A DNA stretch of 64,000 bases, taken from positions 7-64,006 of the forward strand of contig JAAYQZ010000032.1 in assembly GCA_012519025.1 (NCBI GenBank), in the 5' to 3' direction. Under the pieces are notes generated by a model. The model was not told the DNA's origin. It saw nothing but the letters and a program-made list of their open reading frames with translations, and ran no database searches. A program made the position numbers and the translations under genes. The first letter of the stretch is position 1. The number at the start of each line of letters is the position of its first letter. Shown piece by piece: positions 1-64,000 of this stretch. Source of the stretch: Bacillota bacterium. Lineage in GTDB: Bacteria > Bacillota > Limnochordia > DTU087.

Positions 1-316
1 AAGACGCTGTGATTGTACGTAGACCTACAGGGATGTCGTACAAAGTGAAGTCACCATATTTGTCAGTAGTAGCAGCTTTACGGGTGTTATCTGCAGTTAC
101 ACTAGCGCCTTTTAACGGAATATAGTCGTGGTCTTGTGTGTCAGGTGGTCCAATTATCAGCTTGCTATTTTTTATATCTCCCTTTGGTGCAACGACCTTT
201 CCCCTAACCCCTCCCGTCGGTACAGACCCACCTCCCCCAAAACAACCTCCCAGCGCCGTCATCATCCCCAAAATGACAATAAACAGGCTCCACTTACCCC
301 ACTGACTGTTCTTCAT
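1..316 (-). CDS. putative lipoprotein, partial (C-terminus outside window)
   Basis: Absent from the ORF track because it runs off the window edge. A reverse-strand ATG at 316, preceded by a GGGGGG RBS-like run, opens MKNSQWGKWSLFIVILGMMTALGGCFGGGGSVPTGG... This is a signal peptide with a lipobox-like LGGC. A beta-rich segment follows (KYGDFTLYDIPVGLRTI). Confidence 0.55.
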   Translation of the reverse strand, partial: MKNSQWGKWSLFIVILGMMTALGGCFGGGGSVPTGGVRGKVVAPKGDIKNSKLIIGPPDTQDHDYIPLKGASVTADNTRKAATTDKYGDFTLYDIPVGLRTITAS

Positions 317-548
317 TTCCCGCCCCCCTAGTTTTCGTCTTGCCAACATGTCCATATGGGATTTTTATGTGATGATTCCTAATTCTATGCAGGGAGGTAA
401 TCACCTTGCATGTTTTAGTCGATGGTGGAGCTGATCGTTGATGGTGCAAAGAGCCCGATGATATCCGTTGGGATGGTATACAGTGAGTAAGTGCAGACAT
501 AGGATAAATTTAGCACGTAGAGAATGTATGTTTTAAGAGGTGGGGGAA

Positions 549-1892
549 ATGTCGAGAACTGTGCGGTTTTTGCATACTGCGGATATACATTTGGGAATCC
601 CGGTGCAGGGGTTTTCCGGTGCGGCAAAGCATGTTGAGGACATGCTGCGGGAAGCCAGTTTCCTTGCATGGGAGCGAATCTGTGATGCTGCCATAACTTG
701 TGATGTGGATTTTGTGCTAGTTGCCGGGGACTTGTACCATGAAGAAGCCCGTACAGTGAGAGCAGTGCGATTTTTTAAAGAGCAAGTAGAGCGTTTAGCT
801 GAGGTCGGTATTAATGTATATGCGGTATATGGTAACCACGATCCCGTCGGCAAAGAGCAAAGTATATTGGATATGCCGGAAAACTTCTATGCATTCCCCG
901 CTTCCCATGGGGAGTGCATAGAAGTTCATGATAGCAGCGGTACAGCGCTTGCCAGAGTACTAGGTGTGTCTTATCAAAGGCGTTGGGACTCCCGACGATT
1001 ACACAGCATGTTGCGACCGGAAGATGGTGCTTTGCCTAATATTGCTCTACTGCACACAGCCCTAGAGCCAGGCAATTCCAGATATGCCCCCTGTAGTGTT
1101 GAGGATCTGACTGATCAGGAATATGTGCATTACTGGGCTTTGGGCCATGTGCATGAACCCCGTGTTGTTAGGGATAAAATGCCGGTTATTGCCTACCCCG
1201 GTACACCCCAGGGGCGCCATATTCGTGAAGGCGGTGTTGGCGGCTGCTTTTTGGTGGAACTGGGACTCAATAAGACTCCAAATATGCGATTTATTCCGAT
1301 TGGGCCTTTAGTATGGCAAGAAATTGAACTATCCACAGCGGAAGGTGATGCTCACACCCTTATTTACAATATAAGTGATGTAGAAAGGCTGCTGGAAGGC
1401 AAGGCGGAAGCATTTTTAGAAAACCCTATGATAAACACACCGGTGCCTTTAGCCGATTATGATTGGAATCCGGATGGGTATTTGATCCGTTGGGTGTTGA
1501 CGGGAAGAAGTCCGGTACATGAGCATTTGATCGGAAACAGTGATGATCTTGACCTAGCAAGGTGTTTGGATGAGTTTCAGTATAGAGAACCGTTTTTGTG
1601 GACAGAATCCATTCGCATTGAAACCGGAAGAATTCTGCCGGGGTGGGAGAAAATGCTGGAAACTTGGCCTTTAGCCCAAAAACTTGAATCGATTGCCGAT
1701 GCCCTTTTAAATGATGACAGTCTCAGGGACAAGCTTCAGGAGAGTCTTGGTGAGATTTGGGATCTTAATTACGATCCGGAACATCCCAAAGATACTGTAC
1801 TGCCCGGCAATAGGGAGGCAGTTGAGACCATTATAAAGCAGGCCAAGTATTTGGTCTATGAGAAGCTGCTGGAGGGGGGAGGCGGCCCGTGA
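549..1892 (+). CDS. Mre11/SbcD-family metallophosphoesterase (DNA repair exonuclease, YhaO-like)
   Basis: N-terminal calcineurin-like phosphoesterase motifs FLHTADIHLG, VAGDLYH, GNHD and GHVH. The ORF track starts at GTG 540, but ATG 549 sits 6 nt after GAGGTG. The stop overlaps the next gene (GTGA at 1889). Confidence 0.85.
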   Translation: MSRTVRFLHTADIHLGIPVQGFSGAAKHVEDMLREASFLAWERICDAAITCDVDFVLVAGDLYHEEARTVRAVRFFKEQVERLAEVGINVYAVYGNHDPVGKEQSILDMPENFYAFPASHGECIEVHDSSGTALARVLGVSYQRRWDSRRLHSMLRPEDGALPNIALLHTALEPGNSRYAPCSVEDLTDQEYVHYWALGHVHEPRVVRDKMPVIAYPGTPQGRHIREGGVGGCFLVELGLNKTPNMRFIPIGPLVWQEIELSTAEGDAHTLIYNISDVERLLEGKAEAFLENPMINTPVPLADYDWNPDGYLIRWVLTGRSPVHEHLIGNSDDLDLARCLDEFQYREPFLWTESIRIETGRILPGWEKMLETWPLAQKLESIADALLNDDSLRDKLQESLGEIWDLNYDPEHPKDTVLPGNREAVETIIKQAKYLVYEKLLEGGGGP

Positions 1893-4762
1893 AGATCCTC
1901 AGACTTCATATAGGCGATTTCGGCATTATCAGGAACCAGACCCTGGCTCCCCTAGGTGAGGGCCTTGTGGTGATCGGGGGGGCCAATCGCGCGGGAAAAA
2001 CTACTTTCATGCAAGTTTTGCGCTATTTGGGTTATGGATTGCCCAAAAGAGATGATCTGCCGCCACCGACACATGAATACAACGTAGAGGCATCCATTGG
2101 ATTGGGACAAGATATTTGGGAGCTGCGCCTACAGGGGCATGCGGATCCTAAGGCAGCAGGCCCCGAAGGTCAGGTAGTTGACGGTTCGGTCCTTTTTGGC
2201 GATCTTGACATGTTTTCCTATCATCAGCTGTTTACCATCAGCCTTGATGAATTGAGACTTTTGCCTGTAGGTGTTAAACCCAGCGAAAGCAGCAGACTGC
2301 AGTCGATACTTTTAGGGGCCGGTCTCAGCGACATTGCCCGCGTTCCAGAGATTATCAAGGGGCTGGATGGAAAAGCCCGTGCCATCGGTGCAGGATATGG
2401 AAGGCCCAATGTGGCCCAATTTAAACCCTACTATAATACTATTGCGGAATGTGTAAGCCAAAAGGAGCAGGCCCTAGCCAAACAGGGAGAGTATAGAAGC
2501 TTACAAGAAGAGTTTGCCCATACGAAAACAGTGTTGGCGAAAGCGCGCCGCAAACTTGCCTTGGCTGAACGTGATAAAATTCTTAAAGAGATCCTTTTGC
2601 ACAATTATAATGATTACACCAGTTGGATGGACCTGGATGTCAGACTGTCCGATAATTATGTCTCGAACATCTTAGCATACTGGCCTGAAGGGCTTTTAAA
2701 TAAAGCAAAACTGTTGGAAGATGCGTATTTGGCGGCACTTGATGGGTACAACGAAGAGTTTGCCTTTTTGGAGCAAGCTACCGTTCATTTGAACTTAAGG
2801 CAGCAATCCGTAAAGCAGTGGCAAACAGCAATTTTACATAAAGCCCAAGATGTGGAATATGCTTTTAGGCGGCTTTCGGGCGTGGAGACCTCTATTGGCA
2901 TAATTGAACGCGCTAATTTGGAGATTGATGCTGAAAAGCGCCGATTAGAAGTTGATATAGATGACATAAATGTGGACTGGCAGGGGGATTTTGATTGTGT
3001 TAGTGAAGCAATCAAGCAAGTTGATCAAGAAAACTTGATAAAGCTAATAAAAGACAGCCGGGTGATTACAGAAGCACGCAATATTTGTCAGGAGCTGACC
3101 CACATGGCAAGCCGCCAAGGTCCTGCGGGGTTGCGGTTTTATTGGGTTATGGCCTTTTTGACTGCAATATCCGGATTAATAATCGGTTATTTCCAACCTC
3201 TGTTGGGAACAGGGGTAATGGTGATCGGGGCGGTGGGGCTGGGGGTTTATGCTGTCTACACGAAAGCCGCCTTTTCGGGCAACAGCACGGCACAGCAGGG
3301 GCTGTACCGCCGCTTGGTGGAGTGCAACAGCGAACTGGGTTTAAGCTTGGGTGATTTGGACGCGGCCCGCAGCTTGGCCGTGATTGCAGAAAAAGAACAG
3401 GAAGTTAAAACACAGTTGGACACATACCGGATGTTTTTGGGTTTGGGGGAGGCGGCAGAGTTAGATACATATACAGCCAGGTACGAAGGTATCAAAAGGC
3501 TGTATGAACGCATACGAGCTTTATCCCGGCAACAGGAGAAGCTGGACTCGGATCTTGCTGCACTTCAGCCGATATTGACGGATATGCACGGCTTGGTTTT
3601 TGATCTTGGATGGAGGCTGCCCTCACCGCAGGCTGCTTTAAATTATTTCCACCAATTGGCTGCCCTAATTGAGCAGGCCCACAGTAATTTGAAAAGGGCA
3701 CAGGCTATAGATCAAGCTGAGCATAAAATAGGAGACATCGAAGCAGAGATAACCGCTTTAGTCGCAAAATGTGAAAACCTTTGCAGCGCCTTGCCCGGGT
3801 TTAAGGAATCCAATTTGGCTCTGTGGTTGGAAAAGGCCATTGAGACTGGGAAACAACATCAGCAATATGTGGAACTTGCAAAACAAAAAGAGGCACTTGA
3901 AAAACGCATACTGCATTCACTGGGAGAAAGAGGTCTTGATGCCCTAGAGTCGTATGCCAAAGGCGGAGCTGCAGAGATTCAACCGGATCACGTGATTGAC
4001 AGGCTGGAACTGCTGAGAGGGCTTTATGGCACCTATTTATCTAGAGATGACTTAGAAGAAGCCAGGATGAAAACTCAACAAGAAATAGATGCATTGGTGG
4101 GGGAAATCGAGCAATTGACGACAAGGCGTGATCATTTAGCCCGCACTTTAAAAACGCTTGATACCGATGAAAGCCTTGAAAGGGCGCAGTATCGAATTGA
4201 TGATGCACGGCGGTCTCTTGAAACACTGGCATTCGAATACAGTATCAACCGCACAGCTATACTCATGCTCGAAATGCTTCGGACTGAATTCATTCGGGAA
4301 GTGCAGGACGATCTTTTAGCAAAATCCAGTGAAATATTCCGGGAAATGACCGGTGGCGATTATAAGGTAATCTCTCCTCCCGGTGAAATTACTGAAGCAG
4401 GTTTTCAGGTGGCGGCAGCAGGGGAGTGCGGAGTTTTACCGAAAATGCTGAGTCGGGCAACTGCCGAACAGCTGTTTCTATCGGTTCGTTTGGGTCGAAT
4501 TCAAGAAATAGAGCCCCCTTTGCCGATCATTTTAGATGATTGTTTGGTAAATTTTGATCCCCGTCATGCTTATCAGGCTGTGCATACGTTGACAGAACTT
4601 GCCCGGCGTCATCAGGTATTTGTTTTGACATGTCACCCTGAGTTGGTGGCTATGGTTTGTGAAACCGGGGGAGAAGATGCAGACTATTGGCAGCTGGAAG
4701 AAGGTGTGTTTTCCAGAAGCGATGGGCAAAAACTGGTGGATTATCTAAGCAGAAGATCATGA
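1889..4762 (+). CDS. SbcC/YhaN-like AAA ATPase with long coiled coil and central membrane hairpin
   Basis: Walker A GGANRAGKTT near the N-terminus and Walker B-like PIILDDCLVNFD near the C-terminus. The middle is long and heptad-rich. Two hydrophobic helices (FYWVMAFLTAISGLIIGYF / GVMVIGAVGLGVYAVY) lie at about nt 3130-3262. Translationally coupled to the nuclease gene. Confidence 0.8.
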   Translation: MKILRLHIGDFGIIRNQTLAPLGEGLVVIGGANRAGKTTFMQVLRYLGYGLPKRDDLPPPTHEYNVEASIGLGQDIWELRLQGHADPKAAGPEGQVVDGSVLFGDLDMFSYHQLFTISLDELRLLPVGVKPSESSRLQSILLGAGLSDIARVPEIIKGLDGKARAIGAGYGRPNVAQFKPYYNTIAECVSQKEQALAKQGEYRSLQEEFAHTKTVLAKARRKLALAERDKILKEILLHNYNDYTSWMDLDVRLSDNYVSNILAYWPEGLLNKAKLLEDAYLAALDGYNEEFAFLEQATVHLNLRQQSVKQWQTAILHKAQDVEYAFRRLSGVETSIGIIERANLEIDAEKRRLEVDIDDINVDWQGDFDCVSEAIKQVDQENLIKLIKDSRVITEARNICQELTHMASRQGPAGLRFYWVMAFLTAISGLIIGYFQPLLGTGVMVIGAVGLGVYAVYTKAAFSGNSTAQQGLYRRLVECNSELGLSLGDLDAARSLAVIAEKEQEVKTQLDTYRMFLGLGEAAELDTYTARYEGIKRLYERIRALSRQQEKLDSDLAALQPILTDMHGLVFDLGWRLPSPQAALNYFHQLAALIEQAHSNLKRAQAIDQAEHKIGDIEAEITALVAKCENLCSALPGFKESNLALWLEKAIETGKQHQQYVELAKQKEALEKRILHSLGERGLDALESYAKGGAAEIQPDHVIDRLELLRGLYGTYLSRDDLEEARMKTQQEIDALVGEIEQLTTRRDHLARTLKTLDTDESLERAQYRIDDARRSLETLAFEYSINRTAILMLEMLRTEFIREVQDDLLAKSSEIFREMTGGDYKVISPPGEITEAGFQVAAAGECGVLPKMLSRATAEQLFLSVRLGRIQEIEPPLPIILDDCLVNFDPRHAYQAVHTLTELARRHQVFVLTCHPELVAMVCETGGEDADYWQLEEGVFSRSDGQKLVDYLSRRS

Positions 4763-4793
4763 AATCGAAAAGTTTGTTAGGGGGTTTTCTTTG

Positions 4794-5921
4794 ATGGGCA
4801 AACAGATTAAGCCTTGCAGACCTAAGTGGGCGGGGATGATGACTGATCGCGAGCGGTTTAACAATCAGATGTTTTACAAACCAGTAGACAGATCATTTAA
4901 TATGGAGTTTGGTTATTGGGATGAAAACTTCCAGCTTTGGGATATATTTGTGGAAAACGGCATCACCACTAACGAAGAAGCCGACATTTTCTTCAACTTT
5001 GATCAGTTCAAAGTACTCAGTGGGAATGTGTGGATGAGCCCGCCTTTTTCAGAAACTGTTGTCCAAGAAACAGCAAACACAAAGATTTTGATCAACGAAG
5101 ATGGGCTGCTGGCAGAGGTTCCAAAGGATGCCCATGACACTATTCCCCGCTATATAGAATCTTCCATTGTTACACCGGCAGATTGGCGGGAGGTCAAAGC
5201 CCGGCGTTTTCAGCGAGATGACCCGGCTCGCATAGTCGATTTTGACTCCCTAAAGGCAGCACATGGGCCTGGGCGAAATTATCCACTTGGGGTTGATTGC
5301 GGGTCTATGATCGGCCGCATCCGCAATATGCTTACATTTGAAGGGTTGGCTTATGCCATGTACGATTACCCTGATATGGTTGAAGACATGGTGGAAACCT
5401 GCTGTGTATTGGTGGAAGATTGGTTGGATCAGATACTGCCCCATATAGAATTTGATTTTGCCACCGGTTGGGAGGATATTTGTTTTAAAGGCGGGCCCAT
5501 TGTGTCGGTGGATTTTTTCAAAAACGTTGTAACTCCTCGTTATAAGCGCATCAATGAGAAACTCAAATCCCATGGAATAGAGCTTTGGTATACAGATTGT
5601 GATGGCGATGTAAGGCCGCTTTTGCCGCATTTTCTTGAAGGTGGGATCAACTGTCTTTTTCCCTATGAGGTAAACAGCTGTTCCCATCCGGCTGAACTGT
5701 TGGCGGAATATGGCAATGAGCTTAGGATCATGGGCGGAGTAGACAAGTTAGAACTGGGTAAAGGGCCTGACGCAATTCGCGCATACCTTGAGACACTGGT
5801 TCCTTTGGTGGAGCGAGGGGGTTATATTCCTTTTTGCGATCATCGCTGTCCACCCAATGTGACCCCGACAGATTATTTGTTTTATCTTGATCTAAAAGAA
5901 AAGATGTTTGGGTTGTCATGA
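4794..5921 (+). CDS. uroporphyrinogen decarboxylase (URO-D)-like family protein
   Basis: About 375 aa. Overall resemblance to the URO-D/MtaA-like TIM-barrel family often annotated in clostridial sugar loci (C-terminal ...GGYIPFCDHRCPPNV). No corrinoid protein is nearby. The family call is tentative. Confidence 0.55.
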   Translation: MGKQIKPCRPKWAGMMTDRERFNNQMFYKPVDRSFNMEFGYWDENFQLWDIFVENGITTNEEADIFFNFDQFKVLSGNVWMSPPFSETVVQETANTKILINEDGLLAEVPKDAHDTIPRYIESSIVTPADWREVKARRFQRDDPARIVDFDSLKAAHGPGRNYPLGVDCGSMIGRIRNMLTFEGLAYAMYDYPDMVEDMVETCCVLVEDWLDQILPHIEFDFATGWEDICFKGGPIVSVDFFKNVVTPRYKRINEKLKSHGIELWYTDCDGDVRPLLPHFLEGGINCLFPYEVNSCSHPAELLAEYGNELRIMGGVDKLELGKGPDAIRAYLETLVPLVERGGYIPFCDHRCPPNVTPTDYLFYLDLKEKMFGLS

Positions 5922-6298
5922 AAGGCGCGTCTAAACAGCTTGTTGGGCTTGTCATCTACAGTGTAGTAATATTCATTTTGGCTGTTATACCACCAGTGGG
6001 TGTAAGTGTTCAGCGGGGAAATATGGTCTTTAAACTGCATCATATTGCAGCTTTTATGTTCCATGTGATCTTTGTCTGGATGCATTTGAACGATAGTTTT
6101 CCCACACATCGTTATTTAGCTTTTGGTATTTCATTTGTTTTTGGAGTGCTGATTGAGTTTGTGCAGGTTTTCTTGCCCTATCGAACCGGAAGTATACAGG
6201 ATTTAGTGCAAAACGCACTTGGTATAGTTATTGGGTTGGGAGTGGTTTATTTAGGCCAAAAAGCCGGTGTGTTTTATCGGGCAAGGCGGGACTTTTGA
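5918..6298 (+). CDS. VanZ-like membrane protein
   Basis: 126 aa with four hydrophobic segments and a VanZ-like motif (FLPYRTGSIQDLVQNALGIVIG). ATGA overlap with the upstream gene. Confidence 0.65.
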   Translation: MKGASKQLVGLVIYSVVIFILAVIPPVGVSVQRGNMVFKLHHIAAFMFHVIFVWMHLNDSFPTHRYLAFGISFVFGVLIEFVQVFLPYRTGSIQDLVQNALGIVIGLGVVYLGQKAGVFYRARRDF

Positions 6299-6347
6299 CG
6301 CGGATTGGGTTACCTATTAGCAATTAGAACTGCAAAGGAGATGACTG

Positions 6348-7097
6348 ATGAAACTTGTTGCCTTAGATCTAGATGGGACCTTACTTGATTTTGGCGGCGG
6401 TATCGCCAATCGGACGCTTCAGGAGATGCGGCGCTTATATGGAAACGGGGTATGTATGGCCATTGCTACAGGCAGGCCATATAGAACCACATTAGAGATA
6501 CTCGGTGAAAATGGTCTAGAGCTAAGTGATGGATTTCCGCAGATGCTTATATGTGATGAGCGGGAAGCATATTTTCTTGAAGACGGCCGCTACAGGTCAT
6601 GGACTCCTTGGAATAATGATGCTTACCGGTTTGAATTGGCTTTGCTTCCCATAAGTCAGAAAATAGTTGATGAAATGGCACAGGAGCACAGCAGCGAATT
6701 TCTGGTAAATAATATCTTTGCACAGCAAACACGGGGTTTTATAGAGGTTTTCTACGGTTCCAAAGCAGAAGCAGAATCCGCATTTCCCTTTTTCGTTGAA
6801 AAGCTTCAAAACACGCCCATTAAACCTGTACGCAACAATCGGTTAATCGCTTTTCGTTGGCGGGAGGTGGGTAAGGAACTGATTTTGTCCAAAGTTGCAG
6901 ACAGATTTGGGATTCCGTCCCACAGAATTTTAGCGGTGGGGGATTCCTACAACGATATAGGTATGCTGACTCGGTTTAATGCTGCCACCACTGAAAATGC
7001 CGATGAGGAAGTCAAAGCTGTCGTTAGAAAAAAGGGCGGGTTTGTAGCGTCTAGTTCATACAGCCTGGGAGTAGCTGAATTGCTGGCCGATATATAG
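6348..7097 (+). CDS. Cof-type HAD-IIB family hydrolase (sugar phosphatase-like)
   Basis: HAD motif I (LDLDGTLL) and motif IV (GDSYNDIGML). AAGGAG RBS upstream of the ATG. Confidence 0.85.
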   Translation: MKLVALDLDGTLLDFGGGIANRTLQEMRRLYGNGVCMAIATGRPYRTTLEILGENGLELSDGFPQMLICDEREAYFLEDGRYRSWTPWNNDAYRFELALLPISQKIVDEMAQEHSSEFLVNNIFAQQTRGFIEVFYGSKAEAESAFPFFVEKLQNTPIKPVRNNRLIAFRWREVGKELILSKVADRFGIPSHRILAVGDSYNDIGMLTRFNAATTENADEEVKAVVRKKGGFVASSSYSLGVAELLADI

Positions 7098-7150
7098 GCT
7101 TTTAGGCCTGAGATTGGGTTCAGACGGGTTATTTAGCCTATTGGTACCTT

Positions 7151-7179
7151 TTGCCATTTGGCCCGATTAATGGTAATAT
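7151..7179 (+). promoter_or_regulatory. putative sigma-A promoter for the EIIC-EAL gene
   Basis: TTGCCA (7151-7156), a 17-nt spacer ending in TGg (extended -10), then TAATAT (7174-7179). It lies about 65 nt upstream of the GTG at 7246. Confidence 0.4.
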
Positions 7180-7245
7180 AAGAGCGTCTGCAGAATTTGT
7201 AAGTAGGAGAGTATGCCAATACAATACAGCAGGTAGAGAATATTC

Positions 7246-9426
7246 GTGCAAACAAAAGACAATAAATTCATGACATGGCTTTATCAAAAGCTAAATACAC
7301 TTAACAGGCAGCGACATCTCTACTCTATTCGCACCGCCTTTATAGCCACCATGCCCATCATGATCGTTGGGGCTTACGCCGTTGTGTTCAACCAGCTTCC
7401 TATAGCGGCTTACCAAGAGTTTATGGTCGGTGTGTTTGGTGAGCGCTGGCACATCTTTGGTGAACTGGCCTTCAATGCCACCACCCAAATTGCAACACTG
7501 ATGGTGGCTTTTTTGTTACCCTGCAATTTAGCGCGGTGGTATAACTCCAATAGAGCTGTACAAGCTCATGAAGGTATATGCGGCACAGTGGCTTTGGCTT
7601 CTTATATGGCTGTTTCTTTGCCAGTGGAGGGAGCAAATGCCCTGTGCTTCGGCATTGTGGGTGTTAACGGACTGTTTGTGGCCATTGTAGTTTCCCTTAT
7701 TGCGGGCGAAGCCATGATCCGCCTTGCCTGCTCTCGGAGGAACACAGAGCTGCTTTCCGATGATCCGAATATGGCAGTTCCACAATCGTTTGCTTCGATC
7801 TTGCCGGCTGTTCTTGTGATTGGCAGCTTTGTACTTTTGCGAACTGTTGTTGTAAAGTTGGGGATTCCCGATGGATTCACCGACATTTTAAACAATTTTT
7901 GGCGGCTGCCATATCGTGGGGATTCGGCGGGGACCGCGATTTTATATAATGTTTCCACCCATTTTATGTGGTTGTTCGGGATTCACGGCAACAATGTATT
8001 AGATGAAGTTGCACAAACCGTTTTTGTGCCGGCGATGGAGGCCAATGTTGCAGCCGCGGCAGCCGGTATGCCGGCCCCCAATCTTGTCACAAAAACTCTT
8101 TTTGACACTTTCGTGTATATGGGTGGCAGCGGTACGACGCTCGCGCTTTTAGTTGCCCTTTTGTTGTTTGGACGAGGCCGCAACCAGCGCACCATGATGA
8201 AGTACGCTTTGCCCAACTCCATGCTAAATATTAATGAGCCGGTTATTTTTGGGATACCGATCGCCCTCAATCCCTTTTATGCCATTCCTTTTGTGCTTAC
8301 TCCGGTTGTTATGTTTTTTACTACAACTGCCGCCATGAAACTTGGTTTTGTTCCCTATACAATTGCAGATGTGCCTTGGTCAACACCGATTTTTATCAGT
8401 GGTTATACAGCCACCGGTTCAATTGCCGGTATCGTGATGCAGTTTATTAACCTAATCATTGCAGTGATGATCTATACCCCCTTTGTACGGCTATCGGAGA
8501 AAATGGCGCAGATGACTTTTTCCCAAGCATTCCAAGAATTGACCCAGTTGGTCACAGGCAGATACGATACTCCGGCCCTGCAGCTGACTACCAGGGTCGA
8601 TGGAATTGGTGCAGTTGCTCGCAACCTGGCGAATCAGTTGGATACTGCTATGGCAAAAGGGGACATATTCTTAAACTACCAGCCTATCGTTGATGTCCAA
8701 AACCGTAAGATAAACAGTGTGGAGGCTTTGCTTCGCTGGCGGCATCCTGAATTTGGAGCGGTCAACCCCATGGTCGCAGTTACACTAGCTGAAGAAACAG
8801 AACTTATCTCCACTTTGGGTATGTATATTTTCGAGCAAGCGATCAGCCAGCGAGCTGAATGGACGAAACAGGGGCTGGGGGATTTTCATGTATCTGTGAA
8901 TATTTCCACAAGACAGCTCAACGATCCCCAATTTTATCAGAAGGTGCTCGATATCCTTGCGCGGTTTGATGTTCCCGCCCATCAGCTGCAGGTGGAGATC
9001 ACCGAAGCTGCTGCTTTAGTGGAGAATGTTACAACCAACAATAATTTACAACAGCTCCATGACGCCGGTGCCACTATTGCCATGGACGACTTCGGAGTAG
9101 GGCATTCATCGCTGTTGTATTTGCGCACCCAGCCTATTACAACTCTAAAGATAGATGGTTCTTTAAGTCGCGATGTCGTAGAGAATCCGGCTAATCTAGA
9201 TATAATAGCCACTATTTATGATTTGAGTCGGTTGTTAAAGCTGGAAACTGTAGTGGAGTTTGTGGAAACAGAGGCACAGCTTGATAAGTTGATGACAGTC
9301 GGTTCTTTTTTGGTTCAAGGATATTTTTACTCACCTCCCTTGGCCGGCGACAAAATACCGGAGTTTTTCAGTGACTTTGATAAAAAGCTGATGAGCGAAG
9401 GGAAGTGTCCTGCATCAACGGAGTAA
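7246..9426 (+). CDS. PTS EIIC (lactose/cellobiose-type permease) domain fused to a C-terminal EAL c-di-GMP phosphodiesterase domain
   Basis: The N-terminal ~430 aa is polytopic and celB-like (IRTAFIATMPIMIVGAYAVVFNQLP, NINEPVIFGIPIALNP). The C-terminal ~260 aa has the full EAL catalytic set: EALLRW, VNIS, EITE, DDFGVGHSSL, LKIDGS, VVEFVETEAQ and QGYFYSPP. Confidence 0.85.
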   Translation: MQTKDNKFMTWLYQKLNTLNRQRHLYSIRTAFIATMPIMIVGAYAVVFNQLPIAAYQEFMVGVFGERWHIFGELAFNATTQIATLMVAFLLPCNLARWYNSNRAVQAHEGICGTVALASYMAVSLPVEGANALCFGIVGVNGLFVAIVVSLIAGEAMIRLACSRRNTELLSDDPNMAVPQSFASILPAVLVIGSFVLLRTVVVKLGIPDGFTDILNNFWRLPYRGDSAGTAILYNVSTHFMWLFGIHGNNVLDEVAQTVFVPAMEANVAAAAAGMPAPNLVTKTLFDTFVYMGGSGTTLALLVALLLFGRGRNQRTMMKYALPNSMLNINEPVIFGIPIALNPFYAIPFVLTPVVMFFTTTAAMKLGFVPYTIADVPWSTPIFISGYTATGSIAGIVMQFINLIIAVMIYTPFVRLSEKMAQMTFSQAFQELTQLVTGRYDTPALQLTTRVDGIGAVARNLANQLDTAMAKGDIFLNYQPIVDVQNRKINSVEALLRWRHPEFGAVNPMVAVTLAEETELISTLGMYIFEQAISQRAEWTKQGLGDFHVSVNISTRQLNDPQFYQKVLDILARFDVPAHQLQVEITEAAALVENVTTNNNLQQLHDAGATIAMDDFGVGHSSLLYLRTQPITTLKIDGSLSRDVVENPANLDIIATIYDLSRLLKLETVVEFVETEAQLDKLMTVGSFLVQGYFYSPPLAGDKIPEFFSDFDKKLMSEGKCPASTE

Positions 9427-9439
9427 TCGCCCGGGTGGT

Positions 9440-10111
9440 TGAGCCTAATACCAAAAGCCGCAATACAAAAAAAGATTCAGCAACACCGAACTGCGGGAAT
9501 TGATCGTGCCCTTTTTGTAGAACAGCTTCTGGTTATGCTGGTGGGTATTGTGGACACTGCACTTACCTTTTCACAGCCCTTGCTTCCGGGGTAGCCCAAA
9601 GTTTTTGATCTTTAGCAGCCCTTGTCGGTGTATCCATGGGGCCTGCCTTTATTACTGTAATAGGTCGGTGTATAGGGGCGGGGATGTAGAAGCAGCCGAT
9701 TATTTTATGAGAAAACTGCTGCAGATTACTTTCACAGCGTCCATTATCTGGAACTTGCTCATCTTTATCGCTTTGTTTCCCATCTTGCGCCTCTACGCAC
9801 TTTCTCGGGAAACCGTCCGGCTTGTGATCAAATTGGTGATCATCCACAACATCTTTAATGCTGTACTCTTTCCTTTGGCAGGGCCGTTTCCCAATGATTT
9901 GCGGGTCGCGGGGGATGTCAAGTTTCCTATGTATGCGTCACTATTTGCTACAGTGATCTGCCGTGTCGGTTTATCTATTTTGTTTGCTATTAAGATGAAT
10001 ATGGGTGTCATTGGTATCGCTTGGGCTATGTGTGCCGATTGGGGTATTAAAGCAAGTATTTTGCTGGTGCGCTTTTACCGGGGCCGATGGAAGGGTTTTC
10101 AAGTGATTTAA
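9440..10111 (+). pseudogene. decayed MATE-family efflux transporter (frameshifted N-terminus, large internal deletion)
   Basis: Three reading frames between 9490 and 9700 carry pieces of a MATE protein: LRELIVPFL* then (F)VEQLLVMLVGIVDT, then ALVGVSMGPAFITVIGRCIGAGDVEAADYF. These join the 187-aa ORF 9548-10111, which ends like a MATE C-terminus (GIAWAMCADWGIKASILLVRFYRGRWKG). About 270 aa of a normal ~450-aa MATE protein are missing. Confidence 0.65.
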
Positions 10112-10317
10112 AAACCAGGTCATTGCCGAAAAACACAGTTAACCTTAAAACTTTTGTGTTTTGCAGGAAGGAAATCATACACAGGCGACGAAGCTTAATG
10201 ACAAATATAAATTACCTTAATTAATTTACCTGCCATGGGAGGTGACATTCTAAGGGAGATTAAAAGATCCTAAAAATATTTTATTTGCGCTGATCTGGCA
10301 TTACTGGGGGCGAATCT

Positions 10318-11349
10318 ATGGCACTGAAGATTGGTGTGATCGGCACCGGCAGGCGGGGGACCTATCATTTAAACCGATTGACGCAAGTCGAAAAGGTTGA
10401 AGTTGCTGCTGTTTGCGATATTCTACCTGATGCAGCTTATAAAGCGGGACAAATCGCCAATACCAAAGTTTATTTGGACTACAAAGAAATGCTGTCTAAA
10501 GAGAAGCTGGATGGTGTTTTGGTTGCGACGCCCGCGTCAGTGCATGTTGAGCCGACCGTTTTGGCCCTTCAGGCCGGAATCGCTGTTATGTGTGAGAAGC
10601 CCCTGGCCTGGACTCTAAATGATGCTTTGCGTATAGTGGCTGCCGCCGAGCAGACAGATACAATCTGTGAGACGGGATATCAGTGGAGGCACAACCCACT
10701 GCTGGCGGCTGTTAAAGAAAGGCTCGGCGGATCCGGTATAGCCTTAGTGCGGGGTTTGTGGTATCACACCGTGCCTTTGGTTGATTCCATTCGAGATGTT
10801 AAGACCGGAGGCGGGCAGATCTTCGATCAATCAACACACATCGTGGATTTAGCCAGGTTGTTTGCCGGCGATGTCGAGACTTTGTTTGCGGCCTATACTC
10901 TCAACGCCTGTACTAAGGCGGATTTTGACAACCATGATAACTGGGATGGTTATGCCCTTACTTTGCATTATTCCTCCGGTGCTGTTGGCAGTTTCGCCGG
11001 TACATATGCACTGTTTTTAGGGCATGGTGAGCCCATTGTTTTAGATATTATCGGGCGGGAGATCCTGGTTAAGTTTTTCGGCAGTCAAGTTGTCATCGTT
11101 ACTCCTCACGGCAAAGATGAGCTGGGTCAGGCAATGGAAGGTTTTACAGCACAAACGGATATTATAGGTAATTTTCTAAAGGCGATAGAAACAGGAGATC
11201 GAAGTTATATAAAATCGCCGCCGGCTGACTCAATTAAGACATTGGCCGCCACAATCGGGGCAAATATCTCTGCCCAATCTGGCCGGCTTATCCGACCGGC
11301 GGATTTGATCGCCCGGGCGCAAGCTGGTGAGGTAATCGCGGCAGTGTGA
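10318..11349 (+). CDS. Gfo/Idh/MocA family NAD(P)-dependent oxidoreductase
   Basis: N-terminal Rossmann motif KIGVIGTGRRG, the family EKP motif (VMCEKPLA), and an alpha/beta C-terminal domain. Confidence 0.85.
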   Translation: MALKIGVIGTGRRGTYHLNRLTQVEKVEVAAVCDILPDAAYKAGQIANTKVYLDYKEMLSKEKLDGVLVATPASVHVEPTVLALQAGIAVMCEKPLAWTLNDALRIVAAAEQTDTICETGYQWRHNPLLAAVKERLGGSGIALVRGLWYHTVPLVDSIRDVKTGGGQIFDQSTHIVDLARLFAGDVETLFAAYTLNACTKADFDNHDNWDGYALTLHYSSGAVGSFAGTYALFLGHGEPIVLDIIGREILVKFFGSQVVIVTPHGKDELGQAMEGFTAQTDIIGNFLKAIETGDRSYIKSPPADSIKTLAATIGANISAQSGRLIRPADLIARAQAGEVIAAV

Positions 11350-11392
11350 GTTGGCCCAATCACAACTACGGATAAATGAGGGGCGTTTTACT

Positions 11393-12679
11393 ATGTACCG
11401 CGGCCACAGCGGAAGTACCGTTAGATCTCACAACCGCTCTTTATTATTAAGGCTCCTGCTTCGCCATGAACCAATTTCCCGGGTTGAGCTGGCATCTATT
11501 ACAGGCTTGACCATGCCTACAGTACATGGTTTGACAAAAGAACTGATGGCAGAAGGTATTGTAGAGGAATTGGGAACTACTGATCCACAGGGTGGTGGTG
11601 CCGGCAGGCGTGCTGCTTTGCTTGGCCTGATTCCTGGGTCATGGGTTAGTATTGGTGTGGACTTAGGTGTGCAGGTTATCAAAATTGGTGTTTTAGACAT
11701 TAAGGGAGAAGTGCTGGCTAAGGCGGAATTAGTGCAAAACAGCCGTGAAAAGCCAGATGATGTGCTTAACAACGTGTTTGAAGTGCTCAAGGACACGGTA
11801 AACAGCATTGACATCGATCCTGGCAAGATCGTGGGTCTTGGTATAGGTGTTCCCGGATTAGTAGATGTTTCTACGGGGGATGTGAGGCGCACACCCAATC
11901 TAGGGTGGGAGGACATTCCTGTGGGAGCATGGTTCCAAGAACGACTGGCCCTGCCTGTGATCCTGGATAACAACATTCGGGCTATGACAGTCGGGGAGCG
12001 CATGTTTGGCAAAGGGCGAGAACAGCCAAATCTGATCTCCTTTTATGTGGGCCCCGGCATTGGAGCCGGGATCATGATTAACGATGAAATCTTTAGGGGT
12101 GTCAACGACGGCGCCGGTGAGGTAGGCCATACACTGATTGATCCCTCAGGGCCGGTATGCAGATGCGGTCGCCGGGGGTGTCTTGAGGCTGTTACCTCCG
12201 ATACAGCCATCATCCGCAAAGTTCAAGAAGCAGCGAAAGCAGGAAGGGATAAGGAACTGCGGAACTTGGTTTTCCGGGCACTGCAGCAAGGTGGGCGGAA
12301 CGTGACTATAGCTGATATCGTTAACTGGGCAGAAGAAGGCAGTCTGTTTTGTCAAACGATTTTGGAGGATGCCGGACGCTTGCTCGGGGAAGGCGTGGCT
12401 AATTTAATCAACTTGTTCAACCCCGGGTTGATTATTGTAGGTGGCGATCTATTTACCCACAGTGATTTTGTGTTTGAAGAGCTGGCTGCTGTGGCGAAAG
12501 CGAAGGCGTTCTCTGTTCCCAGTAAAAATGTAGCTGTAGTTAAGACTGGCTTCGGCAAGGAGCAGGGGCTGGTGGGAGCTGCTGCTTTGGCTTTATGGGA
12601 GTTTTTCTACTCATCTGCGACTTCCCAAACGCCGATTGATTACCACAAAATAGAAAAAAGAGGTTGGGCACTTCACTAG
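11393..12679 (+). CDS. ROK family transcriptional regulator (N-terminal wHTH)
   Basis: The N-terminal segment ISRVELASITGLTMPTVHGLTKEL is HTH-like. ROK signatures are present: GIGVPGLVD, GPGIGAGIMIN and the zinc motif CRCGRRGCLE. ATG 11393 has a GAGGGG RBS 9 nt upstream, whereas the ORF track begins at TTG 11351. Confidence 0.85.
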   Translation: MYRGHSGSTVRSHNRSLLLRLLLRHEPISRVELASITGLTMPTVHGLTKELMAEGIVEELGTTDPQGGGAGRRAALLGLIPGSWVSIGVDLGVQVIKIGVLDIKGEVLAKAELVQNSREKPDDVLNNVFEVLKDTVNSIDIDPGKIVGLGIGVPGLVDVSTGDVRRTPNLGWEDIPVGAWFQERLALPVILDNNIRAMTVGERMFGKGREQPNLISFYVGPGIGAGIMINDEIFRGVNDGAGEVGHTLIDPSGPVCRCGRRGCLEAVTSDTAIIRKVQEAAKAGRDKELRNLVFRALQQGGRNVTIADIVNWAEEGSLFCQTILEDAGRLLGEGVANLINLFNPGLIIVGGDLFTHSDFVFEELAAVAKAKAFSVPSKNVAVVKTGFGKEQGLVGAAALALWEFFYSSATSQTPIDYHKIEKRGWALH

Positions 12680-12692
12680 GCAAAGCGGGGTG

Positions 12693-13538
12693 ATGGGATT
12701 GAAATTGGGGCTTTTGACAAACAGTCTAATACATGTGGGTTGGGATCTTGGACAAATTGCGAAATGGGCCAATGCCAACGGTATCAAGTATCTTGAAGTT
12801 GGGCCGACAGCACCTTTAGAACTTGGGCTTTTCGAAAATGTTCAAAGCCAGTATGATGTTGAAATCAAGGCACTGATTTACTGTCGAAATTTCCTGGCAG
12901 AGAATGAAGAGGAAGCAAAAATGCACCAAGATGCGCTGAAGGCGAGAATTAAAACTGCAGGACAGCTGGATAATGACGTGCTTGTAGTAGCATCTACCGG
13001 CAGGCCCAAAGGTGCAGACACAAAGCTGACAAAAGGCTTAAAGGCAGTTGTTCGGTTTTTAGAAGAAATGCTGGAATTAGCGGAACTGCACAATGTCAAA
13101 TTGGCAGTAGAAAACTGCCCCATGATGGGAAATATCGCTGTGTCACCCTATATGTACGAGCTGCTGTTTTCCGAAATTCAAAACCCACTTTTAGGCTGGG
13201 CCTATGATCCCTCCCATTTGGTTTTTCAGTTTTGTGACATTTATAATCCCATTATTGATTACAAAGAGCGCATTTATCATGTACATGCTAAAGACACCTT
13301 AATTGATTACTCAGCGTTGGCTAAAATGGGTACCCTTGCCGGGCAGGATTGGTGGCGTTACTGCCTACCCGGGAAAGGTGCAGTTGACTGGCGGAAGATC
13401 ATGGCCAATCTCAAACAGTCCGACTACAGGGGAATCGTAAGTATTGAGCATGAGGACCGCTGTTGGTCAAATACCCCCGAACAGATCACCCAGGGTATCC
13501 TTTTAGCAAAAGAGCATTTGGAACACAGCCTAAAATAA
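12693..13538 (+). CDS. sugar phosphate isomerase/epimerase (xylose isomerase-like TIM barrel)
   Basis: Family-typical metal-ligand context: AVENCPM, YHVHAKD and SIEHED. About 280 aa. Confidence 0.75.
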   Translation: MGLKLGLLTNSLIHVGWDLGQIAKWANANGIKYLEVGPTAPLELGLFENVQSQYDVEIKALIYCRNFLAENEEEAKMHQDALKARIKTAGQLDNDVLVVASTGRPKGADTKLTKGLKAVVRFLEEMLELAELHNVKLAVENCPMMGNIAVSPYMYELLFSEIQNPLLGWAYDPSHLVFQFCDIYNPIIDYKERIYHVHAKDTLIDYSALAKMGTLAGQDWWRYCLPGKGAVDWRKIMANLKQSDYRGIVSIEHEDRCWSNTPEQITQGILLAKEHLEHSLK

Positions 13539-13602
13539 GTCTGTGCCCAGGCACAGGTATGGAAGGAACTCATACACGGAAAACTTTTGATGAGGTGATA
13601 TA

Positions 13603-15075
13603 ATGAAAAGACCAAACATTGTGTTCATTATGGCCGATGACCATGCGGCTCACGCCATGAGCTGCTATGGAAGTGTCATCAACGAAACCCCCAACATTGA
13701 TCGCATTGCCAATGAAGGGATGCTTTTGGAAAACTGCTTTTGTGTCAATTCCATTTGCTCACCCAGCAGAGCTGCGATTCTAACAGGCAAACACGGGCAT
13801 CTAAACGGTGTCAAAACGTTGGATGTTCCATTTGACGGCAGACAGCAGACCTTCCCCAAAATGCTTCAAAGTGCCGGATACCAAACAGCTATCGTCGGTA
13901 AATGGCATCTAGGTGAAGGTGGCAACAGTTCTCCCACAGGCTTTGATTATTGGAATGTCTTGCCCGGCCAAGGTGCATACAATGATCCTAAGATGTACAA
14001 AAATGGCGAAGAAGTGCGTTACGAAGGGTATACTACCGAAATTATTACTGACTTATGTCTTGATTGGCTCAATGATCGGGATCCCGAAAAGCCCTTTATG
14101 CTGCTTTGCCACCACAAGGCTCCCCACCGGCCTTGGATTCCGTCAGAGAAACACAAGTCCTTGTATGAAGACATAGATATTCCGCTGCCCCAGACCTTCA
14201 ATGACGATTATTCCAACAGGTCAAGGGCTGCTGAGGAAGCCCGCATGCGGATCGAACGCGACTTCTCCTATGGTGATCTCAAATGTGAACCACCGGCGGG
14301 AGAACGGCGCTGGGCCCGGGTAGTTCCACCCACAGACCTAACAGAATTCTCTTTAAAGCCCATTGAAAGTGATGAACCGGTAACTTTCACATCCCACCAA
14401 GAAGTCAAGGAATGGATGTATCAGCGCTATATCAAAGACTATTTGCGCTGCGTTGCTTCCATAGATGACAGTGTGGGAGAGATTCTGGACTTTTTGGATA
14501 CCGAAGGACTGGCCGAAGACACCATCATCATCTACACTTCTGATCAAGGATTTTTCTTAGGTGATCACGGCTGGTATGACAAGAGATTCATGTATGAAGA
14601 GTCGCTGCGCATGCCCTTTGTGGTGCGGTATCCCCGGGAGATTAAAGCCGGCACCCGCCATGAGGCTATGGCGGTGAACTTAGATTTTGCGGAAACCTTC
14701 TTGGACTATGCCGGTCTAGACATACCCGAGGATATGCAGGGCGCTTCCTTAAGGCCGGTATTCCGGGGAGAGACTCCTGCGGATTGGAGAACATCCATGT
14801 ACTACAGGTACTGGATGCATTTAGGTGATCACTATGTATCCGCTCACTACGGTATGCGTACTGACCGCTATAAGCTGATCCACTATTATGGGGAGCCTTT
14901 GGGCACTCCAGGGGCACTGGATGAGTCGAAGGAACCGGAATGGGAGTTGTTTGATCTTGAAAAAGATCCGGCCGAGATGAACAATGTCTATCATGACCCG
15001 GAATATGCAGACCTGGTCAAAGAGCTGACAGATGAGCTTTACCGTCTCAAAGAGGAAGCACTGGATTTTGATTAA
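13603..15075 (+). CDS. Cys-type sulfatase (formylglycine-dependent), no signal peptide
   Basis: The N-terminus is PNIVFIMADDH. Sulfatase signature CSPSRAAILTG (C-x-P-x-R) and GKWHLG are present. The ATG follows a GAGGTGA RBS, and no hydrophobic leader is visible. Confidence 0.9.
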   Translation: MKRPNIVFIMADDHAAHAMSCYGSVINETPNIDRIANEGMLLENCFCVNSICSPSRAAILTGKHGHLNGVKTLDVPFDGRQQTFPKMLQSAGYQTAIVGKWHLGEGGNSSPTGFDYWNVLPGQGAYNDPKMYKNGEEVRYEGYTTEIITDLCLDWLNDRDPEKPFMLLCHHKAPHRPWIPSEKHKSLYEDIDIPLPQTFNDDYSNRSRAAEEARMRIERDFSYGDLKCEPPAGERRWARVVPPTDLTEFSLKPIESDEPVTFTSHQEVKEWMYQRYIKDYLRCVASIDDSVGEILDFLDTEGLAEDTIIIYTSDQGFFLGDHGWYDKRFMYEESLRMPFVVRYPREIKAGTRHEAMAVNLDFAETFLDYAGLDIPEDMQGASLRPVFRGETPADWRTSMYYRYWMHLGDHYVSAHYGMRTDRYKLIHYYGEPLGTPGALDESKEPEWELFDLEKDPAEMNNVYHDPEYADLVKELTDELYRLKEEALDFD

Positions 15076-15110
15076 AGCCTAGGGCAGATGTATGTGCTGG
15101 GCCACACACA

Positions 15111-15134
15111 CCCCCGCCTTTTGGGCGGGGGTTT
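15111..15134 (+). terminator. rho-independent terminator after the sulfatase gene
   Basis: CCCCCGCC / GGCGGGGG 8-bp GC stem with a 5-nt loop, followed by TTT. Confidence 0.7.
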
Positions 15135-15218
15135 AATCATGTAGTCCGCATGGGTAATTAACAGTCACATATAATAGTTATAGTCATCAAACACGGCAGC
15201 TTTATTGGAGGTCGGGCA

Positions 15219-16124
15219 GTGGAAATTAAACGGTATCAAATGGCTAAAAGAGTTTCATGGATCACTATGCTGGGCAATGTTTTACTGACAGCGGTGAAAG
15301 CCGGAGTGGGAGTCATATCCCAAAGTTCGGCACTTTTGGCCGATGCCATTCATTCGGCTTCTGACATTGCCACAACCGTAGTAGTGCTGTACAGCATGCG
15401 CATTTCTAAGCTGCCGCCTGACCCTGAACATCCATACGGCCACGGTCGAGCCGAGAGCATAGGCGCAAAAGTGCTGTCGATTATATTAGTGATGGCCGGA
15501 CTTAGTATGGGGTATTCGGCGCTGAAACGTCTTGCTGTGGGGGAATATGGGATCCCTGGCAGCATTGCCCTTGGCGCTATTTTGCTTTCCATTGTTGTTA
15601 AAGAGGCGATGTACCAATATACGGCTCGAGTGGGCAAGAAAATCAGCAGCCCTGCTTTAATGGCTGATGCTTTACATCACCGTTCTGATGCTTTCTCGTC
15701 TGTTGCCGCGTTTTTCGGAGTCATGGGTGCAAGGCTGGGTTTTCCCATTTTAGATCCTTTAGCAGCTGCTGTTGTCGCTGTATTTATCATCAAAATGGGA
15801 GTTGACGTTTTTCGCACATCTTTGGATGAGTTGATGGACGCCCAGGTTAACAGCACCCTTCAGGGTGAAGTACATCAATGTGCTGCAGGTATTATCGGTG
15901 TCGAACATGTGGATGATGTCAGAGTGCGCCAATATGGGCCCCATCATGTCGTAGATATCAAAATTAGTGTTGATAAACAGCTGACTGTGGAGGCAGGACA
16001 CCAAATAGCGGCAGAAGTGAAAAGTACACTTAGAGGGGAACTCCCATCCATTGGCGATGTATTGGTTCATGTGAACCCATACCCCGATCGACATGATCTT
16101 GAGCACCGCCAACAAAATGAGTAA
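15219..16124 (+). CDS. cation diffusion facilitator (CDF) family metal efflux transporter
   Basis: CDF motifs LLADAIHSASD (TM2) and ADALHHRSDAFSS (TM5), plus a C-terminal cytoplasmic domain. GGAGGT RBS 6 nt before the GTG. Confidence 0.9.
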   Translation: MEIKRYQMAKRVSWITMLGNVLLTAVKAGVGVISQSSALLADAIHSASDIATTVVVLYSMRISKLPPDPEHPYGHGRAESIGAKVLSIILVMAGLSMGYSALKRLAVGEYGIPGSIALGAILLSIVVKEAMYQYTARVGKKISSPALMADALHHRSDAFSSVAAFFGVMGARLGFPILDPLAAAVVAVFIIKMGVDVFRTSLDELMDAQVNSTLQGEVHQCAAGIIGVEHVDDVRVRQYGPHHVVDIKISVDKQLTVEAGHQIAAEVKSTLRGELPSIGDVLVHVNPYPDRHDLEHRQQNE

Positions 16125-16143
16125 ATGCAGTTATTTAAAATCA

Positions 16144-16175
16144 GGCGGCAGGCCTTTTTACATGGGTCTGCCGCC
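16144..16175. terminator. hairpin between convergent genes (possible bidirectional terminator)
   Basis: GGCGGCAGGCC ... GGGTCTGCCGCC forms an ~11-bp stem. On the minus strand it is followed by a T-rich run (TGATTTTAAAT). It lies between the CDF stop (16124) and the DUF1667 stop (16191). Confidence 0.5.
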
Positions 16176-16190
16176 TATCAATGCTTCAGA

Positions 16191-16586
16191 TTACTTATGA
16201 TCCATATCTCTACTTGCCACAAGATCAATCCCTGTCCCCAGCAGGTTTTCGACAACTACAGCCCCGGTTTTGATCGGGGCCTTGAGCTCGATATCGGCCA
16301 AGGCGGTCATAGCTTCATAGAGCAGTTCTTTGGGAATAGCCTCAGTTGTCCGCACTGGCAGCAGTGGCAAAGTGCCTTCAGCGATTTTGACAGTAGTTGT
16401 CAAAACCCGCACAGGATTAAGGACTTCATTTCTTCCGTACTCCTCACCTCTGCGGCAGTCGGCTCCTGTAACTTCAATTAAATCGCCGACAATCTTAACT
16501 TCCAGTTGGCAGCCGGTGGGGCATACAATACAAGTCATGTTTCGAATTTCTTCTTTGACCGCGGTGGTAGCTTTTGTGTCTTTCAT
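16191..16586 (-). CDS. DUF1667 domain protein (accessory subunit of GlpA-like flavoenzyme cluster)
   Basis: CIVCPTGCQLEV motif and a size of ~130 aa. Overlaps the stop of the upstream oxidoreductase gene by 4 nt. Confidence 0.75.
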   Translation of the reverse strand: MKDTKATTAVKEEIRNMTCIVCPTGCQLEVKIVGDLIEVTGADCRRGEEYGRNEVLNPVRVLTTTVKIAEGTLPLLPVRTTEAIPKELLYEAMTALADIELKAPIKTGAVVVENLLGTGIDLVASRDMDHK

Positions 16587-17893
16587 TGCCGCACCCCTTC
16601 CCTTTGTGCTCTTGGAGATGGCACGGGCTGTGCCTTTGCATCTAACACAAGCTCAAGTGAAGTTTCACCATTTTCCTGTTTGAGTTTTTCCCAGTGATCT
16701 TTTCTCAGTCTGATCTTCAACATCTCACTTGGTCTTACAAGCCGCCTTACGGCAAGCCGCACACCCCCGAGCTCTATGGTGATGCGATCGATTGGTTTGG
16801 TTACTCTTAGATAGAATTCAGTTTCTGCATCGGGGTCCAGACGCTGTGGCAGTACGTAGCTTACGTTCTCACCGGGTATAACCGTGATTTTTTCCTGTCT
16901 TGTGTCACCGTCTCTTAGTGCATACTCTGCCGCGGCTCGCCCGGCAATTTCTGCCTCCTCACTGACATAATCAACGAGATCGTGAACATGCAGTACATTG
17001 CCGGCAGCAAAAATGCCGGGGATGAGAGTTTGCCTGTTTTGATCGACGACTGCACCTTGTGTGCGGCTGTCCAGCGGCACATCAGCCATTTGTGTAAGTT
17101 CATTTTCAGGCAGCAACCCCACTGAGAGAAGTAAAGTGTCGCAAGGTATATGCATTTCTGTGCCGGGCAGCGGCTGCCAAGCATCATCGACTTGACTTAC
17201 CGTAACCCCTTCCACTCGATCTTTGCCGTGAACTTTTGTAACCGTGGAACGCAGATAAAGGGGAATATCGAAGTCTTCCAGACACTGTGCAATATTTCTA
17301 GTCAATCCTGCAGGATAAGGCATCACTTCCACGACCGCTTTTACTTCGGCTCCCTCCAAGGTAAAGCGCCGGGCCATAATCAGCCCAATATCACCGGAAC
17401 CAAGAATGACAACTTTTTTTCCGGGCATAAAACCGTCCATATTCACAAATCGCTGGGCGGCTCCGGCTGTGTAAACGCCGGCAGGTCGTGTGCCGGGAAT
17501 ATTTAAAGCCCCTCGAGTCCTTTCACGACAGCCCATAGCCAATACAGTCGCTTTTGGTCTTAGAGTTATAAGACCGTGGGATGGATGCACGGCAGTAATG
17601 CTTTGGTCTTTGGCCAAGTCCAATACCATCGTGTTTAAATAAACATCTATCTTGGGATCATCCCAAACTTCGGGAATAAACCGATAGGCATACTCAGGAC
17701 CAGTTAGTTCTTCGCGGAAGCGGTGCAGCCCAAATCCATTGTGGATGCACTGTTGGAGTATTCCGCCCAGTTCATGATGGCGTTCTATGATCACAACATT
17801 TTCAGCACCGGCTTTACGAGCAGATACGGCTGCGGCTAATCCCGCCGGTCCGCCGCCAATGATGGCAACATCAGTTTCGATTACTTTAGTCAC
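16583..17893 (-). CDS. NAD(P)/FAD-dependent pyridine nucleotide-disulfide oxidoreductase
   Basis: Two dinucleotide-binding motifs: DVAIIGGGPAGLAAA and KVVILGSGDIGLIMA. GNVLHVHD lies near the FAD site. Confidence 0.85.
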   Translation of the reverse strand: MTKVIETDVAIIGGGPAGLAAAVSARKAGAENVVIIERHHELGGILQQCIHNGFGLHRFREELTGPEYAYRFIPEVWDDPKIDVYLNTMVLDLAKDQSITAVHPSHGLITLRPKATVLAMGCRERTRGALNIPGTRPAGVYTAGAAQRFVNMDGFMPGKKVVILGSGDIGLIMARRFTLEGAEVKAVVEVMPYPAGLTRNIAQCLEDFDIPLYLRSTVTKVHGKDRVEGVTVSQVDDAWQPLPGTEMHIPCDTLLLSVGLLPENELTQMADVPLDSRTQGAVVDQNRQTLIPGIFAAGNVLHVHDLVDYVSEEAEIAGRAAAEYALRDGDTRQEKITVIPGENVSYVLPQRLDPDAETEFYLRVTKPIDRITIELGGVRLAVRRLVRPSEMLKIRLRKDHWEKLKQENGETSLELVLDAKAQPVPSPRAQREGVRQ

Positions 17894-19355
17894 AGAGTGT
17901 TCCCCCTTTCAAGAGAGCTTTAGCCTCTGCGGCTAAAAGATAGCTGTCTCCACCTCGTTTGGTTATTTCCAAGGGACTTACCCCAAGTTCCCGGGCTAGT
18001 ATATCGACTACATAAGGAGTACAAAAGCCCCCTTGGCAGCGACCCATTCCGGCTCTTGTGCGGAATTTGACCCCATCTATAGTTTTGGCCCCACGGCGAA
18101 TAGCGTCGACAATCTCACCTTCAGTAACAGTCTCACAACGGCAAATTACGTGGGCATAGAGGGGGTTTTTTTGGATGACTTCTGCTTTTTCTTCATCAGA
18201 TAATTCGTTAAACCGCACAACTCGTGGTCGTCGTGGGTTGAAATCCTTTTTGGCCGGTTTCTCTAACCCCGCATCTTTCAATAAAGTCAGCACATGTTCG
18301 GCGATGGCCGGAGCTGCTGTCAAACCGGGCGACTCAATGCCCCTCAAATGCACGCCTTTACCATCATGGGATAGCTGGAAAATAAAGTCGCCTGTCGGAG
18401 AGCCGGCTCTGACGCCGGCAAAGGAAGTGATAATATCTCGCCGGTTTAGACCCGGAACAAGCTCTTGGGTTGAACTAAAGATCTCTTCAAAGCCTTGGGG
18501 AGTTGTTGTTACATCGTCTTTATAAGGCAGTTCTAAAGCTGTGGGGCCAATCATTATATTGCCTTCCGCAGTTGGAATAACTAAGATTCCTTTGGAGGTT
18601 GGAGTGGGAACGGGGAAGATGGTGTGGCTGACTATATCGCCGACTTTAAGGTCAAAAAGATACTCTTCACCTTTGCGGGGGATGATGGGCTCGATATCAA
18701 GGTTACACATTTTCGCCAACTCATCGGCATAAAGGCCTGCTGAGTTGATGAGATACTCTGACGTAAAAGACATGCCCTGCTTTGTGTGAATGATAAACAC
18801 ACTGCCGTTATAGTCAATATCAGTGACTTCCATGTCTGTATAAACGTGGGCACCGTTGGCAGCCGCATTTTCTGCCTGGGCACTGGCCAATTCAAAGGGC
18901 AGTACAATACCGCCGGATGGCGCTCTAAGTGCCATGCTTATTTGCGGGGATAAGTTAGGTTCCAACTGATGAAGGGCCTTCTGATCTAGTATCTCCATAC
19001 CTTCCACACCATTTATAAGGCCCTGGTTATAATAATGTTTGATGATTTCTTCTTCTTCTGGGGTTGCGGCTACAAGCATCATACCGTTGCGCTTGAAAGG
19101 CACATCGAGATCCTCGCACAGCTGATCAAACATTTGGTTCCCCAAAACGCTCAGCTTAGTTTTCCAGGTCCCCGGTTCTGAATGGAAACCTGAGTGGACT
19201 ATACCGCTGTTGGCTTTAGTTACGCCCCAGCCCACTTCTGTTTCTTTTTCCAGTAAGGCTGCTGACAGCTCTAATTTGGCAAGGGTCCGCAAAACAGCTG
19301 TTCCTACGACACCTCCGCCGATGACAATTGCATCATAGTGGCTTCGTTTTCCCAA
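17886..19355 (-). CDS. FAD-dependent oxidoreductase, glycerol-3-phosphate dehydrogenase/oxidase-like, with BFD-like [2Fe-2S] domain
   Basis: YDAIVIGGGVVGTA FAD motif. C-terminal CRCETVTEGEI ... GRCQGGFC is a BFD-like cluster motif. The ORF track extends to 19448, but TTG 19355 lies 6 nt after GAAGAGGTG and directly precedes the FAD motif. Confidence 0.8.
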   Translation of the reverse strand: MGKRSHYDAIVIGGGVVGTAVLRTLAKLELSAALLEKETEVGWGVTKANSGIVHSGFHSEPGTWKTKLSVLGNQMFDQLCEDLDVPFKRNGMMLVAATPEEEEIIKHYYNQGLINGVEGMEILDQKALHQLEPNLSPQISMALRAPSGGIVLPFELASAQAENAAANGAHVYTDMEVTDIDYNGSVFIIHTKQGMSFTSEYLINSAGLYADELAKMCNLDIEPIIPRKGEEYLFDLKVGDIVSHTIFPVPTPTSKGILVIPTAEGNIMIGPTALELPYKDDVTTTPQGFEEIFSSTQELVPGLNRRDIITSFAGVRAGSPTGDFIFQLSHDGKGVHLRGIESPGLTAAPAIAEHVLTLLKDAGLEKPAKKDFNPRRPRVVRFNELSDEEKAEVIQKNPLYAHVICRCETVTEGEIVDAIRRGAKTIDGVKFRTRAGMGRCQGGFCTPYVVDILARELGVSPLEITKRGGDSYLLAAEAKALLKGGTLCD

Positions 19356-19619
19356 CCACTTCACCTCTTCATTTGGTATGTGAGAATGCAAAAAGCTCCC
19401 AAGATCCAGGGTACACAAATACCCCCGGCATCTCAGGAACTTCTCCATGTCTCCTGTCCTGATGTTCCAGGTATCGTTGAATTGTTGCTTGATTCAATTC
19501 TACAACTAAAATCAAAGATTGGCAAGGTTAATCTGCCATTTGACCCATCTCCACGCGGTTAAACCCTGTTTTTGGTATCCTTGCGGAGTCTAATGCATAA
19601 TCTCCTATAAAAGCAAAAA

Positions 19620-20318
19620 ATGGGGTCGATGGCTTTGGTTGTCTTAGTAATCCAACGCAGATCGATAGTTACCATTTGCCTGCTTTTGATTTGGCTGGCT
19701 GTTTTTGGTGTTGTTTGGGCTCAACTTTTGCCAACCCGCAAGTTGGTGGTGATCGACCCGGGACATGGCGGTATAGATGGAGGCACAAGCGGTGGCGGTC
19801 TTGTGGAAAAAGATATCAATTTACGCATGGGGCATATTCTAAGGGGTGTGCTTGAAAATAACAATTACAAAGTAGTTATGACCAGAACAGATGACAGTGA
19901 TGTAACTCATTTCGTACCTAAAGTAGGCAGCCGCTATCAAAGGGATCTTAAGGGCAGGGTGAAGTTGACAGAAAAAGCACAGCCTTGTGGTTTGATCAGC
20001 CTGCATGTCAACTGGCACAAAGAAGCCTGGCGTCGGGGTGCCATTGTTTACTACCAAGCAGGTGAAAAGTCGGGACTAATGCTGGCAGAATTAATCCAAA
20101 AAGAGCTGAATACCATTCAAGAAACACAGCGTCAAGCCCGTGCCGCCGATTTTTATGTGCTCCGCAACACTGATGTACCCGGGGTGTTGGTGGAGATTGG
20201 CTTTATTTCAAATCCCGATGACCGCAGGGCTATGCAGGATCACAATTGGTTGGCAAGGCAAGCAGAGGCTATTATGAACGGGTTGGAGATCTTCTTGCAG
20301 CAAAGGACCCCTATGTGA
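19620..20318 (+). CDS. cwlD: N-acetylmuramoyl-L-alanine amidase, CwlD-type (spore cortex)
   Basis: N-terminal membrane anchor followed by VVIDPGHGGIDGG, ISLHVN and VLVEIGFISNPDD (Amidase_3). The size and architecture fit CwlD. Confidence 0.75.
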   Translation: MGSMALVVLVIQRRSIVTICLLLIWLAVFGVVWAQLLPTRKLVVIDPGHGGIDGGTSGGGLVEKDINLRMGHILRGVLENNNYKVVMTRTDDSDVTHFVPKVGSRYQRDLKGRVKLTEKAQPCGLISLHVNWHKEAWRRGAIVYYQAGEKSGLMLAELIQKELNTIQETQRQARAADFYVLRNTDVPGVLVEIGFISNPDDRRAMQDHNWLARQAEAIMNGLEIFLQQRTPM

Positions 20319-20477
20319 GATTACCTTCTTGGCAGTGCCTTTAGGTACTTAGGCTGCTGTGTTCTCGCGAGAGGACTTTTGCTGTCTTTCGGGTAATATC
20401 TCGAGTAGCATAAGAATTGTCTTCGATACCGACCTGTATGGTTATTGATTGGCATCTAGGGGGAAAGGGGTTGTGGC

Positions 20478-21452
20478 TTGAGTGTGATTAATATTCACCG
20501 GCTGGACGAGCTGGAGATAAAAATGCTGACCCATCTGCAGCGAGATGGGCGCAGCTCTTACACATCGTTAGCTGAAAGGTGTGATGTGGCGGAGGGCACC
20601 ATTCGCAAGCGCTTGCGCAGGCTCCAAAACCGGGGTGTTTTGCGCATAAAAGGGGTTGCCGATCCTGCCCGCACCGGTATGGATACCGCGGCTGTTGTGT
20701 GGCTCCGTGTGGAGCGGGGTAAGCTAATGGATGTGGCCGCGCAGATTACGGCCCTGCATCATGCCCATTACGTTGCATATACCACCGGTGCTTCGGATAT
20801 TTTAGCTATTGTTACATTATCGTCCCAGGACGAATTGATGCGGTTTTTGACTTATGATCTTGGCTCAATCAAAAATCTAACGGAAGTTGAGACCTCAATG
20901 GTCCTAAAGACCTACAAACAGCCCTACCGTTGGGCGCCCTGGTCAAGCGGGGCACCGGAAACTTCTGCCGGTGCCGGTGACACTTTTGAGCCGGATGAAA
21001 TTGATTTAAAGATCATCGACTATTTAGAACAAGACGGCCGCATGACCTTTGTCACCATTGCTGAAGCGCTTGGGATTACAGAAAGTACGGTGCGGCGCCG
21101 AGTTACCGCTATTTTAGAAAGCAAAATCATGGAGATAGCATCGATCATCAATCCTGCCCGTGTGGGATACACAACCGCGGCCATGATTGGAATCAAGGTC
21201 GAAAGAGCCAGGTTGCAGACTGTCGTACAAGAACTGACCGGGCTTCCCGAAGTCCGGTATCTCGCTCTTTCCACAGGGAAGTATGATCTAATCATTGAGG
21301 TAGTGCAGGAATCTAATGAAAACCTTTTAGATTTTCTCGTAGGACGTTTGGAGGAACTGCCGGGAATAATTCGCACGGACACGCATTTATTGTTGAAGCT
21401 CTCCAAAGAAACTTATAACTGGGGTGTGGCCCACAAACACCAAGCCACTTGA
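20478..21452 (+). CDS. fused tandem Lrp/AsnC-family regulator (two HTH + two RAM-like modules)
   Basis: Two repeats of the Lrp/AsnC pattern: LDELEIKMLTHLQRDGRSSYTSLAERCDVAEGTIRKRLRRLQNRGVL and PDEIDLKIIDYLEQDGRMTFVTIAEALGITESTVRRRVTAILESKIM. Each repeat is followed by a ~70-aa effector-like domain. Confidence 0.75.
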   Translation: MSVINIHRLDELEIKMLTHLQRDGRSSYTSLAERCDVAEGTIRKRLRRLQNRGVLRIKGVADPARTGMDTAAVVWLRVERGKLMDVAAQITALHHAHYVAYTTGASDILAIVTLSSQDELMRFLTYDLGSIKNLTEVETSMVLKTYKQPYRWAPWSSGAPETSAGAGDTFEPDEIDLKIIDYLEQDGRMTFVTIAEALGITESTVRRRVTAILESKIMEIASIINPARVGYTTAAMIGIKVERARLQTVVQELTGLPEVRYLALSTGKYDLIIEVVQESNENLLDFLVGRLEELPGIIRTDTHLLLKLSKETYNWGVAHKHQAT

Positions 21453-21515
21453 TCATATATATGATAATATGCAGTAAAATAAATATTGAACTGTTCGGGA
21501 TTGGGAGGGCTAAGG

Positions 21516-22430
21516 TTGCAGAAGAACAAATGGGCAAATATCATTAGGCAGGCGATGCCGGATTTAGCTGTGCTGCTGGATGAACCAATGTCGGCCCATA
21601 CATCCTTTGAGGTTGGTGGACCGGTGGATATTATGGTGATGCCGACGTCTGTTGAGGGCATTTGCCAAGTGCTCAAACTTGCCGGTGAACACGATATTCC
21701 CAGGTATGTGATGGGCAATGGTTCGAACTTGCTGGTCCGCGATGGTGGTATTAGAGGACTTGTCGTAAAATTGGGCGATAATTTCAGCAGTGTTTCAGTA
21801 GAAGACAATATAATTAAGGCCCAAAGCGGGATTCCGTTAACTAAGCTTGCACACACTGCTTGGCAGGCGAGTCTGACAGGTCTTGAATTTGCCTCCGGCA
21901 TTCCCGGCACACTGGGTGGTGCTGTTGCCATGAATGCCGGTGCTTACGGCGGCGAGATGGCTGATGTGATTCTTAATGTCGTTTTGTGTGATCTTGATGG
22001 CACTTCATTTACCTGGGAATTGGCGGAGCTGGATTTGGGGTATCGTCAAAGCCGGGTCAGACGGGAAAAACTGGTAGCACTGGAAGCCGTTTTACAGCTG
22101 GAATTTGGTGATGATCATGCCATCAGAGTCCTTATGGATGATTTGAATCGGCGCAGGCGGGAAAAGCAGCCCCTTAGTCTTGCCAGTGCCGGAAGCACCT
22201 TTAAGCGCCCTCCCAACGGATATGCCGCTAAAATGATAGATGAGGCCGGCCTTAGAGGTGTGTGCGTCGGTAATGCCCAGGTGTCGGAGCTTCACTGCGG
22301 TTTTGTGGTAAACCGCGGCAAAGCCACAGCAAAAGAGCTATTGGAATTAATTGAGGTAGTGCGGAAGCAGGTTTACGAAAGATTCCACGTTGAGTTGGAA
22401 CTCGAAGTACAGGTTATAGGAGAAGATTGA
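21516..22430 (+). CDS. murB: UDP-N-acetylenolpyruvoylglucosamine reductase
   Basis: TSFEVGGPVD, GNGSNLLV, AGSTFKRP and HCGFVVN motifs. TTG 21516 follows GGGAGGG by 6 nt, whereas the ORF track begins at 21486. Confidence 0.9.
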   Translation: MQKNKWANIIRQAMPDLAVLLDEPMSAHTSFEVGGPVDIMVMPTSVEGICQVLKLAGEHDIPRYVMGNGSNLLVRDGGIRGLVVKLGDNFSSVSVEDNIIKAQSGIPLTKLAHTAWQASLTGLEFASGIPGTLGGAVAMNAGAYGGEMADVILNVVLCDLDGTSFTWELAELDLGYRQSRVRREKLVALEAVLQLEFGDDHAIRVLMDDLNRRRREKQPLSLASAGSTFKRPPNGYAAKMIDEAGLRGVCVGNAQVSELHCGFVVNRGKATAKELLELIEVVRKQVYERFHVELELEVQVIGED

Positions 22431-22491
22431 TTTAAGGAACCGGTCAGCCCAAAATTGGCCAAAGTCCAATATATGCTAAATTTGCAGTTTG

Positions 22492-22516
22492 AAGCCTGCC
22501 CAAAGCAGGCTTTTTG
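22492..22516 (+). terminator. rho-independent terminator after murB
   Basis: AAGCCTGC-ccaaa-GCAGGCTT stem-loop followed by a TTTT run. It separates murB from the BMC operon. Confidence 0.75.
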
Positions 22517-22658
22517 CATAACAACAGTGCAAAATGTGCTTATTTTCCCAGTGGGCAGGAATGTCTGTCAATCTGGGCGAAAATAAATAGAGAAATAGAT
22601 AGTTTAGTAAATAAAAGCATTTTGATACTAAAGCCGGCTGATAAGGAGGCTTTTTAGA

Positions 22659-23432
22659 TTGATGTCGGAATTTCAACTTAAAAGAGATATTATCGAAGTG
22701 GGTCGGCGTATATACAACAGCGGATTTGTTGCCGCAAATGATGGCAACATCAGTGTGCGCCTCAGCGACAAGCTCATATTAACGACACCTACCGGTGTAA
22801 GCAAAGGTTTCATGACACCGGATATGATTGTCACCTGTGATATGGATGGCAATGTAGTCAGCGGCAGTTGGCGACCTTCCTCAGAGTTAAAGATGCATTT
22901 GGCTGTCTACAAGGCCAGAGAGGATGTAAAATCAGTTGTTCACGCCCATCCTCCTTATGGAACGGCTTTTGCGGTGGCCGGTTTCGCGCTGGAAAAACCA
23001 ATCATGCCGGAGGTTGTGATTAATTTAGGTTGGGTGCCTTTAACTCAATATGGGACACCATCTACTGAGGAGATCCCCGATGCTGTCCTGCCGTATCTCC
23101 CCCGCCATGACGCTTTTTTACTGCAGAACCATGGGGCTCTCACCGTAGGTTCTGATCCGTACAATGCGCTTTTTAAGATGGAGACCTTGGAGATGGGTGC
23201 CAAGATCAGCTTGCTCGCGAGGTTATTGGGAGGCGAAAAAGAGATCAGTCCTCCGGATGTGGACAGGCTGATTGATCTAAGACAAAGCATGAACATGCCG
23301 GGGATGCACCCGGGACTGGAAAGCACCGCTCAAAACCAGGCCCCGGTTGAAAACAGTGTGACAGGGCTTGATGAGAAGCGTTTGCGGGAGATTGTCACTA
23401 ATGTAGTAAAAGAGGTAATAAAAAATAGTTAA
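22659..23432 (+). CDS. class II (FucA/RhaD-type, zinc) aldolase with C-terminal encapsulation-peptide-like tail
   Basis: Class II aldolase motifs [23 protein letters not shown] and QNHGALTVG. The ~210-aa core is followed by a Pro/Gly/Gln linker and the amphipathic tail [21 protein letters not shown]. Confidence 0.85.
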
Positions 23433-23452
23433 TTGAGAGGGGAGTCTTACTA

Positions 23453-23731
23453 GTGGGTGAAGCCTTAGGTCTTAATGAAACAAAAGGATTGATCGGTGCA
23501 ATTGAAGCTGCAGATGCCATGGTAAAGGCAGCCAATGTGGAACTGGTCGGACATGAAAGAATTGGCTCTGGTTATATTTGTGTTATGGCGCGGGGCGATG
23601 TTGGAGCCATTCGAGCGGCAGTTGAAGCCGGCAGTGCGGCGGCCGCTAAAGTCTCCGAAGTTGTAGCGGCTCATATCATTCCCCGGCCCCATGCCGATGT
23701 TGAGCAGGTAATGTTATCCCGTGCCAAATAG
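23453..23731 (+). CDS. BMC-H shell protein (PduA/EutM-type hexamer)
   Basis: Canonical single BMC domain: [30 protein letters not shown]...[13 protein letters not shown]...HIIPRPH. Confidence 0.9.
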
Positions 23732-23816
23732 CATTCTCAAGTGACCTTGGCAGAAGGGAGGGAAGCCGCACCCTGCTGCTTACATTTGTCAGTAATCGGG
23801 GTGTCGTGCTTATACT

Positions 23817-25214
23817 GTGCCACTTAACGAAGAACGAATCAGTGCCATTGTAAAGGAAGTTGTAAAACAGCTCACCGCATCCAGGCATATTCCGGATATT
23901 GTTGCAGGCGATAACGGAATTTTTGATGATGTGGATAGTGCAGTCAAGGCCGCGGCAGCGGCTCAAAAAGAGCTTGCGGCAATGTCTATCGCCCAGCGGG
24001 AGACGATTGTTGGGGCCATCCGCGGGGCAGGAGAAAGTAATGCCCAATATTTTGCCAGACGTTCAGTTGATGAAACCGCGTTGGGCAAATATGAACACAA
24101 AGTACAAAAAAACATCAACGCGTCCAGGCTATCTCCCGGTACGGAAGAGCTCGTTCAAACCGTGCAAAATGGTGATCACGGTATAACTATTACCCGCAGA
24201 GCGCCTTACGGCGTGATCGTATCCATTACACCAACAACACACCCGACTCCCATGATTATCAACCATGCCATAATTATGTTGGCCGGGGGCAATACTGTGT
24301 TTTTCTGTCCTCACCCAAGGGCTCAGATGATTTCAAGGGAAGCCATTCAAATATTAAATCAAGCGATTATTGCTGCCGGCGGGCCTGCAAACTGTTTGGT
24401 GGCAGTGAAAGAGGCGACTCTGGATGCAGTCAATGCTGCCTCAAGTCACCCTTTAGTCGACATGGTGACAGCAGCCGGTGGGCCGGGGGTTGTGAAAGCA
24501 GCACTCAGCTCAGGTAAAAAGGCAATAGCAGCCGGTGCAGCCAACCCTCCTGTAGTTGTAGACGAAACCGCAGATATTGCCAAAGCCGCGCGGGATATAG
24601 TGGAAAGTGCGTGGTTTGATAACAACATCTTATGTATCGGGGAAAAGACTGTTTTTGCTGTGGACACTATAGCGGAGACACTGCTTCAGCATATGCAAAA
24701 GCATGGAGCTCATCTGTTGACAGACGATGAAGCCAGGCGGGTCACCGAACTTATCGTTAGGGACGATCATATTGTTGGTGAATGGGTTGGCAAAGATGCG
24801 TCACTTATCCTGCAGGAGGTGGGTATCACACCCGGGGAAGGTATGGTAGGTGCGGTGATGGTTGTCCCGTACGAACACCCGCTGGTCAAGATTGAACAAA
24901 TGCTGCCCATCTTGCCTTTGGTGAAAACAACCGATTTTGCCCAAGGGCTGCAGCTGGCATATGGGACAGAGCAGGGGTTTCGCCATACTGCTGTAATCCA
25001 TTCTCAAAATGTGGAGCGGATTTCACTGTTTGCAAAAACTATGCAGACCACTATTGTCGTTGTCAATGGGCCTGCTTTTGCGTCGCTGGGTATTGATGGG
25101 GATGCTAAATTCGGTCATACGATTGCAAGCCCCACAGGAGAAGGTATCTGCACCACAGCAACTTTCACAAGGCAGCAAAACGTGACAATGGCCGGAGGCC
25201 TCACATTCGCCTGA
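23817..25214 (+). CDS. CoA-acylating aldehyde dehydrogenase (PduP/EutE family) with N-terminal encapsulation-peptide-like helix
   Basis: GAANPPVVVDETAD and the catalytic-Cys context FDNNILCIGEK. The N-terminus MPLNEERISAIVKEVVKQL is amphipathic. Confidence 0.9.
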   Translation: MPLNEERISAIVKEVVKQLTASRHIPDIVAGDNGIFDDVDSAVKAAAAAQKELAAMSIAQRETIVGAIRGAGESNAQYFARRSVDETALGKYEHKVQKNINASRLSPGTEELVQTVQNGDHGITITRRAPYGVIVSITPTTHPTPMIINHAIIMLAGGNTVFFCPHPRAQMISREAIQILNQAIIAAGGPANCLVAVKEATLDAVNAASSHPLVDMVTAAGGPGVVKAALSSGKKAIAAGAANPPVVVDETADIAKAARDIVESAWFDNNILCIGEKTVFAVDTIAETLLQHMQKHGAHLLTDDEARRVTELIVRDDHIVGEWVGKDASLILQEVGITPGEGMVGAVMVVPYEHPLVKIEQMLPILPLVKTTDFAQGLQLAYGTEQGFRHTAVIHSQNVERISLFAKTMQTTIVVVNGPAFASLGIDGDAKFGHTIASPTGEGICTTATFTRQQNVTMAGGLTFA

Positions 25215-25277
25215 CAGCGGTGCTTGATTTTGATCCAATAATACTAAGCAGGCAGCCGGATATTTGAGGTGAATTGG

Positions 25278-26636
25278 TTGGGGCAGTTAATGGAAAGAAA
25301 CACCATTATCCAAAGGGTCAAATCAGCAGGAGTAGTTGGTGCCGGTGGTGCCGGTTTTCCCACCCATGTGAAACTGGCCGGTTGGGCAGATACTGTAATC
25401 GCCAATGGGGCGGAGTGTGAGCCTTTGCTTGCAGTTGACAAAGCTCTTTTGGCCGAGCATCCCGAAGAGGTGCTTGCTGGTCTTCAAGCTGCTAAAACGG
25501 CCGTTGGTGCAAGCAAAGTCATAGTTGCGCTCAAAGCCAAACATAAAAGGCTCACAGCTGCATGGGAACGCAAAGCGGCAATATATGCTTGGCTGCAGAT
25601 TATAGGATTGCCGGATGTTTATCCCATAGGAGATGAACATGTGCTTGTTCACGAGCTGTTGGCGCGGACTATACCGCCGGGGGGCATCCCTCCAGATGTA
25701 GGGGCTGTTGTACTGAATATCGAAACACTATACAACATCGGCAGGGCAATGGACGGGATACCGGTAACACACAGCTTTGTAACTGTGACAGGTGCGGTTG
25801 CTTCCGCTAAAACCATGGCTGTCCCTGTGGGAACTGCAGTATGTGATGTTCTAAAGTTGGTGCAGCCGCTGCATGGACCGGGTGATTTTGCCGTAGTTGA
25901 AGGCGGCCCCATGATGGGGCGCTTGCTTCTTGATCTTAAAGAGCCGATTACCAAGACTACAAAGGGTCTGATTGTGCTGCCCAAAACCCACCAGGTGATC
26001 AGTAATTTTCACTCCAAATCCGAAGCCTTTAAACACCAATTCAGCGTCTGCAGCCAATGCACCATGTGTACCGACTTGTGTCCTCGCCATCAGCTCAACC
26101 ACCCGATTGCGCCCCACAGGATAATGCGGGCCCTTATAGGTGGGGAAGAGGTTGTAAACGCATTCAAGTCCAGCGAAGTCCTGCAGGGTGCATTGTTTTG
26201 CAGCGAATGTGGAATTTGTGATATGTTTGCTTGTTTTATGGGTTTATCGCCTCGCACTGTCAACCAGTTTTTAAAGGCAAAATGGACAGGTTTGCGGCCT
26301 GAATCTAAGCCTGATTGCCGACGGCCTGTTTTTGGAGGCAATTTGATTCCCACAGCTCGGCTGCTGCATCGTTTGGGTTTATCAAATTGGGAAAGTCCCA
26401 CAGCGCTGATGCCGTACACGGCAGCGCCTTCTAGTGTAAGGATCAAGTTAAAGCAACAGATTGGTTTACCAGCTCATCCCGTGGTTGCAGAGGGAGATCA
26501 AGTAAGTTTCGGTGAAATAATTGGGAAGGTGTCTGCGGAGGGTCTGGGAGCCTGTGTACATGCCAGTATCGGTGGAGTTGCTGTATCTGTCCAAAACGAT
26601 GAAATTCTAATCAGGCGGTGGGACCATGACACATAA
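25278..26636 (+). CDS. PduS/RnfC-like Fe-S flavoprotein (NuoF-like nucleotide/FMN motif, 2x[4Fe-4S], C-terminal barrel-sandwich domain), copy 1
   Basis: GVVGAGGAGFPTHVKL (NuoF/RnfC-type motif) and NGAECEPLL. Cys clusters CSQCTMCTDLCP and CSECGICDMFAC. The C-terminal GDQVSFGEIIGKVSAEGLGACVHASIGG resembles the RnfC N-terminal hybrid barrel. The likely start is TTG 25278, 6 nt after GAGGTG. Confidence 0.8.
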   Translation: MGQLMERNTIIQRVKSAGVVGAGGAGFPTHVKLAGWADTVIANGAECEPLLAVDKALLAEHPEEVLAGLQAAKTAVGASKVIVALKAKHKRLTAAWERKAAIYAWLQIIGLPDVYPIGDEHVLVHELLARTIPPGGIPPDVGAVVLNIETLYNIGRAMDGIPVTHSFVTVTGAVASAKTMAVPVGTAVCDVLKLVQPLHGPGDFAVVEGGPMMGRLLLDLKEPITKTTKGLIVLPKTHQVISNFHSKSEAFKHQFSVCSQCTMCTDLCPRHQLNHPIAPHRIMRALIGGEEVVNAFKSSEVLQGALFCSECGICDMFACFMGLSPRTVNQFLKAKWTGLRPESKPDCRRPVFGGNLIPTARLLHRLGLSNWESPTALMPYTAAPSSVRIKLKQQIGLPAHPVVAEGDQVSFGEIIGKVSAEGLGACVHASIGGVAVSVQNDEILIRRWDHDT

Positions 26637-27195
26637 TGCCCTTTGTTCCAACTTTGTTGATGCACTGGCTGTAGTGGAGTTTAGAAGCATTGCGCGGGGT
26701 TTGGAATGCGTAAACAGCTTGTTGAAAAACTTTCCGGTTGAATTGGTTATCTTGAAAACACTTTGCCCGGGTAAAATTTTGGCGTCTTTCACCGGAGAAA
26801 TTGCTGCTGTGCAAAATGCACTTGAGACAGCCAAAAATGGTGATTTAACTTATATTGATGATTTTATGCTGGGCAACCCGGTGCCCCAGTTGATAGCGGC
26901 TGTGCGGGGCGTTACCCCCGCCGCTGACCATGGAGCCTTAGGAGTGATGGAAACTTTCACAGCCAGTCAAGGTTTTGTGGCTGCAGATACAGCTGTTAAG
27001 GCTTCGGGAGTCAGCTTAGTCAAGATACATATCGCCAGGGGATTGGCCGGCAAAGCGCACATATATCTTACCGGCAGTCTGGGACAAGTAGAAGCTGCCA
27101 TTGCTGCCGTAGAAGAAAGGTTTCACCCTCAGGTGCTGGGAGAGCAGACTATCGTTGCTTCACCGGATCCGAGAACCTGGGAGGCAGTATGGTAA
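26626..27195 (+). CDS. BMC-T shell protein, PduT-like (tandem BMC domains, conserved pore Cys), paralog 1
   Basis: Two BMC repeats. KTLCPGKILASFTGEI aligns with the Salmonella PduT KTICPGKFLLMLGGDI segment, which carries the [4Fe-4S]-ligating Cys. Overlaps the upstream stop by 11 nt. Confidence 0.85.
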   Translation: MTHNALCSNFVDALAVVEFRSIARGLECVNSLLKNFPVELVILKTLCPGKILASFTGEIAAVQNALETAKNGDLTYIDDFMLGNPVPQLIAAVRGVTPAADHGALGVMETFTASQGFVAADTAVKASGVSLVKIHIARGLAGKAHIYLTGSLGQVEAAIAAVEERFHPQVLGEQTIVASPDPRTWEAVW

Positions 27196-27230
27196 TCAGT
27201 TCGCGACATAGAGTGCGTGGGGAGGAAGAT

Positions 27231-28439
27231 ATGCTCACCTTAGTACTTAATTGCGGCGGTTCGTCGGTCAAATATCAATTAGTGGAAATGCCTGCTGAGA
27301 AAGTGATTGCCCGGGGTGATGTCCAGCGCATCGGCAGTCATAACGCAGATTTCCGGCAGGAAGTTCGGGGTAAAACTATCTTGCAACGCACTTTACCGGT
27401 AGCAGACCACAGTGCTGCCATCGGACTGGCATTGGAAACATTAGCCCATCCAGAGCACAGAGTGATCGAGGATTTTCGGCAGATCGATGCCGTGGGTCAC
27501 AGAGTAGTCCACGGCGGTGAAAAATGTACGGGCTCACTTTTAGTCACCAAACAGGTTATCGATGTTTTAAAAGAGTTTTACGATCTTGCACCTTTACACA
27601 ATCCACCTAATGTGGAAGGTATTGAGGCATGCAGCAAACTGATGCCCAAAACCCCCCAAGTGGCTGTTTTTGACTCAAGTCTGCATCAGACTGTTCCCGC
27701 CCGCGCACACATTTATGCCATTCCTTACGAGTATTATGAAAAACACAGAGTGCGGCGTTACGGGTTTCACGGAATTACTTTCCGTTATATGACCAACCGG
27801 GCCGCGGAGCTTTTAAACAGACCCTTGGAAGACTTGAAAATTGTTAATCTGATGCTTGGCAGCGGCACTACGGCTTGTGCTTTTAAAAACGGTAAATCCG
27901 TGGATGTAAGTACAGGGCTCACACCTACGGAGGGGCTTATCCAATCGACCCGCTCAGGTGATCTCGATCCCCTGGTTGTGACTTATTTGATGAGACAGGA
28001 ATCTCTAGATGCTGATGCCGTCGATTTGATCTTGAACCGGGAAAGCGGCTGGTTCGGCATTTCAGGTGTCAGCAGTGACTTAAGAGATGTTTTGGAGGCT
28101 AGTGAAAGCGGCCATGCCAGAGCGAAATTAGCTGTAGATGCTTTTGCGTATCGGACTAAAAAGTACATCGGGGCCTATGCTGCGGCCATGGGGGGCATCG
28201 ATGTTTTGATCTTTTCCGGAGGGGTGGGAGAAAGATCCCCCGAGATTAGAGAGGCGGTTTGTCAAGACTTGGAGTTTTTAGGAATACAGCTGGATGCCGT
28301 GGCCAATTACTCCGAGGAAGTTGAGAAAAATATTGCACAGTCGGGCTCTTCAGTTGATGTTTTAGTGATTCCCACAGATGAAGAAATCGTCATTGCCAGA
28401 GATACTTTTGCTATTGTAAGGCGGGAAGGCTATGACTGA
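27231..28439 (+). CDS. ackA: acetate (acyl-phosphate) kinase
   Basis: LVLNCGGSSVKYQL, GHRVVHGG, HNPPN, FHGITF and SGGVGE motifs. ATG 27231 lies 5 nt after GGAGG. No encapsulation-like extension is visible. Confidence 0.9.
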   Translation: MLTLVLNCGGSSVKYQLVEMPAEKVIARGDVQRIGSHNADFRQEVRGKTILQRTLPVADHSAAIGLALETLAHPEHRVIEDFRQIDAVGHRVVHGGEKCTGSLLVTKQVIDVLKEFYDLAPLHNPPNVEGIEACSKLMPKTPQVAVFDSSLHQTVPARAHIYAIPYEYYEKHRVRRYGFHGITFRYMTNRAAELLNRPLEDLKIVNLMLGSGTTACAFKNGKSVDVSTGLTPTEGLIQSTRSGDLDPLVVTYLMRQESLDADAVDLILNRESGWFGISGVSSDLRDVLEASESGHARAKLAVDAFAYRTKKYIGAYAAAMGGIDVLIFSGGVGERSPEIREAVCQDLEFLGIQLDAVANYSEEVEKNIAQSGSSVDVLVIPTDEEIVIARDTFAIVRREGYD

Positions 28440-28977
28440 GGCAGTGGGGATTCTGGAGTTGCAAGGAATTGGCCCCGGTTATTTGGCAGCACATTGGATT
28501 GACAAACACACAGCTATTGCCATGATATTTACAGGAACTATCTGCCCCGGTCACTTTTTAATTATGTTTGCCGGTACAGTGGCTGATGTTGCCTGGGCGC
28601 AAGAACAGGCTGCCGGTTTGACGGAATCTGCCGTTATTTCCCAAGGGTTGCTGACCAACATCCACCCTGAAGTACTGCCGGCAGTACAAAATCTGCAAAA
28701 GAAGCAGCCGCAAGGTGCATTAGGGGTGTTTGAGGTTTTAGGGGCGGCATCGGCAGTGGTTGCAGCGGACAGCATGGTTAAAGGTGCCGCGGTGGAACTA
28801 TTCGACATACGCTTTGCCGGTGGTATGGGAGGAAAGGCTGTAATACTTTGCCAGGGGAAAGTTGAAGCAGTGGAGGCTGCTTTAGAGCAAGCCGCCCGGG
28901 TTGTGGATGTCAAAAGTTTAGTTGGTACCGCTGTGCTCGCTTCGCCCCATCCCGAACTTTTATCCCACTGGCAGTAG
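28432..28977 (+). CDS. BMC-T shell protein, PduT-like, paralog 2
   Basis: AVGILELQGIG...GTICPGHFLIMFAGTVADV...NIHPEVLPAV, then a second BMC repeat ALGVFEVLGAASAVVAADSMVKG. Overlaps the ackA stop by 8 nt. Confidence 0.85.
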   Translation: MTEAVGILELQGIGPGYLAAHWIDKHTAIAMIFTGTICPGHFLIMFAGTVADVAWAQEQAAGLTESAVISQGLLTNIHPEVLPAVQNLQKKQPQGALGVFEVLGAASAVVAADSMVKGAAVELFDIRFAGGMGGKAVILCQGKVEAVEAALEQAARVVDVKSLVGTAVLASPHPELLSHWQ

Positions 28978-28995
28978 ATAAAGGAGGCGATACTC

Positions 28996-29289
28996 TTGCA
29001 GGTGGCAAGGGTCGTGGGAAATGTTGTGGCTACCCAAAAAGATCCCAAATTGGTCGGATTTACGCTCCAGCTTGTACAGCCCATTGATATAACTACAGAA
29101 ATGCCTACAGGCAGCCCGCTTGTGGCAGCAGATACGGTGGGGGCCGGTGTTCAAGACATAGTTATGATCGTAGGGGGCAGTTCTGCTCGGTTGACTATAA
29201 AAACAGCCGATTCCCCTGTGGATGCTGCTATAGTCGGTATTATCGATACGGTGAATATTTTAGGGGAGACAATGTACAGCCGCAGCTGA
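28996..29289 (+). CDS. BMC-P vertex protein (EutN/CcmL family), copy 1
   Basis: MQVARVVGNVVATQKD...VAADTVGAGVQDIVMIVGGSSAR...VDAAIVGIID. AAGGAGG RBS 8 nt before the TTG. Confidence 0.9.
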   Translation: MQVARVVGNVVATQKDPKLVGFTLQLVQPIDITTEMPTGSPLVAADTVGAGVQDIVMIVGGSSARLTIKTADSPVDAAIVGIIDTVNILGETMYSRS

Positions 29290-29351
29290 GTACCGTCGGT
29301 TTGAAAGGAGAAATGGAGGCTCGGTATTGAGGACAGTCTCCGCGAGAAACT

Positions 29352-29615
29352 ATGAAATTCGGTAAAGTCATCGGCAGTGTCACTGCCACAATCAAAGATC
29401 CGGGTCTGCAAGCACTCAAGTTCCACGTTGTTCAGGCCTTGGATGAAAAGTTGAGGCCCTTACCATCCACTTATATTGCTGCAGATGCTGTGGGGCAGGT
29501 CGGACTTGATGATATTGTGACAGTGGTGTTTAGCCGCGATGCGGCAGAGGCCTTTTTGACAATCACACCTCCTGTGGATGCCAGTATTGTCGGGATAGTG
29601 GCTCAAACGGTTTAG
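29352..29615 (+). CDS. BMC-P vertex protein (EutN/CcmL family), copy 2
   Basis: MKFGKVIGSVTATIKD...IAADAVGQVGLDDIV...VDASIVGIV. Confidence 0.9.
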   Translation: MKFGKVIGSVTATIKDPGLQALKFHVVQALDEKLRPLPSTYIAADAVGQVGLDDIVTVVFSRDAAEAFLTITPPVDASIVGIVAQTV

Positions 29616-29666
29616 TTTGAATGTGCAGTGCCAATAGAGAGGTTAGGGCATAAGGAGTGCAAAACT

Positions 29667-29915
29667 GTGTATCTTGCCGAGGTCATAGGGCCGGTTGTTT
29701 GTACAGTAAAACACCAGGCTTACAATGGGAAAACCATGCTTTTGATCGTCCCTCTTGAAGGAGAAGCCGCTGGTTATGAGATTGCAGTTGATTATGTTGG
29801 GGCTGGTGTAGGTGATATCGTGCTTGCCGGGGGAGCCCCGGGAGCAGCTCAGGACATATTTGGACTAGAACAAGCACCAATCAGAACATTGATTATGGGA
29901 ATTATTGATCCTTGA
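29667..29915 (+). CDS. BMC-P vertex protein (EutN/CcmL family), copy 3
   Basis: (V)YLAEVIGPVVCTVKH...VDYVGAGVGDIVLAGG...TLIMGIID. GTG 29667 lies 7 nt after AAGGAGTG, whereas the ORF track begins at 29628. Confidence 0.85.
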   Translation: MYLAEVIGPVVCTVKHQAYNGKTMLLIVPLEGEAAGYEIAVDYVGAGVGDIVLAGGAPGAAQDIFGLEQAPIRTLIMGIIDP

Positions 29916-29965
29916 GTCTTAAGCCCACAACAAGCCGGCCAACGAAACTAAAGGAGGCGGCACAC

Positions 29966-30631
29966 TTGAATGAAGCGGATTTACGCATTCTTGTAGATGA
30001 AATCACCCAACAGATTTTAGCAGCAAATCAAAGGGAAAGCCTTTTAAAGCAAGAGGAAGATTGGCTGCCGGTCGGTGTTTCAGTGCGCCATGTACACATT
30101 TCATCCCATGATCTTGAAGTATTGTATGGTCCCGGCTGCACACTGACACCGCTGCGGGAGCTTTACCAGGTGGGTGAGTATGCGTGTAAGGAAGTTGTCG
30201 CCTTGGTGGGCCCAAGAATGCGGGCATTGGAAAGTGTACGGATTCTCGGGCCTGTGCGGGAAAAAACTCAAGTGGAAGTATCTAGAACAGACGCTGTTTA
30301 CCTCGGTATTGATCCGCCGGTGCGGGCATCGGGAGACCTTACCGGCTCCAGCCCCATTACATTGGTGGGGCCCAAGGGTACGCTGGTCCTGCAAGAAGGT
30401 GCCATTGTCGCCAACCGCCATATTCATATGAACAGCACTGACGCGAACCGATATGGTGTTGTTGATAACGACATTGTCAAGGTAGAAGTGCTCGGTGATA
30501 AAGGACTGGTTTTCAACAACGTTCAAATCCGTGTTCAAGACTCCTTCCGTTTGCAGATGCATGTCGATACCGATGATGCCAATGCTTCTGGAATCACAAA
30601 CGGGGCCAAAGCTCGGATCCTGCCAAAATAA
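29966..30631 (+). CDS. pduL: phosphate acyltransferase PduL with N-terminal encapsulation-peptide-like helix
   Basis: Two PduL repeats with metal-binding His motifs: VGVSVRHVHIS and ANRHIHMNS. TTG 29966 lies 8 nt after AAGGAGG and gives the N-terminus MNEADLRILVDEITQQILAAN. Confidence 0.9.
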   Translation: MNEADLRILVDEITQQILAANQRESLLKQEEDWLPVGVSVRHVHISSHDLEVLYGPGCTLTPLRELYQVGEYACKEVVALVGPRMRALESVRILGPVREKTQVEVSRTDAVYLGIDPPVRASGDLTGSSPITLVGPKGTLVLQEGAIVANRHIHMNSTDANRYGVVDNDIVKVEVLGDKGLVFNNVQIRVQDSFRLQMHVDTDDANASGITNGAKARILPK

Positions 30632-30675
30632 AGAACCTGCATCTTTCACAGTATGATTTGCAAGGAGGCCCGCCG

Positions 30676-32064
30676 GTGGAAGTGAGCATAAATACACTGC
30701 TTAGCAAAGTCAAAGATGCCGGAGTAGTTGGCGCCGGCGGCGCAGGATTTCCCACCCATGTGAAGCTCGCCGGTGAAGTAGATACCATTGTGATCAATGG
30801 GGCAGAATGTGAGCCTTTGCTGGATGTGGATATACAGCTTTTGGAAAATGAGGCAGAATCGCTGCTTACCGGACTTGAGCTTTTAGTTCGCATACTGGGG
30901 GCCAAAGAGGGCATTGTTGCTTTAAAGGCCAAACATGAAAAAGCAAAAGAGCGCCTTAGGGAAGTGTTGGCCGGAAAGGATAAGGCAAGCAAGCTCAGAT
31001 TGCATTTGCTGGATGACTTTTATCCTGTCGGTGATGAGCCCATTTTGCTTTATGAGGTGGTGGGGAAGGTAGTGCCTGAGGGCAATATTCCCCTTGTTTT
31101 AAAATGCCTTGTAATCAATGTGGAGACATTGAAAAATATTATAAGGGCAATAGATGGCAAACCAGTTATTACAACTTGTGTGACAGTAGCAGGAAGAGTA
31201 AAAGAGCCCGGCACTTTTGAAATACCGGTGGGAGCCTCTATCAAATGGCTTTTAGAGGCTGTCGGCGGAGCTGATTTAGACGATTATGGGGTAATGGTCG
31301 GTGGTCCCATGACCGGCACTGTTTTAAGCAAAGCAGAAGTAGAACAAAACACATCAAAGCCGGGCCACATGCCGGTTATCACAAAAACCACAAAAGCTGT
31401 TTTGGTGCTGCCGGCAGACCACAGTATCTTTCGCCATCACGCTCTAAATATAGGTGTTGTTTTACAAAGGGCCCAATCGGCATGCTGCCAATGCAGGCTT
31501 TGCACAGATCTATGTCCCCGCTACTTGTTGGGTTATGAAATTGAGCCCCACCTTGCTTTAAATAGGATCAACCACGGACAGACCCAGGATCCGGCAGCGA
31601 TTACCCATGCGTTTTTGTGTTCAGACTGTGGTGTATGTGAGCTTTATGCTTGTCCTGTCGGTCTCTCGCCGAGGCGAATCTACCAGGCTTTCAAAGAAGA
31701 GCTGCTCAAACAAGGTGTAGCAAATCCCCATATAAAAGCAAAACCACCCAAGGGGCCAAGGGAGGCCTGGGCCGGTCGCCACATCCCCACCAACCAACTG
31801 TTGTTGAGATTGGGACTTGGGGGATATGAGCAGAAAGCCCCCTGGAGACAGTTAAAAGTCCTGCCTTCCCGAGTAACCATTCCCTTAAAACAGCATGTGG
31901 GAGTACCGGCGGAGCCTTTGGTTCAGAAAGGTGAAATAGTCGAGGCCGGTCAATTAATAGGGGAACCACCGGTTTCTGCACTGGGTGCATCAATACACTC
32001 AAGCATCAATGGTCGAATTTCAGAAGTCACTGAAAAAGCCGTGGTGATTCAAATTGATGGTTAG
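30676..32064 (+). CDS. PduS/RnfC-like Fe-S flavoprotein, copy 2
   Basis: GVVGAGGAGFPTHVKL and NGAECEPLL. Cys clusters CCQCRLCTDLCP and CSDCGVCELYACP. C-terminal barrel-like KGEIVEAGQLIGEPPVSALGASIHSSINGRI. GTG 30676 lies 7 nt after AAGGAGG. Confidence 0.8.
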   Translation: MEVSINTLLSKVKDAGVVGAGGAGFPTHVKLAGEVDTIVINGAECEPLLDVDIQLLENEAESLLTGLELLVRILGAKEGIVALKAKHEKAKERLREVLAGKDKASKLRLHLLDDFYPVGDEPILLYEVVGKVVPEGNIPLVLKCLVINVETLKNIIRAIDGKPVITTCVTVAGRVKEPGTFEIPVGASIKWLLEAVGGADLDDYGVMVGGPMTGTVLSKAEVEQNTSKPGHMPVITKTTKAVLVLPADHSIFRHHALNIGVVLQRAQSACCQCRLCTDLCPRYLLGYEIEPHLALNRINHGQTQDPAAITHAFLCSDCGVCELYACPVGLSPRRIYQAFKEELLKQGVANPHIKAKPPKGPREAWAGRHIPTNQLLLRLGLGGYEQKAPWRQLKVLPSRVTIPLKQHVGVPAEPLVQKGEIVEAGQLIGEPPVSALGASIHSSINGRISEVTEKAVVIQIDG

Positions 32065-32692
32065 TGCCTCAAAACAGCACAAAAAGGGTCGTCAGCCATT
32101 TGATGCTCTAGGATTCCTGGAGATTCAGGGGGCAGCCCGGGGAATACAGGCTTTGGATGCGGGATGTAAAACAGCTTCAATTAATGTGCTAAAAGCTAAT
32201 GTTGCCTGCCCTGATAAATACACCATACTTTTCACTGGGTCTGCAGAAGATGTCGCGGCTGCATATAGCGCGGCTGCAGCCGCGATCGGGGCAGGCTATT
32301 ATGACGGCTGTCAGATCGGGCGAGTGCATCCAGATTTAGCCCATGGTCTAATGGGTATTTTTGGTCATACCGGTTGTGAGCGAAATGCGGGTTGGGAATC
32401 TGCACCCAAAGGTGAGAGCGATACCCCAAAAGGCAGCGATGCTGTAGGCGTGCTTGAGACTTTGTCAATTGCCTCGGGGATCAAAACAGCCGATTGTGCC
32501 CTTAAAGCAGGGTATGTAGTACTTAAAGAACTGCATTTAGGTTATGCACTCGGCGGCCGCAGTTATTGGCTGATAACCGGCGACACAGCTGCAGTACAGG
32601 CTGCGATGGAAGCTGCTGCAGACTGCGGTAAGGAACTTGGAAGGCTTGGGAGTTATTCCTTAATTTTGCAGCCGGGAACGCAAGTGTCTTAA
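32054..32692 (+). CDS. BMC-T shell protein, PduT-like with enlarged inter-domain linker, paralog 3
   Basis: Repeat 1 is ALGFLEIQGAARG...KANVACPDKYTILFTGSAEDV, with the Cys at the PduT position. A ~35-aa linker follows (GHTGCERNAGWESAPKGESDTPKGS). Repeat 2 is AVGVLETLSIASGIKTADCALKAG. Overlaps the upstream stop. Confidence 0.75.
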   Translation: MMVSASKQHKKGRQPFDALGFLEIQGAARGIQALDAGCKTASINVLKANVACPDKYTILFTGSAEDVAAAYSAAAAAIGAGYYDGCQIGRVHPDLAHGLMGIFGHTGCERNAGWESAPKGESDTPKGSDAVGVLETLSIASGIKTADCALKAGYVVLKELHLGYALGGRSYWLITGDTAAVQAAMEAAADCGKELGRLGSYSLILQPGTQVS

Positions 32693-32806
32693 AGCCAGCA
32701 CGCCAGGTCGGCAGTTGCGTCTTGGTGCCAGAATTGAGCGAAAGTTGATTAAAAGAAGGAGCGCAAAACTCCAGGGAAGAATTATATATTGAGGAGGGTT
32801 AGTGTG

Positions 32807-34039
32807 ATGGTACCGAAGCCCGAACCTAGAATCAAGCGGTTTGAAGAATTGGCATATGGGATGTTTATTCATTGGGGCCTTTACTCTTTGTTGGGTAAGG
32901 GAGAATGGATCATGCACCAGGCGAATATTCCCAAAGAGGAATATGCAAGATTAAAACATGAGTTTCGAGCCGACGAATTCCATGCACGGGCTGTAGCAAA
33001 GCTTGCGCGGACGGCGGGTATGCGCTACATCACAATTACGTCAAGACATCATGATGGTTTCTCTTTATACGATACACGGGGTCTAAGTGATTATGATGCC
33101 CCCAACAGTGCCGCGGGGCGGGATCTGATTGCCGAATTTGTGGAAGGCTGTAATGCAGAAGGGATTTTGCCGTTTTTTTATCATACCACACTGGATTGGT
33201 ATCAGGAAAGTTTTCAGGAGGATTTTACCGGTTATCTGGAGTACTTGAGGAGTTCAGTCAAGCTTTTGTGCACAAACTACGGTAAAATCGGGGGTTTGTG
33301 GTTTGACGGCAATTGGAGCAGGCCTGACGCAGATTGGGAACTTGACGCATTATATGGGCTGATTCGCAAATACCAACCGGAAGCCATGATCATCAACAAC
33401 ACCGGTCTTGAGGCCAGAGGCCGGATAATTCACCATGAGATTGACAGTGTTACCTTTGAGCAGGGACGCCCTTTGCCTTTGGAAAGGGAGGGTATGGAGA
33501 AATATGTTTCCGGCGAAATGTGTCAGACTATGAACCAACACTGGGGGTTAGGAGAGCGAGATTTTGCTTATATGTCGCCCAGGGAGCTGATTGAAAACTT
33601 CGCGGCTTGTCGCAAAGTTGGGGCTAACTATCTGCTGAATGTCGGACCCACCGCTTCCGGCCGTATCCCCGATTATGAAGCTGCCGCACTTTTGCGGGTG
33701 GGACAGTGGATTGAGCTTTATGGCGATTTGATGTATAAAGGCAGACCTACTACAATAAAGGGCTCCGGAGATGACTTTGCCTTAGAATATGACGGCAAAA
33801 TTTATCTGTTTGTGTATAATTTGTCGGTGCGAGGCGACAAAAATGTAGTTCGTATGACTTCGGGCGCTGGTCCACGGCTGTTTACAGATTGGGAGCAGCC
33901 AGTGAGGTGTGTACGCTGGTTGGATAATGATGAGGAACTTGCATTCACCCATGATGCAGACCGAGCATGGTTGGTTGTAGATGCTGCCGGATATCCATAT
34001 GGGACCAATTTGGTTGTGCGAGTGGCAGAGGTGACATAG
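32807..34039 (+). CDS. GH29 alpha-L-fucosidase, no signal peptide
   Basis: YGMFIHWGLYS, ITITSRHHDGFSLYD, GGLWFDGNW and ANYLLNVGP are typical GH29 blocks. The start lies behind a GAGGAGGG RBS. Confidence 0.85.
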   Translation: MVPKPEPRIKRFEELAYGMFIHWGLYSLLGKGEWIMHQANIPKEEYARLKHEFRADEFHARAVAKLARTAGMRYITITSRHHDGFSLYDTRGLSDYDAPNSAAGRDLIAEFVEGCNAEGILPFFYHTTLDWYQESFQEDFTGYLEYLRSSVKLLCTNYGKIGGLWFDGNWSRPDADWELDALYGLIRKYQPEAMIINNTGLEARGRIIHHEIDSVTFEQGRPLPLEREGMEKYVSGEMCQTMNQHWGLGERDFAYMSPRELIENFAACRKVGANYLLNVGPTASGRIPDYEAAALLRVGQWIELYGDLMYKGRPTTIKGSGDDFALEYDGKIYLFVYNLSVRGDKNVVRMTSGAGPRLFTDWEQPVRCVRWLDNDEELAFTHDADRAWLVVDAAGYPYGTNLVVRVAEVT

Positions 34040-34080
34040 GTGTGAGAAGGCCGGCGGGTGTCAACTGGAATCACACGGAT

Positions 34081-34107
34081 GCTGACCTTGTGGTCAGCCT
34101 TTTCTTT
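34081..34107 (+). terminator. rho-independent terminator closing the BMC/fucosidase operon
   Basis: GCTGACC-ttgt-GGTCAGC stem-loop followed by CTTTTCTTT. Confidence 0.75.
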
Positions 34108-34203
34108 GGGGGTAGGAGCATACACCTTTGTTAGAAAGTGCATAGATGCCTTAGCGGTTGCCGATAGTATAAGACACGAAGTCTCATTAAAGGAGGCAGG
34201 AAT

Positions 34204-35958
34204 ATGCAAGATTTGATTCGACTTTTACGCTATGCCCGATCCCAGTGGTGGAGGCTTTTGGTCGGGTTTGGCGGTTCCATTGTGGAAATGATTTTAGCAC
34301 TCTTAGTGCCGCTTTATACAAAACAAGTAATTGATCGCATCGGCAGTGGAGAATTGACCTCAAATGCGGCGTATGCATTTTTGAATTTGGTAGCATTTGC
34401 CCTGCTGATTACCGGTGTAATCCGTTCCATTTCTATTTTTATGCAGATCTATGTCACAGACAAAGCCTCACTGCAGGTGGCCCGTTCTTTAAGAAACGAT
34501 CTTTATGAAAAGCTGCAGCGGCAGTCCTTTGCCTTTTATGCAAAATCCGCTACAGGGGAATTGATGTCCCGCCTGACAAGTGATGTTGAAATGTGCCGTG
34601 AGGCGACAGGATTTGGGTTCAGTTCACTGCTCGGCAACTTAGTTTGGCTAACCGGTGTTACAGGGTATTTGCTTTATCTCGACTGGCAATACACTTTAAT
34701 CTCTTTGTCTATGCTGCCTTTCTTGTTTTTGGTGGCAGTGCGTTATTCTCAAAAAGTACATCCTTTGTATACCGATGTCCAAGAACAAAGGGCAAGTATG
34801 ACTGCCCAGGCCCAAGAGAACTTTTCTGGGGTTAGAGTTGTGCGGGCTTTCAGCCAGGAAGAACGGGAAGTTGAACAATTTCATGAAGAAAATATTGCAC
34901 TTTGTGACAAAACACTAGTAAGCGCTAAAACCAGTGCTTTTTATCATCCTGCCATGGATTTTTTCGCCAATTTGGGTACAGTATTTGTGCTTTGGTACGG
35001 AGGCAGGGAAGTTGTCTTAGGCAGAATGACTTTAGGTTCGATGATTGCCTTCCACGGTGCACTGTGGATGCTGATTTGGCCGGTGCGCATGATGGGGTAT
35101 ATCCTTGGTGTAATGCAAAGATCATCAGCATCTTCCCGGCGTGTTTTTGAGCTTTTGGATTGGCCCCAAGCCATTCAAGATGAACAAGATGCCGCTGAAC
35201 TGCCCTCCATAGAAGGCAAAGTTGCCTTTAAAAATGTGAGTTTCAGCTATGAGGACAACCAGCGTGTACTGCATAAAATTAATTTCGAGGCAGAACCCGG
35301 TGAGGTAATCGCAGTCGTTGGTTCCACTGGATCGGGCAAAAGTACTTTGGTGCATCTCATACCGCGGTTTTATGACGCAAATGAAGGCCAAGTGCTCATC
35401 GATGGCCGCAATGTGCGAGATATTACACTGAAATCTTTAAGAAGCCAAATCGGCATGGTGCTTCAGGAAAACTTCCTGTTTTCCACTACGATTCGGGAAA
35501 ATATTGCCTATGGGCGCCCAACGGCATCCCAGGCTGACGTTGAAGAAGCAGCTAGGGCCGCCGCGGCCCATGAGTTTATCATGGAACTGCCCAATGGCTA
35601 TGACACCATCGTGGGAGAGCGGGGTGTCGGCCTTTCCGGGGGGCAAAGGCAGCGGGTGGCCATCGCTAGAGCCCTTTTGGCAGATCCCAAGATATTGATT
35701 CTGGATGACTCTACTTCCAGCGTGGATTTGGAGACGGAGAGGAAAATCCAGGAAGCCCTTGAGCGTTTGATGGAGGGAAGAACTACATTTATTATCGCCC
35801 AGCGGTTGTCTACTGTACAGCTGGCAGATCAAATATTAGTTGTTCACGATGGTGTGATCGCACAGCAGGGTACCCATGAAGAGCTGGTCAAAGAAGGAGG
35901 AGTTTATCGTCAAATCCTCCAGTCGCAAATTTTGCCCGCGAACCATTTGGCAAGTTGA
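34204..35958 (+). CDS. ABC exporter, fused permease/ATPase (heterodimer partner 1)
   Basis: Six-TM N-terminal domain. Walker A GSTGSGKST, signature LSGGQRQR and Walker B ILILDD. AAGGAGG RBS. Confidence 0.9.
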   Translation: MQDLIRLLRYARSQWWRLLVGFGGSIVEMILALLVPLYTKQVIDRIGSGELTSNAAYAFLNLVAFALLITGVIRSISIFMQIYVTDKASLQVARSLRNDLYEKLQRQSFAFYAKSATGELMSRLTSDVEMCREATGFGFSSLLGNLVWLTGVTGYLLYLDWQYTLISLSMLPFLFLVAVRYSQKVHPLYTDVQEQRASMTAQAQENFSGVRVVRAFSQEEREVEQFHEENIALCDKTLVSAKTSAFYHPAMDFFANLGTVFVLWYGGREVVLGRMTLGSMIAFHGALWMLIWPVRMMGYILGVMQRSSASSRRVFELLDWPQAIQDEQDAAELPSIEGKVAFKNVSFSYEDNQRVLHKINFEAEPGEVIAVVGSTGSGKSTLVHLIPRFYDANEGQVLIDGRNVRDITLKSLRSQIGMVLQENFLFSTTIRENIAYGRPTASQADVEEAARAAAAHEFIMELPNGYDTIVGERGVGLSGGQRQRVAIARALLADPKILILDDSTSSVDLETERKIQEALERLMEGRTTFIIAQRLSTVQLADQILVVHDGVIAQQGTHEELVKEGGVYRQILQSQILPANHLAS

Positions 35959-36025
35959 AGGTCTAATGAACACCAAAGTTGAGTGTGAGAGTTTACAGAG
36001 ATAGTAAGAAGAAGGGGAGAAATAC

Positions 36026-37840
36026 ATGGCCTATCAAATGGAGCATGAGCAGCATACAGCACCTGTTGACCGCGGTATGCTATTGCGGTTGGTTAGATAT
36101 CTGGGGCCGCATAAAAAGCAGCTGGCTGCAGCTGTTGCTTTAATGCTCGGTGTCTCAGCAACTACTTTGGCTATTCCTTATTTGAGTAAAATAGCAATTG
36201 ATAACTATATTAGTTCCGGCGATCTACGCGGTGTAGACAAGATTGCCCTTTCCATGGGCGCGCTCTTTGTTATCAGCTGGATTTTATCGTACAGAAGAAG
36301 TTTTGTGATGGCATCAATGGGACAAAGAATTATTTATACTATGCGCCAGGGTCTATATGAGCATCTGCAGCGTTTATCCTTGCGCTATTACGATAATATG
36401 CAGGTAGGTAGGCTGATTACTCGGCTCACCAGCGATATCGATGCATTGAATGAACTTCTAAGTGGGGGTGTCATCAACTTTATCAGCGATACAGTGACTC
36501 TGGTCGGCATTTTGGCAATCATGTTTACCATGAATGTCCGCCTGACTGCTTTGACTTTGGTTACTGTGCCATTCCTGCTTTATATGGTGACCGGTTTTCG
36601 GATGCGCATTTTTCTGGCGCAAAGACGGGTGCGTGAAAAAGTAGCCGTTGTCAACACCAGTCTGCAGGAGAACATTTCGGGGGTGCGGGTTACCCAGGCG
36701 TTTTCCCGAGAGGAAGAAAACTTGAAGCGCTTTGGAGTGCTCAACGAAGACAGTTACGATGCCGCCGTGAAGGCAGTTGGCATTTTCGCTTTCTTTTGGC
36801 CCATTATCGATTTGATTTCGGTCGCGGGCACAGTGATTGTGCTTTGGTTCGGCGGGCGTTGGCTTGTGCAGGGCGATCTCACTGTGGGAGAAATGGTGGC
36901 CTTTATCAGCTATACAGGACAATTCTTCGGGCCCCTTAGAAACCTGGGACAGCTGTTTCGGGTGATTCAAACCGCCATGGCCGGTGCAGAGCGGGTGTTT
37001 GGCATATTGGATACAGAGCCTGAGATTCAGGATAAGCCCGGGGCCGTGGAGCTGCCGACGATTCATGGACATGTGGAATTTGCAGGGGTTCATTTTGCCT
37101 ATGAAGGCGAAGATTATGTTCTGGAAGATATTGACCTTGATGTACAGCCCGGTGAAACAATTGCTTTTGTGGGACATACTGGAGCCGGCAAAACTTCAAT
37201 GATTAACATACTTTGCCGATTTTATGACATTCAAAAAGGCAGTATCAAGATAGATGGCCTCGATATTCGCGATGTTACTCAAAAATCCCTGCGTTCTCAA
37301 ATTGGGTTAGTTTTGCAGGAACCGTTTTTGTTTTCAGGCACTGTGCGGGAAAATTTGTTGTACGGTAATCCTTACGCCGGTGAAGAAGATATGTTGGAAG
37401 TTACAAAAGCCTTGGGAATCCATGACTTCATAGAGCGCCTCAGCGATGGATACGATACTGACGTACAGGAGCGGGGCAGCAAATTGTCCTTAGGCCAAAG
37501 GCAGTTGGTATCATTTGCAAGGGCTATTATCAATGATCCAAGGATTTTGGTATTGGATGAGGCCACTGCTAATATCGATACCCAAACAGAGCAAATTATC
37601 CAAACTGCACTTGAGCATATGCTAGCCGGCCGTACTTCGTTTGTCATTGCCCACAGGCTGACTACTATTCAAAAGGCCGATAAGATCGTTGTCATTGATC
37701 ACGGGCGCATCGTCGAAATGGGCACCCACGAGGAACTGTTGGAGCAAGATGGAGTTTACCACAGGCTGTATATGGTACAGTTTGCCCATGCTGTGGAATC
37801 CGAGAAAGCCCTAAGTTACGAGGCTGATAGCAAATCCTGA
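36026..37840 (+). CDS. ABC exporter, fused permease/ATPase (heterodimer partner 2)
   Basis: Walker A GHTGAGKTS, signature LSLGQRQL and Walker B ILVLDEAT. GGGGAG RBS. Confidence 0.9.
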   Translation: MAYQMEHEQHTAPVDRGMLLRLVRYLGPHKKQLAAAVALMLGVSATTLAIPYLSKIAIDNYISSGDLRGVDKIALSMGALFVISWILSYRRSFVMASMGQRIIYTMRQGLYEHLQRLSLRYYDNMQVGRLITRLTSDIDALNELLSGGVINFISDTVTLVGILAIMFTMNVRLTALTLVTVPFLLYMVTGFRMRIFLAQRRVREKVAVVNTSLQENISGVRVTQAFSREEENLKRFGVLNEDSYDAAVKAVGIFAFFWPIIDLISVAGTVIVLWFGGRWLVQGDLTVGEMVAFISYTGQFFGPLRNLGQLFRVIQTAMAGAERVFGILDTEPEIQDKPGAVELPTIHGHVEFAGVHFAYEGEDYVLEDIDLDVQPGETIAFVGHTGAGKTSMINILCRFYDIQKGSIKIDGLDIRDVTQKSLRSQIGLVLQEPFLFSGTVRENLLYGNPYAGEEDMLEVTKALGIHDFIERLSDGYDTDVQERGSKLSLGQRQLVSFARAIINDPRILVLDEATANIDTQTEQIIQTALEHMLAGRTSFVIAHRLTTIQKADKIVVIDHGRIVEMGTHEELLEQDGVYHRLYMVQFAHAVESEKALSYEADSKS

Positions 37841-39258
37841 ATCTGATTGCATCTTGCAAAAAACTCCACACCGTGTTTAAAAGCAGTAAGGCCGTAAAGC
37901 ATGGAGCTCCAATCTATTACCGAGGTGTGTTGGGGATACCAGGGTCTAGAATCCCGGGCATTGATTTGTAAACGGGTTAGACCATATCTGTAAGCACTTT
38001 GAAAACGGATGGAATCTACCGGATCCCGGGGTGCCCGGTGGGGTTTGTCATAGGGGATCAAAGTGTGGTAGATATCGTAAAGATCATACATCCCCTGGGG
38101 ATACACCGGCAGAAAGCCGGCTATAATGTATGGCGATGCTACAGACAAAGGATTGTTGCCAATCGCGTCGGGGTGGTAGTGCCCGGCCGGCGTTACGCCG
38201 GCTCCGTGGCCCCACACGAATGTAGGGGCATTGTGGCATTGGAGCCAATCCATTCGATCGGCATATGCGACATTGGCATATAGGTCTTGGTAAATGGGGC
38301 TTAAGGTGTACTCATGTACAAGGTAAAAGGGGAATTGATACACAAAAGATGAAGGAATGTTATCAGTTTCACAAATAATACGTCGTCCGGCTCCCACACA
38401 CTGCATCGGCAGTAGGTGGAGCTGGTCGGGGGCATAAATGTTTTCCCACAACTGTTGACCTGTTTGTGAACCTCGGGCCATATTGGCTAAAATTGAATAC
38501 TCATTATAAGGGGCGAGGGGGTTAAAACCTCGGCCTTTTCTTATTTCCAAGTATATATCGCCTGTAGTAGGGTTGGAGACTGCGGCTCCCCAGTCAACGG
38601 AATTGTATAACTGCATCGCCAGGCGGGCAATTTCGTCGTTTTTTTGGAAATAGCGCATTGCAAAAAGAGCTCCACTGACCAACAAAGCTGTATCTATAGT
38701 GGAGATCTCTGAGTCCCATCGGTGGGCGCCGTTCTCGGCATCGATGAAATGGGCGAAAAAACCGGTTCCCGGATCTTTGTGAGGCTTAATACCCGGTATA
38801 TCCCCCACCATAGCCTGCAAACTGTGAATAACTTGTGCTTCCGCATTTTGTTCCCAACCGTTGTAATCACCTATACATAAAGCGATCAATCCGACACCGG
38901 TTGCCGCAATGGAACTGGGCAAAGAACTCTGGCCGATGGCAACATAAGCATCATAATAAAGTCCGGATTCTGGGTGACGCATGTCTTTAACTAACTGGTA
39001 GGCACGTTGATACTGGCCGTCGAAAAAATCCTGCAAAGCCGCAGGCAGTGCTTCATAACGAGACATTACCTCAAAGGAGGATTTGCGGCGAGTTTGGCAC
39101 ACATAGGCTGCTCCTTTACTAGATGAAATAAAGCTACCTGCTCCTAAATTATTTATTGGCGCACAGTGTGGAAAATCCTTTAGAAGCAGCCCTAGTAACT
39201 CTTGGTCACAAACCCACTTTTGCCAGTGCAGTGGGAATTTGTTGTTTTTGGTTTGCAA
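37816..39258 (-). CDS. cytoplasmic protein of uncertain function, possibly (alpha/alpha)6-barrel glucoamylase/beta-1,2-glucanase-like
   Basis: 480-aa ORF. TTG 39258 lies 6 nt after GGAGG. SEISTIDTALLVSGALFAMRYF and SVDWGAA resemble blocks I associate with the putative-glucoamylase/DUF3131 fold. The product assignment is from memory only. Its 3' end overlaps the convergent ABC gene by 25 nt. Confidence 0.45.
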   Translation of the reverse strand: MQTKNNKFPLHWQKWVCDQELLGLLLKDFPHCAPINNLGAGSFISSSKGAAYVCQTRRKSSFEVMSRYEALPAALQDFFDGQYQRAYQLVKDMRHPESGLYYDAYVAIGQSSLPSSIAATGVGLIALCIGDYNGWEQNAEAQVIHSLQAMVGDIPGIKPHKDPGTGFFAHFIDAENGAHRWDSEISTIDTALLVSGALFAMRYFQKNDEIARLAMQLYNSVDWGAAVSNPTTGDIYLEIRKGRGFNPLAPYNEYSILANMARGSQTGQQLWENIYAPDQLHLLPMQCVGAGRRIICETDNIPSSFVYQFPFYLVHEYTLSPIYQDLYANVAYADRMDWLQCHNAPTFVWGHGAGVTPAGHYHPDAIGNNPLSVASPYIIAGFLPVYPQGMYDLYDIYHTLIPYDKPHRAPRDPVDSIRFQSAYRYGLTRLQINARDSRPWYPQHTSVIDWSSMLYGLTAFKHGVEFFARCNQIQDLLSAS

Positions 39259-40171
39259 GCTCTTCCTCCAGCAAGGGTCCCGGTTCAGGAAAACTCTGAG
39301 GTACTACAAGGTAGAGGGATTTAGGCCTAACATTGACCTCAATCGGTGTCATGCCTATGATTTCGCCATCAAACATTTTAGGAACGGGTTTTACCGTTTC
39401 AATGTGCACCTTCTTCGCGCGGTGGAGAGAAATGGCAGGGTGGCCAATATGTCGGCCTTTGTAAGCTTTAGGCAAAGTCGTCAAAAGATCCCAGCTGCTG
39501 ACCGGTCCGACCACCATGACATCCAGCAGCCCATCGGTAACATTTGCATGGGGTGCAAATCGAAAGCCACCTCCAACAGAGGGGGTGTTTAGGACGAAAA
39601 TACCACAGGTTTTGACAAACATGCTTTCACCATCAAGTTGAATTAAAGCGTCATATGCACGCAGGTTTTTCAAGGTTTGCCATACAGAACTCAAAATGGC
39701 AAATGAACCACCTAAAATGCGCCCTTTCCTATTCGTGTGGTCAATAACATCAACTGGAAAGCCGATTGCTGTTAGACATCCAAAAAGCCGTTCACGCTCT
39801 TGACCGATGTCCATGGCAATTACCTTACCTTGGGCGATGACAGCCGCCGCTTTTTCTGGTTGGAGAGGGATGGTAAGTGAACGGGCATGATCGTTGCCGG
39901 TGCCGCCGGGAATAATAGCCAAGCGGGTTTGGGTGTCGGCAATACCTTGAATTACTTCATTAACAGTGCCATCGCCACCTATGACCGTAATAAGCGGCAC
40001 TTGTTTTAGGACCGCTTGGTTTGCCATTTCTACGGCATGGCCCGGGCCTTCCGTAATACTAATATCCAAAGCCCAACCTGTGTTAGTAAGCACCTGTTTG
40101 GCCCGTCTAAGTACTTTCAGCGCTCTACCGCCCCCGGCTTTGGGGTTGACGATGACTTTCATAGCAAACAC
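39206..40171 (-). CDS. diacylglycerol/lipid kinase family protein (YegS/DagK-like)
   Basis: MKVIVNPKAGGGRA and GGDGTVNEV (DAGK catalytic-domain motif). The start is ambiguous between GTG 40171 and ATG 40162, and the ORF track extends to 40204. Confidence 0.8.
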   Translation of the reverse strand: MFAMKVIVNPKAGGGRALKVLRRAKQVLTNTGWALDISITEGPGHAVEMANQAVLKQVPLITVIGGDGTVNEVIQGIADTQTRLAIIPGGTGNDHARSLTIPLQPEKAAAVIAQGKVIAMDIGQERERLFGCLTAIGFPVDVIDHTNRKGRILGGSFAILSSVWQTLKNLRAYDALIQLDGESMFVKTCGIFVLNTPSVGGGFRFAPHANVTDGLLDVMVVGPVSSWDLLTTLPKAYKGRHIGHPAISLHRAKKVHIETVKPVPKMFDGEIIGMTPIEVNVRPKSLYLVVPQSFPEPGPLLEEELANQKQQIPTALAKVGL

Positions 40172-40361
40172 TGGTCCCACCTGCCTAAAGCATGAATGTG
40201 TCAAAACCGGTCAGTTTTCGTAATTGATATTTCCACGAAAAAGTATACATACCTCTTTCCGAATGTACAGGAGTTTCTTTAGTGGGCAGCGAATAGAAAA
40301 CCAGCTTGCAATAAGTAGCATACCGGACATATTATTACATTTTCGGAAAGGAGTGAAGTTG

Positions 40362-40814
40362 GTGCGTAAAGCGGTTTGGATTGTCATGGTTGTTTTGCTT
40401 GTCGTGGCGGTGGCCGGTACGGTTTTGGCTCAAGAAACAGATGACTACAAATTGAATGTCCAATTGGATCTTGAAAAAGTAGACAAGCCGGTCACGTTGT
40501 TTGGCGATATAGCGGCATCGACGAAAGGTTTCAAGCTGGGACTGCGCTACAAAGTTGTCCCTGATGTCTTTGTTGCTATGCATATGGGGCTTAAAGAGGA
40601 TCGGCCTCTTGATTTGGAAGTAGTATACCGGGCCCATACGGGTATGGACTTCATAAGAGTATATGGAGGCATTGGCGTTAATTTAAACAATGCTCTATTT
40701 GGTGGGTACTTAATCGGCGGAGTTGAAGCAGCTGTGTTGTTTTTAGAACTCTCGTATTTAACCGGTGAGAGCAGTCTTCAAGGTTGGGGTGGGCTGAGGC
40801 TGCCTATTTTTTAG
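40362..40814 (+). CDS. small secreted protein of unknown function with beta-strand periodicity and C-terminal Phe
   Basis: GTG 40362 lies 8 nt after AAAGGAG. Signal peptide VRKAVWIVMVVLLVVAVAGTVLA/QE. The mature ~125 aa shows alternating hydrophobic patterns (FKLGLRYKV, VFVAMHMGL, LEVVYRA, IRVYGGIGVNL) and ends ...GWGGLRLPIF. Confidence 0.5.
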   Translation: MRKAVWIVMVVLLVVAVAGTVLAQETDDYKLNVQLDLEKVDKPVTLFGDIAASTKGFKLGLRYKVVPDVFVAMHMGLKEDRPLDLEVVYRAHTGMDFIRVYGGIGVNLNNALFGGYLIGGVEAAVLFLELSYLTGESSLQGWGGLRLPIF

Positions 40815-40839
40815 CAAATTTAAGTTGACAGTGTCTAAG

Positions 40840-40861
40840 GGCCTCCATATGAGGCCTTTTT
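40840..40861 (+). terminator. rho-independent terminator
   Basis: GGCCTC-catat-GAGGCC stem-loop followed by TTTTT. Confidence 0.8.
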
Positions 40862-40992
40862 GATATTTTGTTATAAAAGTTTATGGCTGTACGGCCTCTA
40901 TACAGCGGAACGGATTAACCCGAAATGCGGCAGGATGGTAGAGGGTGTTTGGCGAACTAGCAAATAATGGTATATAGTTTATACAGTATAGT

Positions 40993-41021
40993 TAAAGAAC
41001 CCAAGTTTATCTGCCGAATAT
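40993..41021 (+). promoter_or_regulatory. sigma-D (sigma-28)-type promoter upstream of the che/fli operon
   Basis: TAAA (40993-40996), a 16-nt spacer, then GCCGAATAT (41013-41021). The Bacillus SigD consensus is TAAA-N15-GCCGATAT. Confidence 0.45.
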
Positions 41022-41078
41022 AACATTGAGGTCGCAACATAAAAGCATGTGTTACTTAAACAGGAGGTGTACTGTAAA

Positions 41079-41588
41079 TTGGAGGAAACAGCCAGAAAGG
41101 TAGACGAAGAAAGGCAGTTAGTTGTCTTTAGTCTTTATGGTGAAGAATTCGGTTTGGAAATTACCAAAGTAAGAGAGATTGTCAAACCGCGGGAGATTAC
41201 CAAACTGCCCAATGTGGTGGATTTCGTCGAGGGAGTTACTAACTTGCGTGGTGAGGTTATACCGATAATTGATCTTAAGAAACGATTCGGTGTTCAGGCA
41301 ACGGAAATGACCGATGATTCCCGCATCATTAATGTTGATATAAGCAACAATCAAGTTGGTCTAGTTGTTGATGATGTGACTGAGGTTTTGCGGATCGCTC
41401 AAGGTGATATTGATCCACCACCCCGTACAATAGCAGGTTTGAAAGCCGAGTATATTCAGGGCATAGGCAAGATCGAAGAAAGGCTTTTGATCTTGTTGGA
41501 TGTGGACAAGATTCTAAGTTCTGAAGAGCAAATTGAACTGCAGGCAGAAGTATTGTCCGAGGAATTGGCCGGCACAGCCAACGCATAA
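41079..41588 (+). CDS. cheW: chemotaxis coupling protein CheW
   Basis: CheW-like domain: LVVFSLYGEEFGLEITKVREI, VTNLRGEVIPIIDL and GLVVDDVTEV. TTG 41079 lies 9 nt after GGAGGTG. Confidence 0.85.
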   Translation: MEETARKVDEERQLVVFSLYGEEFGLEITKVREIVKPREITKLPNVVDFVEGVTNLRGEVIPIIDLKKRFGVQATEMTDDSRIINVDISNNQVGLVVDDVTEVLRIAQGDIDPPPRTIAGLKAEYIQGIGKIEERLLILLDVDKILSSEEQIELQAEVLSEELAGTANA

Positions 41589-41644
41589 TGTAGTGCACCA
41601 ACCTTCGGCAGTTTGGCTTCCCAGACCCGGGGGTACATAAGGGG

Positions 41645-42637
41645 GTGGGGCAACTGGATGATATCCTCAGTCAGCAAGAAATCGATGAATTAATCAACCA
41701 GGTAGCAGGTCAAGTCCAGGAAGATGAAGTTTCGGATGAAGTGGCTGTTTACGATTTTAAACGGCCCCATAGATTTTCGAAGGAACGGGTGCGGGCTTTA
41801 CACAGAATCCATGAGCAGTTTGCCAGAGAGTTTTCCGGTATGATCTCAGCAAAGCTGCGTTCAAGGGTAGAGCTTACTGTACAATCCATAGAACAGCTCA
41901 CCTTTGGAGAATTTATCCGCTCAGTCCCCAACCCATCGGTAATTATTTTATCTGATATGCAGCCGTTGGAAGGCAGCCTGATCATGCAGCTCAGTCCGGA
42001 TATATCCTTTCTTTTGTATGATCGACTGTGCGGCGGACCGGGAATGGCCTTAGAACGGCCGCGGGAACTTACTGACATAGAGTTAGCCGTGTTGACCAAC
42101 CAATTATTTGAACCCATGGTTGACAATTTTGCAAACGCATGGTCGGACTTTATGGAGCTGACTGTTACTTTGCAGTCTATTGAAAGCAATCCCCAGTTTC
42201 TCCAGGTGATGCAGGAGCGGGAAACCGTCATATTGATTTCTTTGGCTTTGGGTGTTGGCAAGGCCCAGGATTTTGTCAATATTTGCATCAGTTATTCAGC
42301 TTTGGAGCCGGTGCTTAAAAAACTTACGTCCCTGAGCCTATTTGGGTCTTTGCGGCGGCGGCCCGGAACTGCAGACAGTCGCAACCTACAGGCCAAAGTC
42401 AAAGAGACTCCGATTACCGTCAACGTAGAACTGGGAACAACTGTTGTAACAGTGGCGGACCTGCTCAATCTGCAGGTAGGTGACGTAATCAGTCTTGATC
42501 GCAAACAGCACGAAAATTTGGAGGTGCATGTAGGGGATCTTGGGAAATTTTTGGCATCCCCGGGCAAACTCGGAGATAAATTAGGGATCGTGATCACGGC
42601 TGTGCGCTCCCAGGAAAGGAGCGAATTTGATGGATGA
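41645..42637 (+). CDS. fliM: flagellar motor switch protein FliM
   Basis: N-terminal LSQQEIDELI (CheY-P binding-type peptide), a middle CheC-like fold, and a C-terminal SpoA/FliN-like segment LNLQVGDVISLD. Confidence 0.9.
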   Translation: MGQLDDILSQQEIDELINQVAGQVQEDEVSDEVAVYDFKRPHRFSKERVRALHRIHEQFAREFSGMISAKLRSRVELTVQSIEQLTFGEFIRSVPNPSVIILSDMQPLEGSLIMQLSPDISFLLYDRLCGGPGMALERPRELTDIELAVLTNQLFEPMVDNFANAWSDFMELTVTLQSIESNPQFLQVMQERETVILISLALGVGKAQDFVNICISYSALEPVLKKLTSLSLFGSLRRRPGTADSRNLQAKVKETPITVNVELGTTVVTVADLLNLQVGDVISLDRKQHENLEVHVGDLGKFLASPGKLGDKLGIVITAVRSQERSEFDG

Positions 42638-43805
42638 GTTTCTAAGTCAAGAAGAAATTGATGCACTGCTTGGGGGCAATGATGACACTGCAGCCGATGA
42701 GGATGCGGGTCAAGATGAGCCTGATGGTGAGTTAGGAGAAGCAGAAGAACCCCACTTAACAGAGATGGAACAGGATGCATTGGCCGAAGCCGGCAATGTC
42801 TCCATGGGTGCGGCGGCAACGGCTCTTTCTACTTTGCTGAACCACAAGGTGTCAATTACTGTTCCCGAAGTGGTTATGACCAGCCGAAAAAGTGTACGGG
42901 AGCGTTATCCTATTCCGTGTGTAGTTATAAATGTTGAATATACTGAAGGGCTTGCCGGCAACAACCTGCTTGTTATGAAGGAATCAGACGCCGGAGTGAT
43001 TGCCAGTCTTATGCTAGGTGAAGATGGATCCAGCCCGCCGGAGTCCTTGACAGAGCTGCATGTCAGCGCGGTGAGCGAGGCCATGAATATGATGATGGGT
43101 TCTTCGGCAACTGCCATGAGCGATATGTTTGGCAGCCGTATAGATATATCTCCCCCTCGAGTGGAGCAGTTGGATTTGACAGAAGGCAGTGAACAGCTGC
43201 CTATTGCAGAACCCGTAGTGCAGGTGGCTTTTCGCATTCAAGTGGAGGACCTTTTGGATAGCGAAATGCTGCAGCTCATTGAACTGGATTTTGCTAAAGA
43301 CATGGTGCGCAGACTTATGGAAGCCATTGGATACAGTGATAGCGAGGATGCGGCACCGCCTGTGGAAGATGAGTTGGCCGAAGCCCCGGTTGAAACTTTT
43401 TCAGAAGATTTGGTAATGGGGCAAGAAGCAGCGGCAGTTTGGGAAGAGCCCCAGCCCGCGTCAGAATCCCCGGCACCAGAGCCTTTCTCGTGGAGAGACA
43501 TGGCACCTGAACCCGAAATAGGGGTAAGCCTGGGTGAGCTCGGCAATCTCAACATTGCCTTGATTCAAAACATCCCGGTTAGAGTTCGGGCTATTTTGGG
43601 GCGCAGCCGCCTGCCTATCGAGACAATATTGCGTTTGGGTCCCGGCTCCATCGTGGAGCTGGATACGTTAGACGGGGAGCCCATAGAAATATTAGCCAAT
43701 GACACTCTCATCGCAAAAGGTGAAGTTGTGGTGGTAGGGGAGCAGTTTGGTGTGCGCATTACAGAAATTGCGACACCCCAAGAACGCATTTCCTCTGTTC
43801 GGTAA
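42627..43805 (+). CDS. fliY: flagellar motor switch phosphatase FliY (CheC-like + FliN domains)
   Basis: LSQEEIDALLGG at the N-terminus. CheC-like EAGNVSMGAAATALS and SEAMNMMMGSSATAMS. C-terminal FliN segment IPVRVRAILGRSRLPIETILRLGPGSIVELD. Confidence 0.85.
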   Translation: MMDEFLSQEEIDALLGGNDDTAADEDAGQDEPDGELGEAEEPHLTEMEQDALAEAGNVSMGAAATALSTLLNHKVSITVPEVVMTSRKSVRERYPIPCVVINVEYTEGLAGNNLLVMKESDAGVIASLMLGEDGSSPPESLTELHVSAVSEAMNMMMGSSATAMSDMFGSRIDISPPRVEQLDLTEGSEQLPIAEPVVQVAFRIQVEDLLDSEMLQLIELDFAKDMVRRLMEAIGYSDSEDAAPPVEDELAEAPVETFSEDLVMGQEAAAVWEEPQPASESPAPEPFSWRDMAPEPEIGVSLGELGNLNIALIQNIPVRVRAILGRSRLPIETILRLGPGSIVELDTLDGEPIEILANDTLIAKGEVVVVGEQFGVRITEIATPQERISSVR

Positions 43806-43836
43806 TTTCATGGGGCCCCGAGGAGGCATCTGATTT

Positions 43837-45879
43837 ATGGATTTTTCGGAATACAAGGATGTTTTTGCTGCCGAAGCAAGGGAATATATACAATCTTTGA
43901 ATGAAAACTTGTTGGAGTTTGAACAAAACCCCCAGGACGCCCAGCTCATTGCAGAAATGTTTAGAGCAGCTCATTCTTTAAAGGGCATGGCCGGTACCAT
44001 GGGGTACAACAAACTGGCGGATTTAACGCATTACATGGAGAATTTACTCGATGCCCTCCGGGATGGCTTGCTTGGGGTCACTGAGGAACTAATTAATACG
44101 TTGTTTGCTTCAGTGGATATACTGGAGGTCATGCTCGATGAAGTGATTGCAACAGATGGGATTGTGACAGATACAACTCTCATTAAGGAGCAGCTGATCA
44201 GGATCCTTGATGAAGATGCTTCCAGCGAAACCCCTAAGTTGTCTCGGCCGATGGACCTACAGCAAGGTGCAGTGGAACTGCCTTTAAATGAATATGATCG
44301 AGAATTGATCAAAGAAGCTGTTGCTAAAGACTTTCGGCCATTTGCAGTGACCATCGTGCTCAGGGACGATGTTCTAATGAAATCAGTGCGGGCTTATACC
44401 GTGTTTCAAGCATTGGAACGATTGGGTACGATCGCAAAATCCGTCCCATCGGCGGAAGATCTCGATGAAGAGAGATTTGACGATAGATTCACGGTTTTGT
44501 TTTTCACTCATTATTCCCCTGAGGAAATTCGGGACGTTGCTTTGGGGGTCCCTGAAGTCATTGAAGCCGATGTTAATGACGTATCCTTAGAAAGAACAGG
44601 CCCTCTGCCTATTGGCGAACATACGGAGGGCGAAGAGGACAAGACCGCGAGAGTGGACGTGTCAAGTTTGGTTGCGGCCGCGGCCGGAAAGAGTGCGACT
44701 ACGGAACGAGCTGCAGAGCGGTTTGTACGGGTAGAAACCGAAAGACTTGATGAGCTCAACAACCTGGTAGGTGAATTAGTGATCAGCCGGACTCAAGTTG
44801 CCGAGGTGGCCAGACATTTAGATGGAACCCATGCTCGGGCAGCTGTAGCGCAATTGGATCGAGTCACGACAGAGCTTCAATACGCTGCAATGAAACTGAG
44901 GATGGTGCCAGTCAAACAGGTGTTTGATCGATTCCCCCGTATGGTGCGGGATTTGGCCAAAAATGCGGCTAAGACTATCAACCTGCAGGTGGTTGGAGAA
45001 GAAACCGAATTGGACCGCTCTTTGATGAACCAAATCGGCGATCCTTTAGTGCATTTAATCCGCAACTCTGTTGATCACGGTTTGGAGACAGCTGAAGTCC
45101 GGCGTGAACAGGGTAAAGCCCCCGCAGGCAACATTAGGTTGGAGGCAAGACATGAAGGCAGTCACGTTGTGATTGAAATCGCCGATGATGGGCGGGGTAT
45201 CGATCCGGACAAGATCAAACAAAAAGCCGTGGAAAACGGCATGATCACTGAAGAAGAAGCAGCCAAACTATCGGATTCAGAAGCTCAAGCCCTCATTTTC
45301 CAGGCGGGATTCAGTACCACCGAGGAGATTACTGATGTATCGGGTCGCGGAGTTGGTATGGACGCTGTGCGCGCGGCATTAGACAGCATGAACGGGTCTG
45401 TGGAGATTGAAAGTGAAGTTGGCAAAGGCACAACTGTTGCACTAAGACTTCCTTTGACTCTTGCCATCATTAGAGCGCTGCTGGTGCAGGCAGGTCGGGA
45501 AACGTGTGCTATCCCTATCCAGTCTGTGCGAGAAAATTTGAGAGTTGAACCTAAAGCTATAAAGACTATCCACGGGGAACGGGTTATCACCTTGCGCAAT
45601 GAGGTGCTGCCTATTCTCGATTTACCTCAACTACTGGGCTTTGAGGCTTCAAAACACCAAGGCGATTTGCCGATCATAGTGGTGGAGGGTGGCTCAGCTA
45701 AGGCCGGGCTGATTATCGATGAATTATTGGGTCAGCAAGAAGTTGTTATCAAATCTTTGAGCTCAATGTTAGGTGATATTCAAGGCGTGGCCGGGGCTAC
45801 CGTGTTGGGTGATGGAACAGTAGCTCTGATTCTTGACATTTCCGCGGTTTTACACGAACTATCCGCTGATCATAGATAA
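43837..45879 (+). CDS. cheA: chemotaxis histidine kinase CheA
   Basis: Hpt motif HSLKGMAGTMG, a dimerisation segment, HATPase motifs (HLIRNSVDHG, DDGRGID, GRGVGMD) and a C-terminal CheW-like domain. Confidence 0.95.
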   Translation: MDFSEYKDVFAAEAREYIQSLNENLLEFEQNPQDAQLIAEMFRAAHSLKGMAGTMGYNKLADLTHYMENLLDALRDGLLGVTEELINTLFASVDILEVMLDEVIATDGIVTDTTLIKEQLIRILDEDASSETPKLSRPMDLQQGAVELPLNEYDRELIKEAVAKDFRPFAVTIVLRDDVLMKSVRAYTVFQALERLGTIAKSVPSAEDLDEERFDDRFTVLFFTHYSPEEIRDVALGVPEVIEADVNDVSLERTGPLPIGEHTEGEEDKTARVDVSSLVAAAAGKSATTERAAERFVRVETERLDELNNLVGELVISRTQVAEVARHLDGTHARAAVAQLDRVTTELQYAAMKLRMVPVKQVFDRFPRMVRDLAKNAAKTINLQVVGEETELDRSLMNQIGDPLVHLIRNSVDHGLETAEVRREQGKAPAGNIRLEARHEGSHVVIEIADDGRGIDPDKIKQKAVENGMITEEEAAKLSDSEAQALIFQAGFSTTEEITDVSGRGVGMDAVRAALDSMNGSVEIESEVGKGTTVALRLPLTLAIIRALLVQAGRETCAIPIQSVRENLRVEPKAIKTIHGERVITLRNEVLPILDLPQLLGFEASKHQGDLPIIVVEGGSAKAGLIIDELLGQQEVVIKSLSSMLGDIQGVAGATVLGDGTVALILDISAVLHELSADHR

Positions 45880-45912
45880 TTCATGGTATAGTGACATAAC
45901 GGAGGGAAAGTA

Positions 45913-46275
45913 ATGGCAAAAAGAGTCTTGGTGACTGACGATACTGCGTTTATGCGCATGAGCTTAAAAAATGTATTGGAGAAAAATGGGTATGAGGTAG
46001 TGGGAGAAGCCGCTGATGGTGAGGAGTCTGTCGAGCTTTTCAAGGAGCTTAAACCCGATGTGGTGACCATGGATATTACCATGCCGAAAATGGATGGGAT
46101 TACCGCTATCAAAAAGATATTGGAAGTTGATCCCGATGCTAAGGTAATTGTCTGCAGTGCCATGGGACAAAAACCTATGGTTCTTGAAGCCCTCAATGCC
46201 GGTGCCAAAGATTTTTTGGTCAAGCCATTTCAACCGGAGCGAATTATTGAGGCTTTGCGCAAGATCGCAGGTTAG
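45913..46275 (+). CDS. cheY: chemotaxis response regulator CheY
   Basis: 120-aa receiver domain: VLVTDDTAFMR, DVVTMDITMPKMDG and KDFLVKPF. Confidence 0.9.
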   Translation: MAKRVLVTDDTAFMRMSLKNVLEKNGYEVVGEAADGEESVELFKELKPDVVTMDITMPKMDGITAIKKILEVDPDAKVIVCSAMGQKPMVLEALNAGAKDFLVKPFQPERIIEALRKIAG

Positions 46276-46292
46276 AAAACGGAGGCGAGCAT

Positions 46293-46910
46293 ATGGGTGA
46301 AGAAGTCAAGCCGACTCCCATGGAGATGGATCTGCTCAAGGAGTTGGGCAACATTGGTGCAGGTAATGCCACGGCAGCACTTTCCAGTATGCTCTACGAT
46401 CGCAAGCTGGATATGGTAGTTCCGGAAGTTGCTTTTATGAGCCTGCCGGAAAGTATTGATCTAATCGGAGGTCCCGAGGCTCCGGTGGCCGGAATTTATA
46501 TTGAGGTTTCCGGAGATGTTCGCGGCCATATGGCGTTTTTACTGCCAATTGACTGTGCACAAGGATTGGTGGAGCAGCTTTTGGGCCATGAATTTGTGGA
46601 GTTTGATGAAATGAGCTGTTCTGTTTTAGAAGAAGTAGGGAATGTGGTAATTACCTCTTACCTGAACGCTCTTTCCAGTATGACTGATCTTATGATCAAA
46701 CCTTCTGTGCCCGGTTTGGCAATAGACATGGCCGGTGCCATTTGGGCCTCTATTTTAGTCGGCGCCGAGCTTACAGATGATTATATTACAGTTATTAAGT
46801 CTGCATTTTCTTCGGAAGGAAGACAAATTGCCGGTCACATTATGCTGGTTCCCGGTGAAGGTGGCTTCCATAAGTTTTTTAATATATTGCTGGGGACGGG
46901 TAGTAGGTGA
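46293..46910 (+). CDS. cheC: CheY-P phosphatase CheC
   Basis: Two CheC motifs: ELGNIGAGNATAALS and EEVGNVVITSYLNALS. About 205 aa. The stop overlaps cheD. Confidence 0.8.
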   Translation: MGEEVKPTPMEMDLLKELGNIGAGNATAALSSMLYDRKLDMVVPEVAFMSLPESIDLIGGPEAPVAGIYIEVSGDVRGHMAFLLPIDCAQGLVEQLLGHEFVEFDEMSCSVLEEVGNVVITSYLNALSSMTDLMIKPSVPGLAIDMAGAIWASILVGAELTDDYITVIKSAFSSEGRQIAGHIMLVPGEGGFHKFFNILLGTGSR

Positions 46911-47389
46911 TGGCAGAAAAGTTTGTCAATATGAGTGAGTTGAAAGTTGCAAAAGGTGAAGAAGTTTTAGTAACAGTGGGTTTGGGTTCCTGTGTAGGAG
47001 TGGCCATTTACGACAAGGGGCGCGGCGTAGGGGGCCTGGCCCACGTGTTTTTGTCAGAAAGCAAAAATGAAACAGATGTAAAACAGCCGGGCAAGTTTGC
47101 CGATACCGCCATACCTGCCCTGATCAGCGCGGTCACAGCTTTAGGAGGACGCCGCAGCGTTTTGGAGGCCAAAATTGCCGGTGGAGCCAACTTGTTTCCA
47201 AAATTAGCCAACTCCACCCTCAACGTTGGCAAACAAAACGTTGCGGCAGTTAAAAAGCACCTGGCCAAACACGGCATTGTCCTTAAAGGAATGGCCGTGG
47301 AGGGCAACAAAGGGCGCAAGATGACCTTTTATCCAAAAAACGGTATGGTATTGGTCCAAAGTATTGGTGAAAAGCCGGAGGAGATCTAA
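46907..47389 (+). CDS. cheD: chemoreceptor glutamine deamidase CheD
   Basis: GLGSCVGVAIYD (catalytic Cys context), LAHVFL and AKIAGGANLF. Confidence 0.85.
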   Translation: MMAEKFVNMSELKVAKGEEVLVTVGLGSCVGVAIYDKGRGVGGLAHVFLSESKNETDVKQPGKFADTAIPALISAVTALGGRRSVLEAKIAGGANLFPKLANSTLNVGKQNVAAVKKHLAKHGIVLKGMAVEGNKGRKMTFYPKNGMVLVQSIGEKPEEI

Positions 47390-47424
47390 AAATGTCGGCT
47401 TAAAGTTCTTTGAGAGGTGAAAAT

Positions 47425-48552
47425 ATGGCCAAAGCCAGGGTATTGGTAGTAGATGACTCAGCTTTTATGCGCAAAGTCATATCAGATATGATCGCCACAG
47501 AAGATACTTTTGCAGTCATAGGCACTGCCCGGGACGGCCTCGATGCTTTAAATAAGATTGAAAAATTGCAGCCGGATATCATTACACTTGATGTTGAGAT
47601 GCCCCGCAAAGATGGTTTATCCACTTTACGGGAAATAATGGCTAAAAGACCGGTGCCGGTAATCATGTTAAGCAGTTTGACCCAAACCGGTGCTAAGGCC
47701 ACCATGGAGGCTTTGGCGTTGGGGGCGGTAGATTTTGTCGCCAAACCATCCGGTTCTATATCCTTGGACATTGCGGATATTCAAGATGAACTGATCCAAA
47801 AATTAAAAGCAGCGGTGGGAGCCAAGGTGCAAACCGCTCGAACTGCCCGACCCACTGCATTATCTCGGTGGCCGGCATCGAGTTCCACAACCCCAACAAA
47901 AACCCCCACCCCCATGTCTGTTCGGGCCGCAGCAGAGGTAAGTATACCCCCAAGGTTCCCTTTAGGGAAAAAATCTGCTTTGGCAAACACAGTGATTGTG
48001 ATTGGTTCTTCCACCGGTGGACCGCGGGCATTAGAAGAGGTACTGCGCCAATTTCCTAAGGATTTATCCGCCGGAGTACTGATCGTTCAGCACATGCCGG
48101 CCGGATTTACTAAATCTATGGCAGAGCGACTTGATCAAGTCGCGGCCCTAGAGGTAAGAGAAGCAGAGGATGGCGATGAAGTGAAGGCCGGGGCTGTGTA
48201 TATAGCGCCGGGCGGCTACCATATGACTGTGTCTAAAGAGCGCATAATCAAATTAGACAAAGGTCCGCAAGTCAATTATGTGCGGCCATCTATTGATGTA
48301 ACCATGTTGAAATTACCTGAGGTATATGGAAACAGGCTTGTAGGTGTGATTTTAACGGGTATGGGGAAAGACGGTGCGGAGGGCATGGCAAAGATCAAAC
48401 AAGCAGGCGGTGTTACAATAGTACAAGACGAATACACGTCAACCATATACAGTATGCCAAGAGCGGTTGTGGAAACCGGTAATGCCGATTTTATCCTGCC
48501 CATCGGCCGTGTGGGTGATGCAGCTGTGCGGGCAGCAAGAAAACTAGAGTAA
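47425..48552 (+). CDS. cheB: protein-glutamate methylesterase/deamidase CheB
   Basis: Receiver domain (VLVVDDSAFMR, DIITLDVEMPRKDG), a Pro/Thr-rich linker, then the esterase domain (IGSSTGGPRAL, VQHMPAGFT, LTGMGKDGAEG). Confidence 0.9.
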   Translation: MAKARVLVVDDSAFMRKVISDMIATEDTFAVIGTARDGLDALNKIEKLQPDIITLDVEMPRKDGLSTLREIMAKRPVPVIMLSSLTQTGAKATMEALALGAVDFVAKPSGSISLDIADIQDELIQKLKAAVGAKVQTARTARPTALSRWPASSSTTPTKTPTPMSVRAAAEVSIPPRFPLGKKSALANTVIVIGSSTGGPRALEEVLRQFPKDLSAGVLIVQHMPAGFTKSMAERLDQVAALEVREAEDGDEVKAGAVYIAPGGYHMTVSKERIIKLDKGPQVNYVRPSIDVTMLKLPEVYGNRLVGVILTGMGKDGAEGMAKIKQAGGVTIVQDEYTSTIYSMPRAVVETGNADFILPIGRVGDAAVRAARKLE

Positions 48553-48565
48553 AGGTAGGTAGCCA

Positions 48566-49354
48566 ATGAGTGTTATTTTGACTGATGGGGATTACAAAAT
48601 TTTGAAGCAAAGCCTAAAAACTACCATTGGCTTGGATCTAAGCCAGTATAAACAACAGCAAATGCAGCGGCGAATCAGGCAGTGGTTGGATCGCACCGGA
48701 GTTAAGACATATAAAGAATATCTTAAAATACTGGAATCCAGTGAAGAGGAACGGCTGAAATTTACCGAATACCTGACGATCAATACATCCCAGTTTTATC
48801 GGGATGTTTCAGTGTTTAAGGAAATCGAGGAAAAAGTGCTGCCGGATCTGCTTCAGCGTTTCCGCAGGTTGAAAATTTGGAGTGCGGGAGCGTCCATAGG
48901 TGCCGAAATATATACTGTGGCCATGATCCTGCAAGAACTCAGCCCCAACACCGCCCATACGCTTTTAGGCACAGATTTTGATCAAAGTGCTTTGGTGAAA
49001 GCTGGAGCGGGGGTATATGGGGAGAACCTTTTGAACAGCCTGCCCAGTTTATATAAGAATAAATACTTTACCCAAGAAAACGGGTCTTTTAAAATCGATG
49101 CCGGCATCAAAGGCAAAGTTAGACTTAAAAGACACAACCTTTTGGAAGATTCCTATGAAAAAGGTTTTCATATGATTTTGTGCCGCAATGTTTTTATCTA
49201 TTTCACACCAGAGACCCAGGCCCGTTTGACCAAACAGTTTAGTGAATCCCTGGTACCCGGCGGCATTTTTGTTGTCGGCAGTGCCGAAAATCTGATGGCC
49301 CCGGAAACAGCGGATCTGAAGCGGGTTTCGTACTGCATTTATCAAAAGGATTGA
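48566..49354 (+). CDS. cheR: chemotaxis protein methyltransferase CheR
   Basis: TINTSQFYRD, SAM-binding KIWSAGASIGAEIYTVAMIL and ILCRNVFIYF. Confidence 0.9.
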   Translation: MSVILTDGDYKILKQSLKTTIGLDLSQYKQQQMQRRIRQWLDRTGVKTYKEYLKILESSEEERLKFTEYLTINTSQFYRDVSVFKEIEEKVLPDLLQRFRRLKIWSAGASIGAEIYTVAMILQELSPNTAHTLLGTDFDQSALVKAGAGVYGENLLNSLPSLYKNKYFTQENGSFKIDAGIKGKVRLKRHNLLEDSYEKGFHMILCRNVFIYFTPETQARLTKQFSESLVPGGIFVVGSAENLMAPETADLKRVSYCIYQKD

Positions 49355-50339
49355 GCTGTAGTTTGCTGAGGACATTACCTAATGTATCAACTGCCAAAGA
49401 GTGGGGGAGCAAATCAAGTTCCCGGCGGGCTTTTTGGCAGTATTTGTTAAACACGATCTGTGATTTTTCAATTCCATTACTGGTTTTGACCAACTCATAG
49501 GCAGCATCCCAATCCTCGGGCGATATGTAAGGTTTCTTCAAAATAGAACGCAGTCCAGTGTGTGCAGCAGATTGCAAAGCATAAATTACCGGTAAGGTGA
49601 AATTGCCCTTCCGCATATCGCTGGAGGTGGGTTTTCCCAATTCAGACTCCTGACCAGTAAAATCTAAAATGTCATCTCGAATTTGAAAAGCCATACCCAA
49701 ATAGGATCCAAAACGTCTGAGTCTTGCGACCACACTCTGTCCGGCCCCCGATTCCACTGCACCCAATGATGCACTAATGGCAAACAGTGCGGCTGTTTTG
49801 CCTTTAATTTTCCGCAGGTACTGCCGTATAGAAAGATCGACATTGTAGCGTTCAGAGTGCTGACATACTTCCGACTCACAGACAATTTTAAGGGCTCTTG
49901 CCAATTTTGCCAGGTGATCAACGCTTTTGCAGTCAGCTAACAAAAGTATACTGCGGGTAAACAAATAGTCCCCAGTATAAACGGCAACATCTTTACCAAA
50001 GCGTTCGTGGACAGCCGGCTGCCCTCTCCGATAGCGGGATTCGTCAATAATATCATCATGAATCAGTGTAGCCATATGCAGGATCTCCACGGCAGCTGCA
50101 ATATTCCGGATATTTCCAGAGGACTTAGGACCAAATGTAGAGGCAAGCAAGACTAACGCCGGTCTCAGCCTTTTTCCGCCTGCCGAGGCCAACTGGATGC
50201 CGGCTTGGGTCAGCGTATTCTCCCGGGATTTGACATGGTCAAAAATTATCTCTTCCACTTTTTCCAATTGGACCTGGAGTTCAAGGTTATCTTGCCAAAA
50301 ATCCAGTGTCATGATATTTGCTAGCCTCAACTTTCCCAA
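49239..50339 (-). CDS. polyprenyl diphosphate synthase (HepT/DmkB-like, long-chain trans-IPPS)
   Basis: First DDxxD in LIHDDIIDES and second in FQIRDDILDF, plus KRLRPAL. The last ~38 codons overlap the cheR 3' end and do not look family-like. Confidence 0.85.
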   Translation of the reverse strand: MGKLRLANIMTLDFWQDNLELQVQLEKVEEIIFDHVKSRENTLTQAGIQLASAGGKRLRPALVLLASTFGPKSSGNIRNIAAAVEILHMATLIHDDIIDESRYRRGQPAVHERFGKDVAVYTGDYLFTRSILLLADCKSVDHLAKLARALKIVCESEVCQHSERYNVDLSIRQYLRKIKGKTAALFAISASLGAVESGAGQSVVARLRRFGSYLGMAFQIRDDILDFTGQESELGKPTSSDMRKGNFTLPVIYALQSAAHTGLRSILKKPYISPEDWDAAYELVKTSNGIEKSQIVFNKYCQKARRELDLLPHSLAVDTLGNVLSKLQLNPFDKCSTKPASDPLFPGPSDFRHCRQQKCRRVPGIH

Positions 50340-50351
50340 GGTTGTACCAAC

Positions 50352-50906
50352 TCAGTGATGATCATCGGCCACCGGGGTCAGACGGGATCTTTTCAGTGCA
50401 TTGACAGTTAGATCGCTGATCACACCGATGAAAAACCCGGTGACCAGTGCAGAAACAACCAAAATAGGAAAATAAACAAATATATTAAAAGTCTCAACTA
50501 CCAGCCCTGCCATGAGAATCTGACCCAGGTTGTGGCAAAACGCCCCGGCCACACTGATGGCAGGTGTACTGAATATGTGCCTGTACTTCAAGAGAGCGGA
50601 CATAATTAGGAAACTTAAAATACCGCCCGCGAGACTAAAAAGTACGCTGCTTGCGCCGCCACCCAGCAAAGCACCTAAAAAGCTCCGCAAAAGCAGGATC
50701 AGCCAGGCATCACCCCAAGGCAAAATACTAAGAGCAACCAATGTGATGATGTTGGCAAGGCCCAGTTTGACACCGGGTGCCAATTGCGGCACAGGCAGCA
50801 GCCGCTCTATGCCGTGCAGCATCAAAGCTTGGGAAACGAAGACACCAATCCAAGTAATGCGGCGTACAGATAATGGGGTCTTTTTTCTTCTAGAACGCAA
50901 TGCCAT
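50352..50906 (-). CDS. Gx transporter family membrane protein (heptaprenyl diphosphate synthase component I-like, PF07456-type)
   Basis: About 5 TM segments with the GVKLGLANIITLVAL motif typical of this family. Overlaps the upstream gene by 17 nt. Confidence 0.7.
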   Translation of the reverse strand: MALRSRRKKTPLSVRRITWIGVFVSQALMLHGIERLLPVPQLAPGVKLGLANIITLVALSILPWGDAWLILLLRSFLGALLGGGASSVLFSLAGGILSFLIMSALLKYRHIFSTPAISVAGAFCHNLGQILMAGLVVETFNIFVYFPILVVSALVTGFFIGVISDLTVNALKRSRLTPVADDHH

Positions 50907-51318
50907 CGATCTCCTCTACTTCATCTTGAGCAGGTAAAATATTGATTAAAAGGCGGTTCGGCAAACAAATGATTGATTGGTAAGGGAGCGAGATCCAGCC
51001 CTGCTTTACATCAATCTGATCAGGGCATGATGCCTCAATGACACGTATGCGTCCATTCTCCACTCTGATAGTGTTGTAGTGACCTCCACCCAATTCCACG
51101 GTGAATTCATATGGAGCTTTCACTTTTTTAAGATCAACTCTGTGCACTTCTTGACCATCTGATGTAACAACGGCCACGGAAGCAGCAGTTTTGTTGCCGC
51201 TGACTGTAATGGCGGTACCTAAGGCAAAAATTGCGATGAGAACGGTGTAGATGATCAGATCACCGGGTTTGAAGTAGCGATTTTGCCAATTTCTGTGGTA
51301 CTTATTCATAGAGTTCAA
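50890..51318 (-). CDS. NusG domain II-like (DUF1312) membrane-anchored protein
   Basis: N-terminal TM segment (LIIYTVLIAIFALGTAITV) followed by a ~100-aa beta domain with ENGRIRVIEASCPDQIDVKQGWI. The family is recalled from frequent pairing with ApbE and Gx genes. Confidence 0.6.
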   Translation of the reverse strand: MNSMNKYHRNWQNRYFKPGDLIIYTVLIAIFALGTAITVSGNKTAASVAVVTSDGQEVHRVDLKKVKAPYEFTVELGGGHYNTIRVENGRIRVIEASCPDQIDVKQGWISLPYQSIICLPNRLLINILPAQDEVEEIDGIAF

Positions 51319-52336
51319 ATCCTTCTGCTAAAGATAAGAGCCGACCTTTCAGACCACTTGTCACATAAACCAGTCTGTTGTCGCCAACCAAGATCCCCTC
51401 GACATTGTCCAGGTTTTCCAAAAGTTCAAGGCCCTTTTCCATACCTAATATAAATACCCCCGTTGCAAGAGCATCTGCAGCAGTGGAAGACGGAGACACA
51501 ATCGTCACGCTGGCTAAACCGCTTTCCGCAGGATAACCGCTTACGGGATCCAGGATATGATGGTATCGTATGCCGTCCTCAATAAAGTATCTCTCATAAG
51601 GGCCTGAGGTCACAATGGAGGTATCCTCAACCTCCAAAACCGCCATGTGGGTGCCTCTGGGGGCCTCGGGATTTTGAATACCGATGCGCCAAGGAGTTCC
51701 ATCGGGCTTTGCCCCCAGCACATACACATTGCCGCCTAGATTTAAAAAGGCGCTCTTTACTCCCTGATTCCTCAAAAACGCTGCTGCCGCATCTGCGCCA
51801 TAACCCTTGGCAATAGCCCCCAGATCAATTCCCATACCGGCGGCACCAAGCTTAACTTGTCTCTTTTCGACATCAAGCTGAATATCATGGTAGTTGATCA
51901 GCTGTTTTCTCTCTTCAACTGCTTCAGCGGAAGGTAGGCTTGCCCGAGGGGTGCCTATGGCCCACAGTTCCACTAAAGGCCCGATACTGGGTTCAAAAAG
52001 CCCCTGGGTAAGTGCTGCATATTCAATGCTTGCTTGAATGACGTGAAATGTGTCTTGATCAACTTTTACCCAGCTTTCCCCGGCACTTGCATTAATTGCA
52101 TAGATATAACTGTCGGGATGTGTGCGGCTCATGGCATGATCCACTTCCTCAATGCGTTTAAAAGCACCCCGCATTGCACTTTGGCTTCCGAAGACCCGCA
52201 TTTCAACCAATGTTCCCATCAGCCACTGGCTGTCGGAAACTGCAGTTGGTGTTCGGTCATTAGTCAAAAGGGCCCAAAGAACCGCGCTGAGCAATAATAT
52301 TATGATGCTTAACTTAAGAATCCGATCGAGTTTCAT
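51302..52336 (-). CDS. apbE: FAD:protein FMN transferase ApbE, membrane-anchored / extracytoplasmic
   Basis: ApbE blocks GIDLGAIAKGY, LNLGGNV, HHILDPVSGYP and ADALATG. The N-terminal hydrophobic anchor is KLSIIILLLSAVLWALL. ATG 52336 lies 8 nt after GAGG, whereas the ORF track begins at 52366. Confidence 0.85.
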   Translation of the reverse strand: MKLDRILKLSIIILLLSAVLWALLTNDRTPTAVSDSQWLMGTLVEMRVFGSQSAMRGAFKRIEEVDHAMSRTHPDSYIYAINASAGESWVKVDQDTFHVIQASIEYAALTQGLFEPSIGPLVELWAIGTPRASLPSAEAVEERKQLINYHDIQLDVEKRQVKLGAAGMGIDLGAIAKGYGADAAAAFLRNQGVKSAFLNLGGNVYVLGAKPDGTPWRIGIQNPEAPRGTHMAVLEVEDTSIVTSGPYERYFIEDGIRYHHILDPVSGYPAESGLASVTIVSPSSTAADALATGVFILGMEKGLELLENLDNVEGILVGDNRLVYVTSGLKGRLLSLAEGFELYE

Positions 52337-52435
52337 AGATCTCGCCTCTAGATAAAATAGATTCACTGCAAATACCCCAAAAGTATATCACACTTAGCAA
52401 ACTATTGGTGTCCGGCGGTAGTGAGGACTGCCGGG

Positions 52436-53314
52436 CTAGGTTAATAAGTCCAAAACAGTAAAAACCATGAGAATTGGACTGACGATCTCATTTACGTTGT
52501 AGGCTGCAATCTTTACCTGGCCTAAATTATCGGGTGTGACAATAACGTGCTCATACAGTAAAAGCCCAGCGACAATCAAAAGCCCGACAAGATAAACATT
52601 CCCAAGTGGTACAAACCAACGCAGCATGTAAAGCAGCACCACAGAGAAAATATGCATAGCGGAAGAAATTTTTAAAGCCTTGGGAATACCGAAGGCCGCC
52701 GGAATCGAAAAAAGTCCCGTCTTTCTGTCAAACTCCACATCTAAAGTGCCGTATATTACGTCAAAACCGGCGACCCAAAGTGCAACAGCTGCTCCCAAAA
52801 GGAGGGCCGCAATTCCAATGGTGTTGGTAATGGCGATCCAGGCACCGACAGGTGCGCCGGCCACAGCCGCACCTAAAACAAGGTGACAAAGCCAAGTAAA
52901 TCGCTTTGTGTAGGAATAGATGAAAAAAATCAACATCGGTATAGGCAACAGCACTACATAGATGGGGTCCAGCTTATATGCTGCCAAAACAAGCACAGCA
53001 AAACAAGCTAAAGTGAAAACGGCCGCTTCAAAATATTTTATCAGGCCTTGGGGCAGATGGCGATGGCAGGTGCGGGGGTTTAGGGCATCAATATCTCGAT
53101 CAATGATGCGGTTGAGGGCATTGGCACCGTTTCGAGCCCCTAATACAGCCGCACAGATCCAAAACAGGCGCCCAAGATCCGGCAGCCCTCCGGCAGCCAT
53201 AAACGCGCCTGTTACAGCAAATGGGAAAGCGAATAAAGTGTGCCTGAACATGACCATATCTCCAAGCTGTTGAACTTTAGTCCAAGCCGTAACTGGCCCA
53301 CTTTTGACTGACAA
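52436..53314 (-). CDS. UbiA-family aromatic prenyltransferase (MqnP/MenA/DmkA-like)
   Basis: NRIIDRDIDALNPRT (NxxxDxxxD) and a polytopic membrane profile. TTG 53314 lies 9 nt after GAGGAGG, inside the ubiD 3' end (38-nt overlap). That start gives a family-typical ~292-aa protein beginning ...KVQQLGDMVMFRHTLFAFPF. Confidence 0.85.
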   Translation of the reverse strand: MSVKSGPVTAWTKVQQLGDMVMFRHTLFAFPFAVTGAFMAAGGLPDLGRLFWICAAVLGARNGANALNRIIDRDIDALNPRTCHRHLPQGLIKYFEAAVFTLACFAVLVLAAYKLDPIYVVLLPIPMLIFFIYSYTKRFTWLCHLVLGAAVAGAPVGAWIAITNTIGIAALLLGAAVALWVAGFDVIYGTLDVEFDRKTGLFSIPAAFGIPKALKISSAMHIFSVVLLYMLRWFVPLGNVYLVGLLIVAGLLLYEHVIVTPDNLGQVKIAAYNVNEIVSPILMVFTVLDLLT

Positions 53315-54719
53315 GTTCCTTGACCTCCTCAGACATGATAATATCCTGGGGCCATATGCGGGGGTGTCCCTCTTCAGGCCACTTTTTAGTAGCATCTATA
53401 CCCAGTTTGTGACCGTAATGCCTGTGGGGCGAGGCGTGGTCTAAAGCATCCAAAGGGCCATCCACAATAGTCAAATCCCGGGCGGCATCAATATTATTAA
53501 ACACTTTCCACATGACGGTGGAAAGATCAGATGGGCTGATATCACCATCAACGACAATGATCATTTTAGTAAACATCATTTGCCCCATGCCCCAAACGGC
53601 GTGCATGACTTTTTTTGCATGGCCGGGGAAGCGTTTGTTGATGGAAATAATGGCACAATTGTGAAACACCCCTTCCAGGGGCAGGTTGATATCGACAATT
53701 TCAGGCATCTGCAGTTTCAAAATCGGCAAAAAGATTCGTTCTGTGGCTTTTGCCATATAGCAATCTTCCATGGGAGGTTTGCCTACTACAGTCGCCGGAT
53801 AAATAGGATCACGGCGCCGGGTAATGCAGGTCAGATGAAAAACAGGGTAATGGTCCTGGAGTGAATAGTAGCCGGTGTGATCTCCAAAAGGTCCCTCCAG
53901 GCGTTTTTCATCGAGATCGACGTAGCCTTCTAAAATGAATTCAGCCTGGGCCGGCACCTCCAGATCAGAAGTAATACATTGCACAGTTTCCACACCTTGT
54001 TTCCGCAAAAACCCCGCAAACAACAATTCATCAATTTCTTTAGGAAGTGGTGCTGTTGCCGCGTAAATGGTGGCAGGGTCAGCCCCCAAAGCGACAGCTA
54101 CAGGCATGGGTTTTTCCACTTCTTTGTATTTTAAATAATTCTCCCGACCGTCTTTGTGAATGTGCCAATGCATACCGGTGGTTTTGCTGTCATATACATG
54201 CATACGATACATGCCCATATTCTGTTGATTGGTGACAGGATCTTTTGTGATCACTATAGGAAGCGTGATAAAGCGTCCACCATCCTGCGGCCAGCATTTT
54301 AAGATGGGCAAAGTATCCAGGTTTGGCTCTGTTTCAACAATTTCCTGGCAGGGCGCATGTCTGACTCTCTTGGGAAAAACACCGGCCAGATCCAGCAAAC
54401 GGGGCACAGCCTTGATTTTATTTAACAAGCCTGCATATGACGATACATCCAAAAGTTCTTCAATCTCTTTGGCGATCTCGTCAAGGTCGTTTACTCCAAG
54501 GGCAGTGGCCATCCTTTGGTATGAGCCCATGGAATTGATTAAGACAGGATAATCGGATCCTTGCACATTTTCAAACAAAAGTGCCGGACCACCGGCTTTA
54601 CAAATGCGATCAGTGATCTCAGTTATTTCAAGTTCCGGGTTGACTGCTGTTTGAACACGCCTCAGCTCACCTTGACGCTCTAAAATCTCGATAAATTCAC
54701 GCAGATTCTTAAAGGTCAA
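53277..54719 (-). CDS. UbiD-family (prFMN-dependent) decarboxylase, menaquinone/ubiquinone-type
   Basis: The family-typical N-terminus (M)TFKNLREFIEILERQGEL follows TTG 54719, which lies 6 nt after GGGGAG. GGPALLFENV and EIDELLFAGFLR are also present. The ORF track extends to 54794. Confidence 0.85.
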   Translation of the reverse strand: MTFKNLREFIEILERQGELRRVQTAVNPELEITEITDRICKAGGPALLFENVQGSDYPVLINSMGSYQRMATALGVNDLDEIAKEIEELLDVSSYAGLLNKIKAVPRLLDLAGVFPKRVRHAPCQEIVETEPNLDTLPILKCWPQDGGRFITLPIVITKDPVTNQQNMGMYRMHVYDSKTTGMHWHIHKDGRENYLKYKEVEKPMPVAVALGADPATIYAATAPLPKEIDELLFAGFLRKQGVETVQCITSDLEVPAQAEFILEGYVDLDEKRLEGPFGDHTGYYSLQDHYPVFHLTCITRRRDPIYPATVVGKPPMEDCYMAKATERIFLPILKLQMPEIVDINLPLEGVFHNCAIISINKRFPGHAKKVMHAVWGMGQMMFTKMIIVVDGDISPSDLSTVMWKVFNNIDAARDLTIVDGPLDALDHASPHRHYGHKLGIDATKKWPEEGHPRIWPQDIIMSEEVKELVSQKWASYGLD

Positions 54720-54838
54720 CTCATGCTCCCCTTTCATACCCCGGCTGATGTGGGAAAACGGTACTGCTTCTTCGCACATTGTAGCACAGTTCACACAGTG
54801 TTACCATGGATTTAGCCAAGATAACACAATGTCCCGAC

Positions 54839-54867
54839 TTAACTAATACTTCCCACTATGGTATAAT
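54839..54867 (+). promoter_or_regulatory. sigma-A promoter (extended -10) for the NDH-2 fusion gene
   Basis: TTAACT (54839-54844), a 17-nt spacer ending TGg, then TATAAT (54862-54867). It lies about 130 nt upstream of ATG 54999. Confidence 0.55.
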
Positions 54868-54998
54868 TACCCTATATTCACACTAGGTGCAATCTTACTT
54901 ATGACCGTGAAAAGCCAAGAGCTGATGGGTGGTTTTGATCGCAGATCAGATGATTTACTTTGTGAGGCTGTTAGCAGGGAAAGGAGTGGTGAAGAACC

Positions 54999-56918
54999 AT
55001 GAAACGTATAGTCATTTTAGGAGCGGGATATGGGGGTGTGGCCGCGGCCTTGCGGCTGCAGAAGCGGCTGCGTCGGTCCAGGGATATAGATATCATGCTG
55101 ATTGACCGCAACCATTTTCACACTTTACTTACAGAAGTACATGAGGTGGCCGGAAACCGGGTTAAGGAAGATGCTGTTGTAGTGCCTTTAGAGCGGATTT
55201 TTCAGTATACGAAAGTTAAAGTGGTTGTCGATGAAGTGAAAACAGTAGATTTCGAAAGCCACACTGTACAGGCCGTCGGGGGCGACTACCCGTATGACTA
55301 TCTTATTGTCAGTATGGGGGGCAAACCCGCATTTTACGGTATTGATGGCATAGAGGAACATGCATTGACTTTATGGTCCTATGATGATGCCCTTAAAGTT
55401 AAGGGGCATATTCGTTCCATGTTCCGCAAAGCGGCCCGGGAGAAAAATCCAGGTCGCCGCAGAGAGTTGTTGACTTTTGTTGTCGGAGGCGGGGGATTTA
55501 CCGGTATTGAACTAGTCGGTGAACTGGCCCGTTGGCGCCAGGAACTTTGCCTGGAATTTGGTATAAATCGAACCGATGTACGGCTTATGGTTGTAGAGGC
55601 CGCCGACAAGTGTTTGACAGACTTAGACGATGATCTGGTGGCTAAGGCAACTGGACATTTGGACAGATTGGGGGTAGAGGTGTGGACCAACTCGCCGATT
55701 TCCAAGGTCACTCCCACCTCCATCGAGATCAACGGTGAGCAAATTATTGTTAGTCACACCCTGATTTGGACCGGAGGATACGAAGCCGCAGTTTGTCCGG
55801 CGGGGCTCAATCTACCTACCGCCGGGAGAAACCGGATTGTGGTGAACGAATATCTGCAAACACAGGTGCCCAACGTTTATGCCGTTGGTGACAACAGTCA
55901 CTTTGTGGGGGAAGACGGTCAACCGCTGCCTGCTTTAGTGGAACCGGCCTTACAGGGTGGCCAAGCTGCAGCTGATAATATCTTAGCCGAGCTGAGAGGC
56001 AAAGACAAAAAGCCTTATATTCCAAAACTGCATGGTGCTATGGTATCCGTGGGACGAGGTTATGGTGTGGCACATCTATTGGGCATAAGGCTCCATGGTG
56101 TGCTGGCTGTGTTTATGAAGCATCTGGTGAATTTGCACTACCTGTTCAACATCGGAGGATTTGAGCTTGCCTTCCGCTACCTTGCCCATGAATTTAAAGA
56201 TCAAAAGACCCGGGATTGGCATATTCTCAAACACCTTTGGGCAGAGTCACAGCTGTTTTGGTTGGTGCCACTGCGGCTGTATCTGGGATATATGTGGCTT
56301 AGATCCGGGATAGACAAGGTCAACTCAGGGTGGTTGAAAGAGATATTTATCAGTGGTGCAGCCAACGGAACCAGTGCTGCAACCGCGGGGGCTGCCAACG
56401 GTGCTTTAGATATATTGGAAACTGTAGGAACAACTGGGGCCTCTTTGGCAACTGCCGCAACAGAAACACTAAATTCAGCAGCAGCGTTGGTATCCGGTGC
56501 CGCGGAAATAGCGGCCACCACCGGAGCCACCCTTGGCGCTGATGGTACAAGTGGAGCAACAGTGATGCACCTTATAAGTGACCATACACCTAAGTGGTAC
56601 GCGTGGATTATAGAACATATAGTTGTGCCCAATGCCATGGTATTTCAGTATCTGGTTGTTTTTACTGAAATCCTTTTGGGGGCAGCCTTTATCTTAGGGT
56701 TGTTTACTTTCCTGGCCGCGGCAATATCAGTGGGGATGAATATTAATTTCCTTTTGTCTACTGGTCTACATGATTATTGGTTTTTGGCAGCATCAATCGC
56801 CATGATGGCAGGGGCTGGGCGTGCATTTGGATTGGACTACTATCTATATCCCTATCTGATGAGACAGTGGCGGTATATTGCACGCAATTGGCGTCCGAAG
56901 ATATTCCTTTTTAGGTAA
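54999..56918 (+). CDS. type II NADH dehydrogenase (NDH-2) fused to a C-terminal DoxX-like 4-TM domain with an Ala/Gly/Thr-rich inserted loop
   Basis: NDH-2 motifs IVILGAGYGGVAAA, VVGGGGFTGIELVGEL and VYAVGDN in aa 1-~400. A TM helix (FWLVPLRLYLGYMWL) follows, then a ~75-aa low-complexity loop, then three more TM helices and a basic C-terminus (RQWRYIARNWRPK). Confidence 0.85.
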   Translation: MKRIVILGAGYGGVAAALRLQKRLRRSRDIDIMLIDRNHFHTLLTEVHEVAGNRVKEDAVVVPLERIFQYTKVKVVVDEVKTVDFESHTVQAVGGDYPYDYLIVSMGGKPAFYGIDGIEEHALTLWSYDDALKVKGHIRSMFRKAAREKNPGRRRELLTFVVGGGGFTGIELVGELARWRQELCLEFGINRTDVRLMVVEAADKCLTDLDDDLVAKATGHLDRLGVEVWTNSPISKVTPTSIEINGEQIIVSHTLIWTGGYEAAVCPAGLNLPTAGRNRIVVNEYLQTQVPNVYAVGDNSHFVGEDGQPLPALVEPALQGGQAAADNILAELRGKDKKPYIPKLHGAMVSVGRGYGVAHLLGIRLHGVLAVFMKHLVNLHYLFNIGGFELAFRYLAHEFKDQKTRDWHILKHLWAESQLFWLVPLRLYLGYMWLRSGIDKVNSGWLKEIFISGAANGTSAATAGAANGALDILETVGTTGASLATAATETLNSAAALVSGAAEIAATTGATLGADGTSGATVMHLISDHTPKWYAWIIEHIVVPNAMVFQYLVVFTEILLGAAFILGLFTFLAAAISVGMNINFLLSTGLHDYWFLAASIAMMAGAGRAFGLDYYLYPYLMRQWRYIARNWRPKIFLFR

Positions 56919-56948
56919 GAATTACGACAAACACTGCTGAAAGTGGGG

Positions 56949-56975
56949 CCCGAGAGCTGTCTCTCGGGTCTTTTT
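56949..56975 (+). terminator. rho-independent terminator after the NDH-2 fusion gene
   Basis: CCCGAGAG-ctgt-CTCTCGGG perfect 8-bp stem followed by TCTTTTT. Confidence 0.85.
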
Positions 56976-57204
56976 ATGAACGATTTAAGTACACCGTCGA
57001 AGTGTATGCTAAAATATAAAAGAGGTTTCTTCATGCGGTCTAATCCGGTTTGTCCGCAAAGAGCCAGGCATTGGGGCCTCTGGGGTGGTATAGGGGGCAG
57101 GGATAGAGTGCAATTTGGCGAATAGGTTTTGAGAAGACGAGTTGGGGTATATAATTGATACATATTATGAAGCGCTTAGGTGCCTACTGGAAGAGGGGAA
57201 AAGC

Positions 57205-58254
57205 ATGGGACATACAATTGTGATACTTAAGGGTGATGAGACTGGTCAGGAGCTATTGGAAGAGGCCTTGCGTGTGTTGGCTGCCGATGTGCTCGGCCTT
57301 GATTTGAATTTCGAATATTTCGATCTCAGTTTGGCTAATCGACGGCAGACAAATAATAGAGTTGTACATGATGCTGCCAAAGCAATGGTAGATGCCGGTT
57401 ATGGGCTTAAAGCCGCCACCATTACCCCGGAAGGCCAAGGTGATGTGGGCAGCCCCAATGCTATCTTGCGCAGTGCCATTGATGGCCAGGTTATAGTCAG
57501 AACGGGTCGCAAACTGCCGGGAATAGCACCTTTAGGAAAGCTGGAGTCCCCGATCGCTGTAATCCGCATGGCCGTAGGTGATGCCTATGGCGCAAAAGAA
57601 TGGCGGGAGGGTGAAGGAGACTCGGAGCAGGCTTTTCGAACAGAGGCAATCTCACGCAAGGTTTGCCGATACGTGGCTGAATATGCATTTCGCCACGCCA
57701 AAGTCATGGGGGCGAAAGTTTTTGGTGGGCCCAAATATACCGTAAGCCCCGTGTATGAAGGGATGTTAAAAGAAGAAATGGATGCGGCTTCTAAGCGACA
57801 TCCTGAAGTTCCCTATGAGCCACAGCTGATTGATGCGACCTATGCTCTGCTTTGCAGAACCGATGGGGAGGGTCTGGTAATCCCGGCGCTTAATCGAGAT
57901 GGTGACTGTTTATCCGATTTAGTGCTGCAGATGTTTGGCTCTATCGCCGGAGCAGAGTCACTTTTGCTCAGTTTTAACAGCGACCTTTCTCCCCGGGTAG
58001 TCATGGCAGAGGCCCCCCACGGCACTGCCCCGGCATTGGAAGGCAAAAATATTGCCAATCCGTTGGCCATGATTCTAGCGGCAGCAGCGTTATTAAAGTC
58101 CTTTAGCGATGTCGAGGTGCAGTTAAAGGGCAAGGCTATAGAAGATGCGGCTGTAGATTGTCTGGAAGCCGGCGTACGAACAGCAGATCTAGGTGGAAAT
58201 GTCGGTACTGAAGAATTCACTTCCCAAGTAATTGCAAAGTTGGAAAGCAAATAA
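57205..58254 (+). CDS. isocitrate/isopropylmalate dehydrogenase family protein (short, divergent)
   Basis: IVILKGDETGQEL, KAATITPE and SPNAILRSAIDGQVIVR resemble the GDEMTR / KCATITP / SPNGTIRN blocks of NADP-IDH type enzymes. ATG 57205 lies 6 nt after GAGGGG. Confidence 0.65.
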   Translation: MGHTIVILKGDETGQELLEEALRVLAADVLGLDLNFEYFDLSLANRRQTNNRVVHDAAKAMVDAGYGLKAATITPEGQGDVGSPNAILRSAIDGQVIVRTGRKLPGIAPLGKLESPIAVIRMAVGDAYGAKEWREGEGDSEQAFRTEAISRKVCRYVAEYAFRHAKVMGAKVFGGPKYTVSPVYEGMLKEEMDAASKRHPEVPYEPQLIDATYALLCRTDGEGLVIPALNRDGDCLSDLVLQMFGSIAGAESLLLSFNSDLSPRVVMAEAPHGTAPALEGKNIANPLAMILAAAALLKSFSDVEVQLKGKAIEDAAVDCLEAGVRTADLGGNVGTEEFTSQVIAKLESK

Positions 58255-58276
58255 CAGCATGTGAGGAGGCAGACTG

Positions 58277-59797
58277 GTGGGATTGAGACTGACTCTTTTA
58301 GCACGGTTGGGGATTGTTTTACTTTGTATAGGGTTTCTAACAGCAAACAGCTCCTTTGTGTTCGCTTCGCCAAATTATGGTGGTCATTTGATTGTCGCGG
58401 TTCCCACGGATCCCGATACTTTTGATGCCCACAAGGCAGTGGCGGCGGCCACTAAAGAGATCGATTTTAACACTTACGAGGGTCTTGTCAGCTACAACAG
58501 TAAAGGCGAGATTATACCGGCATTGGCGGTGGACTGGGATATATCTGCAGATGGAACCGAATATATTTTCACTCTGCGGGAGGATGTATTCTTCCACAAC
58601 AACCGACTTATGACCGCTGAAGATGTTGTTTACAGCTTAAACCGCATTCGAGACGACTCGACGGGATATCCACTGACCTGGCATAAAAATATCGAACACT
58701 TGGAGATATTGGACACACAGCAGATCCGTTTGGTTTTGGCAGAACCCTATGCTCCTTTCCTAAGTGAGCTGGCAGATGCCGCGATCATACCAAGCGAGGC
58801 TGTAGAAACTTTAGGTGTAAAACCGATAGGCACAGGGCCGTTTAAATTTGTAGAATGGGCTATAGGGCAGCACATCAAATTGACGAAGTTTGAGAAGTAT
58901 TGGAAGGCGGAACTGCCTTATTTGGATGGTGTGACATTTAAGATTGTGCCCAATCCTGCAACAGCTATCTTAAATCTAAAAGCCGGGGCAGTACATGTGA
59001 TACCTAGGCTTTCTGCCGATGTTGCCTGGCAAGTTGAAGAGGATCCGGAATTTCGACTTTTGTCTGCGCCTATGAACACCCCACAGCTGATGGCCTACAA
59101 CCTGATGCGGGAGCCTTTCGATGATATTAGAGTGCGGCAGGCTATTAACTACGGCATTGATAAGGATTTGCTGATTGAAGGGGCAGCTTGGGGCTACGGC
59201 AGCAAGATTGGCAGCAACATGAGCCCTTCCATGGAAGCTTTTTACGTTGATTATGCCGATTATTACCCTTATGATCCTGATAAAGCAAGACAGCTGTTGA
59301 AAAACGCCGGTTACCCGCATGGATTTCAAAGCACTTTATCGCTGCCGGTGGATTATGATCTTCATGTAAAAGCCGGTGAGATGGCCGCAGCCATGTTGGC
59401 AGAGATCGGTATTGAATTAGAGTTAGAACTAGTTGAATGGGGCACTTGGCTTGAACGAATCTATACGAAGCGGGATTATGATCTTACCATAGTCGGCCTA
59501 GGCGGTAAACTGGATCCCCATACAATCTTAAACCGCTACACATCAGACTATTCCCGGAATTTCTTTAACTTTGCACATGAGGAGTATGATGCTTTAATAG
59601 AAGAGGGGTTCCTAGAGACAAATCCTTCTAAACGCGGTACAATTTACGCTCGCTGCCAAGAGATCTTGGCAGAGGAAGCGGCAGCTTTGTTCATTATGGA
59701 TCCAAATGATCTAGTCGCCATGGCTAAGGAGGTCAACGGCTGGCAGCACTATCCCAAGTATGTAGATGATTTGGCCCATGTTTATTTTGGGAAATAA
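58277..59797 (+). CDS. ABC transporter substrate-binding protein, family 5 (peptide/nickel/opine type)
   Basis: Signal peptide (LGIVLLCIGFLTANSSFVFA/SP), a size of ~500 aa, and typical SBP_bac_5 blocks (TGPFKFVEW, DLTIVG). Confidence 0.85.
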   Translation: MGLRLTLLARLGIVLLCIGFLTANSSFVFASPNYGGHLIVAVPTDPDTFDAHKAVAAATKEIDFNTYEGLVSYNSKGEIIPALAVDWDISADGTEYIFTLREDVFFHNNRLMTAEDVVYSLNRIRDDSTGYPLTWHKNIEHLEILDTQQIRLVLAEPYAPFLSELADAAIIPSEAVETLGVKPIGTGPFKFVEWAIGQHIKLTKFEKYWKAELPYLDGVTFKIVPNPATAILNLKAGAVHVIPRLSADVAWQVEEDPEFRLLSAPMNTPQLMAYNLMREPFDDIRVRQAINYGIDKDLLIEGAAWGYGSKIGSNMSPSMEAFYVDYADYYPYDPDKARQLLKNAGYPHGFQSTLSLPVDYDLHVKAGEMAAAMLAEIGIELELELVEWGTWLERIYTKRDYDLTIVGLGGKLDPHTILNRYTSDYSRNFFNFAHEEYDALIEEGFLETNPSKRGTIYARCQEILAEEAAALFIMDPNDLVAMAKEVNGWQHYPKYVDDLAHVYFGK

Positions 59798-59818
59798 ATC
59801 GGAATTTGGTGGTTCAAC

Positions 59819-60760
59819 TTGCAGTATCTCAGGCAGCGTGTTGCAGCGCTTTTATTCACACTATTTGTAGCTTGCGCCATAACCTTTGTCGTGTTTAATG
59901 TTATACCAGGTGATCCGGCTTTATTGATCATGGGCACGGAGGCAGATCCGGAGGTTTTAGATACCTTAAGGCAGACATTGGGCCTGGATCTGCCTTTGCA
60001 TCGTCAATTTTTCCGTTGGGTTAAAGCCGTAACCAAAGGTGATCTTGGGACATCTTTGCGTATGGGGCAACCGGTGGCAGCTTTAATTAAGGAGCGTTTA
60101 CCGGTTACTTTGAGCCTGGCAGCTTTGGCTATGGTTTTCACATTGGGGTTTTCCGTGATCGCGGGGGCTTATGCCGCGTCCCACCGCGGTCGGCCCATTG
60201 ATTTTTTGATCGTGATTATGTCTCAGATTGGTTTGGCAATACCTCATTTCTGGTTGGGAATTTTATTAATGCTTCTATTTTCACTGCGCTGGAAGCTGCT
60301 GCCGCCGGGCGGATTTGTACAGTGGCATACAGATCCCAGGCAGGCGTTTTTGTCCCTTTTACTGCCGGCTGTGGCTTTGGCTTCTCATCGTGTTGCCAGC
60401 CTTACTCGCATCACCAGAGCTGCAATGCTCGATATATTAAGCCAAGATTATATCAGGGCCAGCCGCAGCCGTGGAATATCCCATACAGTGGTAATTTACC
60501 AACATGCTTTGAAAAACAGCCTTGTGCCCATTATCACTGTGGCAGGCATGCAGTTTGCCGGTTTGCTGGCCGGCAGTGTCGTTGCAGAAGAGGTGTTTGC
60601 CTTGCCCGGTCTCGGCCGCTTGCTTTTGCAGGCGATTGGGTATCGTGATCTACCTTTGGTACAGGGGATTGCACTGTTTATGGCTGTCATGGTAGTGAGT
60701 GTGAATTTTATAACGGATATGCTGTACCTGCTGTTGGATCCCCGCATACGTTACGAATGA
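59819..60760 (+). CDS. ABC transporter permease (DppB/OppB-like)
   Basis: N-terminal LFTLFVACAITFVVFNVIPGDPA and an EAA-like loop (DYIRASRSRGIS). Six TM segments. Confidence 0.9.
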   Translation: MQYLRQRVAALLFTLFVACAITFVVFNVIPGDPALLIMGTEADPEVLDTLRQTLGLDLPLHRQFFRWVKAVTKGDLGTSLRMGQPVAALIKERLPVTLSLAALAMVFTLGFSVIAGAYAASHRGRPIDFLIVIMSQIGLAIPHFWLGILLMLLFSLRWKLLPPGGFVQWHTDPRQAFLSLLLPAVALASHRVASLTRITRAAMLDILSQDYIRASRSRGISHTVVIYQHALKNSLVPIITVAGMQFAGLLAGSVVAEEVFALPGLGRLLLQAIGYRDLPLVQGIALFMAVMVVSVNFITDMLYLLLDPRIRYE

Positions 60761-60786
60761 ACTAGGGATATGGGAAGAGGGGCATC

Positions 60787-61677
60787 ATGGCTGTAATCTG
60801 GCGGGAAAAGGAAATAGCTGCAAGGAGTCGAGCCAAGGAGCTGGCCGCACTGTTTAAGCCGCGCTGTCGAACCAGTATGACAGTTAGCGTCTGTTTGGGA
60901 ACATCGCTGCTTTTGATTGTATGTGCACTGGCCTTGATCAGTTATGTGAAGATCGGGCCTTCTCCAAATGTTATGGACGTGCGGGCACGGTTGATGGTAC
61001 CGAGCCGTGGGCACATTTTAGGCACAGATCACTTCGGCCGCGATCTGCTGGCAAGGACAGCCTATGGAGCCCGTATTGCCCTGCAGGTCGGGATTACCAG
61101 CACGCTTCTGGCGGCTTGTTTAGGTGTTGTTCTGGGCGGTTGGGCCGGCTACAAAGGCGGTCTGTGGGATGAGGGTATTATGCGGGCGGTTGATGGTTTG
61201 ATGGCTTTTCCGGGAATCCTGTTTGCCATCATGCTGGTGACAGTCTTGGGACCGGGGGTCTTCAATACTGCCCTGGCCATTGGGGCAGCCAACCTGCCGG
61301 TATTTGCCCGCATCACTAGAGGTGCGTTTTTAACAAACCGGACTGCTTTATATGTTGAGGCAGCCAGAGCCCTTGGCGCCAAACCCAGTCACATCGTTTG
61401 GCGCCACATCATGCCAAACAGCCTGGGACCTGTCATAGTGCAGGCCACCGTTACCTGCGCGACGGCAATTTTAACAGAGGCATCTTTGAGCTACTTGGGG
61501 TTGGGGATTCAGCCGCCCCACGCCAGCTGGGGCAGGATGCTTAAAGAAGCCCAACCCTTTATGGGTCGGGCGCCGTGGTTGGTTTTAGTTCCAGGACTTG
61601 CTGTGTTTATTACAGTCATTGGTCTCAATCTACTCGGTGATGGACTGCGTGATTGGCTTGATCCCAACAACAGTTAG
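60787..61677 (+). CDS. ABC transporter permease (DppC/OppC-like)
   Basis: GTDHFGRDLLAR motif, an EAA-like loop (YVEAARALGA) and a C-terminal LLGDGLRDWLDP. The true start may be an internal Met. Confidence 0.85.
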   Translation: MAVIWREKEIAARSRAKELAALFKPRCRTSMTVSVCLGTSLLLIVCALALISYVKIGPSPNVMDVRARLMVPSRGHILGTDHFGRDLLARTAYGARIALQVGITSTLLAACLGVVLGGWAGYKGGLWDEGIMRAVDGLMAFPGILFAIMLVTVLGPGVFNTALAIGAANLPVFARITRGAFLTNRTALYVEAARALGAKPSHIVWRHIMPNSLGPVIVQATVTCATAILTEASLSYLGLGIQPPHASWGRMLKEAQPFMGRAPWLVLVPGLAVFITVIGLNLLGDGLRDWLDPNNS

Positions 61678-61695
61678 ATAGTTTGGCTAAACCAT

Positions 61696-62718
61696 TTATT
61701 GGGTGGAAATGAGCAGCTTCACACACTTTCCCTTTGCTTGTTCAATCAATTGAAAGGCCTCACCGGCTCTGGCAAACTCCAAGCGATGGGTAATCAAAGG
61801 AGAACCATTGATCTGTCCTCCATGAAGCAGTTTTAAGGCCTCATGGTAATCATCTGTCGTGTACATCAGAGTGCCTAAAAGCCGAAGTTCCCTGTCTTGG
61901 ATAAGCCCCATGTCAACCATAATCGGCTGGCTGAATACACCGGCAATGACAATGGCTGTACCTTTGCGGTTTGACAAAATCGCCTCTTTAACAGTGGCCT
62001 CTATACCGACACATTCAAAGGATAAATCAATACCTTCTGAACCGAACTTTTCCTGCAGCCATCGGTTGGGAGCCGTTTTATTGGGGTCAATAGTATAATC
62101 GGCTCCAAGTTTTTCACCAAGTCTCCGCCGAAAAGCATCAGGTTCACTTAAGATAACTTCCTTGGCGCCGTATGCTTTTGCAACCATCATCACTAACAGG
62201 CCAATAGTTCCGCCTCCATACACCACTATTCGCTGATCCACAATGTCACCGGCTAGTTTTACGGCATGAACGGCAACAGCCAAAGGTTCAATTAAAGTGC
62301 CTGTTTCCCACGACATGTCATCAGGCAGGTGCAGAAGTTTATCTGCCGGCACTTTAACAAACTCAGCTAAAGCACCATCACTTTGACAGCCGATTACTTT
62401 GAGGTGCTCACAAATATTGAAGCGGCCTCGGCGACAGTTAGTACAGCGGCCGCAGACTAAAGACGGCAGGGCAGTAACCCTTTTTCCCAGCCAAGCTTCA
62501 TCGACACCCTCTCCAACCTCGGTCACGATACCGGCAAACTCATGACCCGGTACAATAGGACAGCTAATGTAGGGGTGTTCTCCATAGTAGGCGTGGATAT
62601 CTGAACCACAGATACCTACAGTTTTAACGGCAATCAGCACTTCCCCGGAACCCAAACGAGGTCGCGGTGCTTCTTCCTTGACGAGTTTTTGCGGCTCAAC
62701 CAAATTGTAGCGGAGCAT
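61696..62718 (-). CDS. zinc-dependent medium-chain alcohol/polyol dehydrogenase
   Basis: GICGSDIHAY, GHEFAGIV, a structural-zinc Cys cluster (CGRCTNCRRGRFNIC) and the Rossmann motif VYGGGTIGL. Confidence 0.85.
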   Translation of the reverse strand: MLRYNLVEPQKLVKEEAPRPRLGSGEVLIAVKTVGICGSDIHAYYGEHPYISCPIVPGHEFAGIVTEVGEGVDEAWLGKRVTALPSLVCGRCTNCRRGRFNICEHLKVIGCQSDGALAEFVKVPADKLLHLPDDMSWETGTLIEPLAVAVHAVKLAGDIVDQRIVVYGGGTIGLLVMMVAKAYGAKEVILSEPDAFRRRLGEKLGADYTIDPNKTAPNRWLQEKFGSEGIDLSFECVGIEATVKEAILSNRKGTAIVIAGVFSQPIMVDMGLIQDRELRLLGTLMYTTDDYHEALKLLHGGQINGSPLITHRLEFARAGEAFQLIEQAKGKCVKLLISTQ

Positions 62719-62729
62719 GTTAGACCCTC

Positions 62730-63419
62730 CTAGTATAGGCCGGCAGCTTGTCTTTGCTCGGCAATCCCCAACAGCTCTAAGTTATTAATCAAAAGCCGAA
62801 ATTCACAGCCTAAAAGCGCGGCAGCAGTCTTGCACATTTCCATCCGTTTTAGATAGATAGCGAAATAATCCATTATTTCACAGCTACTTTGATCAAAGTC
62901 GATCACCAAAGCAATGGAACAAGCCTCTTTGTTGATTTCCACTCGGGAGTCCAATATGGCAAGATTTACCCGGTCATGTATATCACTGGAGTTTTTTCGA
63001 TGTACCCTGGTTCTGTGAGCGTCGCTTTTATCGGCAATGATTAATGCTGCGGTGATGGGACTTACAGCATGTCCAATTTCCTCTTCATGGTTTGCAATGG
63101 CAATAGTGATATCACAGATTTCATCGAGCGGCATCCCCATTTGGCGCAATTCGGTGTATACGATGGAAGCACCGGTCACGCCGTGGTGTTTGCGGTTAAA
63201 CATGTTGCCGATGTCGTGGAGGTATCCGGCGATGGCACCCAACTCAACAGTTCGTTGGTCATAGCCCAATTCCCGTAAAATACGGGCTGTAGTCCTGGAA
63301 ACAAAGGTTACGTGCCGGAAGCCATGCTCCGTATAGCCGCGTTCTGTCAAATAGTCGTGGGCCCTTTTGATCATGAGCCGGAAGTTGGGATTATTGCGAA
63401 TATCTTCAAAGGTGATCAT
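62730..63419 (-). CDS. HD-domain phosphohydrolase
   Basis: The H...HD metal motif: HGFRHV ... GYLHDIGN ... IANHEEE. Confidence 0.7.
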   Translation of the reverse strand: MITFEDIRNNPNFRLMIKRAHDYLTERGYTEHGFRHVTFVSRTTARILRELGYDQRTVELGAIAGYLHDIGNMFNRKHHGVTGASIVYTELRQMGMPLDEICDITIAIANHEEEIGHAVSPITAALIIADKSDAHRTRVHRKNSSDIHDRVNLAILDSRVEINKEACSIALVIDFDQSSCEIMDYFAIYLKRMEMCKTAAALLGCEFRLLINNLELLGIAEQRQAAGLY

Positions 63420-63457
63420 GCGCTTGGCCTCCTTGAAATAAATCTAAAAACACAAAC

Positions 63458-63943
63458 CTAAGCTTGGCCGTGATTGCACTTGTATTTCCTCCAAGTATTC
63501 TCGTCCAATAAGATGAATCCTGCTTCCATAAGCAGGGCGGCTGTAACACCCGGGCCGTTTGTCAGCTTACCTTGGAAAGTCCCATCATAAATTTGAGCAA
63601 TCCCACAAGAAGGACTGCGGGCCTTTAATATCGCCCCAACCGTCTGCCATGCTTCAGCAAGTTTGAGAGTTTCCTCTGCTCCTTTAATGAAGTTTCCAGT
63701 CACATCCTGCCCGGCTTTATTGATCACCCTACAAACCCCCGCCAGCACCTCATGCCCGCTGCCGCCGACAATTTCAGAAGGTGCCCTTGGTGTTTCGAGC
63801 CCACCGAGTTGTTCGGGACAAACGGGGATTGCTATACCTGTTTGAACCAATTCTATGATATCGGGATCCAGGCTGTTTTCGCCATCATAGCGGGTGTTTG
63901 CCCCGACTAAACAAGCACTGACCAAAAATGTAGGTTTCACCAA
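63458..63943 (-). CDS. DUF523 (TudS-like Fe-S) family protein
   Basis: SACLVGANTRYDG and CPEQLGGLETPR Cys motifs typical of DUF523. About 160 aa. Confidence 0.7.
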   Translation of the reverse strand: MVKPTFLVSACLVGANTRYDGENSLDPDIIELVQTGIAIPVCPEQLGGLETPRAPSEIVGGSGHEVLAGVCRVINKAGQDVTGNFIKGAEETLKLAEAWQTVGAILKARSPSCGIAQIYDGTFQGKLTNGPGVTAALLMEAGFILLDENTWRKYKCNHGQA

Positions 63944-64000
63944 ATGTCACTTCCTTTCGGATTTCCGCAAGACAATTCTTTACTATCATTGTAGGACAAA

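Follow-up and report, generated by a model that had tools for sequence, protein, structure and literature searches.

The FLEET-type NADH dehydrogenase Ndh2 encoded in a 64,000-nt stretch of DNA (GCA_012519025.1, contig JAAYQZ010000032.1; the whole stretch is termed the window, and positions count from its start) carries an exact ApbE flavinylation motif in the loop between the first two helices of its DoxD/DoxX-like membrane domain, and conservation of this motif among homologues exceeds chance. We propose that the loop receives covalent FMN from the ApbE/FmnB enzyme of the same locus and passes quinol electrons outward, a mechanism that we consider, as a whole, rather probable.

The window locus and its Ndh2 fusion protein

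Listeria, enterococci, lactobacilli, and many Clostridia from gut and sediment use flavin-based extracellular electron transfer (EET), or FLEET. A FLEET locus with Ndh2 was reportedly described in Listeria monocytogenes by Light and colleagues in 2018; the counterpart of its Ndh2 in Enterococcus faecalis is named Ndh3, and that in L. plantarum again Ndh2. The genes of the window locus are as follows.

49239..50339, minus strand: DmkB homologue, polyprenyl diphosphate synthase (Pfam; Listeria DmkB E 1e-67)
50352..50906, minus strand: EetB homologue, Hpre_diP_synt_I / Gx transporter (Pfam; Listeria EetB E 2e-28)
50890..51318, minus strand: EetA homologue, NusG domain II protein (Pfam NusG_II E 7e-33; Listeria EetA E 2e-14)
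51302..52336, minus strand: apbE/fmnB, FAD:protein FMN transferase (Pfam ApbE E 8e-93, scored on 51302-52366; 38% identity to Listeria FmnB, E 2e-77)
52436-53395, minus strand: MqnP-like UbiA prenyltransferase (MqnP models E about 1e-85, scores below cut-offs)
53277-54794, minus strand: MqnL-like UbiD decarboxylase (NCBIfam TIGR03701, 661 bits, cut-off 496)
54999..56918, plus strand: ndh2, 639-aa FLEET-type NADH dehydrogenase, NDH-2::DoxD/DoxX-like (ORF, Pfam, BLASTP against Listeria Ndh2)

The fmnB (ApbE), eetA, eetB, and dmkB homologues all lie within 49239-52366, clustered with ndh2, and the ApbE/FmnB protein, which has an N-terminal signal-anchor (MKLDRILKLSIIILLLSAVLWALL), is encoded 2.7 kb from the fusion, as the original prediction had stated. 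The MqnP/MqnL-like genes (52436..54794), which belong to the late futalosine route of menaquinone synthesis, are situated between apbE and ndh2. The Listeria locus has the same neighbors, fmnB/apbE, eetA, eetB, and dmkB, around an Ndh2 of the same NDH-2 plus DoxD/DoxX-like transmembrane architecture. Unlike Listeria FLEET, the window locus is without pplA and fmnA, and its quinone genes are of the MqnP/MqnL type, not the MenA type; BLASTP with PplA (Listeria, Enterococcus) and FmnA gave no match to any ORF of at least 50 aa in the 64-kb window.

The 639-aa product is the predicted fusion of an NDH-2 enzyme with a DoxX-like membrane domain, and its parts are arranged as follows.

54999..56198, plus strand: NDH-2 catalytic domain, cytoplasmic, aa 1-400 (solved structures 4nwz, 5na1, and 9pxk match aa 3-393, E 4e-73)
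56247..56309, plus strand: TM1 of the DoxX-like domain, aa 417-437, inside to outside (hydropathy, AF2 helix aa 403-442, K/R-rich preceding flank)
56310..56603, plus strand: TM1-TM2 loop, aa 438-535, probably extracytoplasmic (family K/R density; low AF2 confidence)
56634..56816, plus strand: TM2-TM4 of the DoxD/DoxX-like domain, aa 546-606 (Pfam DoxD, AF2 helices)
56823..56915, plus strand: basic C-terminal tail, aa 609-639, 7 K/R, probably cytoplasmic (sequence, family K/R density)

In Pfam, Pyr_redox_2 spans aa 3-319 (E 1e-34) and DoxD (PF04173) matches aa 537-620 (E 3.6e-8, 34.0 bits against a cut-off of 22.7), while DoxX (PF07681) scores 22.7, just under its gathering threshold of 23.6. 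Housekeeping NDH-2 enzymes lack such a C-terminal membrane extension. TM1 includes the segment FWLVPLRLYLGYMWL (aa 420-434) and the basic tail the segment RQWRYIARNWRPK (aa 622-634). The protein aligns with L. monocytogenes Ndh2 over residues 4-625 (38% identity, 643 aligned columns, E 2e-120). Because of this end-to-end homology, and because Pyr_redox_2 with DoxD/DoxX is the domain pair listed for EET Ndh2 proteins in Supplementary file 1 of Meheust 2021, the fusion is the Ndh2 already known from the FLEET/EET locus of Gram-positive bacteria. The original prediction, which knew of no earlier description, had missed this role. The established flavinylated families FMN_bind, NqrB/RnfD, DUF2271, DUF3570, Flavodoxin_4, and FMN_red gave no Pfam match on the window protein, nor did Pfam place a known flavin-binding fold around the motif site.

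The loop motif and its conservation

ApbE recognizes the sequence D-x-x-[S/T]-G-A-[S/T], and these seven residues are enough to act as a tag, even in a surface loop (PMC12052999). Within the TM1-TM2 loop of the window protein, an insertion rich in Ala, Gly, Thr, and Ser (aa 451-524, nt 56349-56570) contains the predicted DGTSGAT motif, lying in GADGTSGATV (aa 513-522), together with three further copies; Lys and Arg are absent from aa 451-531.

56364..56384, plus strand: NGTSAAT, aa 456-462, Asn in place of Asp (aligned by MAFFT with the motif of homologues)
56424..56444, plus strand: VGTTGAS, aa 476-482, copy without Asp in a lineage-specific expansion (sequence)
56511..56531, plus strand: AATTGAT, aa 505-511, copy without Asp (sequence)
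56541..56561, plus strand: DGTSGAT, canonical ApbE motif, aa 515-521 (exact D-x-x-[S/T]-G-A-[S/T] match)

The original list of three sites holds for the sites themselves, although the ranges given for the first two covered 5 of 7 codons and are corrected here to 56424-56444 and 56511-56531, and NGTSAAT had gone unlisted. FMN is predicted to be attached to Thr521 (codon 56559-56561). In the six frames of the 64-kb window, DGTSGAT is the only match to D..[ST][GS]A[ST] among ORFs of at least 60 aa. When residues were shuffled within the loop itself, the strict form D[AG]x[ST]GA[ST] arose with p about 0.001 and at least three [ST]GA[ST] strings with p = 0.00025. At the DNA level, Tandem Repeats Finder detected no repeat within the window loop, and the copies are therefore not a recent duplication. 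The distance from DGTSGAT to a conserved HTPxWY equals that of DATTGAS or DGTSGAS in P0001, L025, and L042; by position, DGTSGAT is the orthologue of the family-conserved site that occurs singly in short-loop homologues. The other copies belong to an expansion confined to close relatives, and extra copies comparable to VGTTGAS are also found in the closest of these, L001, L002, and P0034.

Related loci were collected by a genome scan with a tight alignment, and the loops of the window and of 74 of the 80 related loci form a set of 75; the Listeria and Enterococcus sequences were taken from chromosome-sized records in a plasmid collection, and the Spirochaetia homologues from a protein search seeded with P0051. 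The pattern D..[ST][GSA]A[ST] is present in 57 of the 75 loops, against 0.2 expected from composition-preserving shuffles. The looser D....A[ST], which also matches by chance, as in Listeria, is present in 69 of the 75 (4.3 expected from shuffles) and in 115 of 134 unique loops, which include representatives clustered at 50% identity; those of the 134 without it mostly have Glu or Gln for Asp. When 23 homologues were aligned with MAFFT, the column of the motif Asp was at least 90% conserved and that of the Ala invariant. The motif is kept while loops, 50 aa at the shortest and over 130 aa at the longest, differ greatly in sequence, and the site persists across Clostridia, Bacilli, and Spirochaetia. 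Some homologues (L003, P0051, P0109) have tandem arrays of motifs with variable copy number and spacing, while P0001 and L025 hold one clean motif each in short, non-biased loops. At the equivalent loop position, Listeria Ndh2 reads WLQTAATSGAS and the E. raffinosus protein QVTTGAS. Three ordinary unfused DoxX proteins taken as a negative control (P0023, P0024, P0031) are without the motif.

The 80 related loci all encode the fusion, and 55 of them have an apbE gene within 10 kb, usually in the order dmkB-eetB-eetA-apbE adjoining ndh2; most of the 80 show this gene order. A PplA homologue is retained in 14 of the 55 apbE loci, and 41 have neither a PplA homologue nor another ORF of at least 100 aa with D..[ST]GA[ST]. 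Across loci, PplA and the Ndh2 motif are not anti-correlated: loci that encode PplA have the motif as well, so it cannot be regarded simply as a stand-in for PplA.

Membrane topology and alternative readings

The NDH-2 domain has to lie on the cytoplasmic side, where NADH is available. An extracytoplasmic position of the TM1-TM2 loop, as originally predicted, is favored by positive-inside analysis: among 67 homologues, the loop has a K/R density of 0.054, compared with 0.223 ahead of TM1 and 0.217 for the C-terminal tail. Together with motif conservation and co-occurrence with apbE, this covers the three computational checks proposed with the original prediction, and its core reading was favored in each. 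The TMHMM counts in the Meheust 2021 table point the other way, giving EET Ndh2 proteins 3 helices instead of 4, and 3 helices taken literally would place the loop inside. AF2 predicts TM1 as one long helix, after which come three more. At DGTSGAT, the window model has pLDDT below 50, and in the confident model of the short-loop homologue P0001 (pLDDT 81.5), residues 43-51, NADATTGAS, are the only stretch below 50. Against the PDB, the AF2 models of the window protein and P0001 gave no significant fold match; the best non-significant ones were VKOR (E 4.5) and GGCX-menaquinone complexes (E 3.8, TM-score 0.46). The HTTM/vitamin-K carboxylase membrane domain is in the same Pfam clan as DoxD/DoxX. 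A VKG_Carbox match is also recorded on a spirochaete EET Ndh2 in the Meheust 2021 table, and this, together with the non-significant resemblance of the AF2 model to GGCX, is compatible with a naphthoquinone-binding role, a lead rather than a test.

These data bear on four other readings of the motif. That it arose by pure drift, as chance [ST]GA[ST] strings in an Ala/Gly/Ser/Thr-rich linker, was the caveat attached to the original prediction, and the loop is indeed compositionally biased, with three of the four window copies lacking the Asp. The caveat did not hold up: the family shuffles (57 loops against 0.2) rule drift out as the origin of the motif, the strict window motif is improbable within its own loop, and the single clean motifs of P0001 and L025 stand in loops free of such bias, so that we give drift hardly any credence. 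A cytoplasmic loop, beyond the reach of ApbE, with TM1 not spanning the membrane and the Ser/Thr-rich motif having a cytoplasmic role, would fit the weak hydrophobicity of TM1, which contains Arg426, and the 3-helix TMHMM counts. We regard it as very unlikely, given that three membrane passages would put the basic C-terminal tail outside, that K/R density in the loop is four-fold below that of both flanks, and that AF2 shows four helices starting with TM1.

The motif may instead be a functional element of the DoxX-like domain, docking EetA, PplA, or another partner or gating a quinone site, with its likeness to a flavinylation motif coincidental. The residue two before the acceptor, canonically Gly, is Ser in 37%, Ala in 27%, and Gly in 27% of the family, and Ser (66%) outnumbers Thr as the acceptor; G-to-A and T-to-S changes reduce flavinylation of tested substrates (PMC12052999). 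The standalone DoxD homologue P0003 also keeps two motif copies in an unrelated neighborhood with no apbE within 8 kb, and the absence of a flavin-binding fold in Pfam speaks for the same reading. Nevertheless, the conserved Asp, Ala, and terminal Ser/Thr are the positions that define the ApbE motif, arrays of variable copy number and spacing and the sole disordered stretch of P0001 suit a short modification tag better than a structural element, and conservation of the neighborhood extends to apbE and the FAD exporter gene, often with no other substrate, so that an element unrelated to ApbE seems unlikely to us. Less probable still is a loop that is flavinylated but off the main electron path, as an adventitious tag, an FMN store, or a means of recruiting FmnB, with electrons leaving through quinone shuttles or PplA-like proteins elsewhere. 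Modification of any accessible seven-residue tag by ApbE (PMC12052999), the use of DHNA as a soluble shuttle in L. plantarum (PMC9888254), and the PplA homologues kept in 14 of 55 apbE loci agree with it, but the conservation of the site in three classes, and the retention of ApbE and EetB genes where the locus has no other substrate, argue for a selected function.

Proposed electron path and relation to known systems

In the mechanism that we favor, the N-terminal NDH-2 domain would oxidize cytoplasmic NADH and reduce (demethyl)menaquinone, and the C-terminal DoxD/DoxX-like four-helix domain would be the quinol-interacting module. Its first outward loop would form a flexible acceptor for the nearby membrane-anchored ApbE/FmnB, which would use FAD exported by the EetB system to link FMN to Thr521 through a phosphoester; flavinylation may extend to the three degenerate copies upstream. 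At the outer face of the membrane, quinol electrons would pass to the tethered flavin or flavins and on to soluble flavins or external acceptors, making Ndh2 the putative exit point. A wider reading, in which FLEET Ndh2 is an ApbE/FmnB substrate throughout Firmicutes and Spirochaetes and its DoxX-like domain and loop are the missing menaquinol:flavin oxidoreductase, is possible but more doubtful; it includes the enterococci and would make Ser493 the candidate acceptor in Listeria Ndh2.

The literature searched makes no mention of Ndh2 flavinylation. In Listeria proteomics, PplA is reportedly the only flavinylated protein. A flavin on Ndh2 would easily be missed with trypsin because the loops are without Lys and Arg, which, to go by their sequences, would leave a tryptic peptide of about 60-85 aa. 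Several published phenotypes fit the proposal. Flavin-dependent iron reduction in L. plantarum needs Ndh2 and EetA/B and dispenses with PplA, and an 'unknown oxidoreductase' has been invoked (PMC9888254). E. faecalis can do without PplA but not without EetB, and no protein has been assigned to the step that leads from reduced DMK to Fe3+ (PMC9864754). EetB is an FAD exporter for flavinylation (Rivera-Lugo 2023, PMC9973259), FmnA is also an FAD exporter, EetA is dispensable for EET in Listeria, and PplA is dispensable in several settings, with no protein assigned to carry electrons from reduced demethylmenaquinone outward (PMC9973259, PMC9864754, PMC9888254).

Several known systems share features with the window protein. 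Listeria Ndh2 has TSGAS in the equivalent loop, whereas the expanded loop of the window protein has four copies, of which one, with its Asp, is fully canonical. PplA, an extracytosolic covalent-FMN carrier of the same locus type served by FmnB/EetB, is a soluble, folded lipoprotein with two ApbE-flavinylated FMN_bind domains and VSGAT sites; in the window Ndh2, for which FMN is predicted, the motif belongs to a membrane-integral domain, where it lies in a disordered loop, and the protein has no FMN_bind domain. NqrB and RnfD are likewise polytopic and carry phosphoester FMN in an NADH- or ferredoxin-linked respiratory path, but are of unrelated fold and family, belong to multi-subunit ion pumps, and are not fused to a dehydrogenase. 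The flavinylated unstructured C-terminal extensions of ApbE-associated FMN_red proteins (Huang et al. 2024) and the seven-residue Flavin-tag (Tong et al. 2021) illustrate modification of flexible segments by ApbE, sometimes in one to two copies, although the tethered flavin of FMN_red docks in a pre-existing flavin-binding site, of which none is known in DoxX-like domains. The DoxD of Acidianus thiosulfate:quinone oxidoreductase shares its family with the window domain (Pfam DoxD above cut-off), while the ordinary DoxX proteins examined have neither the loop motif nor an NDH-2 fusion.

If truly flavinylated, the window Ndh2 would form a new class of ApbE substrate, with the tag on a polytopic DoxX-like domain, and a single polypeptide would lead electrons from cytoplasmic NADH through quinone to an extracellular covalent flavin. 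Such a path would explain iron reduction that is independent of PplA yet dependent on EetB, as well as the retention of apbE and an FAD exporter gene without PplA in many Clostridial loci. The conserved ApbE site on the Ndh2 loop offers a concrete candidate for the step from quinol to the outside.

The FLEET-type locus around ndh2

The gene ndh2 is accompanied on the opposite strand by a set of genes known from flavin-based extracellular electron transfer (FLEET).

Features of the locus (window coordinates, strand, product and basis)
49239-50339, minus: polyprenyl synthase (Pfam)
50352-50906, minus: Hpre_diP_synt_I / 'Gx transporter' protein (Pfam)
50890-51318, minus: NusG-domain-II protein (Pfam)
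51302-52366, minus: ORF of ApbE with a signal-anchor N-terminus (Pfam, E 8e-93)
52436-54794, minus: UbiA prenyltransferase and UbiD decarboxylase, MqnP-like and MqnL-like, between apbE and ndh2 (Pfam, NCBIfam)
54999-56918, plus: ndh2, 639-aa product (translation)

With Listeria proteins as BLASTP queries, Ndh2 matches the window protein at 38% identity over 643 columns (E 2e-120), extending to residue 625, and FmnB (E 2e-77), EetA (E 2e-14), EetB (E 2e-28) and DmkB (E 1e-67) also have matches; PplA and FmnA have none in the window. By homology, this is a FLEET-type locus without pplA and fmnA. Within Ndh2, Pfam assigns Pyr_redox_2 to aa 3-319 and DoxD to aa 537-620 (34 bits against a cut-off of 22.7), and solved NDH-2 structures align to aa 3-393 (E 4e-73). 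Reference loci of Listeria and Enterococcus were found by tblastn in chromosome-sized records of a plasmid collection. The annotated locus is the canonical FLEET one and comprises fmnA, a FAD:protein FMN transferase, pplA, Ndh2 (as a 628-aa 'FAD-dependent oxidoreductase'), eetA, eetB and a polyprenyl synthase. In Enterococcus, the annotation reads 'NusG domain II-containing' at the eetA position and 'Gx transporter family' at that of eetB. The Listeria monocytogenes 'plasmids' NZ_LR134400.1 (L081) and NZ_CP030101.1, of 594 kb and 2.9 Mb, carry the chromosomal FLEET locus along with genes for ribosomal proteins, and look like chromosomal sequence entered as plasmid.

The Ndh2 of EET systems is listed as 'Pyr_redox_2 + DoxD' or '+ DoxX', with examples from Lactiplantibacillus pentosus, Streptococcus marimammalium, Niameybacter and Sediminispirochaeta (Meheust et al. 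2021, Supplementary file 1); the paper itself takes as an EET system an NDH-2 with a transmembrane helix within a flavinylation-associated cluster. The Listeria homology, the neighbouring genes and this domain listing identify the fusion as the known FLEET Ndh2. The original prediction, a covalently flavinylated outward loop on the fusion served by the neighbouring ApbE, is partly supported: the computational checks that it named speak in its favour, but the architecture is already known and flavinylation itself stays a prediction.

The UbiD protein scores 661 bits with TIGR03701, a menaquinone-biosynthesis decarboxylase family whose cut-off is 496, and UbiA falls close to MqnP models (E about 1e-85), with scores under their cut-offs. 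Such a pair represents futalosine-route menaquinone genes; of the 80 related loci, only four (L002, L062, L064 and L067) have it within 10 kb, and a further locus, L001, has only a cut UbiD. In Enterococcus, menA-type prenyltransferase genes occupy this position. A chemotaxis cluster (41000-49400) lies directly upstream of the FLEET genes, with CheA at 43834-45879 and surrounding genes that resemble CheW/CheY/CheB/CheR types, judged from ORF translations. The region 22600-32700, some 25 kb away from the FLEET genes, encodes two PduS-like proteins (Complex1_51K + Fer4 + RnfC_N; 25248-26636 and 30577-32064) near an aldehyde dehydrogenase (23796-25214), an acetate kinase (27000-28439) and an alpha-L-fucosidase (32753-34039), and looks like a microcompartment-type fucose/propanediol-style locus. 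Microcompartment catabolism has been linked to EET in Listeria (PMC8547011).

A conserved motif in the loop between the first two helices

Features of the C-terminal part of Ndh2 (plus strand, from translation)
aa 420-434: FWLVPLRLYLGYMWL
aa 451-524 (nt 56349-56570): Ala/Gly/Thr/Ser-rich loop stretch
aa 456-462: NGTSAAT, an Asn-initiated fourth motif copy
aa 476-482 (nt 56424-56444): VGTTGAS
aa 505-511 (nt 56511-56531): AATTGAT
aa 515-521 (nt 56541-56561): DGTSGAT
aa 622-634: basic tail RQWRYIARNWRPK

All strings of the original prediction are present, although its nucleotide ranges for VGTTGAS and AATTGAT were six bases short at the 5' end, and NGTSAAT was absent from its list. Residue shuffles of the window's own loop yield the strict D[AG]x[ST]GA[ST] in about 0.1% of cases and at least three [ST]GA[ST] strings in 0.025%, and this loop is the sole match to D..[ST][GS]A[ST] among window ORFs of at least 60 aa. 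An Ala/Pro/Val-rich antisense ORF of 145 aa (56201-56638, minus) lies wholly inside the loop-coding region; most likely it is no gene and arises as an artefact of the skewed composition.

The C-terminal domain as query returned 33 relatives, nearly all of which carry, by eye, D-[AG]-x-[ST]-[GSA]-A-[ST] after TM1 and ahead of a conserved HTPxWY. In a MAFFT alignment, the Ala of the motif never varies and its Asp column reaches at least 90% conservation. Ordinary DoxX proteins from the same search (P0023, P0024 and P0031) have no such motif. A profile search of 1.84 billion representatives gave 1830 matches at E ≤1e-3 (100 at E ≤1e-30), and a genome scan, one per species, gave 264 confirmed relatives. 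The best 80 of these 264, used as related loci, are all NDH-2 fusions, mostly from Clostridia (Thermotalea metallivorans, Geosporobacter ferrireducens, Acetivibrio, Ruminiclostridium, Defluviitalea, Mahella). The conservation anticipated among homologues was borne out by 2000 simulations of within-loop shuffling on 75 loops (the window and 74 of the best 80 loci): D..[ST][GSA]A[ST] occurs in 57 against 0.2 expected (simulation maximum 4) and D....A[ST] in 69 against 4.3, the loops being related by descent and the counts not independent. The motif is kept though loop length varies between about 50 and over 130 residues and the flanking sequence is unalignable. The loose pattern D....A[ST], which also admits chance matches, as in Listeria, is found in 115 of 134 unique loops; 13 of the other 19 have a related string, mostly with E or Q for D, and six have none (two with degraded remnants, four with nothing recognisable). 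At the corresponding place Listeria Ndh2 has WLQTAATSGAS and that of E. raffinosus LQEQVTTGAS and DAAATAAT, and relatives of this subgroup have DATAGAS or DAASGAT.

Short-loop members carry a single motif at a fixed distance from HTPxWY (e.g., DATTGAS-IMQLVSEHTP). The same spacing in the window (DGTSGAT-VMHLISDHTP) therefore marks its Asp-bearing third site as the ancestral one, and the other copies lie in an expansion common to the closest relatives, L001, L002 and P0034. Tandem arrays reach about five copies in L003, a Limnochordia MAG, four in P0051 and three in P0109, and resemble multi-flavinylated proteins. P0183 and P0064 carry such arrays as well; examples of the near-perfect units across these homologues are VADAVASASTA, repeated about 5 times, and VVEAVSSASNA, repeated 4 times. 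The named members of the group containing P0051 and P0183 are Spirochaetia MAGs. Two MAGs have two paralogous Ndh2::DoxX genes each (L003/L004 and L020/L032), of which one copy only adjoins apbE/eetAB, and the motif is kept in both copies.

Predicted topology and disorder of the loop

The NDH-2 domain has to lie in the cytoplasm. Over 67 homologues, Lys/Arg density falls from 0.223 in the 22 residues ahead of TM1 to 0.054 in the loop and rises again to 0.217 in the C-terminal tail, and the window protein has no Lys or Arg in aa 451-531 and seven in its tail. This distribution supports a predicted N-in, loop-out, C-in topology, and so favours the outward loop originally proposed, with the caveat that TMHMM counts 3 helices in related proteins because TM1 is weakly hydrophobic. 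In the AlphaFold2 model of the C-terminal domain (mean pLDDT 75), TM1 is a long helix, followed by a loop of low confidence and three more membrane helices; pLDDT is below 50 at residues 511-513 and 515-519, covering the first five motif residues. In the short-loop homologue P0001 (pLDDT 81.5, pTM 0.71), values drop below 50 in a single stretch, residues 43-51, which is exactly NADATTGAS. A segment under strong conservation that is at the same time exposed and disordered in these models behaves as a modification tag would.

Ndh2 as a candidate ApbE substrate

The ApbE motif is D-x-x-[S/T]-G-A-[S/T]; seven residues are enough as a tag, surface loops included, and an Asp-to-Ala change has minor effects (PMC12052999). 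Unstructured C-terminal extensions of FMN_red proteins are flavinylated (Huang et al. 2024). The co-occurrence with apbE that was expected is found, within 10 kb, in 55 of the best 80 loci, usually in the compact order dmkB-eetB-eetA-apbE adjoining ndh2. A PplA homologue is present in only 17 of the 80, and 41 of the 55 apbE-containing loci have neither a PplA homologue nor another ORF of at least 100 aa with D..[ST]GA[ST], leaving Ndh2 therefore, in most of them, as the only local candidate substrate for the conserved ApbE and FAD exporter genes. The ApbE substrates may instead be divergent FMN_bind proteins or proteins encoded elsewhere in the genome. Several observations count against flavinylation of Ndh2. 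The family consensus departs from the canonical motif, with Ser (37%), Ala (27%) or Gly (27%) two residues before the acceptor and Ser as acceptor in 66%; ApbE prefers Thr over Ser, and Gly-to-Ala and Ala-to-Val leave about 50% flavinylation (PMC12052999). Pfam found no flavin-binding fold around the loop site. Another point against is a standalone 219-aa DoxD-like protein (P0003; L083, 8001-8660) with two DxxTSAS copies and no NDH-2 fusion in an unrelated context; its neighbours are helicase, TPR and HD-domain genes, and apbE is absent within 8 kb. The 418-aa P0022, a Toprim/topoisomerase-like N-terminus joined to the Ndh2 C-terminal region on a 2-kb metagenome contig, is probably an assembly or gene-calling chimera. 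On balance, the sequence evidence moderately favours flavinylation of the Ndh2 loop in vivo.

Ndh2 as a flavinylation substrate was not found in the freely searchable full texts of the ApbE and EET literature; those covered include the 2025 ApbE review, Huang 2024, Meheust 2021, Rivera-Lugo 2023, Tejedor-Sanz 2022, Tolar 2022 and Hederstedt 2022. Published EET phenotypes fit a flavinylated Ndh2. EetB and FmnA are the ECF-S and ECF-T subunits of a FAD exporter, and EetA is dispensable for EET in Listeria (PMC9973259). Ferric reduction in E. faecalis needs EetB and not PplA, no protein being assigned to the step from reduced DMK to Fe3+ (PMC9864754). Flavin-dependent iron reduction in L. plantarum needs Ndh2 and EetA/B and not PplA, and the authors credit 'an unknown oxidoreductase' (PMC9888254).

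Quinone handling by the DoxX-like domain has two leads, namely membership of a family that includes DoxD of thiosulfate:quinone oxidoreductase and a weak, non-significant fold similarity of the AlphaFold2 model to the vitamin-K-binding membrane domain of GGCX (TM-score 0.46, E 3.8). In the proposed path, electrons would pass from NADH through the FAD of the NDH-2 domain to (demethyl)menaquinone. At the DoxX-like domain, quinol would hand them on to FMN tethered to Thr521 by a phosphoester bond, with the extra motif copies possibly also bearing tethered FMN, and from there they would reach external acceptors or soluble flavins. It is conceivable, if somewhat doubtful, that a flavinylated Ndh2 would be the missing quinol-to-flavin step of FLEET.
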